From the NCBI GenBank assembly GCA_948467545.1, contig CAOKER010000003.1:103500-167499 (forward strand): a stretch of 64,000 nt of DNA. Direction: 5' to 3'. The translations under genes and the position numbers were made by a program. The DNA is from an uncultured Eubacteriales bacterium. Its GTDB lineage: Bacteria; Bacillota; Clostridia; Oscillospirales; CAG-272. The notes beneath the pieces were generated by a model. The model saw only the letters and a list, made by a program, of their open reading frames with translations. It was not told where the DNA came from and did not search any database. Below, piece by piece: positions 1 to 64,000 of the stretch (within the stretch, counting starts at the first letter, position 1; the number at the start of each line of letters is the position of its first letter).

Positions 1-3000
1 GGAAACCGGCCCGCTTAAAGGATATTACCGAACTGTTTATGAATACGGGAGTAGGAAGATCCGGATATTCAATTATCGGTCAGGGAAAAATTTCCGAAAT
101 TGTTTCTCAAAAAAGTGAAGACCGTCGTACTATATTTGAGGAGGCGGCAGGTATTTCTAAATATAGGTTCCGTAAGAATGAAGCGGAGCGTAAAATGAAT
201 ACCGTGACGGAAAATATGACGCGCGCAGGGGATATTCTGAGGGAGCTTGAGTCTCGTGTTGCACCTCTTGAAAAAGCGTCCGAAAAGGCAAGACGGTATC
301 TGCAGCTTTATGAGGAAAAGAAGCGCCTTGACGTGTCTCTTTGTCTCTTTGATGTTGATGCGATACGAAGAAAAGTAAACGAGCTTTCTGATTCTGCCGC
401 GGTTGCCAAGCGCGTTTTGGACGAGGCTGACGGCGAACTGTCTGCTCTTGAGGCAAAGAATGAAAGGCTTTACAATGAGTCTCAGGCAAATAAAATAAAG
501 GCAGAGGAAGCTCAGAAGAAGCTACGTGAAAACAGTGAAAAGGTTATTAAACTTGAGGGCAGTATTAGAGTTATAAATACAGAAATTGAGCATCAGAAGC
601 AAAAACGAAATGAAGCCGAACTGAACCGTTCGGTTCATGTTACCGCATATGAAGAGGCTGTAAAGAATTCGGCAGGACTTAAGGAACAGCTTGCGGAGCT
701 TCAAGCTCGGCTTGCGGAGCTTCGCGCGGAATACGAACGCCGCCTTGCCGATACCGAAAAATTGAAACAAAAGAGGTCCGGTCTTGAGGAATTCATGTCC
801 GATAAAGACAGCTTTATTCGTGAAATCCGCGAGCGTCTCGTGTCGGATAAACTTAAGCTTTCGGAAATATCGGGGTTCAGTGACAGCTCTGTGGGACGAA
901 GGGAAGAACTTAACGCAACGCTTGAGGAACTTCGGGTGAGAAATGAGCTTTTGCAAAAAAGATATGATAAAGCTGAAGATACAATCGCCGACTATTCAAA
1001 ACGTTTAGAGACTGTCATGGAAAAATGTACCCGACTTAAAGCTGAGAACGAAAATAAGGCGGCAGAGATTGAACGCCTGCGTGATAATCAGAGCAGATTG
1101 GTAAGCGATTATACGTCGAAGAAGCAGCGCGCCGATACTCTCCGTCGTATGGAGGAGCACTTTGAAGGGTACAGTAACAGTGTAAGGTTTGTAATGGATA
1201 ATTCCGAGCGGGGAAAGCTTTCTGGAATATTCGGACCGGTTTCGAGAATGATCGATGTTTCTCCGAAATACAGCATAGCAGTCGAGACCGCGCTTGGTTC
1301 AAATGTTCAGAATATTATTGTGGAAAACGAAAGTGCCGCCAAAGATGCAATATCGCTTCTTAAAAAAAGCGGAGCCGGACGTGCGACCTTTTATCCGGTT
1401 TCGTCGGTTAGGGCGCAGCCTCTTAATATTGACTTGAACCAGCTTGAGAAATATCGAGGCTATATTGGAATTGCTTCGGAGCTCATACAGTGTGACGGCC
1501 GCTGCAAAAATGTTATTGAATATATGCTCGGCAGAACGGTTGTTTTTGATGATTTGTCAAATGCAACCGAATGCGCGCGTTCGATGGGTTATCGCGTAAG
1601 AATTGTCACACTTGACGGGCAGCTGATAAATGCGGGAGGTTCTTTTACCGGAGGAAGTACAAAGCGCGATTCGGGAATGCTGACGAGAGCACAGGAAATT
1701 GCGAGATTTGAGAGTGAGGCGGAAAGGATAGGAATTGAGCTTACCGCGAATCGCGAGGCAATCGCGGGCCTTCAGAAAGAGCTTGACGGAACTGTCGGCG
1801 AGCTTGAGGAAAACGAGCAGAACATTAATGTTTTAAATACTATGCTCGGAGCGGAAAAATCGCAGCAGCTGGTAATTCAGTCTCAGCTTGACGGAGATAA
1901 GGAGCTGTACAGCAAAACGCTTGAAACTCTTGACGAGATTAGAATCAGGGACGAACGCGACGCGGAGGAAAAGCTTAGGCTTGAGGAACAGATCGAACGG
2001 TTGACTGCCGATCTTTCGGAAACGGAGAAACAGCGCGCAGAACTTGAAAAACAGCACATTGAATGTAATAAGGCTATCTCTGACAGTATAGAGTGTTCAA
2101 ATTCGCAGCTTATAAAAATTACGCAGGCCGAAAAGGAAATCGAGAGTAAGGAAAACAATATTGAATTGAGCGAAAACTCCGAAAATTCATTGCTTGGGTC
2201 CGCAGAGCGGGATTTGGAAAATATAAATTCTGCGGATGAAGCATGTAAAATCTATGCGGACAGACTTTCAGAGACGTCAAATCGGATGGAAGAGCTTAAA
2301 GCGGAGGCCGAGAAACTTGAGTGCGAGCATGATGCGCTTGTAAGTGAAGGAATTGCGGGCGACGCCGCACTTTCAAAGCTGCGGAATCAGGTGAAGGAAG
2401 AATCGCACAGACGTGAAAATCTTTTCAGGGCGTATACCGAGCTTGACTCTAAGCTTGAACAGACGAAATCAGAACAGGATAAGCTTTCCTCAAAGCTGTG
2501 GGATGAGTACGAGCTTACATATGCTACCGCGTCTGAGCTTGATTATCCTCCCGTAACAGATGAAACGAGAGCAAGAACATCTTCTGCTTCTGCGGATCTT
2601 AAAAATAAGATACGCGCGCTCGGTTCGGTCAGCTTAGATTCAATTGACGAATATAAGGAAGTCAGCGAGCGTGCGGAATTTATGCGCCGGCAGTATGATG
2701 ATTTGTGTGTTTCCAAAGCCGATTTGGAAAAGATAATCAACGGTCTTGAAGCGGATATGAAAAAGAGATTTCTTGATGTTATGTCCGAGCTTGACGCGAA
2801 TTTCAAAGCGACATTTCGGGAGCTTTTCGGGGGAGGTACCGCAGAACTCAGACTTACAGATCCCGACGAACCGCTTACATGCGGAATTGAAATTAACGTT
2901 GCGCCTCCCGGAAAGATTGTCAAAAGTATGTCGCTGCTTTCGGGCGGAGAGCAATCGTTTGTGGCTATCGCGCTTTTCTTTGCGATTCTCAATGTGAATC

Positions 3001-3245
3001 CCACTCCGTTTGCGGTTCTGGACGAAATTGAGGCTGCGCTCGACGATGTGAACGTTGCGAGGTTTGCGGATTATATTAAGAGGTATTCTGAGAGTACTCA
3101 GTTTGTTGTAATTACACACAGGCGCGGCACAATGGAGATTGCGGATACTCTTTACGGTGTGACAATGCCTGAGCGCGGAATTTCACGTGTTCTGACGCTT
3201 AGTATTGTTGATGCGGAAAACAAACTTGGGGTAAGAATAAACTGA
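1..3245 (+). CDS. smc: Chromosome segregation protein SMC (5' end cut by window edge)
   Basis: Frame open from window start; long coiled-coil-like E/K/L-rich arms and a hinge region; C-terminal ABC signature LSGGEQSF and Walker B VLDEIEAALD; followed by ftsY as in many Firmicutes. Confidence 0.95.
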   Translation, partial: KPARLKDITELFMNTGVGRSGYSIIGQGKISEIVSQKSEDRRTIFEEAAGISKYRFRKNEAERKMNTVTENMTRAGDILRELESRVAPLEKASEKARRYLQLYEEKKRLDVSLCLFDVDAIRRKVNELSDSAAVAKRVLDEADGELSALEAKNERLYNESQANKIKAEEAQKKLRENSEKVIKLEGSIRVINTEIEHQKQKRNEAELNRSVHVTAYEEAVKNSAGLKEQLAELQARLAELRAEYERRLADTEKLKQKRSGLEEFMSDKDSFIREIRERLVSDKLKLSEISGFSDSSVGRREELNATLEELRVRNELLQKRYDKAEDTIADYSKRLETVMEKCTRLKAENENKAAEIERLRDNQSRLVSDYTSKKQRADTLRRMEEHFEGYSNSVRFVMDNSERGKLSGIFGPVSRMIDVSPKYSIAVETALGSNVQNIIVENESAAKDAISLLKKSGAGRATFYPVSSVRAQPLNIDLNQLEKYRGYIGIASELIQCDGRCKNVIEYMLGRTVVFDDLSNATECARSMGYRVRIVTLDGQLINAGGSFTGGSTKRDSGMLTRAQEIARFESEAERIGIELTANREAIAGLQKELDGTVGELEENEQNINVLNTMLGAEKSQQLVIQSQLDGDKELYSKTLETLDEIRIRDERDAEEKLRLEEQIERLTADLSETEKQRAELEKQHIECNKAISDSIECSNSQLIKITQAEKEIESKENNIELSENSENSLLGSAERDLENINSADEACKIYADRLSETSNRMEELKAEAEKLECEHDALVSEGIAGDAALSKLRNQVKEESHRRENLFRAYTELDSKLEQTKSEQDKLSSKLWDEYELTYATASELDYPPVTDETRARTSSASADLKNKIRALGSVSLDSIDEYKEVSERAEFMRRQYDDLCVSKADLEKIINGLEADMKKRFLDVMSELDANFKATFRELFGGGTAELRLTDPDEPLTCGIEINVAPPGKIVKSMSLLSGGEQSFVAIALFFAILNVNPTPFAVLDEIEAALDDVNVARFADYIKRYSESTQFVVITHRRGTMEIADTLYGVTMPERGISRVLTLSIVDAENKLGVRIN

Positions 3246-3358
3246 GCATAAAGCTGTTTGTTTTTTTGTATTTCTGACAACGCGTATAATTTGGCGTTAG
3301 AAACGGAGAAATTATTACTCCAAACATATTTTTATGCGGAAAGGCACAGGTATTGATA

Positions 3359-4267
3359 ATGTCTTTTTTCGACAGACTTAAGCAGGGATTGACTAAGACA
3401 AAAGAGGGAATTTTTAAACAGGTTGATAATCTGTTTAAATCTTTTGTCCGTGTAGATGAAGAGATGCTTGAGGAGCTTGAAGAACTTTTGATAATGGCAG
3501 ATGTCGGAGTAGAGCCGACAGAAAAAATTATAAATTCGTTGAGAGATAAAATCAAGGACGAACGAATTTCCGACTCCGAGCAGGCAAAGACCGCGCTGTG
3601 TGAAATGCTGAAATCAGAAATCGGCGAAGGAGAGCCGCTGCGTATCGGAACATCTCCGTCGATCATACTTGTTATCGGTGTAAACGGGGTTGGTAAAACA
3701 ACGTCGATTGCAAAAATTGCCGCGAATTTAAAGCGGAGCGGCAAAAATGTACTTCTTGCAGCGGCGGATACATTCCGGGCCGCTGCGATTGATCAGCTGC
3801 AGATATGGGCTGACAGAGTCGGAGTAGACCTCATTAAACATACGGAAGGTTCCGATCCGGCGGCGGTAGTGTTTGACGCCGCGGCGGCGGCAAAAAAGAG
3901 AAACGCGGATGTTCTCATTATAGATACGGCAGGACGGCTTCACAATAAGAAGAATTTGATGAACGAGCTTGCGAAAATAGACCGCGTTATAGAGAGGGAG
4001 CTTCCCGGAACAGATCGCGAAACGCTTCTTGTCATAGACGCGACTACCGGACAGAATGCGATAAGTCAAGCAAAGGAATTTAAAAATGCCGCGAATATTA
4101 CAGGCTTAATTTTAACCAAGCTGGACGGCACGGCAAAGGGCGGAATTGTATTTTCGATTAAAGAAGAACTTGATATACCGGTTAAATATATCTGCGTCGG
4201 CGAACAGATTGAAGATCTTGAGGAATTTGACGCCGATGATTTTGTAAGGGCGCTTTTTGACCGATAA
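3359..4267 (+). CDS. ftsY: Signal recognition particle receptor FtsY
   Basis: ATG 3359 gives MSFFDRLKQGL; SRP-GTPase motifs GVNGVGKTT, DTAGRLH, TKLDGTAKGG. Confidence 0.95.
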   Translation: MSFFDRLKQGLTKTKEGIFKQVDNLFKSFVRVDEEMLEELEELLIMADVGVEPTEKIINSLRDKIKDERISDSEQAKTALCEMLKSEIGEGEPLRIGTSPSIILVIGVNGVGKTTSIAKIAANLKRSGKNVLLAAADTFRAAAIDQLQIWADRVGVDLIKHTEGSDPAAVVFDAAAAAKKRNADVLIIDTAGRLHNKKNLMNELAKIDRVIERELPGTDRETLLVIDATTGQNAISQAKEFKNAANITGLILTKLDGTAKGGIVFSIKEELDIPVKYICVGEQIEDLEEFDADDFVRALFDR

Positions 4268-4301
4268 GCAGGTAAAGGCCGTTTGAAGAAAGGTATTTGT
4301 T

Positions 4302-4919
4302 TTGTTGAATTTTGTTATCGCAACCCATAATAAAAATAAGGTAAGGGAAATTGAGAATATCCTGGAAAGGGTATTTGACGGTTTTGAGAAAGATAACGGC
4401 GGTTTTTCCGTAATAACTGCCGAACAGCTTGGAATCGGCGAAATTGAGGAAAACGGGAGAACTTTTGAAGAGAATGCGAGAATTAAAGCGCATGCGCTTA
4501 CCGGGAGAGGATACATCGCAATAGCTGATGATTCCGGGCTTGAGGTTGACGCTCTCGGAGGCGCGCCCGGAGTATATTCTGCAAGGTATTCGGGGGGCGG
4601 CAGCGCCGAAAACAACCGTAAATTGCTGAGAGAGCTTGACGGAGTACCGGATAATGAACGGACTGCCAGATTTGTTTCGGTTATTTGCTGTATTTTTCCG
4701 GACGGCAGGGAAATTATGTGCAGGGGAGAATGCGCCGGAACAATTCTTAGGGAAGCGGCTGGAAACGGCGGCTTTGGTTATGATCCTCTTTTTTATTACG
4801 AGCCGATGAAGAAAACGTTTGCGGAAATGTCTGCTGAAGAGAAAAATCGCGTAAGCCATAGGGCGCGCGCGCTTGAAAATTTTTGCAGCTGCTTCCCGAA
4901 AATGAATCCTATTAATTAA
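4302..4919 (+). CDS. rdgB: Non-canonical purine NTP pyrophosphatase (RdgB/HAM1 family)
   Basis: TTG start; ATHNKNKVREI, DDSGLEVDALGGAPGVYSARY, GFGYDPLFY, SHRARAL blocks typical of the family. Confidence 0.9.
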   Translation: MLNFVIATHNKNKVREIENILERVFDGFEKDNGGFSVITAEQLGIGEIEENGRTFEENARIKAHALTGRGYIAIADDSGLEVDALGGAPGVYSARYSGGGSAENNRKLLRELDGVPDNERTARFVSVICCIFPDGREIMCRGECAGTILREAAGNGGFGYDPLFYYEPMKKTFAEMSAEEKNRVSHRARALENFCSCFPKMNPIN

Positions 4920-4987
4920 TATCGGGACGGCTATATGTAAATTGATCCGATTTTTGACTTGATAAATCGGTAAAAAATAAAAAGGAA

Positions 4988-5599
4988 ATGGTTACTGCAG
5001 TGTCTGATATAGGTATTTACGGCGGCACATTTTCACCGCCTCATAACGGGCATGTCTATGCTGCAAAGGCTGTGCTTGACGAGCTTATGCTTGATAAGCT
5101 TTATGTGGTGCCTGCGTTTATTCCTCCTCACAAGCGTCTTGATTTTGATACTCCGTATGACAGGCTTAATATGACTCGGCTTGCATTTTCAGGTATTTCC
5201 AAAGCCGAGGTTTCGGATTATGAAATGGAGGCGGGGGGAAAGAGTTATACGGTAAAAACTCTTGAACATTTTAAAAGCGAGGGAGAGCTTACCTTTCTTT
5301 GCGGGACGGATATGTTCCTTTCTCTTGAAGAATGGTATATGCCGGAGAGGATTTTCGCTCTTGCAAGAATCGCTTTAATACGCAGGGAAACCGACGAGCC
5401 TCTCTTGAATGTCAGAGTTCGGGAGGCCAAACTTCGTTATATAAGAAAATATGAAGCAAGGATTGCGGTATTGAGAGCGAAAGCATATGAAATGTCGTCT
5501 ACCTTTGTCAGAAATGCCGTAAAAGAAGGCGGCTTTGACGGCTATGTTCCGGAATCGGTTGCGGCATATATTAGAAAAAATCACCTTTACGGTGCATAA
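4988..5599 (+). CDS. nadD: Nicotinate-nucleotide adenylyltransferase
   Basis: GGTFSPPHNGH (HxGH nucleotidyltransferase motif); nadD-yqeK synteny. Start could alternatively be GTG 5000. Confidence 0.9.
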   Translation: MVTAVSDIGIYGGTFSPPHNGHVYAAKAVLDELMLDKLYVVPAFIPPHKRLDFDTPYDRLNMTRLAFSGISKAEVSDYEMEAGGKSYTVKTLEHFKSEGELTFLCGTDMFLSLEEWYMPERIFALARIALIRRETDEPLLNVRVREAKLRYIRKYEARIAVLRAKAYEMSSTFVRNAVKEGGFDGYVPESVAAYIRKNHLYGA

Positions 5600-5622
5600 C
5601 GGTATTGAGGATAAAATTCGGT

Positions 5623-6327
5623 ATGGCGGACAAAATAAAGACAGAAAAAAATACGGCGGTCAATATGGATGAAAAAAAACTTGCTGAGCTGAGAGCGGTT
5701 ATTTCCGATTATCCGGATATTTCCCGCAGGAGACTTTCTCATACTTTGAGTGTTGAAAAGGAATGCGGCGTACTTGCCGAAATTTTCGGACTATGTGAGA
5801 ATGACAGACGCAGACTTTGCGCGGCTGCGCTTTTTCATGATATAACCAAGGAAAAAACGCTTGACGAACAGCTTTCGCTGTGCCGTTATTACAGTATAGA
5901 CTATCCGCACGAGGCAGTGCGGTCTCCGAAAGTATTTCATGGCTGGACCGCGTCCGCGGTCATGCGTGATAAATATGCCGAATACTGCGATGAGGAGATG
6001 TGTTCGGCTGTATTTGTACACACGACCGGGTGCGAGGATATGACCCTTTTTGAAAGTCTGCTTTATCTTGCCGACTATATAGAGCCGCTTAGGAAATTTG
6101 AAAGCTGTCTCGCGGTTCGCAGTTACTTTTATGAGGGTGTTTCGGAAATTACCTATTCCGGGGCTGACAGTGGAAATTCTCTCGTGATTTTACTTCTGAA
6201 AACCCTGCTGAAAAGCTTTGATTATACGATTGAAGAGTTAATCGGAGAACAGGAAGAAATATTTTATTTAACTGTAAAATCGCGGAATTCATTGATATGC
6301 AAATTGACCGATCATAATCTTTTATGA
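5623..6327 (+). CDS. yqeK: HD-domain bis(5'-nucleosyl)-tetraphosphatase YqeK
   Basis: LSHTLSVEKE and FHDITKE HD-domain motifs; directly downstream of nadD. ORF opens at 5605 (TTG); ATG 5623 preferred. Confidence 0.85.
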   Translation: MADKIKTEKNTAVNMDEKKLAELRAVISDYPDISRRRLSHTLSVEKECGVLAEIFGLCENDRRRLCAAALFHDITKEKTLDEQLSLCRYYSIDYPHEAVRSPKVFHGWTASAVMRDKYAEYCDEEMCSAVFVHTTGCEDMTLFESLLYLADYIEPLRKFESCLAVRSYFYEGVSEITYSGADSGNSLVILLLKTLLKSFDYTIEELIGEQEEIFYLTVKSRNSLICKLTDHNLL

Positions 6328-6348
6328 TATATTTGCCGTGTTATCGGT

Positions 6349-7947
6349 ATGGGGGACAAAATGGATAACAAAAACACAAACAGCGTGAATCGTAATAAGA
6401 ATGAAAATTATACAGGAAGGACAGTTTCTCGGAAAAAAGAAAATTCATCTCACGGAGCCGGGCAGAACCGCAGACAGAATCACAGCGGGAGCGGCGGTTA
6501 TACTTTAGAAAATCATAAACAAGATCACAGCTGCAGTCAGAACCGCAGTAATAATCAGGATCGCAGTGAGAGCGGAAGTCAGGGCGATAAAAAAGACCGC
6601 GGAAATAGGCAGGTCGGAAGTCATGGATCGAGTATACACCGCGAAAGCGGTTTGTATTCTGCTTCAGGTACGAGACATCCGAGGTCAAATGCACACAGAC
6701 GTGAATCAAAATCGTCTGAATCCGGCGTTAGGCATTCAGCTGAAAAGAGAACGGAAAGGTCGGGAAAAACTTCGCATAAGTCCAAAAAATATACGATACT
6801 GCTAAGTATACTTGCTTTTGTTATAGTTTTGGGAATTGTAGTTGCAGCTTTATGGCATATAGTCGATTCATATGAGCCGAGTGTGGATATCGGACCTGCC
6901 GGGGAGACTGCCGAAGGCACTGTCAATGCCGCTGCGGAAAGCGATTATATAGGGGAGCCTCCGGCAGCGGTCAGTACAAGCATAGAACGTAAAAGCGGTT
7001 TTTATACGATGCTTGTCGTCGGGCATGATCAGGTCGCTGTAAATACCGATGTAATTATGCTGGTTTCCTTTGACGTGGCAAACGGATCACTGTCGGTAAT
7101 GCAGATTCCGCGCGATACGTATATCGAATATAAGGGGACGTCTCACAAAATAAACAGCGTTTACGGTATTATGCGCGACAATTCACTTTCGGACAAAGCT
7201 GCGCGGATTGCTTCGGGAATGGACGGACTTGCCGAGCTTCTTGAAGACGGACTTGGAATTCCGGTCGATTTTTGGGCAATTGTGGATCTCGATGGATTCA
7301 GCGGAATTGTGGACGCCATAGGCGGAGTTGAAATGGAGCTTACCTATGATATGGATTATGAGGATCCGGATCAGGATCTGTATATCCATTTGAAAAAGGG
7401 CGTTCAGACGCTGAACGGAGATCAGGCGGAGCAATTCGTCCGATTCAGATACGGCTATGCTCAGGGAGACATCGGACGTGTTGATGCCCAAAAGGTTTTC
7501 ATGAGCGCGTTGTTCAGACAGCTGAAAAGCAATCTTTCGATTTCGAATGTTGCCAAAATAGCCGAACAGACAATTGCTATGGTAAATACGGATATGAAGC
7601 TTCTTGACTGCGTATATTTCGGCAAGAACTTTATCAAGGGTGTGGATCCGGCAAATATAACGTTTGTTACTTTACCCGGGGAAAGTACCCGTGAGTACGG
7701 CACAAGCGGTCTTTCCTACTATGTTATGCGCCGTTCCGATATGCTTGCGCTTGTAAACAAATATTTCAATCCGTATACAATCGATCTTACGGAACAGTAT
7801 ATTGATCCCAAGCTCATTTTTAACAGTGAGGATAACAGATATATCAGTTCCATATATCTTGCCGATCCGAACGAAGCTCTTGAAAAGAATGTTTACAGTG
7901 CGGATGATATAAACGGCGGAGCTATGGATATACCTCTTGTAAATTAA
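6349..7947 (+). CDS. LytR-CpsA-Psr (LCP) family cell-envelope phosphotransferase with about 150-aa basic low-complexity N-terminal tail
   Basis: Single TM segment (ILLSILAFVIVLGIVVAALW) followed by LCP blocks MLVSFD, MQIPRDTYI, KINSVY, FVRFRYGYAQGDIGRVDAQ. Confidence 0.85.
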   Translation: MGDKMDNKNTNSVNRNKNENYTGRTVSRKKENSSHGAGQNRRQNHSGSGGYTLENHKQDHSCSQNRSNNQDRSESGSQGDKKDRGNRQVGSHGSSIHRESGLYSASGTRHPRSNAHRRESKSSESGVRHSAEKRTERSGKTSHKSKKYTILLSILAFVIVLGIVVAALWHIVDSYEPSVDIGPAGETAEGTVNAAAESDYIGEPPAAVSTSIERKSGFYTMLVVGHDQVAVNTDVIMLVSFDVANGSLSVMQIPRDTYIEYKGTSHKINSVYGIMRDNSLSDKAARIASGMDGLAELLEDGLGIPVDFWAIVDLDGFSGIVDAIGGVEMELTYDMDYEDPDQDLYIHLKKGVQTLNGDQAEQFVRFRYGYAQGDIGRVDAQKVFMSALFRQLKSNLSISNVAKIAEQTIAMVNTDMKLLDCVYFGKNFIKGVDPANITFVTLPGESTREYGTSGLSYYVMRRSDMLALVNKYFNPYTIDLTEQYIDPKLIFNSEDNRYISSIYLADPNEALEKNVYSADDINGGAMDIPLVN

Positions 7948-8003
7948 ATTGCGATTATGAATGCGGACGATGAAAATTGTCGTTCGTTTTCATATTTAAT
8001 AAC

Positions 8004-8032
8004 TTGACCTTAAAATAAAATTGTGTTAAAAT
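8004..8032 (+). promoter_or_regulatory. Sigma-70-type promoter upstream of rsfS-leuS
   Basis: TTGACC (8004-8009), 17-nt spacer, TAAAAT (8027-8032) with an upstream TGn extended -10. Confidence 0.5.
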
Positions 8033-8074
8033 ATATGAAAATACGGTGATTTTTTCCGAAGGGAGACCGCCATA

Positions 8075-8602
8075 ATGACAATAGAAAAGAATTTTTTCGG
8101 CGGCAAAGATAATGCCGAAAACAAGATAGAGGGTTTTAATATTCCGGACAGCGAAAAAATGGAGAAAGATAATGATTCGGACAACCGGTTTGAGACGCTT
8201 TTTTCCGGAACCGATAAAGACAGAAAAGCGAAAATTCCCGACGGCTTTCAGGAACCGCTTGAGCTTGCAAAGCTTGCGGTACGGGTTCTTGATTCAAAAA
8301 AGGCGAGGGGAATCAAGCTCCTGCGCGTCAGCGAAAAAACCATAATCGCAGATTATTTTATACTTTGTACCGGAACGTCGAATACGCAGCTTCGTGCTCT
8401 GTCGGGAGAGCTGGAGGAAGAGCTTAGAAAATCGGGCATAGAGCCCGGTCATATTGAAGGTTATAACGAGGCGAGCTGGATTATTATGGATTACGCTTCC
8501 GTCATCGTTCATATCTTTAATCGGGAGACGCGTAATTTTTATAATCTGGAAAAGCTTTGGAGCGAAGCCGAGGAGATTGATATTTCCGGAATTATCGACT
8601 GA
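8075..8602 (+). CDS. rsfS: Ribosomal silencing factor RsfS with about 60-aa N-terminal extension
   Basis: C-terminal two-thirds carries RsfS blocks ADYFILCTGTSNTQLRAL and WIIMDYASVIVHIFNRETRNFYNLEKLW. Confidence 0.9.
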   Translation: MTIEKNFFGGKDNAENKIEGFNIPDSEKMEKDNDSDNRFETLFSGTDKDRKAKIPDGFQEPLELAKLAVRVLDSKKARGIKLLRVSEKTIIADYFILCTGTSNTQLRALSGELEEELRKSGIEPGHIEGYNEASWIIMDYASVIVHIFNRETRNFYNLEKLWSEAEEIDISGIID

Positions 8603-8636
8603 TATAGTAATGTATTGAAAGGATAATGATGTATAC

Positions 8637-11039
8637 ATGAAGTATGATTTTACTGTTTCAGATAAAAAATGGCAGGACCGTTGGGAAGAGCAGGGTATCT
8701 TTCATGCCGAGAATAACAGCTCAAAGCCCAAATTTTACGGACTTGTCGAATTCCCGTATCCGTCGGGAGCGGGTATGCATGTCGGTCATATAAAGGCGTA
8801 TTCGGGACTTGAGGTTATATGCCGCAAAAAGCGTATGCAGGGATATAATGTCCTTTTTCCCATTGGATTTGATGCATTCGGTCTTCCTACAGAAAACTAT
8901 GCGATTAAAACAAAGACGCATCCGAGAACGGTTACTGACCGTAATATAGAGCACTTTACGGAACAGCTCAAGCGTATAGGCTTTTCATTTGACTGGAAAA
9001 GAGTTATAGATACCACGGAGGAAGATTACTACAAATGGACCCAGTGGATTTTTCTCAAAATGTTTGAGCACGGACTGGTTTTCAGGGATAAAACTCTGGT
9101 AAATTACTGTCCGTCATGTAAGGTTGTACTGTCAAATGAGGATTCTCAGGGAGGCAAATGTGATATTTGTCACAGCGACGTCGTTCAGAAGTCAAAGGAC
9201 GTTTGGTATCTCCGTATAACCGAGTATGCCGATAAACTTCTGGACGGTTTAAATACCGTTGATTATCCGGCTAATATTCGTATGCAGCAGGAAAACTGGA
9301 TCGGACGTTCCACGGGAGCTTTTGTAAATTTTGCACTTGACGGCATTGATGAAAAACTGCGTATATACACTACACGTCCGGATACACTCTTTGGTGTTAC
9401 CTTTATGGTTATTGCACCCGAACATCCTATAATAGATAAATATGCCGGCAGAATTTCCAATATGGATGAGATAGCTTCGTATCGGAATGCGTGCGCAAAA
9501 AAAACAGAGTTTGAGCGTACTCAGCTTGTTAAGGATAAGACCGGTGTCTGCATTAAGGGATTCGAGGCTGTTAATCCTGTCAACGGTAAGAAAATTCCCG
9601 TGTTTATTTCCGATTATGTTATGATGGGATACGGAACCGGTGCGATTATGGCTGTACCTGCGCATGATGACCGCGATTATGATTTTGCAAAAAAATTCGG
9701 AATAGAAATTATTGAGGTTATAAAGGGCGGCAATATAGCGGAAGGAGCTTACTCCGGCGACGGAGAAATGATAAATTCGGGATTTCTCGACGGATGCACA
9801 AGCAAAAAAGAATCTATTGATAAGATGATTCACTACATAAGCGAAAAGAGAATCGGGGAGGCAGGAGTTCAGTATAAAATGAAGGACTGGGCCTTTAACC
9901 GCCAGCGTTATTGGGGAGAACCGATTCCGATTGTGCATTGTGAAAAATGCGGTATGGTTGCGGTTCCTTACGATGAGCTTCCTCTGCGTCTTCCCGATAT
10001 GGAAAATTTTGAGCCGGGAGAGGGCGGAGAATCTCCGCTTGCAAAAATTGATTCCTTTGTCAACTGCAAATGCCCCAAATGCGGAGGAGATGCAAAGAGA
10101 GAAACGGACACAATGCCGCAGTGGGCAGGTTCCTCGTGGTACTTTCTGCGGTATATAGATCCACATAACACAGAATGCTTTGCGGATTCCGATGCTCTGA
10201 AATACTGGCTTCCCGTTGACTGGTATAACGGCGGAATGGAGCATGTTACAAGGCATCTGATATATTCAAGATTTTGGCATCGTTTTCTTTATGATATCGG
10301 CGAGGTTCCGACGGCTGAGCCGTACGCAAAACGTTCTGCTCAGGGAATGATTCTTGGCGAAAACGGTGTGAAGATGTCAAAATCTCTCGGAAATGTTGTA
10401 GATCCTGATGACGTTGTAAATAAATACGGTGCCGATACACTTCGTACCTATGTGCTTTTCATGGGCGATTACAGTTCTTCGGCGCCTTGGAGCGAAACCT
10501 CTGTTAAGGGATGTAAAAGATTTCTTGATCGGACTGCCGCTTTGAGCGATTTGGTTTCGGAGGATGATATAACTCCCGAACTGGAAGCGTCATTTCATAA
10601 AACGATAAAAAAAGTGACGGCTGATATTGATTTGATGAAATTCAATACGGCGGTTGCGGCACTTATGTCACTTTTGAATGAAATTTACGATGTAGGCAGA
10701 CTTACAAAGAAAGAGTTATCGGTCTTTATAAGATTGCTTTGCCCTTTTGCGCCTCATTTATGCGAGGAAATGTGGGAGCAGCTCGGAGAGGGCGGTTTTG
10801 TTTCGCTTTCCGAGTGGCCGGATTATGATGAGTCCAAGACTGCGGAGAAGTCTATCGAGATTCCGATACAGATAAACGGAAAGCTTCGTTCGGTTATAAC
10901 GGTTGATGCAGGGTCGTCTAAGGAATCAATTCTTGAGGCCGCACGTGCGGATGAACGTGTATCTTCCGCAATTGACGGTAAAACCATCGTCAAGGAAATA
11001 TACGTTTCGGGTAAACTTGTAAATCTTGTAGTTAAGTGA
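8637..11039 (+). CDS. leuS: Leucyl-tRNA synthetase
   Basis: Class I motifs HVGH (GMHVGHIKAY) and KMSKS (VKMSKSLGN); CP1 editing-domain length; 800 aa. Confidence 0.97.
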   Translation: MKYDFTVSDKKWQDRWEEQGIFHAENNSSKPKFYGLVEFPYPSGAGMHVGHIKAYSGLEVICRKKRMQGYNVLFPIGFDAFGLPTENYAIKTKTHPRTVTDRNIEHFTEQLKRIGFSFDWKRVIDTTEEDYYKWTQWIFLKMFEHGLVFRDKTLVNYCPSCKVVLSNEDSQGGKCDICHSDVVQKSKDVWYLRITEYADKLLDGLNTVDYPANIRMQQENWIGRSTGAFVNFALDGIDEKLRIYTTRPDTLFGVTFMVIAPEHPIIDKYAGRISNMDEIASYRNACAKKTEFERTQLVKDKTGVCIKGFEAVNPVNGKKIPVFISDYVMMGYGTGAIMAVPAHDDRDYDFAKKFGIEIIEVIKGGNIAEGAYSGDGEMINSGFLDGCTSKKESIDKMIHYISEKRIGEAGVQYKMKDWAFNRQRYWGEPIPIVHCEKCGMVAVPYDELPLRLPDMENFEPGEGGESPLAKIDSFVNCKCPKCGGDAKRETDTMPQWAGSSWYFLRYIDPHNTECFADSDALKYWLPVDWYNGGMEHVTRHLIYSRFWHRFLYDIGEVPTAEPYAKRSAQGMILGENGVKMSKSLGNVVDPDDVVNKYGADTLRTYVLFMGDYSSSAPWSETSVKGCKRFLDRTAALSDLVSEDDITPELEASFHKTIKKVTADIDLMKFNTAVAALMSLLNEIYDVGRLTKKELSVFIRLLCPFAPHLCEEMWEQLGEGGFVSLSEWPDYDESKTAEKSIEIPIQINGKLRSVITVDAGSSKESILEAARADERVSSAIDGKTIVKEIYVSGKLVNLVVK

Positions 11040-11128
11040 GTTTGAAAAATCTGCTTTGTTTTTCGGCAAAATCATAAATTCAATTGCAGTCGTTCTTTAA
11101 AGCGACAAGATGTTTATAGTATAAAAAA

Positions 11129-11160
11129 ATCAGAATTCTCCGTGAATTCTGATTTTTTTT
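11129..11160. terminator. Bidirectional intrinsic terminator between convergent leuS and the AraC-family gene
   Basis: Perfect 10-bp stem ATCAGAATTC/GAATTCTGAT with a 5-nt loop, flanked by an A-run (11123-11128) and a T-run (11154-11160). Confidence 0.8.
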
Positions 11161-11998
11161 AATTTTTAGTATCTGCCATTTGATTTTTTAAATCGATTAT
11201 TTGTGAATATCCGGGATATTCGACATACATTTTTTTGACGGAGTTTGCAGTTAACCCGGTGTTTGCTTTGAAAAATTTGTGAAGCGCCTCCGAGCTTTTA
11301 AAGCAATGGCGCTTTGCAATTGCAGACAAGGGAAGATCTGTACTGCAGAGGTCGTTTTTGATTCGGTTTATTCTTACCGCGTCAATATATTTTTTAATTC
11401 CCTTTGAATAAAAGCTTTTAAAAATTTTTGTTATGTAATCCTCGCTGTATCCAAAATGACTTGCAACGGCACTTACACGTATTCCGGAGGGTGCTTCGTT
11501 TTTTATCCAATCGCTGATAACCTGCTGAAAATTAAAGGTGTTATCACAGCTTGCCCCGTAAATTGAAAGCTCCATCAGTAAAAGACGCGCATAGTAATCC
11601 TGAATTACAGTGGTACATTCGGGAAACATGATACTTGAATTTAATTCTTCCCATAACATCTTGAGCTTGTTTGGATTTCTCGGAACTGTTACTTTTCTTA
11701 GCATAATTGATGCATCATCCGGTATAATCTCCTCATTCTCATCAGAAGAAAATATAAGGCGCATGAATCTGAGCGGTTCTTCGGACGGAGCAAGTCCGTA
11801 GTGGATGTGCTCCTTTTCAAGCCAAAGGACTGTGCCCTTTTTAACGTGAAATTCATGGTAGTCTTCGCATATATGCAGAGTACCGTTTGTTATGTATATG
11901 AGTTCATTTGCTCCGGAAGTATGCTTAGGATAAATCCATTTTGTAGATTCGATTGAATGATATCCGGATGATATAAATTTTATATTACTGCATTTCAA
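11159..11998 (-). CDS. AraC family transcriptional regulator (cupin sensor + HTH)
   Basis: N-terminal cupin-like region; C-terminal double HTH (YITKIFKSFY...LSAIAKRHCFKSSEALHKFFKANTG). Confidence 0.85.
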   Translation of the reverse strand: MKCSNIKFISSGYHSIESTKWIYPKHTSGANELIYITNGTLHICEDYHEFHVKKGTVLWLEKEHIHYGLAPSEEPLRFMRLIFSSDENEEIIPDDASIMLRKVTVPRNPNKLKMLWEELNSSIMFPECTTVIQDYYARLLLMELSIYGASCDNTFNFQQVISDWIKNEAPSGIRVSAVASHFGYSEDYITKIFKSFYSKGIKKYIDAVRINRIKNDLCSTDLPLSAIAKRHCFKSSEALHKFFKANTGLTANSVKKMYVEYPGYSQIIDLKNQMADTKN

Positions 11999-12083
11999 TT
12001 GATTAAATAAAATTGCAGACTCCTTAAAAAGGATATTTGCGTTTTCCTTTCTGTAATAGTATTATAAAAAAATCAAAAATAAA

Positions 12084-12110
12084 AAGACTTTTCATTAATA
12101 GAAAAGTCTT
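12084..12110 (-). terminator. Intrinsic terminator of the tRNA operon
   Basis: 10-bp stem AAGACTTTTC/GAAAAGTCTT; on the minus strand it follows tRNA-Glu and is followed by a T-rich run. Confidence 0.7.
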
Positions 12111-12117
12111 AAAGAAA

Positions 12118-12192
12118 TGGTGACCCGTAGGGGAATCGAACCCCTGTTACTGCCGTGAAAGGGCGGTGTCTTAGCCTCTTGACCAACGGGCC
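12118..12192 (-). tRNA. tRNA-Glu (anticodon UUC), CCA encoded
   Basis: Reverse complement reads GGCCCGTTGGTCAAGAGGCTAAGACACCGCCCTTTCACGGCAGTAACAGGGGTTCGATTCCCCTACGGGTCACCA. It has a 7-bp acceptor stem, a CTTTCAC anticodon loop and a GTTCGATTC T-loop. Confidence 0.9.
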
Positions 12193-12234
12193 GTATATCA
12201 TTGCAGATATCTGCAATGAACAGATAAAAATCCA

Positions 12235-12311
12235 TGGTAGCGGAAGTCGGACTTGAACCAACGACCTGCCGGGTATGAACCGGACGCTCTAGCCAGCTGA
12301 GCTATTCCGCC
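12235..12311 (-). tRNA. tRNA with CAU anticodon (elongator Met, or Ile2 if lysidinylated), CCA encoded
   Basis: Reverse complement reads GGCGGAATAGCTCAGCTGGCTAGAGCGTCCGGTTCATACCCGGCAGGTCGTTGGTTCAAGTCCGACTTCCGCTACCA. The 1-72 pair is G-C, so it is not an initiator. Confidence 0.85.
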
Positions 12312-12350
12312 AAATTGTATAACTGCGTCAGAAACGCTCAACGCTCACCT

Positions 12351-12379
12351 ATTATATCACAGTTTTTTTTTCTTGTCAA
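12351..12379 (-). promoter_or_regulatory. Consensus sigma-70 promoter of the tRNA-Met/tRNA-Glu operon
   Basis: Minus strand reads TTGACA (12379-12374), 17-nt spacer, TATAAT (12356-12351), about 40 nt upstream of tRNA-Met. Confidence 0.75.
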
Positions 12380-12433
12380 TAGTTTTGCTTCGATTTTTAA
12401 TAAAATGTTTATACGATTTTCTTTCGATTTTCA

Positions 12434-12462
12434 TTGTAATTTACGTTTGAATGTTGTATAAT
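12434..12462 (+). promoter_or_regulatory. Candidate promoter of the RnfC-like/RnfD-like operon
   Basis: TTGTAA (12434-12439), 17-nt spacer, TATAAT (12457-12462). Confidence 0.5.
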
Positions 12463-12543
12463 AAATAAAGTGTATGCTTTAATTTATTTAAGAATATCAT
12501 ACTAAATCGGTAAAAAAATTCCAAATATCCGGAGGTGAACTCG

Positions 12544-13884
12544 GTGACATCAAAACTTTCTCACGGAAGCGGCGGGGTGGGCTTTCGCCGTATGCGTCAA
12601 AATTCAAGTGAAGAGCTGTGTGTAATTACCGATGTCCCATATTTGAAGATTTCTTTGCACGGATATAACGGAGAGACTGCAGTGCCGACGATATCTTCGG
12701 GAGATAGAGTTTTGGCGGGACAGCTGATTGCTGATTCCGACGGAGAGTTCTCGGTACCGATTTACAGCGGAATATCGGGAATTGTTACCGGTATTGAAGA
12801 GAAGCAGGATATATACGGTGAGCTGCGCCGTTTTATAATCATACGCGGAGACGGAAATAATCGGACGGTAAAGCCGGAGCCGTACAGCAAACGGCTTGCC
12901 GATTCAACTCCTGAAGAATTAATTGAATTTATCCGTAAAACAGGAGTTGTGGGACGTGATAAGTATCCTTTGTGGAAAAACATATCTGAATCACGCGGGG
13001 CCGCAAAGCGGCTTATTATAAACGCTGTGCCGTGCGATCCTGACGATAAAGCCGGACACTGTGTAATGTTCGAGTATGCGGAGCGCATGCTATGCGGAAT
13101 TAAGATAATTTTAAAGGCTCTTGAGCTGAGACACGCTGTAATTGTTCTCTCAGATTCAATGAAGAGACAAGCCGACAAGCTGGAGAGCATTATGGAGGCG
13201 GAGGGCAGCGGCAAATTATTTTCGATTGCTTTCGCGGCTGACAGATATCCTCTTTATGAGGAGGGGCAGATTATAAATTCTGTCGGAGGGGAAACTCTTA
13301 AAAGCGGGGAAAGACCATATAAAACAGGCTATGCGGTTGTTGACGCCGTATCCTGTGTCGAATTGTTCGCGTCTTTTTCCGAAGGCCTTCCGTGTACGAA
13401 TACGATTTTGTCTGTCGGAGGGGATTGTCCGAGAAAACCGAAGACCGTAATACTCCCTCACGGTTCAGAAATATCTGTGCTTGAAAATGTTTGCGGCGGA
13501 TTTTGGAAAAAACCGCTTAGAATTATTGCGGGCGGAAGGATGAGAGGAAGAGTATACAGAGAAAATGATACGGTTGACCGCGGAATGAGATTGCTGCAGT
13601 TTGACTACGTTATTGAAAATCGCGGTATTAAGAACTGTATCAGATGCGGAAAGTGCGTCGAAGTCTGTCCCGCTCGTCTTGCACCTGTTTACCTTTCAAA
13701 TTATGCTGCCAAGAATAATACGGAAAAGTGTATAGAGTTTAGAATTGAAGACTGTACCGAATGCGGATGCTGTTCTTATGTATGTCCGTGCGGTATTCCG
13801 CTTGTCAAAAATATAAGACTGGGAAAAAAGCTTATTGATACATCACGGAAGGAGGACGAGACGCCGGATGTCAGACGGAGGTAA
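12544..13884 (+). CDS. RnfC-like iron-sulfur protein (non-canonical: flavin/NADH glycine motif absent)
   Basis: GTG 12544 lies 8 nt after GGAGG. RnfC-type N-terminal barrel (SGISGIVTGIEE). Two 4Fe-4S motifs, CIRCGKCVEVCP and CTECGCCSYVCP. The position of GGAGFP reads RDKYPL, and ECEPY reads PCDPD. Confidence 0.7.
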   Translation: MTSKLSHGSGGVGFRRMRQNSSEELCVITDVPYLKISLHGYNGETAVPTISSGDRVLAGQLIADSDGEFSVPIYSGISGIVTGIEEKQDIYGELRRFIIIRGDGNNRTVKPEPYSKRLADSTPEELIEFIRKTGVVGRDKYPLWKNISESRGAAKRLIINAVPCDPDDKAGHCVMFEYAERMLCGIKIILKALELRHAVIVLSDSMKRQADKLESIMEAEGSGKLFSIAFAADRYPLYEEGQIINSVGGETLKSGERPYKTGYAVVDAVSCVELFASFSEGLPCTNTILSVGGDCPRKPKTVILPHGSEISVLENVCGGFWKKPLRIIAGGRMRGRVYRENDTVDRGMRLLQFDYVIENRGIKNCIRCGKCVEVCPARLAPVYLSNYAAKNNTEKCIEFRIEDCTECGCCSYVCPCGIPLVKNIRLGKKLIDTSRKEDETPDVRRR

Positions 13885-15772
13885 GGAAAACAGAAAAAAA
13901 AGTGTTGAAGAAGAGCTTTTTCGTCTATATACAAATTTTGAGGCGGAAACATCTGAAAATGAAGATACTCGGCAGGGCGGGAATGAAGAGGATGACGATA
14001 TATTCGACGCGGAGGATTCTTTCGACCTTTGTGAAGACCGCCCTGACGTGAGTGAAAACGAATTGGATTTTAAGGACGGCTTGGCCGAAAATAAGCCGCG
14101 GAATCTATCAGCCGATAAATACAATCAGTTCGGTAAAGAGGCTTATGAAAATATAAAGGAAGAGAATATAAATAGTACAAATGTAAATGCCGGGCATAAT
14201 TATAGCTTAGGCAGGATGTCCCGCGCCTCAGGGACGGCGGATTCCGTGTTTGAGAACAGCATAGGTCACAATCCCGTACCGAACAATCTTGAATCTGACG
14301 CAGCTCCTGCCGCGCCTCATGACGGGAGTAGCCCCTTACTGAAATTATCCGAAGAGGTTTGGGAAGAAAATTCTGGAAAAGAGCAGTCGGAGACATCTAT
14401 AGAAAAAGACAATACATCAGAGCGGTATTCCGAATCGGGAAAACAGGCTGCCGCGGCTTTTAATGCCGAGACTGTCGAGGCGGCAGAGCTTGCAGATTCC
14501 TTTCCCTCAAAGCAGAAATCGACAGACAATGCCGAAAAAGAATCAGGTATTAATAAGTTTGGAAATAAAAAAAATGTTAAGCGCAAATTTAATGAGAAGC
14601 TTGAGATAAAATACAATAAAAATTCAATCTTGAGTGATGGAAACCTCCGAGAGGGTGAAGGAAACCTCCAAGCGGAGAAAAAAAACAATGCGTCGGCTAA
14701 AGAAAAGAAAAATCGTTTTGAACGTATTATAGATAATTATTCGCGTTCCGGGAGCAGTGAAAAATTACTTTCAGACTCTCCGTATATTACCGCAGGGAAA
14801 ACACCGATGAATATGTACGCCGATTTTATAATTGCCGCTGTACCGCTGCTTATTTGGGCGGTTTATCTGTATGGCTTTAGGGTTATTCTTGTTTCTTTGG
14901 TGTCCGTACTTTCATGTGTGTGTTTTGAGCTTTGGTTTGAGTATCTGGTATACAGGCGGGTTACGGTTCAGAATTTGTCGGCGGTAAAAGAAGGACTTTT
15001 TCTTTCACTTCTGTTTCCGGCGGCGGTTCCCCTTTGGATTCCGATAGTGGCGGCGTTTTTCGGAACGGTAGTGATAAAGGAGTTATTCGGAGGTTTGGGA
15101 AAAAATCTTTTGAATCCCTCTCTTGCGGGCTTTGCATTGGTTTCCGTAATTTTCAGAGAATCGGCAGCCGTATTTACCGCTCCATTTTCATATTTACCTT
15201 TGTTCGGAGCCGCTGATGAAGTATTGAGCGGAATGTCGGGGCTATATCCGCTTTCGTCCGTATGCGGAGGCTCATTGCCTTCGGGATCATACGCGGAAAT
15301 GATTATCGGTCAGCGAGCCGGCTCGATCGGAGAAGTGTCTGCCGTTCTAATTTGTGCAGGTCTTATATATCTTATTATGCGGCGTGTGATTTCATGGCAA
15401 ATACCGATTAGCTTTCTTGTTGTTTCAATATTTTTATATTTTGTATTTCCGCGTCATATTCTGTCTTACAGATTTACAATTACCGAGATGCTTTGCGGGA
15501 TGATACCTTTATGTGCGGTTTATTTTGCTTCGGATTTTTCAACTGCACCGATATTTAAATCCGGAAAAATTATCTTTGGCGCCGGATGCGGTGTTCTTAC
15601 TGTAATTCTGAGATACGCAGGCGTCGGAATTTACAGCACTGTGTACGCAATACTTGTAATGAATCTTGCGGCAAGACCTATAGATTTATATGTTATTCCA
15701 TTCTTTGCGAAAATGTTTCGCAGCGGGAAAATACGGTTTAGCCGCAGAAGTATTTCGGAAAACAATAAATAA
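13868..15772 (+). CDS. RnfD/NqrB-family membrane protein with about 300-aa acidic low-complexity N-terminal extension
   Basis: C-terminal 330 aa carries RnfD blocks SPYITAG, KELFGGLGKNLLNPSLAG and GSIGEVSAVLICAGLIYL. ORF opens at 13835; ATG 13868 preferred, so the start is uncertain. Confidence 0.7.
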   Translation: MSDGGKENRKKSVEEELFRLYTNFEAETSENEDTRQGGNEEDDDIFDAEDSFDLCEDRPDVSENELDFKDGLAENKPRNLSADKYNQFGKEAYENIKEENINSTNVNAGHNYSLGRMSRASGTADSVFENSIGHNPVPNNLESDAAPAAPHDGSSPLLKLSEEVWEENSGKEQSETSIEKDNTSERYSESGKQAAAAFNAETVEAAELADSFPSKQKSTDNAEKESGINKFGNKKNVKRKFNEKLEIKYNKNSILSDGNLREGEGNLQAEKKNNASAKEKKNRFERIIDNYSRSGSSEKLLSDSPYITAGKTPMNMYADFIIAAVPLLIWAVYLYGFRVILVSLVSVLSCVCFELWFEYLVYRRVTVQNLSAVKEGLFLSLLFPAAVPLWIPIVAAFFGTVVIKELFGGLGKNLLNPSLAGFALVSVIFRESAAVFTAPFSYLPLFGAADEVLSGMSGLYPLSSVCGGSLPSGSYAEMIIGQRAGSIGEVSAVLICAGLIYLIMRRVISWQIPISFLVVSIFLYFVFPRHILSYRFTITEMLCGMIPLCAVYFASDFSTAPIFKSGKIIFGAGCGVLTVILRYAGVGIYSTVYAILVMNLAARPIDLYVIPFFAKMFRSGKIRFSRRSISENNK

Positions 15773-15880
15773 ATTTTGTGTGAATGACTGATTGCCGATT
15801 GTAAAAATGTGAAGCTTTTTATGCTTGCTTTTTGGCTTCGGAAATGTATATTATATTTATAAGGTATATAATAATTTATT

Positions 15881-16363
15881 ATGATTAATATTGTTCTTGT
15901 AGAGCCTGAAATTCCTCAGAACACCGGGAATATCGCCCGAACCTGTGCTGCGACCGGAGCTGCGCTTCATCTTGTAAAACCGCTTGGTTTTGCCGTTGAT
16001 GACAGAAAGCTTAAACGCGCGGGACTTGATTATTGGCATGAGCTTAATATAACGTACTACGACAGTTTAGATGACTTTTTAAATAAACACGGCTGCGATT
16101 CTCTTTATTACTTTTCTACAAAGGCTCCGCGATGTTATTCTGAAGTTGCCTATCCGGAAAATTGTTTTCTTGTTTTTGGAAAGGAAACCCGCGGGCTTCC
16201 GGAGTGGCTGCTTGAGGCTAATCTTGAAAGAAGCGTAAGGCTTCCCATGCGTAAAAATCTGAGAAGCCTTAATCTTTCAAATACTGTTGCGGTTGCCGTT
16301 TACGAAGCGCTTCGCCAGGGACAATTTTCCGGGCTTGAGAAGTCGGGGAAATATAGTTTATAA
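15881..16363 (+). CDS. trmL: tRNA (cytidine/uridine-34-2'-O)-methyltransferase TrmL (SpoU family)
   Basis: MINIVLVEPEIPQNTGNIARTCAATGAALHLVKPLGF and LNLSNTVAVAVYEALRQ SPOUT knot motifs; about 160 aa. Confidence 0.9.
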   Translation: MINIVLVEPEIPQNTGNIARTCAATGAALHLVKPLGFAVDDRKLKRAGLDYWHELNITYYDSLDDFLNKHGCDSLYYFSTKAPRCYSEVAYPENCFLVFGKETRGLPEWLLEANLERSVRLPMRKNLRSLNLSNTVAVAVYEALRQGQFSGLEKSGKYSL

Positions 16364-16514
16364 AAGTCTTTTATTAATGCATACGATCAGTCGTGCGGCG
16401 TCACGGGGACGGACTGTATCGCCACCGAAAAAAGCCGGTGAAGACCGCGCCTCATAGGGGAACATTTTGTCTTTTGTTATATTAAAACTTTTGAGTATAA
16501 TTAATTTAAACTTA

Positions 16515-16543
16515 TTGACATCGTATCTGATTTGTTGTAAAAT
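16515..16543 (+). promoter_or_regulatory. Candidate promoter giving a leader of about 310 nt upstream of asnA
   Basis: TTGACA (16515-16520), 17-nt spacer, TAAAAT (16538-16543). Confidence 0.5.
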
Positions 16544-16855
16544 AAACAAATAAGTACTATATAATAACGAAGGAAAGGGTATATCGCTCTTGTCCTTTGA
16601 TTTTTATCTGCCGACAGTTCCGGCATATTTATCATTTTGTGATTAAATCTGTCAGCCGGCAATCGGACGGCGATTGTATTTTTATCAAAATATGTACTAT
16701 CGTCCGCCTATAAAGATAACAGTCATATAAGTCTGAAGCCGGAGACTGTTTTCTATGACCGCTGAATGTTGATACGGTGATTGTATTTTCAGACAAGACA
16801 TATTGCTTATAGTTATACGCGGATAATACGGCGAAAAGTTTGCCGAATCCGGGAA

Positions 16856-17872
16856 ATGGAGAATATTATGCATACAGTAATTCCGGAAAACTACAAGCCG
16901 GTTCTCGGCTTGTATGATACGCAAACAGCAATTGGTATGATTAAACAGAATTTTCAGCAGGGATTATCGTCGGCTTTAAATCTTAAACGTGTGACCGCGC
17001 CTCTTTTTGTAAATCCTCTTACCGGGCTTAATGATAACCTTAACGGCGTCGAGCGGCCTGTAAGTTTTGACATAGCAAATACCGACATTAGGGCGGAGGT
17101 CGTTCATTCTCTTGCAAAATGGAAACGTATGGCACTTCTGCGGTATGGGTTTAAGGCGGGAGAAGGCATATACACAGATATGAATGCAATTCGCCGTGAT
17201 GAAGAAATGGATAATCTGCATTCGGTTTATACCGACCAGTGGGATTGGGAGCGGATAATTACACGAGAGGAGCGCAATGAAGATACACTTCGCAGAGTTG
17301 TCTCTGCAATTGTCGGAGCTGTGTGTGATGCAAATGAAAAACTGAAGAAAGAATATCGGGAGCTCTCATGCGAGATCAAACGTGATGTGACGTTTGTCAC
17401 TTCTCAGGAGCTTGAAGATATGTATCCGGAGCTGTCTCCAAAGGAACGGGAAAATGCTTTTGTCCGTGAGCATAAAACGGTCTTTGTAATGCAGATAGGA
17501 AAGAAGCTTCGTTCGGGATTGAGACATGATGGTCGAGCTCCTGATTATGACGACTGGAATCTTAACGGCGATATTCTTGTGTGGAACGAAGTGCTGAAAA
17601 TGGCATTTGAGCTGTCATCTATGGGAATTCGTGTTGATGAAAAATCACTTGACCGGCAGCTTGCGGAGCTTGGGGTAAATGAGCGAAGAGAGCTTACATA
17701 TCATAAAATGCTTCTCGAAGGAAAACTTCCTTTGACAATCGGAGGAGGTATTGGCCAATCGCGTCTGTGCATGCTTCTTCTTCAGAAAGCACATATTGGT
17801 GAGGTTCAGGTGTCTGTTTGGGATGATGAAACATGTCTGAGTTGTGAAAAGGGCGGAATTCCGCTGCTATAA
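16856..17872 (+). CDS. asnA: Aspartate-ammonia ligase (asparagine synthetase A)
   Basis: AsnA blocks LKRVTAPLF, NDNLNGVERPVSF, TDQWDWERII, GGGIGQSRLCMLLL. Start is ATG 16856 or 16868; the upstream part of the ORF (from 16781) is not AsnA-like. Confidence 0.9.
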   Translation: MENIMHTVIPENYKPVLGLYDTQTAIGMIKQNFQQGLSSALNLKRVTAPLFVNPLTGLNDNLNGVERPVSFDIANTDIRAEVVHSLAKWKRMALLRYGFKAGEGIYTDMNAIRRDEEMDNLHSVYTDQWDWERIITREERNEDTLRRVVSAIVGAVCDANEKLKKEYRELSCEIKRDVTFVTSQELEDMYPELSPKERENAFVREHKTVFVMQIGKKLRSGLRHDGRAPDYDDWNLNGDILVWNEVLKMAFELSSMGIRVDEKSLDRQLAELGVNERRELTYHKMLLEGKLPLTIGGGIGQSRLCMLLLQKAHIGEVQVSVWDDETCLSCEKGGIPLL

Positions 17873-18187
17873 AATCGAAGCGCTTATATGATGAAAGATA
17901 CCTGTTTTGGGTGTCTCGTCATACGGGTTGATAAGAGTTAAATTTGCGTAAAGTTTGCTTTGATACTTTTGGCAGATGATTCGCCGATAGGACTTTGTGT
18001 AGCGGCGCTTTATCACTGCAATGCCTTATAACTATAGCAAGATCAAGATGTTCCCTGCATTTTTTGCGGCGGTTTTCCACATCATCATTTTTCGGCGGCT
18101 GTATAATCCGCCAATATGACATCTCATAACGGCGCTTTGTGTATATTGAAATGTGCTTGTTACTGTTTATTGAAAGGAAATAATAAT

Positions 18188-19261
18188 ATGCTTGAAAATA
18201 CTGTATACAGACTGAAGCATGATAAGAAACTCAGCGTCGGTTTTATCGGAGGATCCGTTACTGAGGGATGCGGCGCTTCAAGTCCTAAGACAAGCTGGGC
18301 AGGACGTACCTGCGACTGGTTTACCAAAACGTATCCGGATACAGAATTCAAATTTGAGAATGCCGCAATCGGAGGTACGGGTTCTATGCTCGGGGTTTAC
18401 CGTATCGAGCATGAGCTTCTTGACAAGTCGGATCCTGATCTTGTATTTGTCGAATTTGCGATAAATGACTGGGGCTGGCCTTATGACGGAATTTTTTCGG
18501 ATATGGAGGCAATTGTACGTAAAATCCGTACGCGAAAACCTACGGCAGATATTATTTTTATATATACGGCTACATTGTATACTACTCAGTCGCTGGTAAC
18601 CGGATGCGAGATTGAGAGCCGTTCGGCTCATTCGGCGGTTGCTCATTATTACGGTGATATTTTGTCCGTAGATATTGGGGAGGTTCTTAGGAATTCCGTA
18701 TATTTGAATGCAGGCGGTGATTGGCTCAAATATACCCATGACAATGTTCATCCTAACGATGAAGGCTACCGTATCTGTGCCGATGCATTGACAGCACAGT
18801 TAGATAAGTATCTCAGCGCGGCAGAAGCTCCCGCGGAGCTTGTTTCGCGCGGTAAGCTGCCGCCGAGGCTTGCAAAATTTGACCGTACGGAAGCAAGAAT
18901 GATAGATCCGTCAGAGGCGGTTATGTCTGACGGATGGACTATAATAAATGAGCCGATATGCGGTAAGGGGACGCATTATATAAGGGCTGATAAACCGGGA
19001 GCATGGATTGAGCTTCGTTTTACGGGGCGCCGTGCGGGAATATATCAGGCGATGACTAATAGTTCGGGGTATTATGCCTACAGCATGGATGACGGCCCTG
19101 AGAAAAAAGATTGCTCTTACTCACGTGACGGTCAGATATCGATGTGTATGACAAACGAAATTGAGTATGGCGAACATGTTTTTAGACTCAGAGTTCTTGA
19201 GGACATACCTGAGGGCTCGTCAGGTACAAGTCTGAATTTTATCTCATTTATTGTAAGCTGA
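18188..19261 (+). CDS. SGNH/GDSL-family hydrolase with C-terminal beta-sandwich-like domain
   Basis: Block I FIGGSVTEG, block III EFAINDW, block V HDNVHPNDEGY. ATG 18188 preceded by AAAGGAAA. Confidence 0.75.
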   Translation: MLENTVYRLKHDKKLSVGFIGGSVTEGCGASSPKTSWAGRTCDWFTKTYPDTEFKFENAAIGGTGSMLGVYRIEHELLDKSDPDLVFVEFAINDWGWPYDGIFSDMEAIVRKIRTRKPTADIIFIYTATLYTTQSLVTGCEIESRSAHSAVAHYYGDILSVDIGEVLRNSVYLNAGGDWLKYTHDNVHPNDEGYRICADALTAQLDKYLSAAEAPAELVSRGKLPPRLAKFDRTEARMIDPSEAVMSDGWTIINEPICGKGTHYIRADKPGAWIELRFTGRRAGIYQAMTNSSGYYAYSMDDGPEKKDCSYSRDGQISMCMTNEIEYGEHVFRLRVLEDIPEGSSGTSLNFISFIVS

Positions 19262-19746
19262 AAATGGATTTATATTTTTAGGTGCAATGAGAGGTATATC
19301 TGTATTTACATAGGAAAACATATTTTATATCTGTATAATTTTTTGGATGCAGATTCAGACGGTTTACCGGATGTTCTCGGAGAATCACTTATATGTGTCG
19401 GCGTGTGTTGAGGGGAATACGGCAATGGATGTTGATTCCGGTGAGATGTGTGTCATTCATAGACATTCCGATAACGATTCTGTAGGCACTTTGATGATGT
19501 GTGTTGATGATGTGAAATACAGTAGTTGGTATGGGTTCCGGTAAAATGCAAATTACCTCCTGCGGTTTCGGTGATATAGTTTGTATTTGACTGATAAAAG
19601 CCGCTTCTGCTTTTTGTGGAGGCGGCCGTCTGTTGCTTAAACCGAGCTATTATACTGAACTAATAATATTTTATGTTTTTTATAAACCGTTTTTAGCGAA
19701 TACAATAAAACACTGTTTTTTACAAGGCAATTGTTTTAAAGGAAAA

Positions 19747-20982
19747 ATGGAAAGGGGTGCGGCTTTGAAGAAAAAGCACGTACTTATTGCGGTCTGTTCC
19801 GCATTTTTGGCTGCAGTTGTTACGTTTCAAATAACGGTTATCTTTATGAACAGCAGCTGTAATCGTCAGATAGAAAGTTTGAAAGCTGAATACAGCAATT
19901 CTTTGACCGGAAAATTAAAAATCCTGGATGAGAAATTCCGTCAATTATATGTGGGGGAAATAGACGAAAAGAAGCTTGAAGAGGCTGTTCTGGACGGATA
20001 TATTTCCGGGACAGGAGATCTTTACGGAGAATACATGACCGTCGAAGAATATGCTGCTTTTACAAGCGATCAAAACGGAGAATTTCAGGGAATCGGCATT
20101 ACAGTAACGCAGAATACAGAGTATTCGGCAATTGAAGTGGTATCGGTTATGCCTGATTCTCCTGCTCTCGAAGCCGGGGTGGAAAGAGGAGACCTTATAT
20201 ATATGGTCGGAACCGAATATGTTTCCGAGCTTGGCTATAATATTGCTGTTAAAATGCTGCAGGGAGAAGCCGGAACTACAGCCGAATTTACTGTACGGAG
20301 AGGCGAAAATTACGAGGAGGAGAAATCCTTTTCCGTTTTACGCGGATATGTAACAGAACAGACTGTATCATGGCATGTTTTGGATGATGGAATCGGAGAT
20401 ATAGGAATAATTAAGATTACATCCTTTGACGCTAAAACGCCGGATCAATTTACAAATGCGGTAGATTCACTGCGCTCGGAAGGTGTTGCCTCTTTGGTAT
20501 TTGATGTCCGAAATAATCCCGGCGGCGAGCTTACAAGCATTTTGAGTATCCTTGATATGCTGCTTCCGGAAGGTCCGATTATAAGAATTGTCGGTTCGGA
20601 TGGAAAAGAAACTGTCAGAAGCTCGGACGCTTCCGAAATCGATATGCCGATGGCTGTATTGATTAACGGACATACTGCAAGTGCAGCCGAATTATTTTCG
20701 TGTGCTCTCCAGGATTATGATAAAGCGGTTCTTGTCGGAACAATAACGTACGGAAAGGGATGTATGCAGCAGATTGTAAAGCTTGCAGACGGATCCGCGC
20801 TTCGAGTAACGGTAAGCTTGTACAATCCGCCTTATTCGGATAACTATGATGGGATAGGAGTTTCTCCGGATATATTTATTGAGGCTGACGAAAAGCTTTC
20901 ATCCTCGAATATTTATGACATTGCTGATTCTGATGACAATCAGTTAATGGCGGCTGTTGTGCAACTAAGGTCAGTTGAATAA
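19747..20982 (+). CDS. S41 family carboxy-terminal processing peptidase
   Basis: N-terminal TM anchor; PDZ region (FQGIGITV...PDSPALEAGVERGDLI); catalytic blocks VRNNPGGEL, NGHTASAAELF, TYGKG. Confidence 0.88.
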   Translation: MERGAALKKKHVLIAVCSAFLAAVVTFQITVIFMNSSCNRQIESLKAEYSNSLTGKLKILDEKFRQLYVGEIDEKKLEEAVLDGYISGTGDLYGEYMTVEEYAAFTSDQNGEFQGIGITVTQNTEYSAIEVVSVMPDSPALEAGVERGDLIYMVGTEYVSELGYNIAVKMLQGEAGTTAEFTVRRGENYEEEKSFSVLRGYVTEQTVSWHVLDDGIGDIGIIKITSFDAKTPDQFTNAVDSLRSEGVASLVFDVRNNPGGELTSILSILDMLLPEGPIIRIVGSDGKETVRSSDASEIDMPMAVLINGHTASAAELFSCALQDYDKAVLVGTITYGKGCMQQIVKLADGSALRVTVSLYNPPYSDNYDGIGVSPDIFIEADEKLSSSNIYDIADSDDNQLMAAVVQLRSVE

Positions 20983-21041
20983 TATAACAGAATTATTTAT
21001 ATAGAATGGTATTTTATAATTAATGAAAGGAATTTATAGAT

Positions 21042-21515
21042 ATGGCAAAACTTAATAAAATAACAAATGAAGGATTGAAAAAATTAGAGGATGAACTTTC
21101 TTTTTTAAAAACTATACGACGCAAAGAGGTAAGTGAACAGATCAAAACGGCACGTGCCCTCGGTGACTTGTCGGAAAACAGTGAATATGATGAGGCTCGT
21201 GAGGAGCAGGCAAAGGTTGAAGCACGCATTTCCGAGCTTGAGAATATGCTTGAAAATGTTGAGGTTATAAGCGAGCATGAGCTTACAACCGATACGGTGA
21301 ATGTCGGTTCCAAGGTTAGAGTATTTGATGAAAAGAATAATGAAGAAATTGAATATACGGTAGTCGGTTCTTCCGAAGCTAATGCTCTGAAAAGAAAAAT
21401 TTCAGATCAGTCTCCGATCGGCAGTGCTCTTATGGGTGCTAAGGTAGATGAGATTGTTACCGCATATACTCCGGGCGGAGAATTAAAGTTTAAAATCGTT
21501 GAGATTTCAAAATAA
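21042..21515 (+). CDS. greA: Transcription elongation factor GreA
   Basis: LGDLSENSEYDEAREEQ acidic-tip motif on the coiled-coil N-domain; 157 aa. Confidence 0.95.
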   Translation: MAKLNKITNEGLKKLEDELSFLKTIRRKEVSEQIKTARALGDLSENSEYDEAREEQAKVEARISELENMLENVEVISEHELTTDTVNVGSKVRVFDEKNNEEIEYTVVGSSEANALKRKISDQSPIGSALMGAKVDEIVTAYTPGGELKFKIVEISK

Positions 21516-21662
21516 ACGGTAAAGCATACGAGATAATTGAAAAAAGTGTATTTACAGAAAAGGATATATCGTGAAAATAAGTAAATCCGCAAATCACCGG
21601 ACACTTTTTCACGCTCGTTTGTGTCTGTCTGCACAAATGCAAAGAAAGGTATGTTAATTAAC

Positions 21663-23198
21663 ATGAACGAAAATACAGCAAATTCATCGGAAAGAAAAAA
21701 TTCAGCAGCTCAGGGTAATGTACAGGAACAGGATATAGGTCAGCTTCTGAAAGTACGGCGAGAAAAGCTTGCGGCTTTGCAGCAGGATGGAAAGGATCCT
21801 TTTAAGATTACAAAGTATGATGTTACAAACCACAGCGCAGAAATAAAGTCCGATTTTGAAGCTTTTGATTCTAAAGCAGTTTCCGTTGCCGGAAGAATGA
21901 TGTCAAAGCGTGTTATGGGCAAAGCTTCTTTTTGTAATGTTCAGGACAGTCAGGGTACAATTCAGGCATATGTCGCACGTGATAATGTTGGAGAGGAGCC
22001 GTACGGAGATTTTAAAAAATATGATATCGGCGATATAATTGGAATTAAAGGAACGGTATTTAAAACTAAGACGGGAGAGATTTCAATTCATGTAACCGAA
22101 ATCACACTTCTCTCAAAAAGTCTTCAGATACTTCCGGAAAAATTTCACGGTCTTACGAATACGGACCTCCGTTACCGTCAGCGCTATACCGACCTTATTA
22201 TGAATTCGGATGTAAGGGACACATTTGTTAAGCGTTCAAGAATAATCGGGGCTATCAGAAAATACCTAACATCTCAGAATTTTCTTGAGGTAGAAACTCC
22301 TATGCTTGTAAACAATGCAGGAGGTGCATCGGCAAGACCGTTTGAAACACATTTTAATGCGCTTGACGAGGACATGAAGCTTCGTATTTCTCTTGAGCTT
22401 TATCTTAAGAGACTTATTGTAGGCGGTTTGGAACGTGTATATGAAATAGGACGTGTTTTTCGCAATGAAGGGTTGGATACCCGTCATAATCCGGAATTTA
22501 CGCTTATGGAGCTTTATCAGGCTTATACCGATTATCACGGAATGATGGATTTGACTGAAAATATGTACCGTTATGTTGCCAATGAAGTTCTTGGAACGAC
22601 CAAAATTACCTATAACGGAATTGAAATGGATCTCGGAAAGCCATTTGAACGTATTACAATGCTGGACGCTGTAAAAAAATATTCGGGAGTTGACTTTAAT
22701 GAAGTACATACTCTTGATGAGGCAAGAGAGCTTGCAAAAAAACATCACATTGAATTTGAAATGCGCCATACAAAGGGCGATATTTTAAATTTATTTTTTG
22801 AAGAGTTTGTTGAAGAGCATCTTGTTCAGCCTACCTTTGTAATGGATCATCCTGTTGAAATTTCACCTCTTACTAAGAAAAAACCGGATAACCCGGATTA
22901 CGTCGAAAGATTTGAATTTTTCATGAACGGATGGGAAATGGCGAATGCGTACTCTGAGCTCAATGATCCTATCGATCAGCGCGAACGTTTTGCTGCTCAG
23001 GAAAAACGTTTTGAGCAGGGAGATGCGGAGGCTAATCATACCGATGAAGATTTTCTTAATGCTCTTGAAATCGGTATGCCTCCTACAGGTGGAATCGGTT
23101 TTGGAATTGACAGAATGTGTATGCTTTTTACAGATTCCGCTGCTATACGGGACGTTTTGCTTTTCCCGACGATGAAGTCCCTGCCGAGTGAAAAATAA
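21663..23198 (+). CDS. lysS: Lysyl-tRNA synthetase (class II)
   Basis: OB-fold N-domain; motif 2 [25 protein letters not shown]; motif 3 [17 protein letters not shown] 21663 (MNENTANS) preferred over the upstream ORF start. Confidence 0.95.
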
Positions 23199-23264
23199 GA
23201 AAAAACAGGGTTTTGACAGCTTTTGCCGGGTTTCGTTAATCCAAATTTACCCCGGAAAAAGGGG

Positions 23265-23463
23265 TTTACGACAAATTTACGACAAATGACTTCGAGGGCA
23301 GAGGTGGATTTTTACGACAAATCGCTGTCGTAAACACCGTGAATCGAAAATCGTTAATCGAGTGGCTTCATTGTAGTGGCTACATTGTAAAAACGGCAAA
23401 AAGGCCTTGTAGAATGGGCGGTTACAGCCGTTTACGACAGAAAGATCAGAGATATTTACGAAA
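23265..23463. repeat. Iteron cluster TTTACGACA(AAT): two tandem copies, an inverted pair, and two further copies
   Basis: TTTACGACAAAT at 23265, 23276 and 23311; inverted TGTCGTAAA at 23326-23334; TTTACGACAG at 23431; partial TTTACGAAA at 23455. Confidence 0.8.
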
Positions 23464-23575
23464 ACGAAAACAGAGCTTCAATCTTACGGTTGAGGCTCTA
23501 TTTTTTTGCTTGAAAGTCGTATCCTTTTTTGATTTCCGTTTTCCTGTATAATGAAAGCGTCAGGAGGTGCAGCAG

Positions 23576-23755
23576 ATGAAGCAGAAAGATTTTCATATAT
23601 ATTTGACGGGGCAGGAACGCAATCAGGTGATTCAATATCTGATTGAACTTAAAAACAGTCTGATAGTGCAGGGCAAATATACAGACGCAGTAGACGATGT
23701 ACTGATTAAAATTACGAAGGCTCGGAAGAAGCACATTGCTGTCCGTTACATTTGA
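23576..23755 (+). CDS. Small conserved-looking ICE protein (59 aa), function unknown
   Basis: AGGAGG 8 nt upstream of ATG 23576; extended -10 TGTATAAT at 23545-23552; followed by a strong terminator. Confidence 0.55.
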   Translation: MKQKDFHIYLTGQERNQVIQYLIELKNSLIVQGKYTDAVDDVLIKITKARKKHIAVRYI

Positions 23756-23767
23756 ACAAAGATAGTG

Positions 23768-23810
23768 AAGCCGCTTGTTTCTCTTACTTGGAGAAGCAGG
23801 CGGCTTTTTT
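23768..23810 (+). terminator. Intrinsic terminator
   Basis: 16-bp stem AAGCCGCTTGTTTCTC/GAGAAGCAGGCGGCTT (two G-U pairs) followed by TTTTTT. Confidence 0.8.
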
Positions 23811-23855
23811 GCGTTTAGGAAGCGCACAAAATTTTTTTGAAAAATTTTTCAAAGC

Positions 23856-23912
23856 AGAGTCCCCAAACGACCTTTCCCTGTGAGAACAAGTGAAAGGGTA
23901 AAATCCACTCCG
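23856..23912 (+). promoter_or_regulatory. Copy A of a conserved bipartite element (42-bp block + CCACTCCG box) upstream of the parA remnant
   Basis: 40/42 identical to 61693-61734. After a 7-8 nt variable gap a second shared box, tcCACTCCG versus tcTACTCCG. Contains CCTTTC...GAAAGG hairpin potential. Confidence 0.6.
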
Positions 23913-23987
23913 ATTCGGAGTGCTTCCCTTCGCTGAATCTTGACAATTAAATAGACAGGCGTTAAGGACTTTATTTCTGATGATTAG

Positions 23988-24598
23988 CCCGAAGGTGGGT
24001 ACGCCACGACCGTCACTTCTTAGGGTTCCCGAAAAGTCGATAGACTTTTTGGGAAAAATTGTCTGCAATGGAAATGAGCCTTGTAACTGCTATGAGCAGG
24101 GAATCCGTAATGAAAAATTACCTGAGCCAAGTAAAAGACAAATACGATTATATTCTGATCGACTGTATGCCTTCGCTCGGTATGATTACCCTGAACGCAT
24201 TAACGGCGGCGGACAGCGTGATTATTCCCGTTCAGGCACAGTATTTGCCTGCAAAGGGAATGACGCAGCTTTTGCAGACCATCTCAAAGGTAAAGAAGCA
24301 CACCAATCCGAACTTGCAGATAGACGGGATACTTTTAACCCTTGTGGACGGGAGAACAAATCTTGCGAAAAGCACGGTGGACGCTTTGCGGGATAACTTC
24401 GGCAGCCGCATTAAAATATATAAGACTGCCATTCCCATTGCCGTAAAAGCGGCAGAGGTATCCTCTAAGGGCAAAAGCATTTACGCTTATGAGCCAAGCA
24501 GTACGGTATCTAAGGCTTACGCCGATTTCACAAAGGAGGTGTTAGCCGATGGCAGGCAGAAAGAGCGACTTCACGCTTCCAACGAACACGCTCGATGA
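23988..24598 (+). pseudogene. ParA/Soj-family ATPase, N-terminally decayed (Walker A lost)
   Basis: 24059-24598 encodes the C-terminal two-thirds of ParA (DYILIDCMPSLGMITLNALTAADSVIIPVQ...). Upstream, an 11-codon remnant PEGGYATTVTS sits in another frame, lacks the P-loop Lys and is bounded by stops. Confidence 0.7.
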
Positions 24599-25487
24599 CC
24601 TTTTTTCCACGCAGGAGGAACGGGACGAGGCGAAGCTGCAAAAAATCAGAGACATACCGCTTTCTGAAATCGACGGTTTTCCCAACCACCCGTTTCAGGT
24701 GCGGGAAGATGAGGATATGTTTCAGCTTGTGGAAAGCATCAAGGAGCGTGGCGTTATTACGCCCGCAACCGTAAGGCAGAAAGAAGATGGCAGATACGAG
24801 CTTATTTCAGGACACAGGCGTAAAAAAGCTTGCGAGCTTGCCGGATTTGAAACGCTGCGCTGCGAGGTTGTAGACCTTGACCGGGACGAAGCGACGATTT
24901 TAATGGTGGAGAGCAACTACCAAAGGTCGCAGATACTTCCGTCAGAAAAGGCGTTCGCCTATAAAATGCGGCTGGATGCAATGAAAAGACAGGGACAGCG
25001 TAATGATTTAACTTCTGCCCCAGTGGGGCAAAAGTTTTCAAGAGAGGTTTTAGCGGCAGAAAGCGGCGATAGCCATTCGCAAATCCAGCGTTATGTCCGT
25101 CTTACAAACCTTGTTCCCGAACTGCTTGAATTTGTCGATGAGGGCAAAATTAAAATGCGCCCTGCCGTAGAGCTTTCCTATCTTGACGAGGACTGCCAGC
25201 GTGATGTGGTGGACGAAATTGACTTAAACGACTGTACGCCCTCCCACGACCAAACAATCCGTATGCGGAAGTTCTTTAACGAGGGCAAACTGACTACCGA
25301 GGCGATTTCTGCGATTATGAGCGAGGAAAAGCCAAACCAGCGTGAAAAGATTGTTTTGCGTGGGGATAAGGTGCGAAGTCTGATACCGAAGAACATTCCG
25401 ATAAATCAGACGGAGGAATATGTCTGCAAGGCATTGGAGTATTACAACAAATTTCTGCGAAGCCGGGCGGAACGGTACAGCAGGTAG
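24549..25487 (+). CDS. ParB/Srx-domain partition/nuclease-like protein
   Basis: AGGAGG 9 nt upstream; ParB N-domain blocks IPLSEIDGFPNHPFQV, ERGVITPATV, LISGHRRKKACELAG. Confidence 0.85.
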   Translation: MAGRKSDFTLPTNTLDDLFSTQEERDEAKLQKIRDIPLSEIDGFPNHPFQVREDEDMFQLVESIKERGVITPATVRQKEDGRYELISGHRRKKACELAGFETLRCEVVDLDRDEATILMVESNYQRSQILPSEKAFAYKMRLDAMKRQGQRNDLTSAPVGQKFSREVLAAESGDSHSQIQRYVRLTNLVPELLEFVDEGKIKMRPAVELSYLDEDCQRDVVDEIDLNDCTPSHDQTIRMRKFFNEGKLTTEAISAIMSEEKPNQREKIVLRGDKVRSLIPKNIPINQTEEYVCKALEYYNKFLRSRAERYSR

Positions 25488-25704
25488 GCGGAGTGTGTTT
25501 TTTTCATTTCCCCTTCCTCACACTCTAACCCCTTGAAACTACCTGACTAACCGAAAAAGAATATTCTATCTCCCTGAATTTACGCTGTCTTACCTGAGTA
25601 AATCTATCTCAGGCAAATGAAAAAGGAATGCGATGATTTGCACTCTTGCCGAAAAAGGCTTTATTGGCTAAAATGAGGTCAAAAGGACGAAGGAGTGTGA
25701 CGCT

Positions 25705-26421
25705 ATGAAAGCAAAAATCGCAGTTCTTTCGGCAGTTTTATTACTCGTAACGCTTACGGGCTGCAACAATAACCCGCAGAAAGATAAAGAGCCTGAACCG
25801 TTTTCTTTTTCGGAAAGTAGCGAGAACACTTCCGAATCCGATACGCTTTTGGCAGAAGAACAGGTACAGGAGGTTGAGAAAGCACCCGAAGCCACGCAGA
25901 GTACGGAATTATCCGAAGAAAAAGACACCGTAGCAGAGAGCAGTAATGCGCTAACGGTCGCAGCCGGTTCGGAAAATTCAAACGAACCGACCATCACACC
26001 GAAAAATAAGCAGTCGGCTGTAACAGGCGGTCAGGAAGCGCGAAATTTTACACCTGAAGCAATGCCGACACCAACGCCAAGTATGACGGAGGCTGCCGAT
26101 AATAACACGCCTGAGCCTGCTGCTCCAACTGTTACCGTACAGCCGACATCCGAAGTAACGCCGAGCGAACCCGATTTTGATATTGATTATTGGATTTCTT
26201 ATGCAAAAAGCTATGCTCAAAGCGTTGGACTGACGCTCAACAGCGAAGCCGTATATTGTTGGGATAATCCGATAGCGGCAGGAACGAAATGCAAATATAC
26301 AGAACGGGATATAATCGCCTGCCTGAACCGCTACGCCAATGACGAAGAAATTACCGATGTCTGGATATGGACGGAAAAAACAGGCGAAAATGCTTACGAA
26401 ATCTATATCGGATACGCTTAA
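25705..26421 (+). CDS. Lipoprotein of unknown function with Pro/Thr/Glu-rich linker
   Basis: Lipobox signal peptide MKAKIAVLSAVLLLVTLTGC; low-complexity linker; Cys-containing C-terminal globular domain. Confidence 0.7.
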   Translation: MKAKIAVLSAVLLLVTLTGCNNNPQKDKEPEPFSFSESSENTSESDTLLAEEQVQEVEKAPEATQSTELSEEKDTVAESSNALTVAAGSENSNEPTITPKNKQSAVTGGQEARNFTPEAMPTPTPSMTEAADNNTPEPAAPTVTVQPTSEVTPSEPDFDIDYWISYAKSYAQSVGLTLNSEAVYCWDNPIAAGTKCKYTERDIIACLNRYANDEEITDVWIWTEKTGENAYEIYIGYA

Positions 26422-26442
26422 AACCGAATAACCAAATCAACC

Positions 26443-26475
26443 GCACCGTGTTTAACCAGCACGGTGCTTTTTCTT
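26443..26475 (+). terminator. Intrinsic terminator
   Basis: 8-bp stem GCACCGTG/CACGGTGC followed by TTTTTC. Confidence 0.7.
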
Positions 26476-26497
26476 TTACAAGGAGGTTTATAACACA

Positions 26498-29400
26498 ATG
26501 AATAAAAGTATTTTCAAAAGAGGCACATCGGCGCTTCTTGCTGTCCTGATGTGCCTTTCTGCCTTTCTCGGCATTGGTACAACTACCGCATTTGCCGCAG
26601 GAGAGGAAGCGGAAGCCGTACTTGTTTCCTTCCCTCGTGACGGGGACGGGAATTACAGCAGTTCGTGGGGACACCCTGCACTAAACTATATGAACGGCTG
26701 GTCAACAGGTGCATCAAAATACAATACCGTCTATGCCATCGGCTCATACAACGGCAACATCTGCTACTGTATTGAGCCGGGTACGCCGCTTCAAACGGGA
26801 GATTCCTTTGTATCAAAGGACGAATCCTATTGGGACAACTATCCCGATGATTACAATCACACGATTTCCGCTTATGAAATCAAGATGTTTATCGGTCGTA
26901 TTTTTCAGTACGGCTATACAGGGAAAATCAGTACGGATTGGCGTTCGCAAAACGCAGAGGACGCAGATAAGCTGTCCGAAGCGATTGCCACACAGCTTGT
27001 CATTTGGGAAACCATCGTTGGAGAGCGTGACGGGGATTTTAACAAGGTCGGTACAGGCAGTTACGACGCTGTTCTCGATTCCATCAGCAAAAACCACCCG
27101 TTGTATTCTCAGATTATGAGCCACTACAACCGTATTGTATCAAGCGTACAAAAGCACTCCAAGCTGCCGAGCTTCTGTATGAAAACAAAGGGCAAGGCGC
27201 AGGATATTGAGCTTGAGTGGAACGGGACAAATTATACCGCTAAGCTTACCGATACAAACGGTGTTTTGAGCGATTACACCTTTTCCTCGAATCAGTCCGG
27301 TATCACTTTCAGTAAAAGCGGAAATACGCTTACCATTACCGCAGACAAAGCGCCAAGCTCGTCCGTAACGGTTACGGCTTCCAAGACAGCACAGCGTAAG
27401 GGCGTGATTGTATGGGACGATGGAGTTTATAAACCGGGCGCAGGAAAGCAGAATCTTACCACTTATGCCCAGACGGTCAATGATCCGGTGCAGGGTTTTG
27501 TCAATATCAAGGTGTCCTACGGTTCTGCAAAGATTGTAAAGACATCTGAGGACGGTAAGGTGGATAACATCACCTTTACCATTTCAGGCAACGGAATCAA
27601 TCAGACCGTTAAGACAAACAGCAAAGGAGAAATGCAGATTGACAACCTTCTGCCCGGCGTTTATACCGTAACCGAGCAGGAATATGACCGCTATGAGCCG
27701 CAGGAAACCCGCAGAGTTACCGTTGTCTCCGGTCAGGTGGCAACCGTTACCTTTAATAACAAATTGAAGCGTGGCGATGTTCAGGTTATCAAATCCTCTG
27801 AGGACAACTTGAACGAGGGTGTTACTTTCCATCTTTACGGCACATCGCTTTCCGGTATTGCCGTTGATGAGTATGCTGTAACCGATAAAAACGGAGTCGC
27901 CACATTTGAAGATGTTTTAATTAGCGGAAAAACACCCTATACCCTTGAAGAAGTGGATACTGCTGTGCGCTATGTCATTCCCGAAAAGCAGACCGCACCC
28001 GTTCTTTGGAATGAGGTAACAAGCCGCAGCTTCACTAACATTCTGAAAAAGTTTACTGTTACCGTAACCAAGAGCGACGCCGAAACCGGAACGGCACAGG
28101 GAGACGCTTCCCTTGCAGGCGCTAAGTACGGCATTTACAAGGGCGGTCAGCTTGTGGACGAATACTATACCGATGAAAACGGTCAGTTTACCACGAAGGA
28201 ATATATCTGCGGCGAGGATTGGACGGTTCAGGAAATCGAGCCGAGCGAGGGATATTTGCTTGATCCGACGACTTATAAGGTTGGCGCAGAGCCTTTAGCT
28301 TACACCGTAGAGCATAATCAGACTGCAAATGATGTGGTTGAAACTGTTATTAAGGGCAATATCGCCCTGATTAAGCACACAGACGATGGAGAAACACAGA
28401 TTGAAACGCCCGAAGAGGGTGCGGAGTTTGAGATTTATCTGAAATCCGCAGGCAGCTACGCCAATGCAAAGGATTCCGAGCGTGACAGGCTTATCTGTGA
28501 TGAAAACGGCTTTGCACAGAGTAAGGATATGCCTTACGGCGTATATACCGTTCATCAGGTGTCCGGTTGGGAAGGCAGAGAGTTGATGAAGGACTTTGAT
28601 GTGTTTATCGCTCAGAACGCTCAGACCTACCGCTATCTTATCAACAATGCAAATTTTGAGAGCTATATTCAGGTTGTCAAGGTGGACGCTGAAACAGGAA
28701 AGACCATTCCTTATGCGGGCGCAGGCTTTCAGATTTATGATCCTGACGGAAATCTTGTAACGATGACATTTACCTATCCGACGCCTACCACCATTGATAC
28801 CTTCTATACCGATGCTGACGGTTCTCTTGTAACGCCGGAGAAGCTACCTTACGGCAAAGGCTATTCGCTTGTAGAGGTACAAGCGCCTTACGGCTATGTT
28901 CTTGACAGCACGCCGCTTCCTTTTGATGTGGCGGAGGAACATTCTACCGAAGAAAGCGGGGTTACGGTTATCAAAGTGAATAAGGAAAATATGGCGCAGA
29001 AAGGCACGATTACCATTGAGAAATCAGGCGAGGTATTCTTCGGCGTTTCCGTTACGGGAGGAACAGAGGAAGGCGGAAACGAGCTTCCGATGATTTACAA
29101 GCCGCTTTACGAGGTGCAGGGATTACCGGGCGCAGTATATGAAGTCCGTGCGGCTGAGGATATTGTTACGCCTGACGGAACTACCCGTTACAGCAAAGGC
29201 GAGCTTGTGGATACCGTTACCACCGATGAAAACGGCTATGGAAAGAGCAAGGAACTCTATCTCGGAAAATATGAGGTAAAAGAGGTTAAAGCGCCTTACG
29301 GAATGGTGCTGAACGAGGAAGTCCATACAGTAGAGCTTGTCTATGCAGGGCAGAATGTTTCCGTTACCGAGACTGCAACCTCTTTCGTAAACGAACGGCA

Positions 29401-30763
29401 GAAGGCAGAAATCAGCATTGAAAAATCCCTTGAAGTAAACGAGCTTTTTGGAATCGGCAATAACGGCGAAATCCAAAATATCAGCTTTGGTCTGTTTGCC
29501 GCAGAGGAGCTTGTGAGCGTAAACGGCACTTCCATTCCGGCAGACGGACTAATTGAAATCCTGACGATTGATGAAAACGGAAGGGCTGTCGTTCAGACTG
29601 ATCTGCCTATCGGAAGCTACTATGTAAAGGAGCTTGCAGCCGATGAGCATTATATCCTGAACGATACCAAATATCCCGTTGTCTTTGAGTACGCCGGACA
29701 GGATACCGCAAAGGTTACGCTTGCCGTGAACGATGGAAACGCTGTTGAAAACAAGCTGCTTTACGGTTCTGTTTCAGGTAAAAAGCTGGACGAGAACGGC
29801 GAGGCGCTTAGCGGTGCGCTGATCGGAATCTTTAAGAGCAATGAGGGCGAATTTACAAAGGAAAATGCTTTGATGACTGCCGTATCTGATGAGAACGGCG
29901 GTTTTTCTTTTGAGAATGTTCCTTACGGCACTTGGTATGTCCGTGAAATCGAGCAGCCCATAGGCTTTGTCCTTGATGAAACGGTCTATCCCGTAACGAT
30001 TGCCGAGGATAAACAGGTTGTGGAGATTGAGATTGTCAACGAGTATGTGCGTGGCAATATCGCCCTGACGAAAGTAGACGCTGAATATCCCGACAACAAA
30101 CTGACAGGAGCAGTTTTTGAGATTTACAAAGATTCCAACGACAACGGAAAACTCGATGAGGAGGACGAACTGCTTGGAACACTCACCGAAAAGGAAATCG
30201 GAGAGTATGAAATGAGAGATTTGTTTTACGGTCGTTACTTTGTAAAGGAAACCAAAGCGCCGGAGGGCTTTCTTCTCGATACAGGCGTTTACGAGGTATT
30301 TATTGACAAGGACGATACGACCTATCAGGTGGAGAATAAAGCAGGCGTCGGCTTTATCAACGAAGCTATGCGTGGAACACTGAAAATCGTCAAGACTTCC
30401 TCAGACGGAAATGTAAAAGGCTTTGCGTTCCGCATTACCGGAGCAAACGGCTATGATGTAACGCTGGAAACCGATGAGAACGGCGAAATCGTTATTGAGG
30501 GACTGCGTATCGGAGAATATACCGTTTCCGAAGTAAACAATGCCGCTTCATCTATGTATATCCTTCCTGCCGATAAGCAGGCAACGGTAATGACAGATTC
30601 GATTACTGTTGTGGAAATGCACAATACGCTCCGTGATACGCCGAAAACAGGAGACTCAGGCAATGTCGGACTTTGGACGGCGCTTGCAGGCGTGTCGGTA
30701 CTCGGCATTGCTGCCTGCGGTATTCTCGGCTTCAGAAAAAAGAAAAAGGGGGAAACTAAGTAA
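26498..30763 (+). CDS. Cell-wall-anchored adhesin: N-terminal thioester domain, about ten CnaB/SpaA-type Ig-like repeats, xPxTG sorting signal
   Basis: Signal peptide. Thioester Cys motif ICYCIEPGT and Gln motif ATQLVIWE. Reiterated G.Y.V.E...P.GY repeat modules. C-terminal TPKTGD + hydrophobic stretch + RKKKK. Confidence 0.85.
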   Translation: MNKSIFKRGTSALLAVLMCLSAFLGIGTTTAFAAGEEAEAVLVSFPRDGDGNYSSSWGHPALNYMNGWSTGASKYNTVYAIGSYNGNICYCIEPGTPLQTGDSFVSKDESYWDNYPDDYNHTISAYEIKMFIGRIFQYGYTGKISTDWRSQNAEDADKLSEAIATQLVIWETIVGERDGDFNKVGTGSYDAVLDSISKNHPLYSQIMSHYNRIVSSVQKHSKLPSFCMKTKGKAQDIELEWNGTNYTAKLTDTNGVLSDYTFSSNQSGITFSKSGNTLTITADKAPSSSVTVTASKTAQRKGVIVWDDGVYKPGAGKQNLTTYAQTVNDPVQGFVNIKVSYGSAKIVKTSEDGKVDNITFTISGNGINQTVKTNSKGEMQIDNLLPGVYTVTEQEYDRYEPQETRRVTVVSGQVATVTFNNKLKRGDVQVIKSSEDNLNEGVTFHLYGTSLSGIAVDEYAVTDKNGVATFEDVLISGKTPYTLEEVDTAVRYVIPEKQTAPVLWNEVTSRSFTNILKKFTVTVTKSDAETGTAQGDASLAGAKYGIYKGGQLVDEYYTDENGQFTTKEYICGEDWTVQEIEPSEGYLLDPTTYKVGAEPLAYTVEHNQTANDVVETVIKGNIALIKHTDDGETQIETPEEGAEFEIYLKSAGSYANAKDSERDRLICDENGFAQSKDMPYGVYTVHQVSGWEGRELMKDFDVFIAQNAQTYRYLINNANFESYIQVVKVDAETGKTIPYAGAGFQIYDPDGNLVTMTFTYPTPTTIDTFYTDADGSLVTPEKLPYGKGYSLVEVQAPYGYVLDSTPLPFDVAEEHSTEESGVTVIKVNKENMAQKGTITIEKSGEVFFGVSVTGGTEEGGNELPMIYKPLYEVQGLPGAVYEVRAAEDIVTPDGTTRYSKGELVDTVTTDENGYGKSKELYLGKYEVKEVKAPYGMVLNEEVHTVELVYAGQNVSVTETATSFVNERQKAEISIEKSLEVNELFGIGNNGEIQNISFGLFAAEELVSVNGTSIPADGLIEILTIDENGRAVVQTDLPIGSYYVKELAADEHYILNDTKYPVVFEYAGQDTAKVTLAVNDGNAVENKLLYGSVSGKKLDENGEALSGALIGIFKSNEGEFTKENALMTAVSDENGGFSFENVPYGTWYVREIEQPIGFVLDETVYPVTIAEDKQVVEIEIVNEYVRGNIALTKVDAEYPDNKLTGAVFEIYKDSNDNGKLDEEDELLGTLTEKEIGEYEMRDLFYGRYFVKETKAPEGFLLDTGVYEVFIDKDDTTYQVENKAGVGFINEAMRGTLKIVKTSSDGNVKGFAFRITGANGYDVTLETDENGEIVIEGLRIGEYTVSEVNNAASSMYILPADKQATVMTDSITVVEMHNTLRDTPKTGDSGNVGLWTALAGVSVLGIAACGILGFRKKKKGETK

Positions 30764-30855
30764 TGGAGCTTAAAACCAGTATTGCTATCGCATTGGTCGC
30801 TTTTATTATCGGCGGCTTTATTTTTTTACAGATACGAAACAGAAAGAAGAAATAA
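30763..30855 (+). CDS. Possible 30-aa single-pass membrane peptide
   Basis: ATG overlaps the adhesin stop (TAATG); MELKTSIAIALVAFIIGGFIFLQIRNRKKK. Too short for the ORF track. Confidence 0.35.
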   Translation: MELKTSIAIALVAFIIGGFIFLQIRNRKKK

Positions 30856-30908
30856 CGGCTGGAGGGCGGATGAAATATTCCGCCCTCTTTCCTTTTTGGG
30901 AGGATAAA

Positions 30909-31223
30909 ATGAAAACGCTGAAAACGATTGAAAAGCGTGTAACGGAAATCCTTACAGAATATCCCGAAGCACGAAACGACGATATGCGGCTTTATCTTCT
31001 TGTCAGCCAGTCCTGCATTTATGAAACGCACGGGATTGGAACAGTAACTTTTGAAGATGTTATGACAAATTACAAGGGCTATGGTATCCCCTGCTTTGAG
31101 AGTATCCGCAGGACAAGACAGAAAATTCAGGCGAAGCGCCCGGAGCTTGGCTGTTCGCCCGAAGTCCGCAGGGCAAGGCATAAGATGGAGCGCATATACG
31201 CTGATTATGAAAAAAACGATTAG
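30909..31223 (+). CDS. Conserved-looking ICE hypothetical protein
   Basis: GGGAGG upstream of ATG 30909; coherent globular composition; no family recognised. Confidence 0.6.
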   Translation: MKTLKTIEKRVTEILTEYPEARNDDMRLYLLVSQSCIYETHGIGTVTFEDVMTNYKGYGIPCFESIRRTRQKIQAKRPELGCSPEVRRARHKMERIYADYEKND

Positions 31224-31235
31224 GAGGATTAAGAT

Positions 31236-31493
31236 ATGGCGAGTAAAAAAACGACAGCCGCCCTTACCTTGCAGCAAAAAGTCAAAGTGCTTCAAAAGCT
31301 CTTTGCGTCCGGCTGCACAACCGAAAAGGATTTGAAGGCGCTGAGTTTGCAGAGCATTTTGAAAATACCTGACATAACCGTTCCCGATATGACGGTTATC
31401 ACCGAGCTTCAGGAACAGGTGGCGAAAAACAAACTGTTCTCCTATTTGGGAGGTGGCGCAGATGAACAGCACACAGAGCAGACCGAAGGATAA
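31236..31493 (+). CDS. ICE hypothetical protein
   Basis: AGGAGG-like RBS (TAGGAGGATTAAGAT) before ATG 31236; no family recognised. Confidence 0.55.
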   Translation: MASKKTTAALTLQQKVKVLQKLFASGCTTEKDLKALSLQSILKIPDITVPDMTVITELQEQVAKNKLFSYLGGGADEQHTEQTEG

Positions 31494-32028
31494 GCATATC
31501 ATCTGGAGCGACATAAATCTTGATTTGGAGGATTGGCGGTCAGATTTGCAGGCGGAGTATCCGAAGTTTACCGAAGAAGAACTGTACGGAAAAATGTGCG
31601 AAATCAACGCCGATTACCTTGATGACGAGAGAGCAAATCTGAATATCCGGCTTTCGCAGCCTATTTTGGTCGTTGCGGATATTGGACGGTGGAACGGTCG
31701 TTTTTCAGGCTATGCGGAAATCAAGTCCGGCAAGATATGCGATTGTCTGTACTCAAAAATGGACAGGTGCGAGTGGTATGTGGATAAGTACGGAGATCTT
31801 CGAGCCGACGCTATCCATCACGACGGGACAAACCACTACCTTTACCGGGTATATAAGGATACCGCTACCGAAACTCAAATTGACAATCTGAAAGAGAAAA
31901 TATATCTCGGCAGAGCGACAAGGACAGATATTACAAGACTTACGAAAAGGCTTGGAGATGAGATTGCCGCAGTTTATGGCTTTCCTATTCCGAAGCCGAA
32001 AAACAAGAATAAAGAATATGAACGATAG
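31462..32028 (+). CDS. ICE hypothetical protein
   Basis: GGGAGG 9 nt upstream of ATG 31462; overlaps the previous gene's end; no family recognised. Confidence 0.6.
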   Translation: MNSTQSRPKDKHIIWSDINLDLEDWRSDLQAEYPKFTEEELYGKMCEINADYLDDERANLNIRLSQPILVVADIGRWNGRFSGYAEIKSGKICDCLYSKMDRCEWYVDKYGDLRADAIHHDGTNHYLYRVYKDTATETQIDNLKEKIYLGRATRTDITRLTKRLGDEIAAVYGFPIPKPKNKNKEYER

Positions 32029-32040
32029 GAGGTGTCTGTC

Positions 32041-35000
32041 TTGGCACGAAAATATGACTTGATTTCCGAACTGTACCGCCGAACCTGTCAGACAGTCGTG
32101 GGAAACCCGCAGAATTGGGAAGCCTTCCTGCGCTGTGCCTGTCATAATTACAGGCTTCGCTTTGACGAGCAGCTTCTGCTTTACGCACAGCGACCGGACG
32201 CAACGGCAGTTTTGGAAATTGAACGCTGGAATACTATCTTTGGGCGTTGGGTAAATCGTGGCGCAAGAGGGATAGCAGTATTCGAGGACGCAGACAGAAG
32301 CGTACAGCGACTGACGCACTATTTTGATATTTCCGATACTCACGAGAGCCGCTATTCCCGTCCTGTTCCGATATGGCAGATGAAGCCTGAATATACCGAA
32401 GCTGTCATTGATACCCTTGAAAACACCTTCGGAACGCTGAACGATAAAACCAGCCTTGCAGACGCAGTTATGAGCGCAGCGCAGAACGCCGTAGAGGATA
32501 ACATTCCGGATTATGTAAGCGACCTTATTTATTGTGCCGGAGACAGCTTTCTTTACGGACTCGACGAGGATATGATTGCCGCTATGTATAAGTCCTTAGT
32601 AACAAACAGCGTGGCGTATATGATGAGCGCAAGGCTTGGTATGGATACGGACTTATACTTTGAGGCGGCTGATTTTTCCAATGCCACGAATTTTAATACG
32701 CAGGAAACCCTCAACGCACTCGGCTTTGCTACCAGCGATATTGCTGAAATGGGACTTTCTGAGATTTCCCGTACCATTCTTGCGCTGGACAGGCAAAATC
32801 GCATAATTGCCGAAAAGGGAAAGACCGATTACAATAAGAGCGAAGCTGAAACGGAAAGGAGCGCTGAGAATGAACGAAATCAAATACACAATGCAGGGCG
32901 ATTACAGCCTGCCGAATCTGGAAATGCCCAAACAGCCGGAGGTAACGATGGGCAGATACGCTCAGATGAGACGGAAGTTCCTGAAAGAACATCACCGAAT
33001 CCGGTACTACAATCTGCTGACAAGCTGCACTCTGACGAGCCACTTGGCGGAAATCGAGCAGACGGCATTGACGATGGAAGAAACTCTGATGAAGCAGATG
33101 GCGCAGAAGGAGGGCTTGACCGAGAGCCTGAAAGCGACCGATATGATGAAGTGGGTGCAGGGAATGAACAATCTGAGGAACAGAGTGCAGGAGATCGTGA
33201 AGGCGGAGGTAATCTTCGTTTAGGCTACTATGACAGAAGTCACGAGGACAAAAGCCTTCCGTCTTTCGGCAAGGACGAGGATATTAACGAAATGCTTTCC
33301 ATCACGCCGCACCTGAAAGCGACGAAGGAAGAAATCCGAGCCTTTTATGAAAATACTTCTGACAATGCTGCCCGAACAGAATATATCAAGAGCATTTTCA
33401 ATGATGACTACACCGAGCTTATTTTAAGCGACGGAAGGCGTGTCGGCTACAAGACCTATGAGAATGTGCTTCATTTGTGGGAGGGCAGCTATTTAAGCCG
33501 CACGGCGCAGAGCTATTATGATTGGGGCGTGATTGCACGGCATTTTGAAGCGCTGCGGCTGCTTGGGCAGTTGCGGGACACAATGAAACCTTTACCGTCG
33601 GTTGACGGACAAATGACATTTTTGGATATGCAGGCAGAGGAAAAAACCTCTGCCTTTACTTTTTCTCAGGAAATTATCGACGCTGTTCTCACTCGTGGAA
33701 GCGGCGTATCAGAGGGAAAGTTCCGTATCTATGAGCAGTTTGAAAAGAGCCTTTCCGCAAAGGAAAATATTGATTTTCTGAAAAATGAATACGGTTGGGG
33801 CGGCGTTTATCCTGTTATTACCGGAACGGGCATTAACGAGCAGCACGACGGAAAAGGGATTCTCTTATCAAGAGGGATTGGCGATGATAAGCCGCACATC
33901 CTGTTGAAATGGAATCAGGTGGAAAAGCGGCTTGCCGAGCTTATCCGTCTTGACCGTTATCTGAATCCGAAGGAAAAGGAACTCTATCCCGAATGGCAGC
34001 GAAAGCAGGAGGAACGCCGGGCAGAGCTTGCGGAGGAGCAGAAAAACAAAGAAATTCTGTCCTCTGCACCGCCCGAAAGGAAGCAGGAAGAACGCACAGA
34101 GCAAAACGCTGAGTATGAATATCATCTTGGCGATACTGTCTATATGGGCGCTGATGAATATGAAATCTTTTCCTTTGATGATGAACGGGTAAAGCTTCGT
34201 GATATGCAGTATCCGCTATTCACAAAAGAAATGGAGAGAGCCGAATTTGACCGCAAGGTGCGGGAAAACCCGATGAACGACCACCTGAAGGTTAAGGAAT
34301 TACCGTCCGAAAGAGGAATTGCTTTCGATCCGAACACTACGCCTATCGGTGATGATGACTACTATTTCCACCGTCCGGGTATGGGAGGCTTTGAAGCAAT
34401 CTATTATAACCCTGATTCCAATGCCGGAGGACAGTTTGTTGTTCTTCATTTGCCGTATGAACTGATAGCAGAAGCGCAAGCGAACAGCAACACCATAGAC
34501 GGATTTTATGAGTATCTCGACAGCGCAGCATATACGGAACTCATTGATGTTGGAACACAGGAATTTTCCGACTATCTTGAAGCCTATGCCGAACCGAATC
34601 CCGATTATATCGGACGGACGAGAGAAACAATGCAGGCTCTTGTAGAGCAGGCGGAAAAAGCGCTTAACAATGGCAATAAAGATATACCGTATTCGGAAAC
34701 GAAGCTTGATGAAGCAAAGCGGATTATAGATGAGTATTGCCGTGAAGAATTCGAGCGTGAGGAAGGAGCAGACTATACAGACCTTTCCAATGTAGAGGTA
34801 GCATATACCACGACAGAGGACGAAAAGCACGAAATTCAGGCGAGAGTCAACCTTGTGGACTTCCGAATCGAAGCCCTCGTTGACGGTAAGGCAATCAGGA
34901 GCGAACAGTTTTCCACTCTTGAAGATATGGTGGAAAGAGGCTTGCAGAGCCTTTCCTTTGACGAGCTTGTTTATCTCTCGGACGAAGAACTCGCAAAAGT

Positions 35001-38000
35001 GGAGAATATTTCTGCCGAGCAGCCTGCGCCTGAACCTGAAAAACCTTTAACGCCTGCTTTCACACAGGAGAAACGCTCACGGGTACAGACCTTTGATTTG
35101 CACCCTGAAATACCGATGTCTGAACGGCATACCTTTGACCTTGCTTCCCACGAAGTACCCGAAGCAGGCAAAAAAGAACGCTTCCGCAGAAACATTATGG
35201 CAATACAGCTTTTGAAAAAATGTCAGGAGGAAAATCGCTTTGCCACACCCGAAGAACAGGAAATCCTATCGCAGTATGTGGGTTGGGGCGGTATTCCCGA
35301 AGCCTTTGACGAGAACAATTCGTCGTGGGCAACGGAATATCTTGAGCTTAAATCAGTCCTGACGCCGGATGAATATATATCCGCAAGGGAAAGCACCCTG
35401 ACCGCCTTTTACACGCCGCCGACTGTCATATCTGCTATTTATAAGGCAATGGGACAGATGGGATTTCGTGAGGGCAATATCTTGGAGCCTTCCTGCGGTA
35501 TCGGAAACTTTATCGGTATGCTGCCCGAAACAATGCAAAACGCTAAGATGTATGGCGTGGAGATTGATACTGTTTCGGCGGGTATTGCACAGTAGCTTTA
35601 TCAGAAAACCTCGATTGCGGCACAGCCCTTTGAGGAAGCAAGTATTCCCGACAGCTTCTTTGACGCAGTAATCGGAAATGTACCGTTTGGGGATATTCGT
35701 ATCAATGACAGGAAGTACAACAAGCATAATTTTCTGATTCACGACTACTTTTTCGCAAAGTCCCTTGATAAGCTAAGACCGGGCGGCGTGATGGCGCTCA
35801 TTACGAGCAAAGGCACGATGGACAAGGAAAATCCCGCAGTCCGAAAGTATATCGCTCAGAGAGCCGATTTACTCGGAGCAATTCGCTTGCCTAATAACAC
35901 CTTTAAGGGCAACGCCGGAACGGAGGTCGTATCGGATATTCTTATCCTGCAAAAGCGGGACAGGCTCATAGATATTGAGCCTAAGTGGGTACATCTGAAT
36001 GTCGATGAAAACGGCGTTAAGATGAACGCCTACTTTGCAGATCACCCTGAAATGGTGCTTGGCGAATGGAAAACCGTATCCGGCAGATTTGGCGAGGAAA
36101 ATACGGTCGTACCCTATGAGAACGCTGACCTTGCCGCACAGCTTGAGGAAGCGATTTCAAACATTCACGCCGAGATAACGGTGTATGAAACCGAGGAAGA
36201 GCTGGAGGAGGAAGATAACTCTATCCCCGCCGATCCCGATGTACGGAACTTCTCCTATACGGTAGTGGACGATAAGATTTACTATCGTGAAAACTCACGA
36301 ATGACGCCTGTGGACTGTTCCGCAACGGCTGAAAACCGTATAAAAGGTATGATTGCCATTCGTGACTGCGTAAGAAATCTGATTGAAATTCAGACTTTGG
36401 ATTATCCTGATTGGGAGATTGAAAAGGAGCAGCAGAAGCTAAACATCTTGTATGATACTTTTTCAAAAAAGTACGGACTTATAAACAGCCGGGCGAATGT
36501 ATCCGCTTTTTCGCAGGACAGTTCTTTTTCCCTGCTTTCCGCTTTGGAAGTGTTGGGCGATGACGGAGAGCTTGAACGCAAGGCGGATATGTTTTTCAAG
36601 AGGACGATCAAGCCGCATATGCCTGTTACTTCGGTGGACACCGCCAGCGAAGCGTTAGCCGTATCTATGGGTGAAAAGGCTCGTGTGGATATGGACTATA
36701 TGCGTGAGCTTACGGGCAAGTCCGAAGAAGAGATTTATCAGGACTTGAAGGGCGTTATCTTCCTGAATCCGATGTACGGTTATGGCAACAGCACCGAAGC
36801 AAAATATCTGATGGCGGACGAATATCTCTCCGGCAATGTGCGGCAAAAGCTCTCTTGGGCGAAAAAGTCCGCAGAAGTCTATCCCGAAGATTACAAGGTC
36901 AATGTGGAGGCGCTTGAAAAGGTACAGCCGAAAGACCTGAATGCGAGCGAAATTTTCGTGCAGCTTGGCACGACTTGGCTGCCCGAAGAAATCATACAGC
37001 AGTTTATGTTTGAGTTTCTTGATACGCCGGGATGGGCAAGGTGGAATATCAAAGTCCATTATTCAAAATATACGAGCGAGTGGAATGTGGAGGGAAAAAC
37101 CTACGACCGTTCCAATGTTAAGGCGCACAACACCTATGGTACGCAGCGTATCAACGCCTACAAAATCATAGAAGAAACGCTGAATATGAAAGATGTCCGA
37201 ATCTACGATTATATCGAAGATGACGAGGGCAAAAAGAAAGCGGTACTCAACAAAAAGGAAACAGCTATCGCACAGGCGAAGCAGGAGCTTATCAAGCAGG
37301 GCTTTAAGGACTGGATTTGGAAAGAGCCTGAACGCCGGGAGAAGCTGGTGCGGATATACAATGAGAAGTTCAATTCCATTCGTCCCCGTGAGTATGACGG
37401 AAGCCATATTGTATTTAACGGAATGAATCCGGAAATTGAACTGAGAGAACACCAGAGAAATGCGGTTGCACATATCCTGTACGGCGGCAATACGCTTTTG
37501 GCGCACGCAGTCGGTGCAGGCAAAACCTATGAAATGACCGCCGCCGCAATGGAGTCAAAACGGCTCGGACTGTGCAGCAAATCGCTGTTCGTCGTGCCGA
37601 ATCATCTGACAGAGCAATGGGCGGCGGAGTTTTTACAACTTTACCCTGCGGCAAATATTTTGGTCGCTACAAAGAAGGATTTTGAGATGAAAAACCGCAG
37701 ACGGTTCTGCGGTCGGATTGCAACGGGCGATTATGACGCAATCATTATCGGGCATTCGCAGTTTGAAAAAATCCCGATGAGCTTTGAACGGCAGAGGGCA
37801 ACCTTACAGCAGCAGATTGATGAAATTACCGAAGGAATAGCCGACTTGAAGCGCAATCGTGGCGATAAATTTTCCGTCAAGCAGCTTGAAAAGACAAAGC
37901 GTTCTTTGAAGATTAAGCTGGAGAAGCTGAACGACCAAAGCAGAAAAGATAATCTCGTTACCTTTGAGGAGCTTGGCGTAGACAGGCTTTTCATTGATGA

Positions 38001-39099
38001 AAGTCATTACTACAAAAACCTTTATCTCTATACGAAGATGAGGAATGTAGGCGGCATTGCTCAGACGGAGGCGCAGAAATCTTCCGACCTCTTTATGAAA
38101 TGCCGATACCTTGATGAGCTTACAGGCGGTCGAGGAACGGTCTTTGCGACCGGAACGCCAATCTCAAACAGTATGGTAGAACTCTATACCATTCAGAGAT
38201 ATTTGCAGTACAACACGCTGCGGGAACACGATTTGCAGCACTTTGACGCTTGGGCTTCCAGCTACGGCGAAACTATAACCGCAGTTGAATTAACGCCCGA
38301 AAGTAGCGGATACCGAGCGAAAACACGCTTTGCAAGGTTTAACAATCTCCCTGAACTGATGGCGATGTTCAAGGAGGTTGCGGATATAAAAACGGCGGAT
38401 ATGCTGAACCTTCCCGTACCGGAGGTGGAGTATCACAACATCGCTGTAAAGCCATCGCAGATTCAAAAGGATATGGTCGCTTCTCTTGCTGAAAGAGCAG
38501 AGGCGATACGGGCAGGCGGCGTAAACGCAAGCATAGACAATATGCTGAAAATTACCAACGACGGGCGCAAGCTGGCGCTCGATCAGCGTATGATGAACGA
38601 AATGCTGCCGGACGATGAGGGCAGCAAGGTCAATGCCTGTATTCGTGAGGTCTATCGGATTTGGGAAGAAAACACCGATAAGCGGTCAACGCAGCTTTTG
38701 TTCTGCGACCTTTCCACGCCGAAGGGCGAAGGCACTTTTTCCGTTTACAACGACATTCGGAAGAAGCTTATCCAGCGTGGCGTTCCTGAGTCGGAGATAA
38801 AATTTATTCACGAGGCGGATACCGAAGCCAAGAAGCAGGAGCTTTTCAAAAAGGTACGGCGTGGCGAGGTGCGAATCCTCATCGGTTCTACGCAGAAAAT
38901 GGGAGCCGGCACGAATGTGCAGAATAAAATCATTGTTTCCCACGACATAGATTGCCCGTGGCGACCTTCTGATGTAGGACAGATTTTGCGGACATTCAAA
39001 ATAAAAAAATGTGGAGGTAACAGACAATGGCAAAATCATTATTTGAGGAAATGGGCGGCAGATACGAAAGGCAGGGAGATTATCTTATTCCGTGTCTGA
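32041..39099 (+). pseudogene. Giant polyvalent protein gene: ArdC-N-like domain, linker, LPD-type domains, N6-adenine DNA methyltransferase, SNF2/DEAD-type helicase. Interrupted by an in-frame TAG and 3'-truncated
   Basis: Single frame from TTG 32041 (RBS AGGAGG) to 39099, with one TAG at 35593-35595. MTase motif I LEPSCGIGNFIG and motif IV GNVPFG lie on opposite sides of the stop. Helicase motifs AVGAGKTY, DESHYYKN and TGTPISNS are present, but the sequence after DCPWRPSD (motif VI) is unrelated. Confidence 0.8.
32870..33223 (+). CDS. TnpV-family protein gene nested out of frame inside the polyvalent ORF
   Basis: AAAGGAG 8 nt upstream of ATG 32870. The 117-aa product aligns end to end with the second TnpV-like gene at 39027 (QGDY, LKE..R..Y.NLLTS, LAEI, MNN.R, EIV..E.I). 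Confidence 0.7.
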   Translation: MNEIKYTMQGDYSLPNLEMPKQPEVTMGRYAQMRRKFLKEHHRIRYYNLLTSCTLTSHLAEIEQTALTMEETLMKQMAQKEGLTESLKATDMMKWVQGMNNLRNRVQEIVKAEVIFV

Positions 39100-39408
39100 C
39101 CGTACCAGACGAGGAAGAACAGCCGACAGGCTTATTCGGACAGCGGCACTTGCGCTATCTAAAGGAGTACCGCAGAGGTACATATATCAATCTTCTCACA
39201 AGCGGCAGGCTGAATACATACCTTGCCGAGATTGATAAACAGGCGCAGGAACTCTTTAACAGGCTCATAGAGGACATGAAACGGGCGCAGGGTATCACGG
39301 AGCAGCTAAAGACGGAAAACGGAAAACGCCTTAGAATGGACAGGGCGGATGAATAACATACGAGCGTGTGCGAGGGAGATTGTGGAGAAGGAAATTATAT
39401 ACGCATAG
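39027..39408 (+). pseudogene. TnpV-family gene frameshifted by a 7-bp tandem duplication
   Basis: GGAAAAC GGAAAAC at 39314-39327. Removing one copy restores ...LKTENALEWTGRMNNIRACAREIVEKEIIYA ending at TAG 39406-39408. Confidence 0.8.
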
Positions 39409-39476
39409 GCGCAACGCCTAAAACATCAAAATCGGAGGGCAAGGTCAAAATACCTTACCCTCTTTATAAATTAGAA

Positions 39477-40013
39477 CTATATGTTTTTATTGCAGCTTTT
39501 AAGTAAGCGGTTTGTTCCTGTTATTTCCGCATCTACTAAATCAATCATTCGTTTTACATTTGCGGAGTGAGTAGCCGAAACTTCATTTTCCCATAATGGA
39601 TTAACTTGCTTTTCAATTCCTGTACGGTATTTTTGTAGGACAGCAAGGCGTTCCTGTAAGAGTTCCTGTTGTTCTTCGAGCGTAAATGTATTCAAGAAAA
39701 ATGCGGCAATGGAAAAGATGTTTGTATCATAATTAAATTGTAAAATGGATGCCTTTAGTGTAGATATAAACTCGTCTTTCCCTTTGTCAGAAAGGCTATA
39801 AACGGTGCGGTCTGGCATATTCCCTACTTTTTCAGTAGTACCCAATATGTACCCCTTTTTTTCAAGAGTTTTCAATGTGGAATATACGGTTGAATCAGCA
39901 ATATTAAACCACCATTTTACATTCATGTAATTTAAGAGCTTTATTATCTCATATGCGTTAAGAGGCTTTTCATAGATAAGACCTAAAAGCATAGTGGCAG
40001 GTTTTGATAACAT
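39477..40013 (-). CDS. PadR family transcriptional regulator
   Basis: Winged-helix block LNAYEIIKLLNYMNVKWWFNIADSTVYSTLKTLEKKGYILG plus a C-terminal dimerisation helix region. Confidence 0.85.
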   Translation of the reverse strand: MLSKPATMLLGLIYEKPLNAYEIIKLLNYMNVKWWFNIADSTVYSTLKTLEKKGYILGTTEKVGNMPDRTVYSLSDKGKDEFISTLKASILQFNYDTNIFSIAAFFLNTFTLEEQQELLQERLAVLQKYRTGIEKQVNPLWENEVSATHSANVKRMIDLVDAEITGTNRLLKSCNKNI

Positions 40014-40046
40014 ACAGTTTCCTCCTTGACATTCTGTTGTATTTAT

Positions 40047-40068
40047 AGTACTTTATATATAAAGTACT
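40047..40068. promoter_or_regulatory. Perfect 22-bp palindrome in the padR divergent promoter region (candidate PadR operator)
   Basis: AGTACTTTATATATAAAGTACT is its own reverse complement; it lies between padR and the 40132 gene, next to TTGACA at 40026-40031. Confidence 0.55.
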
Positions 40069-40131
40069 TCTTATTAATACTACTATTATACCACAGGAAA
40101 ATTGAAAATGGAATACAAAAAGGAGGTTTTT

Positions 40132-40599
40132 ATGCCACAACTAAATAAAGGCAGAAAATTCATATTTGGGATTTCTGTTATACATCCAGATTTAACAGTT
40201 CATATTCCACCGCAAGCCTTGTCGGAGTATGATGCAACACGGAATGGGAAAATTAGTATCTTTACAGGAAGCAAAATAACAGGAAGCCTTTGTGTTATTA
40301 CATATTCATTGCTCTCAAACTCGAAGTTAAAGCATATTTTAGAGGACTGTCCTGAATTAAGGGATTGTTTGCTTTCAGAGGGCGAGTTTATGCAATATAA
40401 GGGGCATAGATATGCTTGGCTTGATATTGATGAAAACGGTGTAATTAAATTGCCGCATAGCACTTTGGCGGTCTTAGGGCTACAATCTGGAATGGAGTTG
40501 TTATCTATTCGCAGCAGTGATATTGCCTTTACAATGGGTGCAAAAGGACCGCTGCTTCAAAAAGCCCATAACTTTCAAGGCAGTATAGAGAAATATTAG
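40132..40599 (+). CDS. Hypothetical protein, possibly with tandem AbrB/SpoVT-like swapped-hairpin domains
   Basis: AGGAGG before ATG 40132; segments LTVHIPPQALSEY and GVIKLPHSTLAVLGLQSGMELL resemble the AbrB-type looped hinge. Tentative. Confidence 0.4.
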   Translation: MPQLNKGRKFIFGISVIHPDLTVHIPPQALSEYDATRNGKISIFTGSKITGSLCVITYSLLSNSKLKHILEDCPELRDCLLSEGEFMQYKGHRYAWLDIDENGVIKLPHSTLAVLGLQSGMELLSIRSSDIAFTMGAKGPLLQKAHNFQGSIEKY

Positions 40600-40611
40600 G
40601 AGAATAACGAA

Positions 40612-41262
40612 ATGAGAAACATAGCAGACAATCGGCTCTTTCCTATGATTTTGTTATTCACAATCATAGGAGAGTTTATTGTTCCGTGGATACTGGAACA
40701 GTTTTATTCTGAATATAACGGCAAGATAATGGTTATGAGTGCTTTAGGTAGTCCGCAAAGTCCAGTCCGACTTATTTATAATTTATGGCTCATCTGGCTC
40801 GGCGGTTTCTTAGCATATACAGCAGGTGTATATTTTTTGTCACTAAGAGCAAGATTTCCTGTTCTGGCGGTTTTTATGCTACTTTCGATTGGAATTTTTG
40901 CTGTTGGTGCAGGGCTTATTTCTGGATTTTTTAGTGTAAACGAGAGCAAAAACATAGCTACTACAGCTTCAAAGATCCATGGAGTAGGTGCTGCAATCGG
41001 TTTTATGGCTCTACTGCTTTTTCCATTGCTAAATGGGATTGTATCATTTAAGCAAAATGACACGGTTGAGGGCATCATCAGTATAAGCTCATTTATTTTA
41101 TCGCTCATTTTCTTTACCTGTTTTGTTATGGGAGATAAGGAGCAATTTCAAAATACCATTTTGAAGTATGAAGGATTATGGGAACGCCTTACTTTGTTTT
41201 GTATGTATATTCCTTTTATTTATAAGTCTATGAGCAACTTGTTTTTTAGAGCGAGGTATTGA
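40612..41262 (+). CDS. Polytopic membrane protein (DUF998-like, tentative)
   Basis: Six or so hydrophobic segments; no catalytic motif recognised. Confidence 0.5.
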   Translation: MRNIADNRLFPMILLFTIIGEFIVPWILEQFYSEYNGKIMVMSALGSPQSPVRLIYNLWLIWLGGFLAYTAGVYFLSLRARFPVLAVFMLLSIGIFAVGAGLISGFFSVNESKNIATTASKIHGVGAAIGFMALLLFPLLNGIVSFKQNDTVEGIISISSFILSLIFFTCFVMGDKEQFQNTILKYEGLWERLTLFCMYIPFIYKSMSNLFFRARY

Positions 41263-41263
41263 A

Positions 41264-41458
41264 ATGGCAAAAATAGAATGGATACTTTGTCCTGTTTGTG
41301 GCAATAAAACTCGTAATCAAATCAGGGAAGATACTGTTCTTTTGAATTTTCCCTTATACTGTCCGAAGTGTAAACAAGAAACATTGATTGAAGCAAAAAA
41401 ATTTCAAGTAACGGTCATTGAAGATATTGATAAAAAGCGGGGGAATAAAGCAGAATGA
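41264..41458 (+). CDS. Cysteine-rich zinc-ribbon protein (Cys-rich KTR-type)
   Basis: CPVCGNKTRNQIREDT...LYCPKCKQET: two CxxC pairs with the KTR signature. Confidence 0.6.
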   Translation: MAKIEWILCPVCGNKTRNQIREDTVLLNFPLYCPKCKQETLIEAKKFQVTVIEDIDKKRGNKAE

Positions 41459-41652
41459 ATAAGATAAAAACAATTTTTATGGCATCGACATTAGAAGTAC
41501 TATTAGTGCTTTGCGTCGGCATTGCAAATTTACTTATTAAACCGATATACTATTTCTGCTTCTATAATGTCCTGTATGGTATATTGTTTAGCTTTTTAAT
41601 CCCCCTTGTAGTCTTTATTGTACTTGTGAGAGCGAATAGAAAAGAAAGGTAA
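41455..41652 (+). CDS. Small two-TM membrane protein
   Basis: ATGA start-stop overlap with the previous gene; two hydrophobic helices. Confidence 0.45.
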   Translation: MNKIKTIFMASTLEVLLVLCVGIANLLIKPIYYFCFYNVLYGILFSFLIPLVVFIVLVRANRKER

Positions 41653-41663
41653 AAACAACGCTT

Positions 41664-42302
41664 ATGGATGAAAAATTATATCGTGAACTTGGTCAACTGA
41701 CAAAGGATAAATCTATTTGGAAACAAAATATCCCCTATGTAGCTTCTTTGCTTAAAAATCAATCTCCTAAAATAACGGCTAAAGCAATGTGGCTGCTTGG
41801 AGAGATGGGATTGGTATATCCGCAGGAAGTCGCACCATATACAAAAGAAATTGCTTCTTTTATCGTTTCGGAAAATGACTTACTAAGAGAGCGTACCGCT
41901 AATGCTTTAGGACGAATTGGCAGAGCAGATTACAACCTTGTTGCCCCTTATTTTGAGGAACTATTAACCTTGGCAGGAGATAAAAGCCCTAATGTACGGT
42001 TAAGTTTTATATGGGCTTCTGAAAACATTGCGACAAATACATGGGCGGTGTATGAGAATTGTTTGCCGATATTTGCAGAGCTTCTTAACGATGAAAACGA
42101 AAGGGTCCGCATGGAAGCACCAGAGATGTTTCGGGTGTTAGGAAAACGAAAGCCCGAATTTGTGCGACCATATTTAGAAAAATTGGAATATATAGCAACG
42201 CACGATGAGGTTAGCGTAGTTCGTATTCACGCCAAAGGAGCAATTAGAGCCACATTATCCAAAACCATCAAAGAGCCAGACGCTAAGACGCAGAGCCGAT
42301 GA
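41664..42302 (+). CDS. HEAT-repeat protein
   Basis: Repeated helical pairs with D/E..VR.....LG pattern (NDLLRERTANALGRIG, SPNVRLSFIWASENI, NERVRMEAPEMFRVLG, EVSVVRIHAKGAI). Confidence 0.55.
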   Translation: MDEKLYRELGQLTKDKSIWKQNIPYVASLLKNQSPKITAKAMWLLGEMGLVYPQEVAPYTKEIASFIVSENDLLRERTANALGRIGRADYNLVAPYFEELLTLAGDKSPNVRLSFIWASENIATNTWAVYENCLPIFAELLNDENERVRMEAPEMFRVLGKRKPEFVRPYLEKLEYIATHDEVSVVRIHAKGAIRATLSKTIKEPDAKTQSR

Positions 42303-42306
42303 ACAA
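42267..42306 (+). repeat. Direct repeat copy 1 (covers the last codons and stop of the HEAT-repeat gene)
   Basis: ATCAAAGAGCCAGACGCTAAGACGCAGAGCCGATGAACAA; matches 43068-43108 apart from a 1-nt indel. Confidence 0.85.
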
Positions 42307-42446
42307 ATTTCTGGCTATTCGGCTTAATTACAGTTTTCATGTTCCACTTTGCTGCCAGAAGTACAAGCATGAAATATTGATTGAAGAAAAAAACAGTCTT
42401 GGAAAATCCAGACAAGTAAACTATTGTATGAAATGGAGAAAACAGT

Positions 42447-43055
42447 ATGGACTACAAGGAAACACATATCAGCTTTTTATATAACGATTTAATAAAAGAA
42501 TATGGAAGTGAACAGGGTAAACGGCTTTATGCCCTAATGTGCAAAAAGTTTGCTAATCTATGTGAAAAAGAAATGAAATCCGAAAACCATGCGATAAATG
42601 AGCATGTATTTGAAAGACTGTTACCAACGATAAGTATGTATTTAACCCTTATAGAAAATGATTTTACGCAAGAAGAAGCACTTAGGATAACTCATAAGGA
42701 AATACAGCACCATGCAAGCAATATGGCAGAAGAAAATGCCAAACTTAAAAAAATGCCCTTTACATACGGTTTATTTAAGATATTTGCAAAATCACATATG
42801 AAGAAAAAGTATCCAATCGAGGGCTTTACCGTGGAATGGAAAAGACATGATTATAAAGAAATCCATTTTGACATAGTTCGCTGCATTTACAAAGAGATGT
42901 GTGAAAAATATCATTGTTCCGAATTATGTGCGGTTTTCTGTCAAAGCGATATAACTGCCTTTTCAGGATATAGACCCAAGATTAGATTTGAAAGGTCAGG
43001 GACAATCGGGGAAGGAGCTAATTGTTGTGATTTCCATTTTATTCGTGGAAATTAA
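42447..43055 (+). CDS. Cys-rich protein, possibly of the L-2-amino-thiazoline-4-carboxylic acid hydrolase-like family (tentative)
   Basis: 202-aa ORF with C-terminal CAVFCQSD and CCDFHF motifs; family assignment from memory only. Confidence 0.4.
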   Translation: MDYKETHISFLYNDLIKEYGSEQGKRLYALMCKKFANLCEKEMKSENHAINEHVFERLLPTISMYLTLIENDFTQEEALRITHKEIQHHASNMAEENAKLKKMPFTYGLFKIFAKSHMKKKYPIEGFTVEWKRHDYKEIHFDIVRCIYKEMCEKYHCSELCAVFCQSDITAFSGYRPKIRFERSGTIGEGANCCDFHFIRGN

Positions 43056-43067
43056 AAAATAAAAAAT

Positions 43068-43108
43068 ATCAAAGAGCCAGACGCATAAGACGCAGAGCCG
43101 ATGAACAA
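43068..43108 (+). repeat. Direct repeat copy 2 (non-coding), running into a terminator hairpin
   Basis: ATCAAAGAGCCAGACGCATAAGACGCAGAGCCGATGAACAA. Confidence 0.85.
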
Positions 43109-43152
43109 GTGAGTTGATAAAAGCTCACAGTTTGTCGGCTCTGTTCTTTTAT
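43093..43152 (+). terminator. Long imperfect hairpin terminator
   Basis: CAGAGCCGA (43093-43101) pairs with TCGGCTCTG (43135-43143); inner GTGAG/CTCAC stem; followed by TTCTTTTAT. Confidence 0.6.
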
Positions 43153-43583
43153 ACAGAACGGGAAGAACAAGCCCGCCGAATAAAAAAACGAAGTTCGGCG
43201 GGCTGCGTTCCCATGCTCTTATTTTCCCTCTGGGCTTCGTTTTGAAGTTTGGAGGGATTTTTATGTGCGGGCGTAAACCTGCCACATTCTGCCGCCTGCT
43301 TATGTGGGTGATTACATACATAGTATCATGGATTAGCGAGGATAGTCTGTTAAAAAAATCCTCACTTGTGCATGGTGCTACTATACCCCAAAAGTAGATA
43401 CCAAATTTCTGCAAGACAGATATTTAATACCCTATAACCGTGAAGGTGTGACAGCCTTTACGGTTTTTCTTTTGTCGCTTTTTGTCAGCAGGCAGGACAA
43501 GCCTGCTTCTGGCGTGGGCTGCCGTTCCCCACCCTCTTATCTGGATTTTTACATTTCAAAAATTCAGATTGGAGGTACTTACG

Positions 43584-44099
43584 GTGAAGTATGCACCAAG
43601 AAAAGTATATATCAAAGAAAACAATGTCTATGTGGAATTGTCCTATGAGGACTTCTGCCGCCGCAGGCAAACAGACCAGAGTTACATGGACAAGCTGTTT
43701 ATCCCCGTGCAGGGCTGCCTGCTTGAAGTCGTGCGGGAACAGTACGCCGATTTCTATCGGGAGAAAGAACGGTGGCGTTACCTGAAAAAACTGGACGCAA
43801 GCCACAGCCTGCTCTCATTGGAGGGCTTTACGGACAGCGAGGGAAATGTGATTGACTTCGTTGTAGATGAAACGGCGGACGTTGCGGAAACCGTTATCCG
43901 TGCGGCGATGGTGGACAGGCTGAAAGCTGCCCTATCCTTATTGTCGGATAGTGAACAGGCATTGATACAGGCAATCTTCTTTGAGGAACTTTCCGAGCGG
44001 GAAGTCGGGCTGCGGTTAGGCATCACGCAGAGCGTTGTGAACAAGCGCAAAGCCAAAATCCTTGCGAAGCTGAGAAAGATAATCGAAAACAAAATTTAA
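43584..44099 (+). CDS. Sigma-70-family (region 4) ICE regulatory protein
   Basis: GTG 43584 lies 8 nt after GGAGG; C-terminal LSDSEQALIQAIFFEELSEREVGLRLGITQSVVNKRKAKILAKLR HTH. Confidence 0.75.
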   Translation: MKYAPRKVYIKENNVYVELSYEDFCRRRQTDQSYMDKLFIPVQGCLLEVVREQYADFYREKERWRYLKKLDASHSLLSLEGFTDSEGNVIDFVVDETADVAETVIRAAMVDRLKAALSLLSDSEQALIQAIFFEELSEREVGLRLGITQSVVNKRKAKILAKLRKIIENKI

Positions 44100-44197
44100 G
44101 GCGTTCAGCCCTCTTGTTTTTTCCTTTGGGAAAACGAGGGGGCTTTTTCCTACCCTCTCAATCTTGGATTTACCGAAATCCCGATTGGAGAAAAAAC

Positions 44198-44623
44198 ATG
44201 GCATATAACCACCGACGGGAAGAACGCAAGTGGCGTATCTGGAAAGAGAACGAAGAAAAGATATTGCGTGAGTGCGGCGTTGATGAAAGCACGATTGAAG
44301 AAATTCGCACTTATGACAGAGCAGATTTTAATTCCAACAGGCGGTTTTACCGTTGAACAAATGATGTAGCGGAGTACCTTGAAGAAATGGCGGATAGAGA
44401 GCCGCAGGCAGAGATACATTCTGTCGATGAATTGTTAGATGAAATCGAGAACGAAAGGCTGTATCAGGCATTGGTTACAGTGGACAAGCGTACTCTGCAT
44501 ATTCTACTGCTGAAAATGCATGGATATTCCACAAAGGAGATTGCCCCGATTGTCGGGCTGACAACGGGAGCTATTTATGCAAGGGTGGAACACTTGCGGA
44601 AAAAGCTGAAGAAAGTTTTATAG
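44198..44623 (+). pseudogene. Sigma-70 region-4-type ICE protein split by an in-frame TGA
   Basis: MAYNHRREERKW...RRFYR stops at TGA 44354-44356, then the same frame continues TNDVAEYLEEMADRE...LLLKMHGYSTKEIAPIVGLTTGAIYARVEHLRKKL (HTH) to 44623. Confidence 0.65.
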
Positions 44624-44654
44624 GTTTCTAATACAAAGCACTTTCCCACGGGCT

Positions 44655-44690
44655 AATGAGTGAGGGGAGAAATCCTCTCACTCATTTTTT
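44655..44690 (+). terminator. Intrinsic terminator
   Basis: 10-bp stem AATGAGTGAG/CTCACTCATT followed by TTTTTT. Confidence 0.75.
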
Positions 44691-44704
44691 CGGGAGGAAG
44701 GACA

Positions 44705-45178
44705 ATGGCATATCGAAAAAAGGCGTACACGCTGAAAGAAGAAATCAGGGAGGACGGCATACGATACTCTATCGGTTTTAAAGACGGACAAGGGAATTAT
44801 CACGAATTAGAAGTGTCCGAGCAGTTTTTTATGGAGTTCCGCCAGATGGAGCGAAGAAACAGAAATCTTCAGCAATGGGATGAACGTCATCGGGAGTTTA
44901 ATGAGGTCTGGGAAGAAACGCTGAACAGACGGGCATTGAGATTACCGAAAACTCTGGACGAGCTGCTGATGGATAAAGAGCGTGACGAGCTGCTCTACCG
45001 TCTGATTGACGGGCTACCAGAAATTCAAAGGCGGCGTTTTCTGCTCTACTATGATTACGGCTTCAACTACTACCAGATTGGGGCAATGGAACATTGCAAT
45101 GCTTCGGCGGCAAGGAACTCTGTTGTAATTGCAAGAGAAAAAATCAAGGCGCAGATGGAAAAATATCTTTGTGCCTGA
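44705..45178 (+). CDS. Sigma-70 region-4-like HTH protein
   Basis: ATG 44705 after GGGAGGAAGG; LPEIQRRRFLLYYDYGFNYYQIGAMEHCNASAARNSVVIAREKIK. Confidence 0.65.
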   Translation: MAYRKKAYTLKEEIREDGIRYSIGFKDGQGNYHELEVSEQFFMEFRQMERRNRNLQQWDERHREFNEVWEETLNRRALRLPKTLDELLMDKERDELLYRLIDGLPEIQRRRFLLYYDYGFNYYQIGAMEHCNASAARNSVVIAREKIKAQMEKYLCA

Positions 45179-45325
45179 TTGGTAAAGGAATATCCTTGTA
45201 TCTTCGGATATGAGGATATTTTGCTATATGTTCTCTAATGGAATTTTACAGAAGTAAAGAAACCGGAACACGCCTTAAAGCTGTTTATCCGCTTTGCTCT
45301 TGCGAAAGGTGCGATTACCTACGGT

Positions 45326-45862
45326 ATGGAGCTAATGCTTGCCCTGTTTAATATCGTGCAAGGTACGATTTCGACCATTATGAATGCCGCAGGGTTTGGC
45401 ACGGCACAGCAGACTACCTTGCCGCAGGAGATGATTGATACTATTGAAAGCTGCGGCTTTTTTGAGAGCATACCGCTTTGGGCGGTTACGCTGATCGGCG
45501 GGCTGTTTATAACGGTAATGTCTTTTATTTTGATAATGACGGTGTACGGGCGCTTTTTCAAGCTGTATATGTACACGGCGTTAGCGCCGATTCCGCTTTC
45601 CACCTTTGCCGGAGAGCCTTCGCAGAATGTGGGCAAGTCGTTTATCAAAAGCTACTGCGCTGTCTGCCTTGAGGGTGCGGTAATTGTTTTGGCGTGTATC
45701 ATCTTTTCTCTGTTTGCGGCTTCGCCTCCCGTAGTGGATACCAATGCGGCGGCGGTTACACAGGTATGGGCGTATATCGGTGAGCTTGTTTTTAATATGC
45801 TTGTCCTTGTGGGTAGTATAAAGATGAGTGACAGGATTATCCGAGAGATGATGGGACTTTGA
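45326..45862 (+). CDS. VirB6/TrbL-like conjugal membrane protein, probably 5'-truncated
   Basis: Multi-TM C-terminal portion. The frame is open upstream only to 45239 (after a TAA) with homologous-looking residues PEHALKLFIRFALAKGAITYG and no start codon there. Confidence 0.5.
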   Translation: MELMLALFNIVQGTISTIMNAAGFGTAQQTTLPQEMIDTIESCGFFESIPLWAVTLIGGLFITVMSFILIMTVYGRFFKLYMYTALAPIPLSTFAGEPSQNVGKSFIKSYCAVCLEGAVIVLACIIFSLFAASPPVVDTNAAAVTQVWAYIGELVFNMLVLVGSIKMSDRIIREMMGL

Positions 45863-45954
45863 TTATGACATTTTTGTAAATTTCAGATATGCTGTTGCAT
45901 TTTACGATGAATTAGGCTATAATAATTACAGCAGATTTGAAAGGAGCGAATGTT

Positions 45955-46209
45955 ATGCCAAATATAAAGCCTGTGTCTGATTTGAGAAACTATACGGAGG
46001 TATTGCGTGATATTGCGGTTGGAGAGCCCGTATTCCTGACAAAAAACGGCAGGGGCAGATATGCCATTGTCGATATGGAGGAATATGAAAAAACAAAGGC
46101 TGTGATTAAGCTGATGGGCGAGCTTTCCAAAGGAGAACAGTCTGCAAAGGAAAAAGGCTGGACGGATATTGCCGATGTTGAGAAAATGTTAGGTATTGCC
46201 AATGGCTGA
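45955..46209 (+). CDS. Phd/YefM-family type II antitoxin
   Basis: MPNIKPVSDLRNYTEVLRDIAVGEPVFLTKNGRGRYAIVDMEEYE; 8-nt overlap with the toxin gene. Confidence 0.8.
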   Translation: MPNIKPVSDLRNYTEVLRDIAVGEPVFLTKNGRGRYAIVDMEEYEKTKAVIKLMGELSKGEQSAKEKGWTDIADVEKMLGIANG

Positions 46210-46525
46210 GATAAAATTTTCACCGGAAGCAATTACAGACTTACAGCAGACGAAAGCATATATTACGGAGGAATTTTGCAATGAGCAGGCGGCGGTGGGT
46301 ACGGTTGCAAAGATTACAAAGAGAATCCGGCAGCTTTCTGACTTTCCTGAAAGCGGCGCTCCGCTTTCCTCTATCGTAGACTTTGAAACGGATTACCGAT
46401 TTTTGGTCTGCGGCAACTATACGGCGTTCTACCGAATCGAAAATCAGACAGTAAATATTATTCGTGTGCTTTACGGACGGAGGAACTTTATGCAAATCCT
46501 GTTCGGAGAGCCAAGTGACAACTAA
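46202..46525 (+). CDS. RelE/ParE-family type II toxin
   Basis: About 107 aa; DYRFLVCGNYTAFYRIENQTVNIIRVLYGRRN C-terminal signature. Confidence 0.8.
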   Translation: MAEIKFSPEAITDLQQTKAYITEEFCNEQAAVGTVAKITKRIRQLSDFPESGAPLSSIVDFETDYRFLVCGNYTAFYRIENQTVNIIRVLYGRRNFMQILFGEPSDN

Positions 46526-46598
46526 ATACAACGCAAAAGAAACGAATCGTCATCTGAAAAGGGTGGCGATTTTTTATGCAAAAAGAAAGGAACTTTTA

Positions 46599-47057
46599 AT
46601 GGAAGTAAAAATAAACCGTGAAATCAGAAATTACACGGAAGCGATGTTTTTTGGACTGTCCCTGCGGCAGTTCATTTTTTCTGTCTGCGCCTGTGCGGTA
46701 GCGGTGGGATTGTATTTTCTGCTGAAACCTTATGTGGGGACGGAAACCGTATCGTGGATGTGTATTTTAGGCGCAGCGCCCTTTGCGGCGCTTGGATTTA
46801 TTAAATACAACGGAATGACCGCAGAGAAATTTATTTACGCTTGGATTAAGTCGGAATTTCTAATGCCGAAAAAACTCACATTCCATTCCACCAATACCTA
46901 CTACGAGCTTATGAAGCCGAGTATGGAAAAGAAGCAGAAGGAGGTCAGCGGTGCGATGAGGTTTGGCAGAAAACGAAAGCTTGATGACGCACCGCCCAAG
47001 AATGCCGGCAAGCGGCATTCTTCAAAGACAGCGAAAGGAGAAAGCTCGAATGATTAA
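46599..47057 (+). CDS. PrgI/TcpE-like small T4SS membrane protein
   Basis: ATG 46599; two adjacent TM helices (FIFSVCACAVAVGLYFLL, WMCILGAAPFAALGFI); sits immediately upstream of VirB4. Confidence 0.7.
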   Translation: MEVKINREIRNYTEAMFFGLSLRQFIFSVCACAVAVGLYFLLKPYVGTETVSWMCILGAAPFAALGFIKYNGMTAEKFIYAWIKSEFLMPKKLTFHSTNTYYELMKPSMEKKQKEVSGAMRFGRKRKLDDAPPKNAGKRHSSKTAKGESSND

Positions 47058-49383
47058 AACGCTTCATAACCTGTTTAAGCAGGACAAGGAAAAATTTGTA
47101 GTGCCGAAAGGCGTTCAGGATATAATTCCCGTAACCGTCATTTATGACGATGGGATATTTCAGGTCGGCAAGGACAAGTTTTCAAAGACCTATAAATTTT
47201 CCGATATAAATTACGCCGTTGCCAGCCGGGAGGATAAGGAAGCGATGTTCCTTGAATATTCGGAGCTTCTCAATTCCCTTGATTCCGGTGCGACAACAAA
47301 AATCACAATCAACAACCGCAGACTTAATCGTCTTGATTTTGAGAAAACGATTCTGATTCCCACAAAGGGCGATGAGCTTGACGGATACCGTGAGGAATAC
47401 AACAAAATGCTGTTGGAGAAAGCTACAGGAGCAAACGCTATTGTGCAGGACAAGTATATAACCATTTCAGTAAATAAGAAGAATGTGGAGGACGCAAGGA
47501 CATATTTTGCGAGAGTCGGCGCAGATTTGATTGCCCATTTCGGCAGGCTCGGAAGCAAGTGCGTGGAGCTTGAAACGGACGAGAGGCTTCGTATCTTTCA
47601 CGACTTCTACCGTGTGGGAGAGGAAGCGGCTTTCCGTTTTGACATAAAGGAAACCCGCAGGAAGGGACACGACTTTAAGGATTATATTTGTCCCGATACA
47701 ATGGAATTTGAAAAGGACTACTTCAAAATGGGAAACCGTTACGGGAGAGTCCTTTTTCTGCGTGAGTATGCTTCCTATATCAAGGACAGTATGGTTGCGG
47801 AGCTTACCGACTTGAATCGCAATCTGATGATGTCGATAGATGTTGTTCCCGTTTCCACAGACGAGGCAGTATGGGAAGCGGAAAGCAGGCTGCTTGGGGT
47901 TGAGACGAACATTACCAACTGGCAGCTCAGGCAGAACTCCAACAACAATTTCTCCGCAACTGTTCCTTATGATATGGAGCAGCAGAAAAAGGAAATGAAA
48001 GAGTTTCTTGACGATTTGACAACGAGAGATCAGCGTATGATGTTTGCCGTTCTTACAATGGTGCATACGGCGGAAACAAAGGAGCAGCTTGATAACGATA
48101 CCGAAGCATTGTTGACAACGGCGAGAAAACATCTTTGTCAGTTCGGCGTTCTGAAATTTCAGCAGGTGGACGGACTGAATACAGTTTTGCCCTTCGGCAC
48201 ACGAAAAATTGATACCTTCAGAACGCTTACAACAGAAAGCCTTGCCGTATTTATCCCGTTCCGGGTACAGGACATCTATCACGAAAACGGCATTTACTAT
48301 GGGCAGAATGTTATCAGCAAAAATATGATTATCGCAGATCGGAAGCAGTTACTAAACGGAAACGAGTTCATTTTGGGCGTATCCGGCGGCGGTAAATCCT
48401 TTGCCGCAAAGGGCGAGATTATCAATCAGGTGCTTTCTTCGGACGCAGATATTATCATTATTGATCCGGAGCGAGAATATTCGCAGCTTGTAAGGGCGAT
48501 GGGCGGCGAGGTCATTCACATTTCCGCCACCTCTCAAAACCATATCAACGCTATGGATATGACGAAGGATTACGGGGACGGGGCAAATCCGGTTATCCTG
48601 AAATCCGAATTTATTATGTCCCTGTGCGAACAGCTTATCGGCGGTACGAATTTGGGAGCAAAGCAGAAGTCAATTATTGATAGATGTACCGCTTCCGTCT
48701 ACCGTATCTATCAGCAGAACGACTATCAGGGCGAAGTGCCTACCTTGCAGGATTTCAGGCAGGAGTTGATGAAACAGGACGAACCGGAAGCAAAGGAAAT
48801 CGCCCTTGCCATTGAGCTTTTTACAAACGGTTCTTTGAACACTTTTGCGAAGCATACGAATGTGGATACCAATAACCGCTTGATTTGCTATGACATCCTT
48901 GACCTCGGCAAGCAGCTTATGCCTATCGGTATGCTTGTTGTGCTTGACAGCATCTTAAACCGTATTACGCAGAACAGGGCGAAGGGAAAGAATACCTTTA
49001 TCTTTATTGATGAGATTTATCTGCTTTTCCAGCACGAGTATTCCGCAAACTTCCTCTTTACTTTGTGGAAGCGTGTTCGTAAGTACGGGGCGTATGCAAG
49101 CGGTATTACGCAGAATGTGGACGATTTGCTCCAAAGCCATACGGCAAGGACAATGCTTGCGAACTCGGAGTTTATTATTATGCTCAATCAGGCTTCCACC
49201 GACAGGCTGGAGCTTGCGAAGCTGCTCAATATTTCCGATTTGCAGATGAGCTATATTACCAATGTGGAAGCCGGACACGGACTGATTAAGGTAGGTTCAA
49301 GCCTTGTGCCGTTTGCCAATAAGTTTCCAAAGAATACGAAGCTGTATAAGCTGATGACAACCAAACCGGGTGAGAGTGCGTAA
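47050..49383 (+). CDS. VirB4/TcpF-type conjugative T4SS ATPase (Tn916 Orf16-like)
   Basis: AAAGGAG 7 nt before ATG 47050; N-terminal VQDIIPV...DGIFQVG...FSDINYAVAS; Walker A GVSGGGKSF; Walker B ADIIIIDPE. Confidence 0.9.
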   Translation: MIKTLHNLFKQDKEKFVVPKGVQDIIPVTVIYDDGIFQVGKDKFSKTYKFSDINYAVASREDKEAMFLEYSELLNSLDSGATTKITINNRRLNRLDFEKTILIPTKGDELDGYREEYNKMLLEKATGANAIVQDKYITISVNKKNVEDARTYFARVGADLIAHFGRLGSKCVELETDERLRIFHDFYRVGEEAAFRFDIKETRRKGHDFKDYICPDTMEFEKDYFKMGNRYGRVLFLREYASYIKDSMVAELTDLNRNLMMSIDVVPVSTDEAVWEAESRLLGVETNITNWQLRQNSNNNFSATVPYDMEQQKKEMKEFLDDLTTRDQRMMFAVLTMVHTAETKEQLDNDTEALLTTARKHLCQFGVLKFQQVDGLNTVLPFGTRKIDTFRTLTTESLAVFIPFRVQDIYHENGIYYGQNVISKNMIIADRKQLLNGNEFILGVSGGGKSFAAKGEIINQVLSSDADIIIIDPEREYSQLVRAMGGEVIHISATSQNHINAMDMTKDYGDGANPVILKSEFIMSLCEQLIGGTNLGAKQKSIIDRCTASVYRIYQQNDYQGEVPTLQDFRQELMKQDEPEAKEIALAIELFTNGSLNTFAKHTNVDTNNRLICYDILDLGKQLMPIGMLVVLDSILNRITQNRAKGKNTFIFIDEIYLLFQHEYSANFLFTLWKRVRKYGAYASGITQNVDDLLQSHTARTMLANSEFIIMLNQASTDRLELAKLLNISDLQMSYITNVEAGHGLIKVGSSLVPFANKFPKNTKLYKLMTTKPGESA

Positions 49384-49430
49384 CTCCTTGTATGCAAAAT
49401 TCAATTCGCAATGAAATAATATGTCGAAAA

Positions 49431-49487
49431 GTTTTGCGGTTTATAACCGCAAAACTAATTGACTTTTCCTGAATTTTGCGGTATAAT
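49431..49487 (+). promoter_or_regulatory. Hairpin plus consensus-like promoter sharing a TTTTGCGGT motif, upstream of the AAA ATPase gene
   Basis: Perfect 11-bp stem GTTTTGCGGTT/AACCGCAAAAC (49431-49455). TTGACT (49459-49464), 17-nt spacer containing TTTTGCGG, TATAAT (49482-49487). Confidence 0.6.
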
Positions 49488-49511
49488 ACTTTACAGACGG
49501 AGGTGGTCAGA

Positions 49512-50723
49512 ATGATTTACAGACCTATGTATGTAGATAAGATAATGGCATATGTGGATACGCCGTTTGTGAAGATACTCACAGGGGTACGCCGCTGCGG
49601 AAAATCTACGATACTCAAAATGATTATGGAAAAGCTGAAAACGGAGCGCAATATCCCTGAAAACCGGATTATAAGCTGCCGCTTTGATTCAATGGAATAT
49701 GAGGATATGACGGCGAAGCAGATGTACGCTCAATTAAAGGAACAGCTTTCAAACAATGGAAAGACTTACTTGTTTCTTGATGAGGTGCAGGAAATCAAGG
49801 GGTGGGAAAAGGTTGTAAATTCATTGGCATCGGATTTTGATGTTGACCTGTATATCACAGGCTCTAATTCCCGAATGATGTCCTCTGAAATATCAACCTA
49901 TCTTACCGGGAGATATATTTCTTTCCGGATTTTTACTCTGTCCTTTGGCGAATACCTGATGTTCAAGGAAAAGTATGCGGCAATCAGCGATTCCAAAACG
50001 GAACTTGCAAATTATGTTCGTTTGGGCGGCTTTCCCGCAACCCATTTACAGGCGTATTCTCAGGACGAAATCTACACGATTGTCAGGGATATATACAATT
50101 CAACGATTTTTTCGGACATCGTAAAGCGGAATCAGGTCAGGAAAATCGACCAGTTGGAGCGTGTTGTAAAATACACCTTCAACAATGTGGGCAATACTTT
50201 TTCTGCGAAGTCGATTTCAGACTATCTAAAATCGGAACGCCGTTCTCTTGACAATGAAACGGTTTACAGCTATCTGGAAAAGCTGGAAAAGGCATATCTG
50301 CTTCATCGGTGTTCAAGGTATGATTTGCAGGGAAAGGAAATCTTGAAAACACAGGAAAAATTCTATCTTGCAGATGTGGCTCTGCGGTACAGCGTTCTCG
50401 GCTACAATGCAGACAGCGTAGCTTCAAGCCTTGAAAACATCGTCTATTTGGAACTTTGCCGGCGGGGTTATACCGTAAATGTCGGAAAAACGGGAGACGG
50501 AGAAATTGATTTTGTCGCAGTAAGGCAGAATGAAAAAATTTATGTTCAGGTTACGCAGGAAATCCGTTCGGAAAAGACGGAGAAGCGAGAGTATGACCGG
50601 CTGCTTGAAATACACGATAATTATCCCAAATATGTTCTTACGACAGATGAATTTGCAGGAGGAAACTATGAGGGCATTAAGACAATGCACATAGCGGATT
50701 TCCTGCTCATTACGGAATATTAA
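49512..50723 (+). CDS. AAA-family ATPase with DUF4143-type C-terminal nuclease-like domain
   Basis: Walker A GVRRCGKST, Walker B YLFLDEVQ, C-terminal GEIDFV...YVQVT PD-(D/E)xK-like pattern. Confidence 0.75.
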   Translation: MIYRPMYVDKIMAYVDTPFVKILTGVRRCGKSTILKMIMEKLKTERNIPENRIISCRFDSMEYEDMTAKQMYAQLKEQLSNNGKTYLFLDEVQEIKGWEKVVNSLASDFDVDLYITGSNSRMMSSEISTYLTGRYISFRIFTLSFGEYLMFKEKYAAISDSKTELANYVRLGGFPATHLQAYSQDEIYTIVRDIYNSTIFSDIVKRNQVRKIDQLERVVKYTFNNVGNTFSAKSISDYLKSERRSLDNETVYSYLEKLEKAYLLHRCSRYDLQGKEILKTQEKFYLADVALRYSVLGYNADSVASSLENIVYLELCRRGYTVNVGKTGDGEIDFVAVRQNEKIYVQVTQEIRSEKTEKREYDRLLEIHDNYPKYVLTTDEFAGGNYEGIKTMHIADFLLITEY

Positions 50724-50740
50724 AATCAAAGATTACAAAG

Positions 50741-50775
50741 ACACCCGCTTGCTGATAGTCAGGCGGGTGTTTTTG
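50741..50775 (+). terminator. Intrinsic terminator
   Basis: 8-bp stem ACACCCGC/GCGGGTGT followed by TTTTT. Confidence 0.7.
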
Positions 50776-50790
50776 TGGAAAGGAAGCCTA

Positions 50791-51567
50791 ATGAAAAAGA
50801 AAATATATATCATTCTTATGGCGGCGTTTGTGCTTTTGCTTGGCACAAGCGCCTATTTTATTTACGACTATTACAGTCAGGCGGCAAAACAGACAGAGCT
50901 ATACGATAACCTTGCGGATATGGTTGATTCCGCAGATGAAAGCAACGGAGAGACAGAACCGATTTTGTATTCTGAGGATAAAACGGTGCTTCCTGAGCTT
51001 GCCGAGCTATACCTGAAAAACAACGATTTGGTCGGTTGGATCAGCATTGAAGATACCAATATCAACTATCCCGTTATGCAGTCGAAGGACAATCCTGACT
51101 TTTATCTGAAGCACGACTTTGATAAGGGATACTCCGATTATGGCTGTCCCTATGTGCAGGAGAATTGCGATGTGCAGAAACCGAGCGACAACATTGTAAT
51201 CTACGGTCATCATATGAAAAACGGCAGTATGTTCTGCGACCTTGAAAAATTTAAGAGCAGGGATTTTTGGCTGGAGCATAAGATGGTTGCTTTTAATACC
51301 CTTACGGAGAAAAACGAGTATGAGATTGTTGCGGTGTTTAAGACGGTTGTCTATACGGACAGCGCCGACTCGTTCAAGTATTATCATTTTGTCAACGCCG
51401 AGACGCCGGAGGATTTTTCAGCGTTCATTGAGAAGTGTAAGGAGCTATCGTTTTATGATACCGGAGTATCGGCAGAATACGGGGATAAGCTCATAACCCT
51501 GTCTACCTGTGAATACTCCCGCACAAACGGAAGGCTTGTCGTGGTGGCAAAGAGAATTTCTAATTAA
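50791..51567 (+). CDS. Class B sortase
   Basis: N-terminal TM anchor; GWISIEDTNINYPVMQ, IVIYGHHM (His), TLSTCEY (Cys), GRLVVVAKR (Arg). Confidence 0.85.
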   Translation: MKKKIYIILMAAFVLLLGTSAYFIYDYYSQAAKQTELYDNLADMVDSADESNGETEPILYSEDKTVLPELAELYLKNNDLVGWISIEDTNINYPVMQSKDNPDFYLKHDFDKGYSDYGCPYVQENCDVQKPSDNIVIYGHHMKNGSMFCDLEKFKSRDFWLEHKMVAFNTLTEKNEYEIVAVFKTVVYTDSADSFKYYHFVNAETPEDFSAFIEKCKELSFYDTGVSAEYGDKLITLSTCEYSRTNGRLVVVAKRISN

Positions 51568-51602
51568 GCGGCGGCAAAAAGCAAGAAAACGGAGGTGAGA
51601 TT

Positions 51603-53363
51603 TTGGCTGATATAAAGACAAAGGATTCTGTCAAGGGTGCGATTAAGACGATTGACAAAGCCGCCGTTGCCGCCGACCGTATGCGTAAAGCTTATATCCA
51701 AACCAAAGAAAAGGCGGAGCATTCCACAAGCGCAGCCGAAGCCAATGCGGAAGAATATGCTTCCGACCGCATTGAGGGTGGTATAGACCGTGCTTCCCAC
51801 GAAGCAGCCTATCAGTTTGACAAACAGGGGCGCAAAGGCGTAGAAGCGACAAAGCAGAATATTTCCAAAGCAAAGGACGGGATTCAGAGGTTTAAGGAAA
51901 AACAGGTGGAGGAATCATTAAAAAAGCAGGCGGTACAGAACAGGCGTGTCAGACCTGACTCGTCTGCTTTTTCTGCTGTCCGAAGCAGAAGTGAAAAAGC
52001 GGCGGCTCAAACGCAAAAGTCGGTGAAACAATCTGCCCGTTCTTCGGGAAGAAAAACCATAAAAACGGTAAGCAGGAGTTCGGCTAAGACAGCGCAGAAA
52101 TCTGTTAAGACCGCAGAGCAGACCGCTAAGACAGCCATAAAAACGAGTAAGCAGGCGGCAAAAACCGCACAGCAAACGGCGAAGGCTTCCGCAAAGGCGG
52201 CACAGAAAGCGGCTCAGGCAGCGAGAGAGACTGCAAAAGCAGTTGCCGCCGGGGTAAAAGCGGCGGTAAAGGCTACGATTGCAACCGTGAAAGCAATCAT
52301 AGCGGGAACAAAGGCTTTGATTGCGGCGATTGCCGCAGGCGGCTGGATAGCGGTTGCCGTAATTATTGTGATTTGCCTGATTGCCCTCTTGCTCAGTTCC
52401 GTATTTGGGATATTCTTTTCCGGCGAGGACGCAGGCACAGGTATGAGTATGCAGACGGTCGTGCAGGAAATCAATGCGGATTATGACGCACAGCTACAGG
52501 CAGAAAAAGACGCAGTATCCTACGATGTTCTTGAAATGAGTGGAAGCAGAGCCGTATGGAAAGATGTTCTTGCGGTTTATGCGGTCAAAACAAATACCGA
52601 TAAGGATAACCCGCAGGAGGTTGCCACGATGGACGATTCCAAAAAGCAAATCCTAAAGGATATTTTTTGGGAGATGAACGCCATATCCTCACGAACGGAA
52701 AGCAAGACCGAAACGGAGATTACCGAAACGGATGACGGACACGGGAATATCGTACAGACCGAAACAACCGTTACGAGAACTTATCTGTATATAACGGTAT
52801 CGCACAAGACGGTTGATGAAATGGCGGAACAGTACGGATTTAATCAGGAGCAGAAGGACTACCTTGCCGAATTGCTGGAGGATGAAAATAATTCCCTATG
52901 GTCGGCGGTATTGTACGGTGTTTCTTACAGCGATGACCAAATCGTAACGGTGGCATTATCTCAGGTAGGCAATGTAGGCGGCGAGCCATATTGGAGTTGG
53001 TACGGCTTCAATTCCCGTGTGGAGTGGTGCGCCTGCTTTGTTTCTTGGTGCGCTAACGAGTGCGGTTATATTGATACCGGAGTTATCCCGAAATATGCAG
53101 GCTGCGTTAATGGCGTGCAATGGTTTAAAGACAGAGGACAATGGATAGACGGTTCTACCGAGCCTGCGCCCGGTATGATTATCTTTTTCGATTGGGACGA
53201 TGAAGGCGGACAGGACGGAGAATCCGACCATACAGGTATCGTTGAGAAAGTGGAAAACGGTGTTGTTTATACGGTCGAGGGTAATTCCGGCGATAGCTGT
53301 AAAATCAATCAGTACAGCGTGGGGCATTACGAAATACTTGGATATGGAGTGCCTGCTTATTAA
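51603..53363 (+). CDS. Conjugation-associated cell-wall hydrolase (CHAP domain, Tn916 Orf14-like)
   Basis: TTG start after GGAGGTGA; Ala/Lys-rich coiled region, TM segment, C-terminal CHAP motifs EWCACFVSW (Cys) and SDHTGIV (His). Confidence 0.85.
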   Translation: MADIKTKDSVKGAIKTIDKAAVAADRMRKAYIQTKEKAEHSTSAAEANAEEYASDRIEGGIDRASHEAAYQFDKQGRKGVEATKQNISKAKDGIQRFKEKQVEESLKKQAVQNRRVRPDSSAFSAVRSRSEKAAAQTQKSVKQSARSSGRKTIKTVSRSSAKTAQKSVKTAEQTAKTAIKTSKQAAKTAQQTAKASAKAAQKAAQAARETAKAVAAGVKAAVKATIATVKAIIAGTKALIAAIAAGGWIAVAVIIVICLIALLLSSVFGIFFSGEDAGTGMSMQTVVQEINADYDAQLQAEKDAVSYDVLEMSGSRAVWKDVLAVYAVKTNTDKDNPQEVATMDDSKKQILKDIFWEMNAISSRTESKTETEITETDDGHGNIVQTETTVTRTYLYITVSHKTVDEMAEQYGFNQEQKDYLAELLEDENNSLWSAVLYGVSYSDDQIVTVALSQVGNVGGEPYWSWYGFNSRVEWCACFVSWCANECGYIDTGVIPKYAGCVNGVQWFKDRGQWIDGSTEPAPGMIIFFDWDDEGGQDGESDHTGIVEKVENGVVYTVEGNSGDSCKINQYSVGHYEILGYGVPAY

Positions 53364-53445
53364 ACATAAAGAGATTGCCGTCAGAAATGGCGGCAATCTA
53401 AATACATAGAGTTATTACTTAAAATTCAATTTTCGATACTAACCC

Positions 53446-53498
53446 TTGACAAAACAGATTCAAAATTGTATAATCAATACATATACCCCTTAATGTAT
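53446..53498 (+). promoter_or_regulatory. Consensus promoter of csoR with downstream CsoR-type box
   Basis: TTGACA (53446-53451), 17-nt spacer, TATAAT (53469-53474); ATACCCCTTAATGTAT at 53483-53498. Confidence 0.7.
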
Positions 53499-53511
53499 TG
53501 GAGGCGTTAAA

Positions 53512-53787
53512 ATGAAGCAATGTATGGATTCAGACAACCTGCACCGCAGGCTGAAAAAGATTATAGGACAGGTACAGGCGATTGACCGTATGGTAGATGA
53601 AGATGTTCCCTGTGAAGATATTCTTGCACAGATAAATGCTGCAAAGTCGGCTTTACACGGATGTGGTAAAGTGGTTTTAGAGGGACATATTAAGCACTGT
53701 GTTCGTGACGGAATCGAACACGGTGACGCAGATAAAACGATTGAAAGCTTTACCAAAGCGGTTGAGCGTTTCTCAAATATGACTTAA
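53512..53787 (+). CDS. csoR: CsoR/RcnR-family metal-sensing repressor
   Basis: LHRRLKKIIGQVQAIDRMV; Cys-His-Cys ligand pattern (PCEDIL, LHGCG). Confidence 0.9.
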   Translation: MKQCMDSDNLHRRLKKIIGQVQAIDRMVDEDVPCEDILAQINAAKSALHGCGKVVLEGHIKHCVRDGIEHGDADKTIESFTKAVERFSNMT

Positions 53788-53850
53788 TTTTTTTCATATA
53801 AATCCGTTAAAAAAAGGCTGTAGCAAAATAGCCTCTCAGAAAAAATGCAC

Positions 53851-53886
53851 AAAAACTCTTGAAAAATAGGCTTTTCAAGAGTTTTT
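53851..53886. terminator. Bidirectional intrinsic terminator after csoR
   Basis: Perfect 15-bp stem AAAAACTCTTGAAAA/TTTTCAAGAGTTTTT. Confidence 0.75.
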
Positions 53887-53897
53887 CTTTGTTTTAT

Positions 53898-53955
53898 GGG
53901 GATGTAGTAAATTGCTGTTTGTAAACAATTTCGCTGCATCCCCTTAATTTTTTTT
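53898..53955 (+). terminator. Second long hairpin terminator
   Basis: GGGGATG...CATCCCC outer stem with inner AAATTG/CAATTT, followed by TTAATTTTTTTT. Confidence 0.6.
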
Positions 53956-53964
53956 GAAAACCTC

Positions 53965-54018
53965 TTGACAACCCATACCCCTATGTGTATAATAATATAC
54001 GGATACCCCTTATGGTAT
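53965..54018 (+). promoter_or_regulatory. Consensus promoter of the P-type ATPase-feo operon carrying two CsoR-type boxes
   Basis: TTGACA (53965-53970), 17-nt spacer, TATAAT (53988-53993). ATACCCCTATGTGTAT (53975-53990) overlaps the spacer and -10; ATACCCCTTATGGTAT (54003-54018) lies just downstream. Confidence 0.7.
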
Positions 54019-54037
54019 ATGCGAAAGGAGGAGTTCT

Positions 54038-55924
54038 GTGAAAAAGCTAATGGGAAAGTTAGAGCAACTTCTGGAGTTTGGAGGTACAAAGAAAGACATC
54101 ACTTTGCTCGTCATTTCCGGCATTGCCTTAATCATCAGCTTATTTGATTTATTGCCTTTGCCGTTTAATGCTGCATGGGTAGCAATTATTCTATGCGGTG
54201 TTCCGATTATATTGGAGGCAATCATCGGTCTTGTGACGGCTTTTGACATCAAAGCCGCTGTGCTTGTTTCTCTTGCTTTGATTGCTTCCATATGGATCGG
54301 TGAAGATTTTGCCGCAGGAGAAGTTGCTTTTATTATGCAGCTTGGCGCATTGCTTGAAGATCTTACCGTTGCAAAGGCTCGTGCGGGCATTGAAAAGCTG
54401 GTGCATCTGACGCCGCAGACAGCAAGAGTAATAAACGGAGGAACAGAAAAAACAGTTGCTGCGGAACAGGTGAAAATAAACGATTTGCTTCGGGTGCTTC
54501 CCGGCGAAACCGTTCCAGTAGACGGAGTGATTACATCGGGACAGACTTCCGTTAATCAAGCCGTTATGACGGGCGAATCGCTCCCTGTTGACAAAACAGT
54601 AGGAGATGAAGTGTCAAGCGGTACGGTCAACCAATTCGGCGCTTTTGAGATGAAAGCAACAAAAGTAGGAGAGGACAGTTCCATTCAAAGAATGATCCGT
54701 CTTGTCAGGTCGGCAGACGCCGGCAAAGCAAAAATTGTCAGCATTGCCGACCGCTTTGCAACCTGGATTGTGGTCATTGCTCTGACTGCCGCAGCCTTAA
54801 CTTGGGCGTTTAGCGGGCAGATTATCCGTGCGGTTACGATTCTTGTTGTATTCTGTCCTTGTGCTTTGGTACTTGCGACGCCTACGGCGATTATGGCGGC
54901 AATCGGCAACGCTACCAAACACGGCTTTCTCGTCCGTGAGGGAGACGCTTTGGAACGGCTGGCGAAGGTATCGAAAATCACTTTTGATAAGACGGGGACG
55001 CTCACTTACGGCACACCGAAGGTAATCAAAACGCAAAGTGTATTGCCGAGCGTTTCGCAAGAAGAACTTTATGCTCTCTGTGCTTCTGCTGAACAATTAT
55101 CTGAACATCCGCTCGGCAAAGCAATTACCCGGTGCTATAAGCAGGAAACCGGAAGGAATATTTTACCCGCAGAAGGATTTAAAATGATTCCGGGACGAGG
55201 CGTTTCGGCTGTTGTAGATGAAAAGGCGGTTCTTGCAGGAAATCGTGAAATGCTTGCAGAGCAGAATATTGAAATATCGGGGGAAGTATCCTTACAGGCA
55301 GAAAAATATCTTATGCAGGGCTGCACGGTGATTTATGTCACAATCAATCAGGCGCTTGCGGGATATATCGTTCTCTCAGATACAGTGCGTGAGGAAAGCG
55401 CCGCAATGATAGACAATCTGACAAATCTGAATGTACAGCCTGTTTTGCTTACCGGAGATCACGAGAATGCAGCTACAGCAATCGCAAAACAATTACATAT
55501 CAAAGAAGTACACGCAGGCTGTCTGCCGGAGGATAAGCTGAACTGGATTTCTTCTTATCAGGAAAAGAAAGAAGCGGTTTGTATGATCGGCGATGGAATC
55601 AATGACGCACCGGCGCTGAAGGCGGCGAATGTGGGAATTGCTATGGGCGGAGTAGGCAGTGATATTGCGGTAGACGCAGCGGATATTGCCCTTGTTGATG
55701 ACGAGGTAAAGGAACTTCCTCACCTGATTGCCCTCTCCAAACGGATGATGACAACGATTAAGCTAAACCTGACTTTTTCAATGACGCTCAATTTTCTTGC
55801 CATTGCCCTTGCCATCACAGGAATATTAAATCCGGTTATCGGTGCTTTGGTGCATAATGCGGGATCTGTTGTTGTTATTATCAATTCTGCACTATTGTTA
55901 AAATGGAAAAGAAGAAAAGAATGA
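54038..55924 (+). CDS. Heavy-metal-translocating P1B-type ATPase without N-terminal metal-binding domain; metal specificity undetermined
   Basis: GTG start after AAAGGAGGAG; TGES, CPC (VFCPCALVLATP), DKTGTLT, TGDHENA, GDGINDAP. The last TM reads VHNAGSVVVIINS, which fits no subgroup cleanly. Confidence 0.88.
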   Translation: MKKLMGKLEQLLEFGGTKKDITLLVISGIALIISLFDLLPLPFNAAWVAIILCGVPIILEAIIGLVTAFDIKAAVLVSLALIASIWIGEDFAAGEVAFIMQLGALLEDLTVAKARAGIEKLVHLTPQTARVINGGTEKTVAAEQVKINDLLRVLPGETVPVDGVITSGQTSVNQAVMTGESLPVDKTVGDEVSSGTVNQFGAFEMKATKVGEDSSIQRMIRLVRSADAGKAKIVSIADRFATWIVVIALTAAALTWAFSGQIIRAVTILVVFCPCALVLATPTAIMAAIGNATKHGFLVREGDALERLAKVSKITFDKTGTLTYGTPKVIKTQSVLPSVSQEELYALCASAEQLSEHPLGKAITRCYKQETGRNILPAEGFKMIPGRGVSAVVDEKAVLAGNREMLAEQNIEISGEVSLQAEKYLMQGCTVIYVTINQALAGYIVLSDTVREESAAMIDNLTNLNVQPVLLTGDHENAATAIAKQLHIKEVHAGCLPEDKLNWISSYQEKKEAVCMIGDGINDAPALKAANVGIAMGGVGSDIAVDAADIALVDDEVKELPHLIALSKRMMTTIKLNLTFSMTLNFLAIALAITGILNPVIGALVHNAGSVVVIINSALLLKWKRRKE

Positions 55925-55958
55925 TGTTTAGGTAAAAAGAGTTAGAAGGAGGATGAAT

Positions 55959-56171
55959 ATGCTTTCTCTATCTTGTGTTCCTGTTGATACAGTACAGATA
56001 ATTAAATGGTACGCTGCAAGAGATTGCGATAAAATATCGTTTGAAAATATTGGATTGCTTCAAGGGGCAACTGTGAAAGTAGTCGCTTCTTATTTTGGCA
56101 ATGTGATTATTTCCGTAGGCGATATAAGGCTTGCATTAGGAAAAGACATAGCTGATAGAATTAAGGTTTAA
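55959..56171 (+). CDS. feoA: FeoA-domain protein (copy 1)
   Basis: SH3-like FeoA pattern ...GLLQGATVKVVASYFGNVIISVGDIRLALGKDIADRIKV. ATG 55959 lies 6 nt after AGGAGG. Confidence 0.75.
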   Translation: MLSLSCVPVDTVQIIKWYAARDCDKISFENIGLLQGATVKVVASYFGNVIISVGDIRLALGKDIADRIKV

Positions 56172-56220
56172 AAGAAAGATTTGGTTCGGGCGCATAGTCC
56201 GAACTAAATTTAAGACAAGT

Positions 56221-56238
56221 GGTTAGCAACTTCTAACC
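56221..56238. promoter_or_regulatory. Palindrome GGTTAG-N6-CTAACC between feoA copies (candidate DtxR-family site or RNA hairpin)
   Basis: The half-sites equal those of the DtxR/IdeR consensus (TTAGGTTAGCCTAACCTAA) but with a 6-nt instead of a 1-nt centre. Confidence 0.3.
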
Positions 56239-56269
56239 TGATTGTAGGATAAGATAAGGGGGATTTATT

Positions 56270-56482
56270 ATGATTCCACTTTTGCTGGCTCCTATTGGTA
56301 CGGAGCAAACGGTAAAAATGATTAAAGGAAATGACAGGACAAAAGCATTTATTGAAAAATTAGGATTTGTTGCAGGATCAAAGGTGACGGTAATCTCTGA
56401 ACACGGAGGAGATTTAATTGTCTTTGCAAAAGATGTTAGGATTGCCCTGAATCGGGAAACAGCAGCAAGAATTATGGTATAA
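56270..56482 (+). CDS. feoA: FeoA-domain protein (copy 2)
   Basis: LGFVAGSKVTVISEHGGDLIVFAKDVRIALNRETAARIMV. Confidence 0.8.
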   Translation: MIPLLLAPIGTEQTVKMIKGNDRTKAFIEKLGFVAGSKVTVISEHGGDLIVFAKDVRIALNRETAARIMV

Positions 56483-56529
56483 AGCCGGATGGCTCTATAT
56501 AAATACAATCAAATGAATGGAGGATTCAG

Positions 56530-56751
56530 ATGAAAACATTACGAGATGTTCCTGTTGGAGCAACGGTAAAAGTAATCCGGCTTCACGGAGAAGGCGCTAC
56601 AAAGCGGCGGATTATGGATATGGGCGTAACAAAAGGTGTGGATATCTTTGTACGTAAGGTTGCGCCGCTTGGCGATCCTGTACAGGTAACTGTTCGGGGA
56701 TATGAGCTTTCTGTTCGTAAGGCGGATGCTCAGATGATAGAAGTTGATTAA
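56530..56751 (+). CDS. feoA: FeoA-domain protein (copy 3)
   Basis: VGATVKVIRLHGEGATKRRIMDMGVTKGVDIFVRKVAPLGDPVQVTVRGYELSVRKADAQMIEV. Confidence 0.85.
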   Translation: MKTLRDVPVGATVKVIRLHGEGATKRRIMDMGVTKGVDIFVRKVAPLGDPVQVTVRGYELSVRKADAQMIEVD

Positions 56752-56766
56752 AGGAGGAAAAATGTA

Positions 56767-58911
56767 ATGGACAAATATACGCTTGCATTAGCCGGAAATC
56801 CGAATAGCGGTAAAACTACAATGTTTAACGCACTGACCGGCGCCGCACAGTTCGTCGGCAACTGGCCGGGCGTAACTGTTGAAAAGAAGGAAGGCAAGTA
56901 TAAAAAGAACAAGGAAGTTCGGATTATGGACTTACCCGGTATTTATTCGCTGTCTCCATATTCTCAGGAGGAAGTGGTAGCTCGTGAGTATTTGGTAAAT
57001 GAGCGTCCGGACGCTATTATTAACATTGTGGACGCAACCAATTTGGAAAGAAATCTCTATCTGACTACGCAGCTTTTGGAAATCGGAATTCCGGTAGTCA
57101 TTGCCTTGAATATGATGGATGTCGTAAGAAAAAGCGGCGATACGATACATACCGATGTGCTTTCTAAAATTTTAAGGTGTCCTGTTGTGGAGACTTCCGC
57201 ATTGAAAGAGGATAACCTTGATAAGGTTGTGCAGGAAGCAATCTCTGCTGCAAAAAAAGGTGAGACTCCGGCGTGTGTTCCTTTTGATAAGCAGACGGAA
57301 GGCTGGATTGCAGAAATACAAGAGAATTTGCCTGCCGATGTTCCGGCAGCACAGAAGCGTTATCTTTCTATTAAGCTGTTTGAGAAAGATTCCAAAGTTC
57401 CATATGTCAATGAGGCAATTTCAAAAATTGTCGCAGAGGCGGAAAAGACTCTCGATGATGATACAGAAAGCCATATTACCGGCGTACGCTACGAGTATAT
57501 TACAGGGATTATCAACAAGGTTCGTAAAAAACAATCCGGCAAGGTGTCTATCTCCGATAGAATTGACCGTATTGTAACAAATCGTTGGTTAGGCTTGCCG
57601 ATCTTTGCTCTTGTAATGCTTGTTGTTTACTATATTTCCGTTACTACTGTAGGAAGTTGGGTTACGGATTGGACAAATGATGTGTTTGTCGGAGAGTGGG
57701 TACAGGCTCCGGTTGAAACTTGGCTTACAGGTATTGGCTGTGCTGATTGGCTGACAGGGTTGATATGTGAGGGCATTATCGGCGGTGTAGGCGCTATGCT
57801 TGGATTTATGCCTCAGATGTTTATTCTGTTCTTCTTCCTTGCGCTTTTAGAGGATTGCGGATATATGGCTCGTATCGCATTTGTTATGGATCGTGTGTTC
57901 CGCAAATTTGGAATGTCAGGAAAATCCTTTATTCCTATGCTGATTGGAACAGGCTGTGGTCTGCCGGGCATTATGGCTGCCCGCACCATTGAAAATGAAA
58001 AAGACAGGCGAATGACAATTATGACCGTAACCTTTATGCCCTGCGGCGCAAAACTGCCGATGATAGCCTGCATTGCGGGAGCGTTGTTTAACAACAGCGG
58101 GTTTGTGGCATTTTCAGCGTATATGCTTGGTATAGTCAGCGTTATTGTTACAGGTATTATGCTGAAAAAGACAAAGAAATTTGCAGGTGAAGCAACGCCT
58201 TTCGTTATGGAACTTCCTGCATATCATATTCCAACCGTAAAGAATGTTTGGCACAGTATATGGGATCGCTTGAAAGCATTTGCAAAAAAGGCTGTTACCG
58301 TTTATATGCTGGCAAGTATTCTTGTATGGTTCATCTCCAGCTTTGGTTGGGTAGACGGTTCCTTTGGAATGGTTGAAATCGGAGACAGCATTGCTTATTC
58401 TATCGGCAACGCATTGGCTTGGCTGTTCGCTCCTTGCGGCTTTGATAAGTGGCAGGCAGTTATCGCTTCTATTCTCGGCATTGCGGCAAAGGAAGAGGTA
58501 GTTGGTACGCTCGGTGTATTCTCAGCGATAGGAGACGCAGATATGGCATTGGAGTTGGCAGAGTCCGGCGGAAACCTTGCGCCTATTGCAGCTTTATTTG
58601 GAGGAAGCGCTGTTGCCGGTTATGCGTTCCTTGCTTTCAACCTGTTATGCGCTCCTTGTTTTGCCGCAATCAATACAATTCGTGCAGAAATGCAGAGTGG
58701 AAAGTGGTCGGCGTTTGCCATTGGCTATCAGTGCGGATTTGCCTATCTTGTTTCTTTGATGATTTATCAATTCGGTAATCTTATTTTGGGCGGAGGATTT
58801 ACAATCTGGACTGCCGTTGCATTTGTAGTGTTGGCATTTTTCCTGTTTATGTTATTCCGCCCCGGCTATAAATCCTCGGAAACAAAATTAAAAGCTGCCG
58901 CTAAAGCATAA
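56767..58911 (+). CDS. feoB: Ferrous iron transporter FeoB
   Basis: G-domain GNPNSGKTTMFNALTG and DLPGIYSL, followed by polytopic gate/permease domains; 714 aa. Confidence 0.95.
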   Translation: MDKYTLALAGNPNSGKTTMFNALTGAAQFVGNWPGVTVEKKEGKYKKNKEVRIMDLPGIYSLSPYSQEEVVAREYLVNERPDAIINIVDATNLERNLYLTTQLLEIGIPVVIALNMMDVVRKSGDTIHTDVLSKILRCPVVETSALKEDNLDKVVQEAISAAKKGETPACVPFDKQTEGWIAEIQENLPADVPAAQKRYLSIKLFEKDSKVPYVNEAISKIVAEAEKTLDDDTESHITGVRYEYITGIINKVRKKQSGKVSISDRIDRIVTNRWLGLPIFALVMLVVYYISVTTVGSWVTDWTNDVFVGEWVQAPVETWLTGIGCADWLTGLICEGIIGGVGAMLGFMPQMFILFFFLALLEDCGYMARIAFVMDRVFRKFGMSGKSFIPMLIGTGCGLPGIMAARTIENEKDRRMTIMTVTFMPCGAKLPMIACIAGALFNNSGFVAFSAYMLGIVSVIVTGIMLKKTKKFAGEATPFVMELPAYHIPTVKNVWHSIWDRLKAFAKKAVTVYMLASILVWFISSFGWVDGSFGMVEIGDSIAYSIGNALAWLFAPCGFDKWQAVIASILGIAAKEEVVGTLGVFSAIGDADMALELAESGGNLAPIAALFGGSAVAGYAFLAFNLLCAPCFAAINTIRAEMQSGKWSAFAIGYQCGFAYLVSLMIYQFGNLILGGGFTIWTAVAFVVLAFFLFMLFRPGYKSSETKLKAAAKA

Positions 58912-58923
58912 AGAGGTATAGTT

Positions 58924-59103
58924 ATGTTGGGATGGATAACACAGAATCTTGCAACTATAATAATTGGAACTTTACTTCTCATTGCTGTCATTTTCGCTTT
59001 GTTAAGTATGGTGAAAACGAAAAAAGCAGGCGGCTGTAATTGTGGGTGTTCCGGGTGCAAAGGCTGTTCTCATTCCGGCACCTGTCATCATAGGGAATAT
59101 TGA
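58924..59103 (+). CDS. FeoB-associated Cys-rich membrane peptide (59 aa)
   Basis: ATG 58924 to TGA 59101-59103; one TM helix then GGCNCGCSGCKGCSHSGTCHH. Below the ORF-track length cutoff. Confidence 0.7.
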   Translation: MLGWITQNLATIIIGTLLLIAVIFALLSMVKTKKAGGCNCGCSGCKGCSHSGTCHHREY

Positions 59104-59211
59104 GTAAATCGCTGAAAATTCCTATATTACAGCTTGAGGCTATAAACAGCAGGCAGCCGAAACCATAAATTGGTTTGACTGCCTGTTTGCTTATTTTAGA
59201 AAGGAGCTAAT

Positions 59212-59622
59212 ATGACCGCCAAAAAAAGCACAAGTAACTTGTATTCTTCCGGTGAAGATTATCTGGAAGCAATTCAGATACTAATTGTAAAAAACGGTAA
59301 AACCCGTTCGTCTGAGGTGGCAGAATATATGGGCGTTACAAGACCGAGTGTATGTCGGGCAGTGCGTGTTCTTACCGAGGGCGGCTATTTGGTTATGGAC
59401 GAGGATTTTGGTCTGTTTTTAACGAAAAAAGGACAGGAAATTGCGGATAAAACTTATGAGAAGCATTGCTTTTTCAAACAGATGTTGATAGATGCCGGCA
59501 TAGATTCAATAAAGGCGGAACAGGAAGCCTGCGAGATGGAGCATAGTATTAGCGAGGATAGCTTTGAGAAGCTGCGTCAGGCAAAAATAGAATTGATGGG
59601 AAATCGACAAGGAGGTGCTTGA
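59212..59622 (+). CDS. DtxR/MntR-family metal-dependent transcriptional regulator
   Basis: SGEDYLEAIQIL...SSEVAEYMGVTRPSVCRAVRVLTEGGYL winged HTH; metal-site residues in EKHCFF...EACEMEHSIS. Confidence 0.85.
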   Translation: MTAKKSTSNLYSSGEDYLEAIQILIVKNGKTRSSEVAEYMGVTRPSVCRAVRVLTEGGYLVMDEDFGLFLTKKGQEIADKTYEKHCFFKQMLIDAGIDSIKAEQEACEMEHSISEDSFEKLRQAKIELMGNRQGGA

Positions 59623-59763
59623 TGAAAGGTTATAAAAGCGTTGGTCTGCCAAAGCAGCCTTCATTGATAATTCGTGATAAAAGAAAAACCAAGACTTGGA
59701 ATAATAAAAAATCACAGTTACCTACCGTCCGGAAGGAAATGGTAAGTAGGAAAGGGTTACGAA

Positions 59764-60012
59764 ATGATAAAAACGGTACTTATGATTGAGGGAATGTCTT
59801 GCGGAATGTGTGAAGCACATATAAATGAGACGATCCGTAGAAATTTCAAAGTAAAAAAGGTGAATTCATCTCATAAGAAAAATTTGACTGAGGTTGTTAG
59901 TGAAGAACCGTTAGATACACAGAGTTTGAAAGATGTGATTGGAGCGACAGGATATACTCTTGTATCAGTCTCGGAAAAAACATATACAAAAAAGAATATA
60001 TTTGGAAAATAA
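59764..60012 (+). CDS. Heavy-metal-associated (HMA, CopZ-like) domain protein
   Basis: MIEGMSCGMCEAHI MxCxxC motif in a ferredoxin-like fold length. Confidence 0.8.
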   Translation: MIKTVLMIEGMSCGMCEAHINETIRRNFKVKKVNSSHKKNLTEVVSEEPLDTQSLKDVIGATGYTLVSVSEKTYTKKNIFGK

Positions 60013-60038
60013 AACCCATTTGGATTTTATGTTGAACG

Positions 60039-60488
60039 GTGGGAGGCGATAGTATCGGAAGAATAATAATTATTGAGCTTTCAGATCAGGATTCCTCTGT
60101 CTTTGATGATATTTTGTCTTTTCTTAATCAGCACTCTGATTGGCAGCAGTATGATTTAAGTAAAGAACCGATATTATCGTTTCCCGGTCTTGAAATCAAT
60201 TTTGCCCGCCACAGGATTTATTGCAATCATCAAGAGGTTGAATTAACAACGAAGGAGTTTAATATCCTCTGTCTTTTGGCAGTAAACAAAGGTCGGGTGC
60301 TTACCCATTCACAGATTTATGAAAAGGCGTGGGATAATGAAGCGATTGGCAATGAGCGAAAGGCGGTGGGCTATCATATTTGGAATATCCGTAAGAAGCT
60401 CTACGCCGCAGCACCGGAACACAAATTTGCCATAGAGAGCGTTCGTGAGGTCGGATACCGATTTGAGGTCAACAATATGGATACATAA
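60039..60488 (+). CDS. OmpR/PhoB-type winged-helix DNA-binding protein lacking a receiver domain
   Basis: C-terminal ELTTKEFNILCLLAVNKGRVLTHSQIYEKAW...VGYRFEV. The N-terminal 50 aa are too short for a receiver. GTG start uncertain. Confidence 0.65.
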   Translation: MGGDSIGRIIIIELSDQDSSVFDDILSFLNQHSDWQQYDLSKEPILSFPGLEINFARHRIYCNHQEVELTTKEFNILCLLAVNKGRVLTHSQIYEKAWDNEAIGNERKAVGYHIWNIRKKLYAAAPEHKFAIESVREVGYRFEVNNMDT

Positions 60489-60518
60489 CGGCAGTCTGAA
60501 AAACAGGCTGCCGTTTTT
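60489..60518 (+). terminator. Intrinsic terminator ending the metal module
   Basis: 10-bp stem CGGCAGTCTG/CAGGCTGCCG (one G-U), AAAAA loop, TTTTT tail. Confidence 0.8.
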
Positions 60519-61160
60519 ATGCTCATTTGAGCTTCTTTTTGCAAACCTGATAATATCTTATTTTATATGACATTTCGATGCCGCATAATGTCTGAACTTG
60601 CGGCGAGACTTGACTAAAACAGATACAAAACAGTAAGAGTTCCAAAATTTATACATTATACTTCCCCTATCAACAAATGTACAGGGGAAAACTGAAACAG
60701 TCTGTCATCTTATCCCCTTTAAAGGGGACAAGATGGCAGATACAAGGACAGGGACAGGCGGAATACCGCCGACAGGAAACCAAAAATATTATTTCGTACA
60801 TACCGCAGTCTCTAAGGGGATTGCGGTGTTTTTTTATTCGACACCGTTCCTTTTATTCCTTTTACAATTCCTATTATGTTGCAGCAGTTTACAGCAAAGC
60901 GCACTCGTCTTGCGGCGGGTGCGCTTTTTGTCTGTCAGAAAAAGAAAATTCCTGCTGTGTAATAGCCTATTTTGTAACAGACAAGAAACGGCAGGGCGCT
61001 TTTATCGCATAAAACCGGACAAGCCTTTTTTCTTTGCTTATAAGAGTAAGCCTTTGCTTTTGAGCAGATGGCAGACCTTTATCGGGAGGTATCCGTAATC
61101 TCCGAATTTTTGATTTCAACCTTTTATATCAAAAATTCAAAATTTAAGGAGATTACGGAA

Positions 61161-61694
61161 ATGACGGAAAGCAATTTAGAAGTTCTGAAAGAGGAATTTC
61201 AAAACGAGTGCAAGGTTATCAATTTGCAGTATGAATATCAGGGATATAGCGGTAAAGAACAATGGGCGATTATTTCGGAACTGTCCGAAAAAGAAATCTT
61301 TGAAAAGTACAAGCTCTTTGTTCAGGATTACATACCGTTTCTTATATTACCGCCGATGTACGGAGAAGTGCGGCAGCAGTTTCGCAGAAACGAGAATAAA
61401 CACTATATGAGAATGGTCAGAGGTCATATTTATTCGCTGGAGGACGATTTGGAAGAACATCATCCGGAAGCTGCCGTAGAGGATTGTGCAGCGCAGGTCT
61501 TTGCAAAGGAACAAAGCAGAGAGCTTTGGGAAGCGATAAACTCTCTCAATGAAATACAAAGAAAACGGCTGATTGCCTATTACTTTGAGGGGAAAACCTA
61601 TCGGGAGATTGCTGATGAAGAAGGCGTCGATCATAAGGCGGTAGTCCGCAGCGTTGCCATTGCTTTGAAAAATCTGAGGATTTTCTTAGAATAG
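61161..61694 (+). CDS. Tn916 Orf7-like sigma-70 region-4 protein
   Basis: AAGGAG 9 nt before ATG 61161; LNEIQRKRLIAYYFEGKTYREIADEEGVDHKAVVRSVAIALKNLR. Confidence 0.75.
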   Translation: MTESNLEVLKEEFQNECKVINLQYEYQGYSGKEQWAIISELSEKEIFEKYKLFVQDYIPFLILPPMYGEVRQQFRRNENKHYMRMVRGHIYSLEDDLEEHHPEAAVEDCAAQVFAKEQSRELWEAINSLNEIQRKRLIAYYFEGKTYREIADEEGVDHKAVVRSVAIALKNLRIFLE

Positions 61695-61750
61695 AGTCCC
61701 CAAACGCCCTTTCCCTGTGGGAACAAGTGAAAGGACTTGTTTCTACTCCG
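61693..61750 (+). promoter_or_regulatory. Copy B of the conserved bipartite element, starting at the sigma gene stop codon and 46 nt upstream of the MazF-like gene
   Basis: 40/42 identical to 23856-23897, plus the shared CTACTCCG box. Alternative hairpins CCTTTC/GAAAGG and GAACAAGT/ACTTGTT. Confidence 0.6.
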
Positions 61751-61795
61751 GATATGGAACGCCTTTCAAATACTTATATTGAGAGGTTTATATAA

Positions 61796-62347
61796 ATGGA
61801 ACTCAAAGAAAATCAGAAGGTGAAGCGTGGGGAAATCTATCTGCACGACTTCGGAAGCAATGAAGGCTCGATACAGAATGGGATAAGACCTGTTCTTGTA
61901 GTGCAATGCGATGAAGGCAATCAGGCAAGCACAACCACCATTGTTGCGGCTCTTACATCTGTTATTAAAAAGCGCTATCTGCCCTCACATATTGTTTTGG
62001 GCGATAAATACGGACTGAAAGAGCCGTCAATGGTTATGCTTGAACAACTAAAAACGGTTAATCAGTCAGAGCTTGCCGAATATATCGGTTTTGTTGACAG
62101 CGAATATCTGCTCAGAAAAATCAATATCGGTTTGAAAAAGGCGCTTGGCTTGTGGGTGGATAAACCGCAGAAGCACAAGGGCGATATACGCTGCTTATGC
62201 AGCAAATGCTTGGAGGATTACAAAGCCAATCCCGATTATATCGTAAGGCGGCTTGATCCGTTTGCGAAAGAAAAGCGCAGATGTGATAAGTGTCTGAATA
62301 TGGGGTACGATTACCTGATTTACGATAAGAGTATTTCAAAGAGGTAA
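61796..62347 (+). CDS. PemK/MazF-like endoribonuclease domain fused to a C-terminal Cys-rich zinc-ribbon-like domain
   Basis: KRGEIYLHDFGSNEGSIQNGIRPVLVVQ and MVMLEQLKTVN MazF blocks (about 115 aa), then CLCSKC...CDKC (about 65 aa). Confidence 0.75.
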   Translation: MELKENQKVKRGEIYLHDFGSNEGSIQNGIRPVLVVQCDEGNQASTTTIVAALTSVIKKRYLPSHIVLGDKYGLKEPSMVMLEQLKTVNQSELAEYIGFVDSEYLLRKINIGLKKALGLWVDKPQKHKGDIRCLCSKCLEDYKANPDYIVRRLDPFAKEKRRCDKCLNMGYDYLIYDKSISKR

Positions 62348-62352
62348 CGCCT

Positions 62353-62574
62353 ATGGCAGATACAAATACAACTACAAAGCCGTATGTACCCGTTTGGGAA
62401 AAATACGCTCTTACAATTTATGAAGCGGCAGAGTATTTCGGGATTGGGGAACATCGTCTGCGGACATTGGTAAGAGAGAACCGTCAGGCTGATTTTGTGC
62501 TGTGGATTGGAGTGAAGGTGGAAATCAAACGGAAGCTGTTTGAGGAATTTCTGAATGAAATAAATGCACTCTGA
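62353..62574 (+). CDS. xis: Tn916 Xis-like excisionase (HTH) paralog 1
   Basis: PVWEKYALTIYEAAEYFGIGEHRLRTLV...EIKRKLFEEFL parallels Tn916 Xis [28 protein letters not shown]. Confidence 0.8.
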   Translation: MADTNTTTKPYVPVWEKYALTIYEAAEYFGIGEHRLRTLVRENRQADFVLWIGVKVEIKRKLFEEFLNEINAL

Positions 62575-62680
62575 TGTCAAGTCTGCGATTGCCGACTTCG
62601 CATATTTGTCAAAAGGCTCGTGTCTGACTATGATTGGGAGGAAGGCACGAGCCGGACAAATACCAAAGGAGGACACCGCA

Positions 62681-63049
62681 ATGAAAAATTATGTATATGT
62701 TCCCGGTCTCAGCGAGGTCGTGGAGAACGAAAAGAAAAAAGAGCCGAGCAATACGGAAACTGATAAATTCGTTACGGTAACGGGTGCGGCTAAAAAAACT
62801 GTTGCCACACACGACAGAGGTGTTGTAAGAAATAAAAAGGTTGACGACCGCAGCTTTCAGATTCCGGTATGGGAGAAATACGCCCTGACAATCAAGGAAG
62901 CGGCAGAGTATTACAATGTAGCCGAAACCAAACTGCGGGAATTTGCAATGAGCAACCGTACCAAACCGTTCGTATTAAAAGCCGGAGGCAGGCTGTTGTT
63001 AAAACGCAAGGTCTTTGAAGCGTTCTTAGACCAAAATAATGTTATTTGA
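62681..63049 (+). CDS. Xis-like excisionase paralog 2 with about 70-aa N-terminal extension
   Basis: AAAGGAGG before ATG 62681; IPVWEKYALTIKEAAEYYNVAETKLREF...LLKRKVFEAFL. Confidence 0.75.
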   Translation: MKNYVYVPGLSEVVENEKKKEPSNTETDKFVTVTGAAKKTVATHDRGVVRNKKVDDRSFQIPVWEKYALTIKEAAEYYNVAETKLREFAMSNRTKPFVLKAGGRLLLKRKVFEAFLDQNNVI

Positions 63050-63062
63050 AAGGAGGGCGGCA

Positions 63063-63326
63063 ATGAACAGAAAAGGAAATCCGATGTTTCAGAAGGGTTA
63101 TCCAAATGCTGAAATGTGTAACAAAAGGCTGAGGGAACTGCCGATATGGGAAAAGCCGCTGCTGACGGTAGTTGAAGCGGCAAAGTATTTTCAAATCGGA
63201 GAGTCCAATATCAGGAGGCTTACAAGAGAGCATAAGGGCGAGGACTTTATACAATGGAAGGACAACCGTGTGTTTATCAGACGGGAGGAATTTGAGAAGT
63301 TCTTAGATCAGACAAACGCAATTTAA
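63063..63326 (+). CDS. Xis-like excisionase paralog 3
   Basis: AAAGGAGGG before ATG 63063; LPIWEKPLLTVVEAAKYFQIGESNIRRL...FIRREEFEKFL. Confidence 0.75.
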   Translation: MNRKGNPMFQKGYPNAEMCNKRLRELPIWEKPLLTVVEAAKYFQIGESNIRRLTREHKGEDFIQWKDNRVFIRREEFEKFLDQTNAI

Positions 63327-63339
63327 GGAGGTATCGACT

Positions 63340-64000
63340 ATGGCAGAAAAAAGGCGTGATTCCAAAGGCAGAGTTCTATGGTCAGGCGAATCGCAGCGAC
63401 CGGACGGGAAATATGAATTTAAGTATGCCGATAACAATGGAGAACGGCATTCGGTATATAGCTGGAAGCTCGTTGCAACCGACCGTGTGCCGGAGGGCAA
63501 GCAGATAACGGAGTCGCTTCGGGAAATGGAAAAGCAGATCAAAAAGGACTTGGAGGATAATCTTCTTGTATATGAAACAAGAAAGATGACGCTCAATTCC
63601 TTTTGGGACGAATACATTGCTTTGAAGCACGAACTGAAGGAATCTACAAGAAGCAATTACATCTATATGTATGATAAGTATGTCAGACCGGAAATCGGGC
63701 AGAAAAATATCACAATCATTAAATACAGCGATGTCAAGAAGTTCTACATATCGCTGATTTATGAAAAGGGCTTCAAGCCGAACAGTATGGAAATCGTCAA
63801 TACGATTTTGCACCCTGTATTCACTTCGGCGGTTCGTGACGGATATATCCGGCTGAATCCTTCCGATGGCGTGATGGCGGAGATTAAAAAGAGCCACGCT
63901 TGGGAAAAGCCGAAACGCCACGCACTTACAGAACGGCAGCAGGAATTATTCGTAAATTTTACGGCGCAGTCCCACCAATACAAGCATTGGCTTCCGCTGA
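63340..64000 (+). CDS. int: Tn916-Int-like tyrosine recombinase (3' end beyond window)
   Basis: AAGGAGG before ATG 63340. MAEKRRDSKGRVLWSGESQRPDGKYEFKY...YSWKLVATDRVPEGK closely parallels the Tn916 Int N-terminal arm-binding domain. Absent from the ORF track because it runs off the edge. Confidence 0.85.
   Translation, partial: MAEKRRDSKGRVLWSGESQRPDGKYEFKYADNNGERHSVYSWKLVATDRVPEGKQITESLREMEKQIKKDLEDNLLVYETRKMTLNSFWDEYIALKHELKESTRSNYIYMYDKYVRPEIGQKNITIIKYSDVKKFYISLIYEKGFKPNSMEIVNTILHPVFTSAVRDGYIRLNPSDGVMAEIKKSHAWEKPKRHALTERQQELFVNFTAQSHQYKHWLPL

Follow-up and report, generated by a model that had tools for sequence, protein, structure and literature searches.

Two nearly identical 42-nt sequences lie 38 kb apart in a 64,000-nt stretch of DNA from an uncultured Eubacteriales bacterium (hereafter, the window), raising the question of what a sequence placed at the head of two separate ICE operons does, and of whether it is read as DNA or as RNA. 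The repeat, first described in a sequence-only reading of the window, is real. Two + strand copies of AGAGTCCCCAAACGnCCTTTCCCTGTGnGAACAAGTGAAAGG, namely copy A (23856-23897) and copy B (61693-61734), are identical at 40 of 42 positions, and no third copy was detected in the window at up to 3 mismatches. No match to AGAGTCCCCAAACGnCCTTTCCCTGTGnGAACAAGTGAAAGG appeared in 100 dinucleotide shuffles of the window, such that none is expected by chance, and a profile prepared from ~100 distinct relatives recovered just copies A and B in the window. Copy A comprises a 5' box (GTCCCCAAACG), a pyrimidine tract (CCTTTCCC) and a 3' box (AACAAGTGAAAGG). The short second box that had been included in the initial description, extending the element to 23856-23912 and 61693-61750, is likewise present, appearing as tcCACTCCG after 7 nt in copy A and as tcTACTCCG after 8 nt in copy B.

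Pfam scans assigned the region up to position 23198 to the chromosome (genes encoding an S41 peptidase, GreA and LysRS) and the region beyond this point to a Tn916-type ICE. The left part of the ICE contains a 59-aa ORF, a ParA remnant, ParB and a SpaA adhesin, followed in the middle by a split methylase/helicase, TnpV, two sigma-like genes, Phd/ParE, PrgI and VirB4 and, further right, by a sortase, a CHAP protein and metal cargo. On the right side are found a sigma-like gene (61161-61694), a MazF-like gene, three Tn916-type Xis paralogues and, from 63341, the integrase.

Copy A is preceded by the 59-aa ORF (23576-23755, + strand), which is without a Pfam or NCBIfam match and which precedes copy A in all copy-A-type loci; in more than 20 loci it lies upstream of the unit with 76-85% identity. 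Between the two lie a strong intrinsic terminator detected in a terminator scan (23767-23810, + strand; an 18-pair stem then T6), also kept in all copy-A-type loci, and an AT-rich palindrome read from the sequence, TTTGAAAAATTTTTCAAA (23836-23853), directly upstream of copy A. Most units are preceded by a comparable palindrome of a T-run and an A-run, that of copy B falling within the final codons of the sigma-like gene. Copy B starts, as initially described, within the stop codon TAG (61692-61694) of this 177-aa sigma-4-like gene (61161-61694, + strand), such that the stop codon overlaps the first bases of the copy, and the end of copy B, second box included, lies 46 nt 5' of the MazF-like ATG at 61796. 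The MazF/PemK-like gene (61796-62347, + strand; 183 aa; Pfam PemK_toxin) is the first gene of an operon comprising mazF, three xis genes and int. Its product consists of a toxin domain (residues 10-115) and a C-terminal extension, and the gene always follows a sigma-4-like gene. No recognisable antitoxin gene adjoins it. The stretch at 62354-63326, between the MazF-like gene and the integrase, holds the three consecutive Tn916-Xis/HTH_17 paralogues, which have a repeated 43-nt stretch in common, as seen in locus L001.

The claim that each copy stands just upstream of the first gene of a module proved correct in that both copies stand at the head of ICE operons, although not for copy A in regard to the first gene, since in intact relatives a leader of ~400 nt intervenes before parA. 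In the window, the distance from copy A to the parA remnant is ~145 nt rather than the ~75 nt first given, with the ParA-homologous frame beginning at 24057/24059.

Conservation of the motif across related loci was then considered using an nhmmer profile, which revealed ~280 copies, corresponding to more than 120 distinct units, in ~100 related loci of gut Clostridia. A degenerate-pattern scan identified 68 metagenome loci, to which scans of IMG/VR added more; pattern matches numbered 82, and an exact-pattern scan of genome contigs returned three loci, one of them a chance match. Every unit is co-oriented with the downstream genes. The unit consensus is AAAAcAGgGTGCATTTGgCCtTtCCCAGTGGGAATAAGTGAAGGGA, in which the 3' box, T-N3-AAY-RRGTGA-RRGG, is invariant. 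Here, T29, A33-A34 and AAGTGA are essentially invariant and are followed always by two purines and then by GG. The 5' half is variable, with 5'-box classes including GGGTGCRTTTG, GTCCCCAAANG and GGGTTGGAATT, and with GGGAAY alternating with CCAAAT. In agreement with the initial failure to recognise a named motif, neither copy matched any Rfam 15 family, whether at the gathering threshold or at E values of up to 10, nor did an array of units. BLAST of units and arrays against annotated plasmids and phages yielded just an unannotated phage match and matches to pemK leaders, and literature searches addressing the motif sequence, Tn916 orf7 promoters and pemK returned nothing bearing on the motif. 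Copies A and B belong to this large and widespread family, so far unnamed, whose members are strand-specific leader elements of ~45 nt carried by ICEs and IMEs of gut Clostridia.

Members of the family occur in three contexts. In type A, represented by copy A, the 59-aa ORF, a terminator, an AT-rich palindrome, the unit, a leader of ~400 nt and parA-parB follow one another. In type B, represented by copy B, the unit adjoins or covers the stop codon that ends a sigma-4-like gene, and mazF-xis-int comes next, an order (sigma-like gene, unit, mazF, xis, int) that is kept down to 45% sigma identity. In type C, found in other elements, tandem arrays of 3-10 diverged units, 58-115 nt apart, come after a terminator and precede an operon encoding HTH_17, Cys-rich VLP, AAA_25, NikA, MobC and ParB_N proteins. 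Such arrays occupy a non-coding stretch of ~0.7 kb at 7681-8340 of locus L043 and in ~40 other loci (e.g., L026, L048, L063 and L090), and the order of unit types within them is conserved between loci. The possibility that copy A is only the tail of a duplicated sigma gene, raised on the basis of its upstream flank, is refuted, as the copy is found at the same position in more than 20 loci from several lineages.

Several simple identities for the unit were considered and rejected. A small ORF beginning at the GUG of the 3' box would not be kept, as the reading frame is not conserved between lineages, while CsrA-type GGA sites are discounted by GGA not being universal among units. A general hairpin between the 3' box and the T-run is stable in copy-B-type units only. 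The Cys-rich VLP protein, considered as a factor common to all contexts, is absent from the ICE in the window; of the window proteins tested, ParB (50% identity) is the only one also found in array loci.

Is the unit, then, a promoter? The sequence-only reading had taken GAAC, a gap of 17/18 nt and C(C/T)ACTCCG for the -35/-10 layout of an alternative-sigma promoter. Neither box is conserved as such in homologous units. GAAC is replaced by CCAAAT, TCAAAC, GATAC and other sequences, and CYACTCCG forms one arm of a hairpin in copy A and the loop of another in copy B, and array units lack it. Moreover, a start site downstream of this second box would leave the conserved helices described below out of the RNA. 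No conserved -10 follows the 3' box. None of the consensus sequences of sigma-54, sigma-H, sigma-B/F/G, sigma-D, ECF and T7-like promoters was matched consistently in a comparison by hand. Likewise, the TTGACA found 3' of copy A is not a -35 box, as UUGACAA is the strand of an RNA helix that pairs with the parA start-codon region. A scan for sigma-70 promoters did find TTGAAA-16-TAGAAT directly before copy B, yet the count of such matches is within shuffle expectation and the sequence is lost in close relatives. Copy-A-type units and arrays come after strong terminators, and no convincing sigma-70 promoter was found between terminator and unit, a point that counts against the RNA reading proposed below. 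Read-through or a weak promoter in the AT-rich palindrome could account for transcription of copy A.

As to the sigma-like proteins, four of which had been reported for the ICE, three are clear (43482-44099, 44660-45178 and 61161-61694), whereas the fourth (44357-44620) is a weak match. In PDB, Pfam and NCBIfam comparisons, the sigma-like protein showed similarity to region 4 and YlxM-like proteins only (profile positions ~86-178), with no region 2 being found, and its match to TIGR02937 falls just below the cut-off. No sigma homologue was found within array-bearing loci.

A broader version of this idea deserves to be weighed as a serious rival, namely that the unit is a DNA-level promoter or operator read by the ICE sigma-4-like helix-turn-helix protein or by a host factor, co-activating the partition/conjugation and excision operons, with arrays offering multiple sites. 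Such a role would suit the position of units, which head operons and follow both terminators and AT-rich tracts similar to UP elements, as well as the bipartite build with 17-18 nt between the 5' and 3' boxes (in the units of one array and in one type-B unit) and the existence of several 5'-box classes. It would also suit the arrays of 3-10 units, in which an invariant 3' box is not accompanied by an RNA fold, the three or four sigma-like genes of the ICE, one of which copy B abuts, and the sigma-70-like sequence before copy B. Still, GAAC and the previously proposed -10 are not conserved, no hexamer pair fits sigma-70 or the sigma-54, sigma-H or ECF consensus, and no conserved -10 comes after the 3' box. 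With the 3' box contributing a strand to conserved RNA helices, any start must be upstream of the box. In addition, TTGAAA-16-TAGAAT is lost in close relatives, array-bearing loci offer no sigma homologue and the protein resembles region 4 only, and unit spacing in the arrays is irregular, at 58-115 nt. Taken with these points, a DNA site is a possibility that we regard as doubtful.

In three loci, the 3' box (GAGTGAAAGGAG, 8 nt, ATG) doubles as the ribosome site for the gene that follows, and in these loci it must therefore be part of the RNA. The region between copy B and mazF was addressed at the RNA level using an alignment of 15 distinct sigma-mazF spacers (A3), on which the copy-B helices are based. 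Hairpin P2 (61719-61744, + strand) is formed by pairing of GGGAACAAGU (61719-61728) with ACUUGUUUCU (61735-61744) around the loop GAAAGG and is followed by UACUCC. Across the 15 distinct sequences, 93% of the P2 cells are paired, with compensatory changes at two pairs (CG/UA/UG and AU/GU/GC). Hairpin P3 (61739-61760, + strand) is formed by GUUUC (61739-61743) and GGAAC (61756-61760) around the conserved loop UACUCCGGAUAU, which is the second box of copy B; again, 93% of cells are paired, and compensatory change is seen in three of the five pairs. P2 and P3 have a strand in common and are mutually exclusive, and column 58 of the alignment covaries both with column 37, its partner in P2, and with column 73, its partner in P3. 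As such, both of the exclusive hairpins appear to be selected. Both hairpins that had been pointed out at first sight were also examined. The copy-B hairpin GAACAAGT/ACTTGTT is backed by compensatory changes, and CCTTTC/GAAAGG, said to form in both copies, can fold, yet showed nothing in a permutation test that purine/pyrimidine composition does not explain.

Further pairing involves the 3' box. In helix H of copy B (61727-61768, + strand), the 3' box GUGAAAGG (61727-61734) pairs with CCUUUCA (61762-61768), with P3 nested within. Counting H together with nested P3, 92% of cells are paired across the 15 sequences, as compared with 36-67% in controls in which the partner was slid. In P4 (61762-61786, + strand), CCUUUCAA (61762-61769) pairs with UUGAGAGG (61779-61786), the ribosome-binding site of the MazF-like gene; here, 86% of cells are paired, no two-sided compensatory changes are seen, and the helix is present in the predicted minimum-energy fold of the window sequence. 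H and P4 compete for the CCUUUCA strand, and the 3' box GUGAAAGG resembles the mazF ribosome-binding site UUGAGAGG. The predicted set thus includes mutually exclusive helices, one of which, P4, covers the mazF ribosome site, as would be expected of a switch that masks a ribosome site or couples translation. Relative to shuffled sequences, the copy B region gave z = -3.1 for the + strand and z = -1.97 for the - strand, and the helices contain many G-U pairs that would be A-C mismatches on the opposite strand. With regard to a possible intrinsic terminator or attenuator, helix H is followed by U4-5 in loci L025, L029 and L112, and is not so followed in the window or in L094, L104 and L111.

Copy A heads a comparable fold. 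Its helix H (23889-23934, + strand) pairs AGUGAAAGGG (23889-23898) with CCCUUCGCU (23926-23934) and surrounds an apical hairpin, CACUCCG-AUU-CGGAGUG (23906-23922). The second box of copy A is the 5' arm of this covarying hairpin, CACTCCG/CGGAGTG. In 16 of 16 distinct copy-A-type variants, the partner of the 3' box is a pyrimidine arm (CYCCCUUCRCU) further downstream, and the apical inserts inside type-A helix H are unrelated between lineages. In alignment A5, 86% of the cells of type-A helix H are paired, versus 42-53% with the partner slid. Folding of the copy A region relative to shuffled sequences gave z = -2.9 for the + strand and z = -0.85 for the - strand. Almost no two-sided compensatory changes are seen in helix H, since the 3' box is invariant.

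Together, these findings suggest that the copies most likely act in RNA, as a switch helix ahead of the partition and excision operons. The invariant 3' box (AAYAAGUGARRGG) serves as the 5' strand of helix H, the 3' strand being the pyrimidine run found 25-35 nt downstream, and helix H encloses a small covarying hairpin. In the mechanism that we propose for copy B, a state combining P2 and P4 would close the mazF ribosome site, and a state combining P3 and H would leave it open, with the 3' box mimicking a ribosome site. From these closed and open states it would follow that the module controls how the mazF-xis-int operon is translated, and perhaps how stable it is. The probable trigger would be a ribosome finishing the sigma-like ORF, some factor that reads the invariant box, or both. 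Indeed, the stop codon of the sigma-like gene lies at or inside the unit in every type-B variant, either as TAG just before the unit or as TAA/TGA inside the 3' box; the variable position of this stop codon weakens a simple ribosome-footprint model. In the copy A context, the same module forms the first helix of a structured leader of ~450 nt that contains a pemK RNA. We assign a probability of roughly 0.45 to the explanation as a whole, that is, to a leader-family RNA switch module in which a mimic of the ribosome-binding site gates mazF-xis-int and of which copy A is a stranded remnant. An RNA leader module with alternative helices is the best-supported mechanism, with a DNA promoter or operator, on the one hand, and an RNA site for a trans-acting factor, on the other, as serious rivals.

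The leader downstream of copy-A-type units was defined in relatives in which it is intact. Across nine lineages, the type-A parA leader measures ~450 nt and contains 98 consensus pairs, 34 of which show compensatory change; examples from alignment A5 include L025 2574-3030, L112 6045-6510 and L094 6680-7137, among others. Within it, ~200 nt downstream of the unit, lies a pemK RNA recognised by Rfam (70-73 bits), the leader being far larger than the 61-nt Rfam pemK motif that it contains. RNAalifold, applied to the nine lineages, further revealed a long-range helix in which UUGACAAUUAAAU (23940-23952 in the window, + strand) provides the 5' strand and the parA start-codon region (UGUCAA) of intact relatives the other, with 94% of cells paired. 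Most of this leader is missing from the window. Positions 23043-24057 align to L031 3444-4459 and positions 24057-25532 to L031 5097-6587, defining a deletion of 637 bp, with its junction at 24057, that removed most of the parA leader, the pemK RNA included, along with the 5' half of parA. The missing stretch, L031 4460-5096, is a clean deletion. In line with this, a covariance-model scan detected no pemK RNA in the window, and the ParA remnant covers just profile positions 90-177. The partition operon looks decapitated and the ICE degraded. Because the deletion cut off the leader and the 5' half of parA, copy A is here a stranded remnant, keeping helix H and no longer heading a functional gene.

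The leader and the unit are separable modules, given that an Enterococcus faecium plasmid (NZ_CP027518.1; locus L113, 2360-2560) has a pemK leader with no unit upstream. There, TTGACAATTAAATA, GTACGCCATGACC and the pemK leader come in turn before a small helix-turn-helix gene and an integrase. Like the unit, the pemK RNA (RF02913) is a candidate cis-regulatory RNA of Firmicutes mobile elements and is found in the same parA leader, and the two have short words in common (e.g., GAGAAC and GUGAAA). Unlike the unit, the pemK RNA presents a different consensus and a three-hairpin structure, and the unit yielded no pemK match at E values of up to 10. The unit, moreover, occurs without pemK, as at copy B and in arrays, just as pemK occurs without the unit on the E. 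faecium plasmid.

The arrays show that pairing does not account for everything. Duplex z-scores for the 3' box and downstream sequence were -2.4 for the combined class of type A and last array units, -1.5 for type B and -0.3 for internal array units. The internal units keep the invariant box with neither helix H nor a stable fold, implying that the box is constrained by something beside these helices, probably a trans-acting factor on DNA or RNA. In one such scenario, the box would be an RNA recognition or processing site that, when single-stranded, is bound or cut by a factor such as the adjacent MazF/PemK-like endoribonuclease or the 30S subunit, the latter in the manner of a STAB-SD stabiliser, with H and P2 modulating access. 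The invariance of the box even where it is unpaired would be expected of such a site, as would the constant presence of a unit ahead of the MazF-like gene, which has no recognisable antitoxin gene. In terms of the 30S subunit, RRGG tolerates A or G where a U partner allows A-U or G-U, fitting a CUUUCC-type anti-Shine-Dalgarno such as that at the 3' end of 16S rRNA, and three loci use the 3' box as an actual ribosome site. Yet, no MazF-like gene is found in array-bearing loci or adjoining copy-A-type units, and the AAYAAGUGA part of the box is not explained by pairing with 16S rRNA. As such, a processing or binding site of this type seems unlikely.

More speculatively, the invariant box might be the address label of a trans-acting regulator common to many unrelated ICEs and IMEs, co-ordinating excision, partition and transfer, an idea that we hold only tentatively. 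Were this so, the regulator might be a MazF-like or sigma-4-like protein or a small RNA that reads single units and arrays of up to 10 and flips the RNA switches, providing gut-microbiome mobile DNA with a common regulatory code.

Comparison with known systems places the RNA switch in context. Alternative pairing that masks a ribosome-binding site is known from the ermC leader and from the MS2 coat-replicase junction. As in these instances of coupling, a chain of pairing segments would be formed at copy B by the pyrimidine tract, the ribosome-site mimic, the anti-Shine-Dalgarno run and the true ribosome site, with the upstream ORF ending at the first segment. Unlike in ermC and MS2, there is no dedicated leader peptide, and the module is also present at copy A, where no ORF ends nearby, and in arrays. 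STAB-SD, the 5' stabiliser of the Bacillus thuringiensis cryIIIA mRNA (GAAAGGAGG), similarly has a purine box of Shine-Dalgarno type (GARRGG) that lies far 5' of the start codon within a long Firmicutes leader. By contrast, the unit contains a further invariant AAYAAGU, is often base-paired and occurs in arrays; a stabilising role here is putative. The right side of the ICE recalls the orf7/orf8-xis-int region of Tn916 in presenting a sigma-like orf7 homologue, a small gene, a Tn916-type Xis and an Int with an arm-binding domain. It differs in having a MazF-like gene in place of orf8 and a conserved, predicted RNA switch between the sigma-like gene and mazF. Control of Tn916 is ascribed to the promoter Porf7 and to read-through across the joint, whereas terminators are found at the left end of the ICE considered here. 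Finally, repeated RNA-like units upstream of a gene for an endoribonuclease of MazF-like fold, with no adjoining protein antitoxin gene, bring to mind type III toxin-antitoxin systems (ToxI/ToxN). The unit is nonetheless not a type III antitoxin array, as a single unit precedes mazF and the toxin belongs to the PemK family and not to ToxN, and as the diverged units that lie 58-115 nt apart are found in other elements, where there is no MazF-like gene.

ICEs of Lachnospiraceae, Oscillospiraceae and related gut Clostridia mobilise resistance and fitness genes, and, to our knowledge, almost nothing is known of how the decision for excision and transfer is taken in these elements. A short and highly conserved module found before both the excision/toxin and the partition/conjugation operons, tied to covarying RNA switches and recurring in arrays of other elements, offers a concrete handle on that decision, and one open to testing. 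At the same time, the poorly understood pemK RNA is extended into a much larger structured leader.

The close resemblance of copies A and B to each other calls for separate comment. Within an ICE lineage, the two copies carry the same variant bases, namely AAACG...CTGTG...GAAAGG here and AAAAG...CAGTG...GAAGGG in another lineage, which differs also in the middle of copy A. Judged from sequence comparison, the 40/42 identity points to recent gene conversion or recombination between the direct repeats A and B. It might be asked whether the copies are mere by-products of recombination, with no function of their own, in the form of brief stretches of homology at junctions where modules were shuffled or gene conversion took place. 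The lineage-specific bases common to A and B (AAACG...CTGTG here versus AAAAG...CAGTG elsewhere) would be so explained, as would locus L064, which joins the upstream flank of copy A to the downstream flank of copy B. Against this stand the invariance of the 3' box in more than 120 distinct units with unrelated flanks from several element types, the downstream arms that stay complementary to the 3' box, and the nature of L064 itself, a 4-kb contig of 3.4-fold coverage that could be an assembly chimera. We consider a functionless by-product of this kind highly improbable.

Two loci present joined modules. L064, a contig of 4168 nt, contains the 59-aa ORF, a terminator, one hybrid unit (motif at 3206-3251), mazF, xis and int. 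It is either a recombinant lacking the intervening 38 kb, that is, the ICE interior, or, considering its 3.4-fold coverage, an assembly chimera. In L082, on the minus strand, a motif at 7778-7821 precedes a mazF-like gene (7712-7185), and directly after the mazF-xis-int module come the small ORF of the left end (4255-4079) and a type-A unit (3942-3989), the two units belonging to different 5'-box classes. This arrangement fits a circular or tandem ICE junction.

Just inside the left end of the ICE, at 23265-23439, five exact repeats of TTTACGACA were found, four direct and one inverted, and the same sequence recurs near the right end in locus L001, at about 4250-4290. The pattern of these repeats suggests that they are probably integrase arm-type sites. 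The unit itself was rejected as an integrase arm-type or Xis binding site, with TTTACGACA filling that role at the left end, and as an ICE terminus or att site, as the upstream 59-aa ORF belongs to the ICE and the arm repeats differ. The 59-aa ORF and its terminator accompany copy A in every related locus, which places copy A inside the ICE and not at its terminus. Copy B, for its part, precedes xis and int and is separated from the ICE right end by more than 2.3 kb, counted to the end of the window.

Elsewhere in the ICE, an ORF of 1187 aa (32032-35595) has no Pfam match and ends in the methyltransferase-like motifs GWGG and EPSCGIGNF, with a ResIII/SNF2 ORF (35788-39099) coming after it. On the basis of these motifs, the two are probably parts of one large gene for an anti-restriction methylase/helicase that a frameshift or stop has interrupted. 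The 1187-aa ORF had also been considered as an element-encoded RNA polymerase, a candidate that was dropped, given its resemblance to the N-terminal part of the methylase/helicase instead. Lastly, the chromosomal part of the window contains two tRNA genes (12121-12311, - strand) that have no connection with the site near the 3' end of lysS at which the ICE is inserted.

Follow-up and report, generated by a model that had tools for sequence, protein, structure and literature searches.

Why do genes for a metal-efflux pump and for ferrous iron uptake stand side by side on a mobile element, and do they form a single transcriptional unit? The window analysed here is the whole stretch of 64,000 nt from an uncultured Eubacteriales bacterium (CAG-272; GCA_948467545.1, contig CAOKER010000003.1, positions 103,500-167,499, forward strand). 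Gene identities were taken from Pfam, with which NCBIfam agrees, and place every gene where the initial annotation had mapped it: csoR, a P1B-type ATPase gene, three feoA genes, feoB, the gene for a FeoB-associated peptide, a DtxR/MntR-type regulator gene and genes for an HMA protein and a winged-helix protein (Table 1). Two cassettes that repeatedly travel together in gut Clostridia, csoR-ATPase and feo-dtxR-HMA, are combined in this mosaic block.

As had been proposed, the block is cargo, and its place is the slot for accessory genes in a Tn916/Tn1549-type ICE, with genes for TrbL, PrgI, VirB4, a sortase and CHAP upstream and for a sigma factor, PemK, three Tn916-Xis proteins and a Tn916-type integrase downstream. 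It had also been described as bracketed by strong terminators, which holds for the downstream edge with its U tract, but the strong hairpin at the upstream edge has no U tract and the terminator scan made no call there. In other ICEs, CHAP, VirB4, PrgI and TrbL have homologues of the winged-helix protein (42-54% identity) as neighbours, frequently in arrays; the family recurs in the same ICE slot without metal genes, so that an earlier count of four metal-related regulators or chaperones was too high by one. The protein belongs to an ICE-associated family and probably lies outside the metal system. A small basic ORF in this part of the block had no Pfam match, and its start is conserved, in both DNA and protein, at other module junctions (loci L067, L071, L092 and L093).

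Table 1. Features of the cargo block and its edges, in window coordinates.
Feature	Position	Strand	Details
Hairpin, upstream block edge, after ICE CHAP/NlpC-type gene	53372-53399	+	12-bp stem, -20.7 kcal/mol, z = -6.6
csoR promoter	53446-53498	+	TTGACA-N17-TATAAT (12/12); one CsoR box ATACCCCTTAATGTAT at 53483-53498
csoR	53512-53787	+	CsoR/RcnR-family repressor, 91 aa; Pfam PF02583 Trns_repr_metal, E = 1.8e-26
Hairpin and terminator 3' of csoR	53815-53886	.	Weak hairpin 53815-53834, then strong bidirectional terminator 53851-53886
ATPase promoter	53965-54018	+	12/12; CsoR boxes 53975-53990 (spacer/-10) and 54003-54018 (just 3')
P1B-type ATPase	54038-55924	+	628 aa; Pfam E1-E2_ATPase and Hydrolase; NCBIfam
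Relic start of small 2-TM partner gene	55903-55935	+	MEKKKRMMFR*; compared with MEKEE.../MEEK... ORFs of relatives
feoA1	55959-56171	+	Divergent; Pfam FeoA, E = 6e-8 (Pfam span 55953/55959-56171)
Hairpin directly 3' of feoA1	56177-56211	+	15 bp
Candidate DtxR operator	56221-56238	.	Palindrome GGTTAG-N6-CTAACC just 5' of feoA2
feoA2	56270-56482	+	Pfam FeoA, E = 2e-10
feoA3	56530-56751	+	Pfam FeoA, E = 1e-19
feoB	56767-58911	+	Fe(II) permease/GTPase, 714 aa; FeoB_N, Gate, FeoB_C; TIGR00437, 565 bits
FeoB-associated Cys-rich membrane peptide	58924-59103	+	PF12669, E = 7e-13
Probable terminator or attenuator before dtxR	59144-59197	+	Hairpin 59150-59185, U-rich tail
dtxR (DtxR/MntR family)	59212-59622	+	Two-domain repressor, 136 aa, without SH3 domain; Pfam Fe_dep_repress and Fe_dep_repr_C
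Small basic ORF, predicted	59622-59789	+	MKGYKSVGLPKQPS...
HMA protein	59764-60012	+	82 aa, GMSCGMC motif; PF00403
Receiver-less OmpR-type winged-helix protein	60039-60488	+	PF00486 (Trans_reg_C) only
Strong intrinsic terminator, downstream block edge	60487-60515	+	12-bp stem, U tract

Both csoR and the ATPase gene follow perfect consensus promoters, which account for two of the three such matches in the window (0.02 expected). The box motif ATACCCC-N5-GTAT likewise occurs three times in the window, where none is expected, and each time at one of these two promoters. At least 54 related loci keep the dual-box ATPase promoter, which bears out the consensus, CsoR-boxed promoter of the initial annotation. 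Two terminators had been placed after csoR, of which the second is convincing and the first is a weak hairpin. The CsoR falls in a 90%-identity cluster with 3038 member sequences; its ligand candidates are C34, H59 and C63, and across 63 distinct orthologues C4 and H11 are invariant, the second-shell Tyr position is an invariant Pro and the Glu position varies. Among solved structures the Cu(I) sensors SlCsoR and GtCsoR match this CsoR best, its best NCBIfam match is RicR, and the operators resemble ATACCC-N4-GGGTAT. In Cu(I) CsoRs the second-shell Tyr is near-invariant, and bona fide ones have no W ligand and adjoin P1B-1 CopA (PMC11672702); here the invariant Cys4 falls near the W position.

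The ATPase has FCPCAL in TM4, LNF in TM5 and VHNAGS in TM6 besides DKTGT, TGES, SEHPLG and GDGINDAP, has no N-terminal metal-binding domain, and may have about eight TM helices according to a low-confidence AF2 model and an alignment to ZntA that starts at residue 21. Its CPC and VHNAGS had been correctly read before, and 80 homologues show little or no variation in CPC, N and HNxGS. Of the ~125 nearest cluster representatives, 84 share CPC with HN and none has SCA, and no SCA-type protein was found among the 150 nearest. Relatives frequently have Cys/His-rich N-termini that are not HMA domains. Matches to PDB structures are about equal across metals (311-329 bits for Cu pumps, 289 bits for Zn or Co pumps), and identity is 38-40% to SilP-like pumps versus 34-36% to CadA. 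On its motifs the pump fits the 'P1B-6-like' class, defined by CPC in TM4 with HN in TM6 and exemplified by M. tuberculosis CtpC (PMC9374683, PMC13460109); CtpC, the one characterised pump of this kind, handles Zn or Mn (PMC9374683). Two other classes were considered and rejected: the Cu(I) class P1B-1, as TM5 has LN rather than YN, TM6 has His at the position of CopA Met717 and MxxSS is absent, and the Fe/Co class P1B-4, which has SPC and HEGxT in place of CPC and HN. Judged by these signatures, the pump falls outside the canonical Cu(I) type.

The locus might still be a plain copper-resistance operon, in which CsoR controls a CopA-like exporter of Cu(I), the HMA protein serves as a chaperone like CopZ, and feo was inserted between exporter and chaperone. 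The C-H-C core of CsoR and its solved relatives, the RicR match, the operators with their likeness to Cu(I)-type boxes, the MxCxxC of the HMA protein and the slightly closer approach of the ATPase to Cu pumps all point in this direction. We nevertheless regard this reading as possible but rather unlikely, given a pump without the Cu(I) TM5/TM6 signature, whose relatives often have Cys/His-rich N-termini, and a CsoR without the near-invariant Tyr and with an invariant N-terminal Cys. Moreover, canonical csoR-copA pairs coexist with the csoR-ATPase pair in L042 and L047, and the HMA gene (homologues at 50-55% identity) travels with dtxR-feo, 3' of dtxR, in L094 and L097; a further homologue lies 3' of the ATPase gene in L065. 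The metal of the pump is not nameable from sequence: a divalent ion of the Zn/Cd/Co/Ni type may be the best guess, Cu(I) is a substantial possibility, and Fe/Mn would be improbable.

The proposal that a single CsoR-boxed promoter serves both the ATPase and feo genes stands in part. The 34-nt spacer stated for the ATPase-feoA1 junction is correct if feoA1 starts at ATG 55959, 6 nt 3' of AGGAGG, a start called identically in L001; the spacer contains no terminator and no significant structure (z = 0.46), and the junction is collinear with those of L090 and L091. A strong hairpin and a palindrome directly precede feoA2, however, in all lineages of this feo cassette that were sampled, and a single CsoR promoter probably does not fully explain transcription of the feo operon. 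Both elements had been overlooked. The hairpin keeps its structure, in a differing sequence, in L090, L092, L094, L097, L067, L075 and L098; it may act as an attenuator, as a weak terminator or to stabilise the RNA, and may stop most transcripts or none at all. The palindrome, a motif defined post hoc from data already in view, has a single exact match in the window and overlaps a weak promoter-like TTAAGA-N16-TCTAAC. Its TTAG-N6-CTAA core precedes the first core feoA by 20-90 nt in at least eight lineages, L092 having a variant, and in dtxR-first loci it also lies 5' of the CsoR-boxed promoter, within one common promoter region. In L094 and L097 hairpin and palindrome are both 3' of an independent promoter, and in L095 the palindrome overlaps a -10 element. 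The half-sites resemble the inner ones of the DtxR/IdeR box, although their spacing is 6 nt rather than 1, and we know of no DtxR-family operator with a 6-nt spacer. The palindrome is probably a DtxR operator, and feo is therefore most likely under its own iron control.

The regulator that would act there aligns without gaps to B. subtilis MntR, giving the site residues D16, E19, H85, C107, E110 and H111; a DtxR-type Cys stands where MntR has E99. The feoB gene belongs to a narrow clade (at least 74% identity; next relatives 60-67%). The hairpin with a U-rich tail 3' of the FeoB-associated gene had also escaped notice, and a homologous GGCAGGC...GCCTGCC hairpin occupies the same position in L094 and L097.

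The recurrence of the two cassettes was followed in a sample of 80 Clostridia loci from many families. The csoR-ATPase pair is present in ~65 of the 80, with CsoR 87-98% and the ATPase 74-80% identical, and ~85% of the loci with this pair have no iron gene nearby. Feo genes adjoin the ATPase gene in the window, L090/L091, L037/L041, L067, L073, L075 and L098, with varying junctions and, in L073 and L075, an overlapping stop/start (ATGA); an unrelated feoB (39-41% identity) adjoins it in L043, L057, L064 and L069. L094 retains the CsoR-boxed promoter and a csoR relic ahead of dtxR-feoA-feoA-feoB-assoc-dtxR-HMA. The association occurs in ~11 of 80 loci against ~1% expected per 16-kb neighbourhood by a rough, informal estimate. 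Its recurrence in several ATPase lineages, through differing junctions of which two have overlapping stop and start codons, makes the linkage look selected.

It could instead be an accident, with independent, separately regulated and functionally uncoupled pump and iron-uptake cassettes joined by recombination on mobile DNA and co-selected as a 'metal island', read-through being noise. Feo genes are missing beside the closest ATPase relatives (86-92% identity, L083-L087). In ~30 sampled relatives a small 2-TM partner gene comes after the ATPase gene, and many relatives have it as an ORF of 58-65 aa that overlaps the ATPase stop codon (no DUF1490, DUF6110 or other match in Pfam); this gene is absent from the window except for its relic start; the joint may therefore be a recent product of recombination rather than a designed operon. 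Further scars are a relic fusion of the ATPase 3' end to the small-TM gene, 3' of feoB in L067, and the csoR relic in L094. Other metal ATPases stand beside the pair in L042, L047, L065, L066 and L080; the feo cassette, which has its own operator-like palindrome, occurs without the ATPase in L092, L095 and L097, and only 2 of 6 FeoB-sampled contexts carry the ATPase. We consider an accident unlikely in view of the repeated association, involving even unrelated feoB lineages, the overlapping codons, and the palindrome and CsoR boxes sharing one promoter region in dtxR-first loci.

The initial annotation had suggested Fe(II)/Co(II) efflux within a self-contained iron-homeostasis cassette. Here the ATPase would export Fe(II), perhaps Co(II), from the cytoplasm or into a storage compartment, acting like P1B-4 PfeT/FrvA or P1B-6 FezB to balance Feo uptake, with DtxR and the CsoR-like protein setting an iron window. 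The iron link is real as a gene neighbourhood: the pump is repeatedly linked to feoA/feoB and dtxR, some loci have it in a dtxR-headed operon translationally coupled to feoA, and the ATPase-less feo cassettes of L094 and L097 keep the HMA gene. TM6 has His at the metal position, with HN as in FezB (P1B-4 also has His), and fez clusters likewise often adjoin FeoA, FeoB and DtxR genes (bioRxiv 10.1101/2020.01.10.902569). However, TM4 has CPC, neither SPC nor SCA, the predicted helices number about eight, not six, SCA-type proteins are missing from the 150 nearest representatives, and no DUF6110/FezA-like partner was found. The CsoR family has no known Fe sensor (PMC11672702), CtpC, as the one characterised pump with CPC and HN, handles Zn or Mn, and iron genes are absent from the surroundings of most csoR-ATPase relatives. 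For the pump, an Fe(II) role is a possible minority reading, and the complete iron-homeostasis cassette is very unlikely.

We favour a two-cassette cargo that combines a metal-inducible pump with separately iron-gated feo genes, a reading to which we give about an even chance. The csoR-ATPase cassette would encode an inducible efflux pump of an uncharacterised 'CPC...HN' (P1B-6-like) family. Apo-CsoR would occupy the single box of the csoR promoter and the two boxes of the pump promoter; binding of its cognate thiophilic metal would release it from the DNA and so allow expression of the pump. The CsoR-controlled promoter would transcribe the ATPase gene and feoA1, while feoA2-A3-feoB would additionally need low iron, Fe(II)-DtxR on GGTTAG-N6-CTAACC blocking both local initiation and read-through. 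The toxic metal would be exported, and Fe(II) would be imported by the Feo proteins once iron becomes limiting, as may happen when thiophilic metals attack the Fe-S enzymes of anaerobes.

Known systems resemble the locus in parts. As in Tn916/Tn1549 ICEs, the block sits between an NlpC/P60-CHAP gene and sigma factor/Xis/Int genes, with Tn916-type integrase and Xis; the same slot holds tet(M) in Tn916 and vanB in Tn1549, whereas the cargo here is for metal homeostasis rather than antibiotic resistance, and its three Xis paralogues, PemK toxin gene and receiver-less winged-helix gene also set the element apart. FeoABC systems under DtxR/IdeR/MntR-type repression share FeoA, FeoB (G1, G3 and G4 motifs, Gate domains), the Cys-rich peptide and a two-domain DtxR-family repressor, but here there are three FeoA paralogues, the repressor gene lies 3' of feoB and is followed by the HMA gene, and an efflux pump gene is fused to the front of the operon. 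The csoR-copZA and csoR-copA-copZ operons of Firmicutes and the M. tuberculosis cso operon are similar in the CsoR C-H-C, in GC-tract palindromic operators over the pump promoter, in a small HMA protein in the neighbourhood and in autoregulation, which the box at the csoR promoter makes likely here; they differ in that the window pump is not P1B-1, its CsoR has Pro for the second-shell Tyr and an invariant N-terminal Cys, and csoR is transcribed apart from the pump, with a terminator between.

FezB of the ferrosome fez clusters (P1B-6) shares the TM6 HN, the lack of a classical N-terminal HMA domain and an HMA-domain protein nearby (FezC in D. magneticus; bioRxiv 10.1101/2020.01.10.902569). 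It differs in having D[Y/F]SCA instead of CPC in TM4, Thr instead of Ser at the end of TM6, six rather than ~8 TM helices and an R-rich N-terminus, and the window has neither GxxxG nor a FezA-type partner. CtpC, a Zn or, by another report, Mn exporter that works with PacL1 (PMC9374683; PMC13460109), differs in the N-to-H spacing (18 residues quoted, 20 in the window pump), in a partner that is missing from the window and lacks DUF1490 in relatives, and in the CsoR-type regulator and Clostridia host found here. It nevertheless shares, by motifs rather than by sequence alignment, CPC in TM4 and the conserved HN in TM6 (PMC9374683; PMC13460109), and its operon includes a small membrane protein, as the relatives of the window pump have their small 2-TM ORF.

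The block lies within an integrative conjugative element (ICE) of the Tn916/Tn1549 type, recognised by cargo lying between type IV secretion genes (VirB4, PrgI, TrbL) with a cell-wall hydrolase gene on one side and Tn916-type Xis and tyrosine integrase genes on the other. Upstream neighbours of the block encode TrbL, PrgI, VirB4, an AAA_14/DUF4143 protein, a sortase and a CHAP hydrolase; downstream are genes for a sigma-70 region-4 protein, PemK, three Tn916-Xis paralogues and a Tn916-type integrase, the last extending past the window end. Farther left are genes for ParB, a thioester/SpaA adhesin and an SNF2 protein, as well as chromosomal lysS. Given these flanking conjugation and Xis/Int genes, the block occupies the accessory-gene slot of this ICE family, presumably that of tet(M) in Tn916 and of vanB in Tn1549. 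A metagenomic scaffold of 143 kb (L001) contains an identical copy of the block; searching for exact matches to the CHAP and PemK proteins retrieved this element alone, and no sister ICE with other cargo from which insertion edges could be set.

The PemK-type toxin gene sits just upstream of the Xis/HTH_17 paralogues, which are arranged in tandem before the integrase. Between the cargo and the sigma-factor gene, the interval 60487-60927 has no convincing gene and contains three strong plus-strand intrinsic terminators within 440 nt (60487, 60800, 60896). Inside the ICE, a segment of low GC content (0.35-0.40 versus about 0.47 around it) probably represents a second accessory insertion; among its small ORFs are those for a HEAT-like protein and an ATC_hydrolase. 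The window ICE and a different mobile element at L094, which carries Mob_Pre, primase and DUF5906 genes and a feo-dtxR-HMA cassette as cargo, are each located just downstream of greA-lysS (window 21042-23198; L094:4331-6406), which suggests an integration hot spot common to both.

Features of the metal block and of the surrounding element in window coordinates
Feature	Coordinates	Remark
lysS	21621-23198	chromosomal
Low-GC segment	39000-43100	inside ICE
Upstream hairpin	53372-53399	stable, without U tract
csoR	53512-53787	
Terminator	53851-53886	strong, bidirectional
P1B ATPase (pump)	54038-55924	
Relic of two-TM ORF start	55903-55935	10 codons
feoA1	55959-56171	
Hairpin	56177-56211	15 bp
feo palindrome	56221-56238	GGTTAG-N6-CTAACC
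feoA2	56270-56482	
feoA3	56530-56751	
feoB	56767-58911	
FeoB-associated Cys-rich peptide	58924-59103	
Second hairpin	59150-59197	U-rich tail
DtxR/MntR-family regulator	59212-59622	
Small basic ORF	59622-59789	55 aa
HMA protein	59764-60012	
Trans_reg_C-only (winged-helix) protein	60039-60488	
Terminator	60487-60515	strong
PemK-type toxin	61796-62347	
Xis/HTH_17 paralogues	62353-63326	three

Six-frame ORFs and profile searches reproduced exactly the gene order of the initial annotation. The consensus promoter it had placed before the pump proved to be a perfect TTGACA-N17-TATAAT, equalled by that of csoR (three such sites in the window against 0.02 expected), and the CsoR box ATACCCC-N5-GTAT occurs three times in the 64 kb, always at the csoR and pump promoters, with 0 expected. 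The proposed 34-nt gap between pump and feoA1 is correct when counted from the RBS-compatible ATG, and this spacer has no significant structure (z = 0.46). Strong terminators had also been said to bracket the block; this holds for the downstream end, but the upstream hairpin lacks a U tract. A strong bidirectional terminator parts csoR from the pump. No riboswitch or known RNA was found in an Rfam scan of 53000-61200, which gave sub-threshold chance matches only.

The pump is a P1B-type heavy-metal ATPase in which all hallmarks (DKTGT, TGE in the A domain, HP in the N domain, GDGxNDxP and a Cys/Pro TM4 motif) can be read in translation as FDKTGTLT, MTGES, SEHPLG, GDGINDAP and FCPCAL, with a TIGR01525 score of 571 bits against a cut-off of 346; it has no N-terminal metal-binding (HMA) domain. 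Overall similarity to solved structures is uninformative on class (Cu pumps 311-329 bits; ZntA and the P1B-4 pump sCoaT, 7qbz, 289 each). In a plasmid collection one record exceeded 60% identity, an unannotated gene on a 243-kb Roseburia replicon, and there was no useful named relative among the rest, SilP and CadA included, all at ≤41%. The TM signature (TM4 FCPCAL, TM5 LNF, TM6 GALVHNAGSV) is invariant or nearly so across the family: C273-P-C275, N585 and H606-N607 are invariant in sets of 37 and 80 homologues, and His606 takes the position of CopA Met717 and ZntA Asp714 when aligned by the identical P-x6 spacing. About 125 full-length nearest cluster representatives (35-61% identity) included 84 with CPC+HN, 22 with CPC+HQ and 8 with CPC+HE; the SCA motif was absent from the 150 nearest, and many neighbouring representatives have Cys/His-rich N-termini. 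A low-confidence AlphaFold2 model from a 37-sequence alignment (pLDDT 64, pTM 0.38, TM4/TM6 <50), taken for helix count only, has about eight TM helices.

On account of this TM signature the pump falls outside P1B-1, P1B-2, P1B-4 and P1B-6 proper. The P1B-1 signature was reportedly described by Arguello in 2003. P1B-1 CopA combines TM4 CPC, TM5 YN(x4)P and TM6 M(xx)SS, usually with an N-terminal HMA domain (PMC13460109); the pump shares CPC with this Cu(I)/Ag(I) class, but has TM5 LNF, TM6 HNAGS, His606 for Met717 and no N-terminal HMA. The P1B-2 Zn/Cd/Pb pumps (ZntA/CadA; TM4 CPC, TM5 Lys, TM6 DxG) were rejected because Asn585 replaces the TM5 Lys of ZntA and, in the alignment by spacing, His606 replaces Asp714. 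The P1B-4 Co/Fe/Zn pumps (CzcP, PfeT, sCoaT) have TM4 SPC and TM6 HEGxT, whereas the pump has TM4 CPC and a TM6 HNAGS that keeps the His with Glu changed to Asn and Thr to Ser, and its 7qbz score is no better than that for ZntA. With these motifs on one side and an adjacent iron importer on the other, iron efflux or iron storage is an improbable function for the pump. P1B-6 FezB has TM4 D[Y/F]SCA, TM6 HNxxT and six TM helices (bioRxiv 10.1101/2020.01.10.902569); here TM4 reads VFCPCA, TM6 has HN but a terminal Ser, and there are about eight helices. CPC with HN, as in Mycobacterium tuberculosis CtpC, has been termed 'P1B6-like' and linked to Zn, elsewhere to Mn (PMC9374683 and PMC13460109). 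Following the 'P1B-6-like' definition of Boudehen 2022 (TM4 CPC, conserved TM6 HN, Asn in TM5 upstream), we assign the pump to this CtpC type as a predicted membership by motif only.

Scanning one genome per species yielded 80 loci with pumps 74-80% identical to that of the window. In about 65 of them csoR (87-98% identical) is directly upstream of the pump, in the majority without feo, and the hosts include Lachnospiraceae, Oscillospiraceae, Ruminococcaceae and Clostridium; at 90% identity the CsoR cluster comprises 3038 sequences. As a pair, csoR and pump make up a module that stands on its own and is both widespread and very common in gut Clostridia; no characterised member of the family was found. 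Its pump promoter is kept in at least 54 loci as TTGACA-N4-ATACCCC(Y)AT-N-GGTATAAT followed by a second box, ATACCCCTATAGGTAT. In about 30 loci (L084:9256-9432, L003, L010, L017, L040 and others) a two-TM ORF of 58-65 aa (...IIGxxIGxxxxxxGxYYLxKEKxDxESRKIY...) overlaps the stop codon of the CPC/HN ATPase and is translationally coupled to it. This ORF has no Pfam family, and no small ORF had a Pfam match to DUF6110, DUF1490, PacL or FezA; its product may serve the pump as a subunit of its own, in the manner of PacL or the small Fez proteins. The window does not contain the ORF, of which a relic of the start persists, and the nearest relatives of its pump (86-92% identity, L083-L087) are feo-less modules in unrelated chromosomal settings. 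In two genomes a canonical csoR-copA pair lies on the other strand, a few kb away from the CPC/HN pair (L042:3857-6182 and L047:12387-14661), so that two different CsoR-pump systems are kept side by side; the canonical ATPase, of 772 aa, begins with an HMA domain, and the CsoR paired with it shares 36-41% identity with that of the window.

The window CsoR aligned best to the Cu(I) sensors SlCsoR and GtCsoR, followed by the Ni sensor InrS. Among 63 distinct orthologues the X-Y-Z ligands C34, H59 and C63 are invariant, as are C4, H11, P33 and H62, and Glu78 is variable (present in 48). The invariant Cys4 is at most two residues from the W position, and is most likely translated because the first csoR ATG sits 7 nt after GGAGG. 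Bona fide Cu(I) CsoR proteins have an x-C-H-C pattern with no N-terminal W ligand, a near-invariant second-shell Tyr and Glu, and P1B-1 CopA and CopZ as neighbours (PMC11672702). Set against this BsCsoR/SlCsoR type, the C-H-C residues are present, the Tyr is replaced by invariant Pro33, a Pro also present at this position in InrS, and the neighbouring pump is not P1B-1. From these residues Cu(I) would be a plausible effector and a four-coordinate divalent ion at least as plausible. Plain copper resistance, with Cu(I) as the metal, would find the C-H-C core on its side and Pro33 and HNAGS against it, and we regard it as possible but doubtful.

The genes downstream of the pump encode a FeoB with FeoB_N (the N-terminal G domain), FeoB_Cyto, two Gate domains and FeoB_C (TIGR00437, 565 bits against a cut-off of 316) and three FeoA partners above the Pfam cut-off, and are predicted to form a Feo ferrous-iron transporter whose metal specificity is taken from the family only. 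Around 40 clusters (≥74% identity) make up the narrow clade of this FeoB, and the next relatives are 60-67% identical. Feo linkage was seen in about 11 of the 80 pump loci, by a rough estimate ten-fold above chance. Gene order is pump-feoA1-A2-A3-feoB, collinear with the window across the junction, at L090/L091; csoR-pump, 325 nt, feoA-feoB at L098; csoR-dtxR-pump-feoA-feoB(-assoc-dtxR) at L037/L041; and csoR-dtxR-pump-small ORF-feoA x3-feoB at L067; at L073 and L075 pump and feoA share a stop-start overlap, ATGA. Related cassettes without the pump are feoA1-A2-A3-feoB (L092/L093), which rules out FeoA1 as a pump-specific partner; dtxR divergent from feoA-feoA-feoB (L095/L096); feoA-feoB-dtxR-HMA (L097); and, at L094, a csoR relic and CsoR-boxed promoter followed by dtxR-feoA-feoA-feoB-assoc-dtxR-HMA, located on a separate mobile element and adjoining lysS and greA. 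The pumps of feo-linked loci belong to different lineages, and an unrelated feoB (39-41% identity) neighbours the pump at L043, L057, L064 and L069; thus the linkage is recurrent and partly independent in origin, and it is recombination-built rather than universal. A relic ORF downstream of feoB (L067:6300-6587), in which the TM5-TM6 end of an ATPase (LNFIAIALAITGILNPIVGALVHNAGSV) is fused to the C-terminal half of the two-TM protein, shows that a dtxR-ATPase-feo cassette displaced most of an older csoR-ATPase module. Such scars and the two-TM relic in the window would suit a non-functional mosaic, recurrence in several pump lineages and the ATGA overlaps at L073 and L075 speak against one, and this reading is rather unlikely. 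Tandem repeats of approximately 50 nt occur in the feoA2-feoA3 spacer and the feoA3-feoB spacer at L090, the feo relative closest to the window (L090:7430-8000). One family has GGTATACCC...GGGTA-like motifs, and the other is an RBS-containing unit in three copies ahead of feoB; the place expected for csoR is taken by a group II intron reverse transcriptase.

Directly 3′ of feoA1 is a 15-bp hairpin, followed by the palindrome GGTTAG-N6-CTAACC. Its TTAG-N6-CTAA core recurs before the first 'core' feoA at L090, L094, L095, L097, L098, L067 and L075, with a variant at L092, and a GC hairpin, unrelated in sequence, usually stands before it; loci in which dtxR comes first have a further copy just upstream of the CsoR-boxed promoter. 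Scanned with a regular expression, the loci (1.05 Mb) gave 9 matches, compared with 1.5 for shuffled sequence, and a single match lay outside these positions; the count is descriptive only, because the pattern came from the same data. At L095 the palindrome overlaps the -10 of a TTGACA-17-TATACT promoter. At L094 and L097 hairpin and palindrome lie in the feoA leader, downstream of a TTGACA-17-TATAAA promoter, which weakens the view of the window hairpin as a plain terminator of an ATPase-feoA1 unit. The half-sites match the inner half-sites of the DtxR/IdeR box, from which the palindrome differs in their 6-nt spacing. The dtxR product has both the N-terminal wHTH (PF01325) and the dimerisation/metal-binding domain (PF02742) with conserved ligands, and falls in the DtxR/MntR family of metalloregulators: D16, E19, H85, E110 and H111 align with MntR D8, E11, H77, E102 and H103, and C107 takes the position of MntR E99 and DtxR Cys102, the other ligands being MntR-like. 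The palindrome is a putative operator of this regulator that would iron-gate feoA2-feoB. A second hairpin, with a homologue at L094 and L097, separates the feo genes from dtxR.

The HMA protein (GMSCGMC) belongs to this metal gene set, with homologues of 50-55% identity after dtxR (L094, L097), after the pump (L065) and 6 kb from the pump (L084). In other ICEs, members of the winged-helix family adjoin CHAP, VirB4, PrgI and TrbL, frequently as arrays and with no metal genes, so we assign this protein to the ICE and not to metal control. Two to four paralogous receiver-less OmpR-type winged-helix genes were found beside a CHAP gene in other ICEs at L107, L113 and L123 (e.g. L113:216-9760). The small basic ORF between dtxR and the HMA gene begins MKGYK(S/N)VG..KQPS, its first 15 or so codons being conserved in DNA and protein; it and its relatives (L067:2809-2997, L071 at about 6190, L092 at about 10418) occupy varied module junctions, after dtxR, the ATPase or the FeoB-associated gene.

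The most likely reading, to which we give about an even chance, is that the ICE carries a fusion of two units, an efflux pump for a thiophilic metal under CsoR derepression and an Fe(II) importer gated by DtxR; plain copper resistance is a narrower version of it. Transcription from the pump promoter would reach at least feoA1, and feoA2-feoB would be under added control at the palindrome. Thiophilic metals poison Fe-S enzymes, and toxic-metal efflux and iron resupply would for that reason be co-selected. A bolder proposal, which we consider a long shot, is that the Clostridia CPC/HN pumps form a distinct P1B subgroup with its own two-TM subunit and a new C-C-H-C CsoR sensor, and that fusion to this FeoB clade makes an import/export pair acting on one ion pool: the pump may serve Fe(II) overflow or storage, or it may export, as proof-reading, non-iron cations let in by Feo. 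If so, the ICE would spread a complete self-regulating metal-homeostasis unit among gut bacteria. An ICE-borne pump fused to an iron importer indicates that such modules move horizontally in the gut, where Cu and Zn from diet or feed may plausibly act as selective agents, and the dual CsoR boxes, the feo palindrome and the two-TM partner are each open to tests of metal specificity and regulation.

Within the CPC+HN motif class CtpC is the only representative known to have been studied, and its substrate is disputed between Zn and Mn. Every component of the block is of a known kind, and nothing here is therefore categorically new; what is new is the pump subgroup, the atypical CsoR and small two-TM partner, the recurrent pump-Feo fusion and its carriage on an ICE.

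What the first reader, a model, noticed from the sequence alone, without database searches (positions are those of the whole stretch)
61796..62347. Solo MazF/PemK-like domain fused to a Cys-rich zinc-ribbon tail, with no adjacent antitoxin, next to xis/int
The first ~115 aa carry MazF blocks (KRGEIYLHDFG...IRPVLVVQ...MLEQLKTVN). The last ~65 aa carry CxCxxC...CxxC (CLCSKC, CDKC).

No small antitoxin-sized ORF is present upstream, where the conserved 42-bp element sits. Downstream, the next gene starts 5 nt later and is an excisionase paralog. The C-terminal domain could be a cis-acting antitoxin or a nucleic-acid-targeting module. Alternatively, the downstream Xis-like HTH proteins could act as the antitoxin, which would couple ICE excision control to a toxin.
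Basis: partly seen in the sequence, partly recalled or inferred. Interest (0 to 1): 0.55.

Follow-up and report, generated by a model that had tools for sequence, protein, structure and literature searches.

The report
MazF RNase fused to ICE zinc-domain regulator
This gene fuses an apparently intact MazF RNA-cutting toxin domain to a small, undescribed zinc-binding domain that elsewhere is a stand-alone gene in the control region of conjugative elements, so it is a conserved antitoxin-less fusion, not a broken toxin-antitoxin pair.

Summary
ORF 61796..62347 (+, 183 aa) has three parts:
- an EndoA/MazF-type endoribonuclease domain (Pfam PemK E 5e-23; TM ~0.9 to solved MazF; catalytic Arg31/Thr54 kept);
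- a conserved Trp-containing linker;
- a basic ~45-residue Cys4 zinc-binding domain (ZnR) with no Pfam, PDB or PADLOC match.

It is not a degraded mazEF locus. The order sigma-like gene, MazF-ZnR, recombination genes recurs in 61 genome loci of gut Clostridia. All three segments are under purifying selection (dN/dS 0.07-0.10). No MazE-like family is conserved within ±5 kb.

The new result is that the ZnR also exists as a stand-alone 57-80 aa protein. It sits in the same slot, after a sigma-like gene and before Xis/Int or serine recombinases, in elements that lack MazF.

The fused gene also occurs with serine recombinases and no Xis, so Xis paralogs cannot be a general antitoxin.

Best reading, with the mechanism inferred: a MazF RNase was grafted onto the small partner of an ICE sigma-like/ZnR regulatory pair. 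It is expressed with the excision genes and controlled through that partnership. A cis-antitoxin role is not excluded.

Verdict: new variant of a known kind, moderate interest.

The parts
61161..61694 (+). Sigma-like protein (177 aa from ATG 61161; the mechanical ORF begins at 61068). It is acidic (pI 5.1, net -10) and is the constant upstream partner of MazF-ZnR.
   Evidence: Pfam Sigma70_r4_2 E 1.2e-8 and Sigma70_r4 E 7.8e-6. NCBIfam sigma70-ECF scores 42.7 bits against a cut-off of 42.9. A 177-aa gene is called in L001. The protein is present upstream of MazF-ZnR in 54 of 61 genome loci. It is homologous (E 3e-17) to the gene that precedes a stand-alone ZnR in L015.
61717..61752 (+). Conserved core of the sigma-like/MazF-ZnR spacer (consensus about TTCCAAAnnAGTGAAGGGGTTATTTCnnnTCCGGA). 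It is a candidate promoter or operator of the MazF-ZnR/xis/int operon.
   Evidence: An alignment of 16 diverse loci has invariant columns at T61718, TGA 61728-61730 and GG 61733-61734. Forty distinct spacers were listed. There is no Rfam match. The function is inferred.
61796..62347 (+). MazF-ZnR fusion gene (183 aa), with a GAGAGG ribosome-binding site 8-9 nt upstream.
   Evidence: ORF. There are 990 homologous 90%-identity clusters, nearly all 178-192 aa. The AF2 model has a mean pLDDT of 90.5. dN/dS is 0.07-0.10 in all three segments.
61823..62143 (+). MazF/EndoA-type endoribonuclease domain (residues 10-116), with catalytic Arg31 and Thr54.
   Evidence: Pfam PF02452 E 5.1e-23. PDB chains 4hke, 7bxy and 4mdx match at E ~1e-22. 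Foldseek gives TM 0.88-0.91 and rmsd 1.7-1.9 A to S. aureus and B. subtilis MazF. Arg31 is kept in 58/59 and Thr54 in 59/59 distinct genes.
62144..62188 (+). Conserved linker (residues 117-131, LGLWVDKPQKHKGDI) with a near-invariant Trp120.
   Evidence: Trp120 is kept in 58/59 genes and dN/dS is 0.080. Predicted confidence is low (mean pLDDT 63 for residues 121-130). The stand-alone ZnR proteins lack this segment.
62189..62326 (+). ZnR: a basic Cys4 (C135, C138, C163, C166, plus C133) zinc-binding mini-domain (residues 132-177). Predicted elements in order: strand, helix, strand, short strand, strand.
   Evidence: C135, C163, C166 and G170 are invariant, and C133, L134, C138, R152 and Y173 are at least 90% conserved across fused and stand-alone forms. 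Position 138 is Cys or His in stand-alone forms. The tail-only AF2 model has pLDDT 82.5. No Pfam family matches, no PDB sequence relative matches and no significant fold match was found. Net charge is +6 and pI 9.2.
62353..62574 (+). Xis paralog 1 (73 aa).
   Evidence: Pfam Tn916-Xis PF09035 E 2.8e-24.
62681..63049 (+). Xis paralog 2 (122 aa from ATG 62681; the mechanical ORF begins at 62564).
   Evidence: Pfam Tn916-Xis E 5.3e-21. A 122-aa gene is called in L001.
63063..63326 (+). Xis paralog 3 (87 aa from ATG 63063; the mechanical ORF begins at 63039).
   Evidence: Pfam Tn916-Xis E 5.5e-13 and HTH_17 E 3.7e-8. An 87-aa gene is called in L001.
63340..64000 (+). Tn916-type tyrosine integrase, 5' part. 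It runs off the window; the full gene is 422 aa in L001.
   Evidence: Pfam Integrase_DNA PF02920 E 1.4e-29 and Phage_int_SAM_3. The full gene with Phage_integrase is seen in L001.

Best explanation
**Shown**
- The gene encodes an intact EndoA/MazF-type endoribonuclease domain joined by a conserved Trp-containing linker to a basic Cys4 zinc-binding mini-domain (ZnR).
- It belongs to a large family in conjugative elements (ICEs) of gut Clostridia.
- The order sigma-like gene, then MazF-ZnR, then recombination genes is fixed. No MazE-like gene accompanies it.
- The ZnR is an independent module. In related elements a 57-80 aa stand-alone ZnR gene sits in the same slot, usually straight after a homologous sigma-like gene and before Xis/Int or serine recombinases.
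- The protein is therefore a MazF RNase grafted onto the small second gene of an ICE sigma-like/ZnR pair. That second gene is the positional counterpart of Tn916 orf7/orf8.

**Inferred**
- The fusion is made together with the excision genes only when the element's regulatory cascade fires.
- The basic ZnR holds the RNase on its ancestral partner, which is the acidic sigma-like factor or nucleic acid. This partnership, together with tight transcriptional control, keeps the RNase in check; neither a MazE nor a Xis does so.
- When free, the RNase cuts host and/or element mRNAs. This either arrests the rare donor cell or tunes the excision operon.
For: - **MazF identity and likely catalytic competence:**. 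Arg31 is kept in 58/59 and Thr54 in 59/59 distinct genes.
- **Selection:** purifying on all three segments, with dN/dS of 0.096 (MazF), 0.080 (linker) and 0.074 (ZnR).
- **Synteny:** the gene order holds in 61 loci from many Clostridia species plus metagenome loci.
- **Conserved neighbours:** within ±5 kb the only conserved families are MazF-ZnR (60/61 loci), sigma-like (54), Int (53) and Xis (52).
- **Stand-alone ZnR in the same slot:**
  - sigma-like, ZnR, Xis, Int in L015, L079-81, L083-84 and L096-97;
  - sigma region-4 protein, ZnR, DUF6870, serine recombinases in L082;
  - ZnR, Xis, Int in L012-14.
- **Translational coupling:** the stand-alone ZnR start overlaps the end of the sigma-like gene in L079.
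- **Co-inheritance:** pairwise identity of MazF-ZnR tracks the sigma-like protein (Pearson 0.88) more closely than Int (0.58). Xis tracks Int (0.84). This indicates two sub-modules.
- **Complementary charge:** ZnR is +6 with pI 9.2, and the sigma-like protein is -10 with pI 5.1.
- **Possible Rosetta-stone fusion:** one sigma-like/ZnR fusion protein, P0233.
- **Precedents for ICE-induced arrest of activated cells:** Tn916 (PMC9632896) and ICEclc (PMC6812849), known to me from title and abstract only.
Against: - No direct evidence shows that the ZnR binds the sigma-like protein, DNA or RNA. Charge complementarity and synteny are circumstantial.
- L012-14 carry a stand-alone ZnR with no adjacent sigma-like gene.
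- The identity correlations are not independent samples and partly reflect physical linkage.
- P0233 could be a frameshift artefact, since many representatives in that search are chimeric.
- The B. subtilis MazF site UACAU is neither depleted nor enriched in the element or the operon, so the sequence gives no hint of a self-targeting or self-sparing design.
- Expression only upon induction is assumed by analogy with Tn916.
Confidence: 0.42

Rival explanations
1. The protein is an auto-inhibited single-chain toxin-antitoxin. The ZnR and/or the conserved Trp linker folds back on the MazF dimer and blocks the RNA groove until a trigger releases it. The trigger could be a phage or plasmid protein, zinc loss or proteolysis. 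This would resemble fused systems such as CapRel and would give abortive infection or element addiction.
For: - No separate antitoxin gene is conserved.
- The fusion is stable in hundreds of clusters.
- The linker is under strong constraint, with Trp120 kept in 58/59 genes, which is more than a passive tether would need.
- The variant MazF-MazF-ZnR (P0221) has one ZnR per pseudo-dimer. From my own knowledge, this matches one inhibitor per MazF dimer.
Against: - The ZnR occurs without any MazF in the same gene slot, so its primary role is not MazF neutralisation.
- It is basic (+6). From my own knowledge, MazE toxin-binding segments are acidic mimics of RNA.
- The monomer model gives pTM 0.66 and linker pLDDT 63, so there is no confident inter-domain packing.
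- There is no PADLOC match.
Confidence: 0.2
2. The protein is a site-specific processing RNase that works for the element and is not a growth-arresting toxin. The ZnR brings the MazF domain to the element's own polycistronic transcript or to the transcription complex. Cleavage then adjusts the ratio of regulator, Xis and Int. From my own knowledge, the Kid/PemK toxin tunes plasmid R1 replication in a similar way by cutting copB-repA mRNA.
For: - The gene sits inside the regulator/xis/int operon, with a 5-nt gap or overlapping stop and start codons.
- The ZnR is basic, which suits nucleic-acid binding.
- The catalytic residues are kept.
- The number of Xis paralogs varies from 1 to 5 downstream, which suggests dosage matters.
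Against: - No conserved cleavage-site pattern was found. The UACAU count is as expected.
- The MazF domain is close to broad-specificity mRNA interferases (35-41% identity).
- Nothing shows restricted targeting.
Confidence: 0.18
3. One of the downstream Xis-like HTH proteins is the antitoxin, in a reversed toxin-first TA arrangement. This would couple excision control to toxin release.
For: - The first Xis gene follows MazF-ZnR tightly, with a 5-nt gap or overlapping codons.
- In the first few loci examined, fused forms had 3-4 Xis genes and stand-alone ZnR forms had one.
Against: - The fused gene is also found followed by a large serine recombinase with no Xis. This applies to L021, L024, L025, L028-30, L089 and L092-93, with a TnpW-like protein read in L021 and L029.
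- It is also found with a single Xis in L022 and L034.
- All three window paralogs score as ordinary Tn916-Xis.
- MazF-ZnR co-varies less with Xis and Int than with the sigma-like gene.
Confidence: 0.05
4. This is an ordinary mazEF remnant. The antitoxin was lost or acts in trans from elsewhere in the element or host, and the tail is incidental.
For: - RefSeq annotates a homolog simply as a type II PemK/MazF family toxin.
- A trans-acting or RNA antitoxin cannot be excluded by sequence alone.
Against: - The same antitoxin-less architecture appears in 61 species-level genomes under purifying selection.
- No MazE-type family was found among 36 further ORFs of 40 to about 310 aa from the element region of the window. 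Only an unrelated Phd/YefM-ParE pair was found.
- The tail is as constrained as the MazF domain.
Confidence: 0.07

Closest known systems
B. subtilis EndoA (NdoA/MazF) with EndoAI (MazE), and S. aureus MazEF: type II toxin-antitoxin endoribonucleases
   Same: - The fold is the same (TM ~0.9, rmsd 1.7-1.9 A) with 35-41% identity.
- The catalytic Arg and Thr are kept.
- The GSxQxGxRPVLV and LEQ(L/I)(K/R)T substrate-loop motifs are kept.
   Different: - No upstream MazE gene is present here or in homologs.
- An extra conserved linker and Cys4 domain follow the MazF domain.
- The gene is embedded between a sigma-like regulator and the recombination genes of a conjugative element, rather than in a two-gene cassette.
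Tn916 regulatory pair orf7 (sigma-like) and orf8, upstream of xis-int
   Same: - The gene order is the same: a sigma70-region-4 protein, then a small gene, then xis and a Tn916-type int.
- Region 4 of the sigma-like protein aligns with Orf7 (E 5e-5).
   Different: - Orf8 is annotated as an HTH-domain protein and has no detectable similarity to the ZnR (hhalign probability 0.15%).
- Tn916 has no RNase domain and a single Xis.
Single-polypeptide (fused) toxin-antitoxins such as CapRel(SJ46) (toxSAS plus a C-terminal zinc-finger-like antitoxin domain) and EzeT; resemblance recalled from my own knowledge
   Same: - A toxin domain is followed by a small Cys-rich C-terminal domain in one chain.
- There is no separate antitoxin gene.
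   Different: - The toxin family differs.
- The C-terminal domain here also exists alone in the same locus slot without any toxin.
- No auto-inhibitory docking is predicted with confidence.
- There is no PADLOC match.
Small zinc-binding regulators of RNA polymerase or of mobile-element transcription (Fin/YabK anti-sigma factor; P2 Ogr / P4 Delta activators); recalled from my own knowledge as functional analogues
   Same: - The size is similar (about 60-80 aa).
- Each has two Cys pairs about 24 residues apart.
- Each is encoded by or beside transcription-factor genes.
- Seven of 22 tails give weak Fin matches (best E 0.0032).
   Different: - No significant homology was found. Fin hits are far below threshold, and Ogr_Delta is absent from the 24 families listed at E up to 10.
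- The function of the ZnR is untested.

Membership tests
MazF/PemK endoribonuclease toxin family (Pfam PF02452) | Sequence match to the family profile above the curated threshold | tested here: met
   81.8 bits against a cut-off of 23.1, E 5.1e-23, residues 10-115. PHROG 'MazF-like growth inhibitor' E 2.8e-26.
MazF/PemK endoribonuclease toxin family (Pfam PF02452) | MazF/CcdB-type SH3-like barrel fold | tested here: met
   The AF2 model (pLDDT 90.5) superposes on S. aureus and B. subtilis MazF with TM 0.88-0.91 and rmsd 1.7-1.9 A.
MazF/PemK endoribonuclease toxin family (Pfam PF02452) | Catalytic Arg and Thr/Ser (B. subtilis MazF R25/T48, residue numbering from my own knowledge) | tested here: met
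   Arg31 and Thr54 align to these positions. They are kept in 58/59 and 59/59 distinct genes.
MazF/PemK endoribonuclease toxin family (Pfam PF02452) | Sequence-specific, ribosome-independent RNA cleavage and growth inhibition | not testable with these tools
   This needs an in vitro RNase assay and a toxicity assay.
Type II mazEF toxin-antitoxin module | Adjacent co-transcribed cognate antitoxin gene (MazE of AbrB/SpoVT or RHH type) | tested here: not met
   No such ORF lies in the 101-nt upstream spacer or in the 5-nt downstream gap. No conserved extra family lies within ±5 kb in 61 loci. No MazE-type Pfam hit appears among 36 further ORFs of the element region.
Type II mazEF toxin-antitoxin module | Toxin neutralised by direct binding of a labile protein antitoxin that also auto-represses the operon | not testable with these tools
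   The sigma-like upstream protein is a candidate by position only.
Fused single-chain toxin-antitoxin (CapRel-like) | The C-terminal domain packs on and inhibits the toxin domain in cis | tested here: inconclusive
   The monomer model has pTM 0.66 and linker pLDDT 63, so there is no confident inter-domain geometry.
Fused single-chain toxin-antitoxin (CapRel-like) | The antitoxin domain is dedicated to, and co-occurs with, its toxin | tested here: not met
   Stand-alone ZnR genes without any MazF sit in the same locus slot.
Tn916-type orf7/orf8 regulatory module | Gene order: sigma-like gene, then a small gene, then xis, then a Tn916-type int | tested here: met
   Window genes compared with Tn925/Tn916 on pCF10.
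Tn916-type orf7/orf8 regulatory module | Homology of the second gene to Orf8 | tested here: not met
   hhalign of the ZnR profile against Orf8 gives probability 0.15%.
Classical zinc ribbon, or any described zinc-finger family | Match to a curated zinc-domain family or a solved zinc-domain fold | tested here: not met
Classical zinc ribbon, or any described zinc-finger family | Four conserved metal ligands | tested here: met
   C135, C163 and C166 are invariant, and position 138 is Cys or His, across fused and stand-alone forms. Metal binding itself is untested.
Tn916 excisionase family (PF09035), for the three downstream genes | Profile match above threshold | tested here: met
   E 2.8e-24, 5.3e-21 and 5.5e-13.
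Known anti-phage defence systems (PADLOC) | Match to any defence-system protein model | tested here: not met
   No hits for the full protein, the tail, the sigma-like protein or the stand-alone ZnRs at E up to 0.1.

The most novel reading that the evidence does not exclude
The sigma-like/ZnR pair is a previously undescribed two-protein regulator of ICE excision. In this clade it has been converted into a new kind of toxin-antitoxin. The MazF RNase is neutralised by the element's own transcription factor, which holds it through the fused ZnR, and no dedicated antitoxin is involved. Firing or loss of the ICE regulatory switch would then directly release an RNase. This would couple excision or transfer, or loss of the element, to growth arrest of the host cell.
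Probability: 0.22. Interest if true: 0.75.

Novelty: new variant of a known kind. Interest (0 to 1): 0.55.

Why it matters
MazF toxins are textbook two-gene modules. Here a catalytically intact MazF has no MazE in dozens of gut Clostridia species, and it is welded to a regulatory-module protein of conjugative elements.

If the inferred coupling is right, it gives a concrete and testable link between the decision of an ICE to excise and RNA-level arrest of the donor cell. It also shows a route by which toxins can be tamed without a dedicated antitoxin.

Independently of the mechanism, the work defines an undescribed small Cys4 domain family. The family is not in Pfam and has no solved or predicted structural neighbour. 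It is a recurrent component of recombination and regulation modules of Firmicutes ICEs, and these elements move cargo genes through the human gut microbiota.

Tried and rejected
1. **Self-sparing or self-targeting design.** I counted the B. subtilis MazF site UACAU. The observed count matches expectation in the element (29 against 28.3) and in the operon (5 against 3.9), so there is no signal.
2. **Small upstream peptide antitoxin.** A 22-codon GTG uORF (61727-61795) ends right at the MazF start. Its length and frame are not conserved in 40 distinct spacers, so the conservation is at the DNA/RNA level and not in a peptide.
3. **Hairpin in the spacer.** The stem AACAAGT/ACTTGTT in the window's spacer is not kept in other loci. 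Rfam finds nothing there.
4. **Pfam 'CapR homology domain' hit of the tail (E 0.01).** It is below threshold and matches only 4 of 22 tails. CapR is a phage-satellite DNA-binding repressor. I treated this as a chance Cys-pattern match. The same applies to the Fin, Transpos_assoc and zf-RRPl_C4 hits.
6. **Other N-terminal partners of the tail.** About 63 of the best 150 representatives carry unrelated N-termini. The seven of these I read (P0121, P0133, P0136, P0139, P0164, P0223, P0232) look chimeric or frameshifted, and five of them still carry the last MazF helix. I did not accept them as real architectures.
7. **Correlation of three or more Xis genes with the MazF fusion.** This was suggested by the first loci examined. 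It was rejected after the 61-locus survey found fused genes with one Xis or none.
8. **Homology of the ZnR to Tn916 Orf8 or to the element's Cys_rich_KTR protein.** None was found.
9. **Presence in phages.** Only two unannotated gut 'Bacteriophage sp.' fragments carry the full-length gene.
Full report
**1. Observation**

A GAGAGG ribosome-binding site lies 8-9 nt upstream and is conserved in homologous loci.

Residues 10-115 match Pfam PemK_toxin (E 5.1e-23, 81.8 bits against a cut-off of 23.1). The best solved relatives are the Bacillus EndoA/YdcE/MoxT and S. aureus MazF proteins (E ~1e-22).

An AlphaFold2 model built on a 41-sequence alignment has a mean pLDDT of 90.5. Its N-terminal domain superposes on solved MazF structures with TM 0.88-0.91 and rmsd 1.7-1.9 A. 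The residues aligned with the catalytic Arg and Thr of B. subtilis MazF (residue roles from my own knowledge) are Arg31 and Thr54.

The tail carries C133-L-C135-x-x-C138 and C163-D-K-C166. The next gene, a Tn916-type Xis, starts 5 nt after the stop codon. Two more Xis paralogs and a Tn916-type integrase follow. The upstream gene (61161..61694) is a sigma70-region-4 protein, and the 101-nt spacer holds no antitoxin-sized ORF.

**2. A conserved family, not a degraded locus**

The protein has 990 homologous 90%-identity clusters, almost all 178-192 aa, so the tail belongs to the family.

A scan of one genome per species with the tail profile found 61 loci. They lie in Lachnospiraceae, Oscillospiraceae/Ruminococcaceae, Erysipelotrichaceae, Anaerovoracaceae and other groups. 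The window itself matches an uncultured Ruminococcus sp. contig at 100% over the tail.

An HMM survey of these loci shows one gene order almost everywhere: sigma-like gene, MazF-ZnR, then recombination genes. A 45%-identical RefSeq homolog in a Monoglobus pectinilyticus assembly has the same order and is annotated only as a PemK/MazF family toxin.

I clustered every ORF within ±5 kb of the 61 loci. Only four families are conserved: MazF-ZnR (60 loci), sigma-like (54), Int (53) and Xis (52). No MazE-like family appears.

In the window's own element, 36 further ORFs of 40 to about 310 aa gave no MazE-type hit. They did include an unrelated Phd/YefM-ParE pair at 45937..46525.

Codon-level analysis of 59 distinct genes gives these dN/dS values:

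| Segment | dN/dS |
|---|---|
| MazF domain | 0.096 |
| Linker | 0.080 |
| Cys domain (ZnR) | 0.074 |

Conservation of key residues in the same 59 genes:

| Residue | Kept in |
|---|---|
| Arg31 | 58/59 |
| Thr54 | 59/59 |
| Trp120 | 58/59 |
| C135, C138, C163, C166 | 59/59 each |

Both halves are therefore functional, and the RNase is probably catalytically competent.

**3. What the tail is**

The tail matches no Pfam family. Only sub-threshold Cys-pattern hits appear. A PDB profile search gives a best E of 0.024. PADLOC and PHROGs give nothing for the tail.

A tail-only model (pLDDT 82.5) predicts a strand, a helix that starts at the first Cys pair, a strand, a short knuckle strand carrying the second Cys pair, and a long strand. 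Foldseek finds nothing significant in the PDB. In the viral library it finds only two uncharacterised small proteins (57 and 71 aa) from gut viral metagenome assemblies, at E 0.1-0.15.

I therefore call it a Cys4 zinc-binding mini-domain (ZnR) and not a classical zinc ribbon. It is basic, with net charge +6 and pI 9.2.

**4. The key result: the ZnR is an independent module of ICE regulatory regions**

A profile search of 1.84 billion cluster representatives with the tail alone found only 415 proteins. The real architectures among them are:
- MazF-ZnR;
- MazF-MazF-ZnR (P0221);
- MazF-ZnR-ZnR (P0227, seen in context in L089);
- stand-alone proteins of 57-80 aa with the full Cys motif.

Many other representatives are chimeric or frameshifted and were discarded.

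Genomic contexts of the stand-alone form place it in the same slot as the fused gene:

| Loci | Gene order |
|---|---|
| L015 | sigma-like (homologous to the window's, E 3e-17), ZnR, Xis-like HTH_17, Int |
| L079-81, L083-84, L096-97 | sigma-like, ZnR, Xis-like HTH_17, Int-like; ZnR start overlaps the sigma-like stop in L079 |
| L082 | sigma region-4 protein, ZnR, DUF6870, three serine recombinases |
| L011 | ZnR, serine recombinase, sigma region-4 protein |
| L012-14 | ZnR, Tn916-Xis, Int, with no adjacent sigma-like gene |

The ZnR is thus a recurrent small component of sigma-like/recombinase modules, and MazF-ZnR is an N-terminal MazF fusion to it. The arrangement parallels Tn916 orf7 (sigma-like), orf8, xis, int. 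However, Orf8 is unrelated to the ZnR.

**5.

*Xis as antitoxin.* The same fused gene is followed in L021 and L029 by a TnpW-like protein and a large serine recombinase, with no Xis. L024, L025, L028, L030 and L092-93 likewise gave no Xis or Int match after the fused gene, and in L089 it is followed by serine-recombinase matches. It also occurs with one Xis (L022, L034) and with up to five. A Xis paralog therefore cannot be a general antitoxin.

*Co-inheritance.* Pairwise identities show that MazF-ZnR co-varies with the sigma-like gene (Pearson 0.88) more than with Int (0.58). Xis co-varies with Int (0.84). This indicates two sub-modules that recombine with one another. The figure is descriptive only, because the pairs are not independent.

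*Cis-antitoxin.* This remains possible. The strongly constrained Trp linker is the best argument for it. It is weakened by the stand-alone ZnR genes, by the positive charge of the ZnR and by the absence of confident inter-domain packing (pTM 0.66; linker pLDDT 63).

**6. Most likely mechanism**

The anatomy and the distribution are shown. The following steps are inferred.
- The ZnR's ancestral job is to work with the sigma-like factor, or on nucleic acid, in controlling the recombination genes.
- The sigma-like protein is acidic (pI 5.1, net -10, with a -8 segment at residues 91-110). This complements the basic ZnR.
- I propose that the fusion places an active RNase under the control of this partnership and of the operon's transcriptional switch.
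- The RNase would then act only in cells where the element is activated. It would arrest the donor or process element or host mRNAs.

Activated Tn916 and ICEclc are reported to arrest or kill their host cells (PMC9632896, PMC6812849; title and abstract only), so such a role has precedent. I put 0.42 on this explanation. The rivals are cis-inhibition (0.20), a dedicated processing RNase (0.18), a trans or lost antitoxin (0.07) and a Xis antitoxin (0.05).

**7. Context of the window**

The element is a conjugative element of at least 40 kb. It carries:
- a SpaA/thioester adhesin;
- an SNF2-like helicase;
- a VirB4-like ATPase;
- a CHAP hydrolase;
- TnpV;
- a Cys_rich_KTR protein;
- extra sigma region-4 proteins;
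- metal and iron cargo, namely a P-type ATPase, FeoA/FeoB, a DtxR-like repressor candidate (136 aa at 59212..59622, read by eye and not scanned against any family) and a CsoR-like repressor.

A class II aminoacyl-tRNA synthetase gene (Pfam tRNA-synt_2, the Asp/Lys/Asn class) at 21621..23198 probably lies outside the element.

**8. Novelty and score**

The full-text searches I ran surfaced no paper describing this fusion or the ZnR family. Work on C. difficile CTn elements notes the sigma-like genes only (PMC3158075).

It is a new variant of a known kind: a MazF toxin with a new partner domain, no MazE and a fixed place in ICE regulatory modules. Interest is moderate at 0.55. A specialist would find the conserved antitoxin-less MazF and the new domain family notable, but the mechanism remains inferred.

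Noticed in passing
window 61717-61752: A ~35-nt core of the spacer between the sigma-like gene and MazF-ZnR is conserved across 16 diverse loci (consensus about TTCCAAAnnAGTGAAGGGGTTATTTCnnnTCCGGA). A related sequence precedes the stand-alone ZnR in L015. It may be the promoter or operator used by the sigma-like factor. There is no Rfam match.
   Followed up: partly
window 61727-61795: A GTG-start uORF of 22 codons (VKGLVSTPDMERLSNTYIERFI) has its TAA stop abutting the MazF-ZnR ATG. In one homolog (P0071) it is fused in frame to the protein. Its length and frame vary among loci, so it is probably not a conserved peptide.
   Followed up: partly
window 62324-62365 and 63311-63352; also 60733-60750: A 42-nt direct repeat (74% identity) covers the ribosome-binding site and start (GGAGGTA.CG.CTATGGCAGA) of Xis1 and of the integrase. 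An 18-nt copy of the ATGGCAGATACAA start also lies at 60733.
   Followed up: no
window 45937-46209 and 46196-46525: A classical overlapping Phd/YefM antitoxin and ParE toxin pair lies inside the same conjugative element. It is unrelated to the MazF gene.
   Followed up: partly
P0221, P0227 (context in L089:3472-4198) and P0233: Three variant architectures appeared in the tail search: tandem MazF-MazF-ZnR, MazF-ZnR-ZnR, and one sigma-like/ZnR direct fusion of 288 aa. The last could be a Rosetta-stone hint of interaction or a frameshift artefact.
   Followed up: partly
window 62389-62437, 62864-62912, 63141-63189: The three Xis paralogs share a 49-nt repeated core (84% and 65% identity to the first copy). 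Homologous elements carry from 1 to 5 Xis paralogs.
   Followed up: partly
window 44387-44623 and 44660-45178; 39027-39356; 41264-41458: The element carries further sigma70-region-4 proteins, a TnpV homolog and a Cys_rich_KTR protein (the family of Tn916 orf6). A third Sigma70_r4_2 match was not located.
   Followed up: no
window 53512-60488: The cargo block just upstream of the regulatory module is devoted to metals. It holds a CsoR-like repressor (53512..53787), a P-type ATPase (54038..55924), FeoB (56767..58911), a 136-aa DtxR-like repressor candidate (59212..59622), an 82-aa candidate heavy-metal-binding protein with a CxxC motif (59764..60012) and a winged-helix Trans_reg_C protein (60039..60488). 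Two FeoA-domain ORFs were detected but not located. The DtxR-like, heavy-metal-binding and FeoB labels are my reading of the translations and were not scanned against any family. Three terminator-like hairpins lie at 60487-60927.
   Followed up: no
L004-L009 (for example L004:2649-4768; L009:1175-4922): In several homologous elements an XRE-type repressor, one or two ImmA/IrrE-like metallopeptidases and a DNA polymerase IV gene lie just upstream of the sigma-like gene. This suggests a damage-inducible ImmR/ImmA-type switch feeding into the module.
   Followed up: no
window 12121-12192 and 12238-12311 (-): Two tRNA genes lie well outside the element.
   Followed up: no
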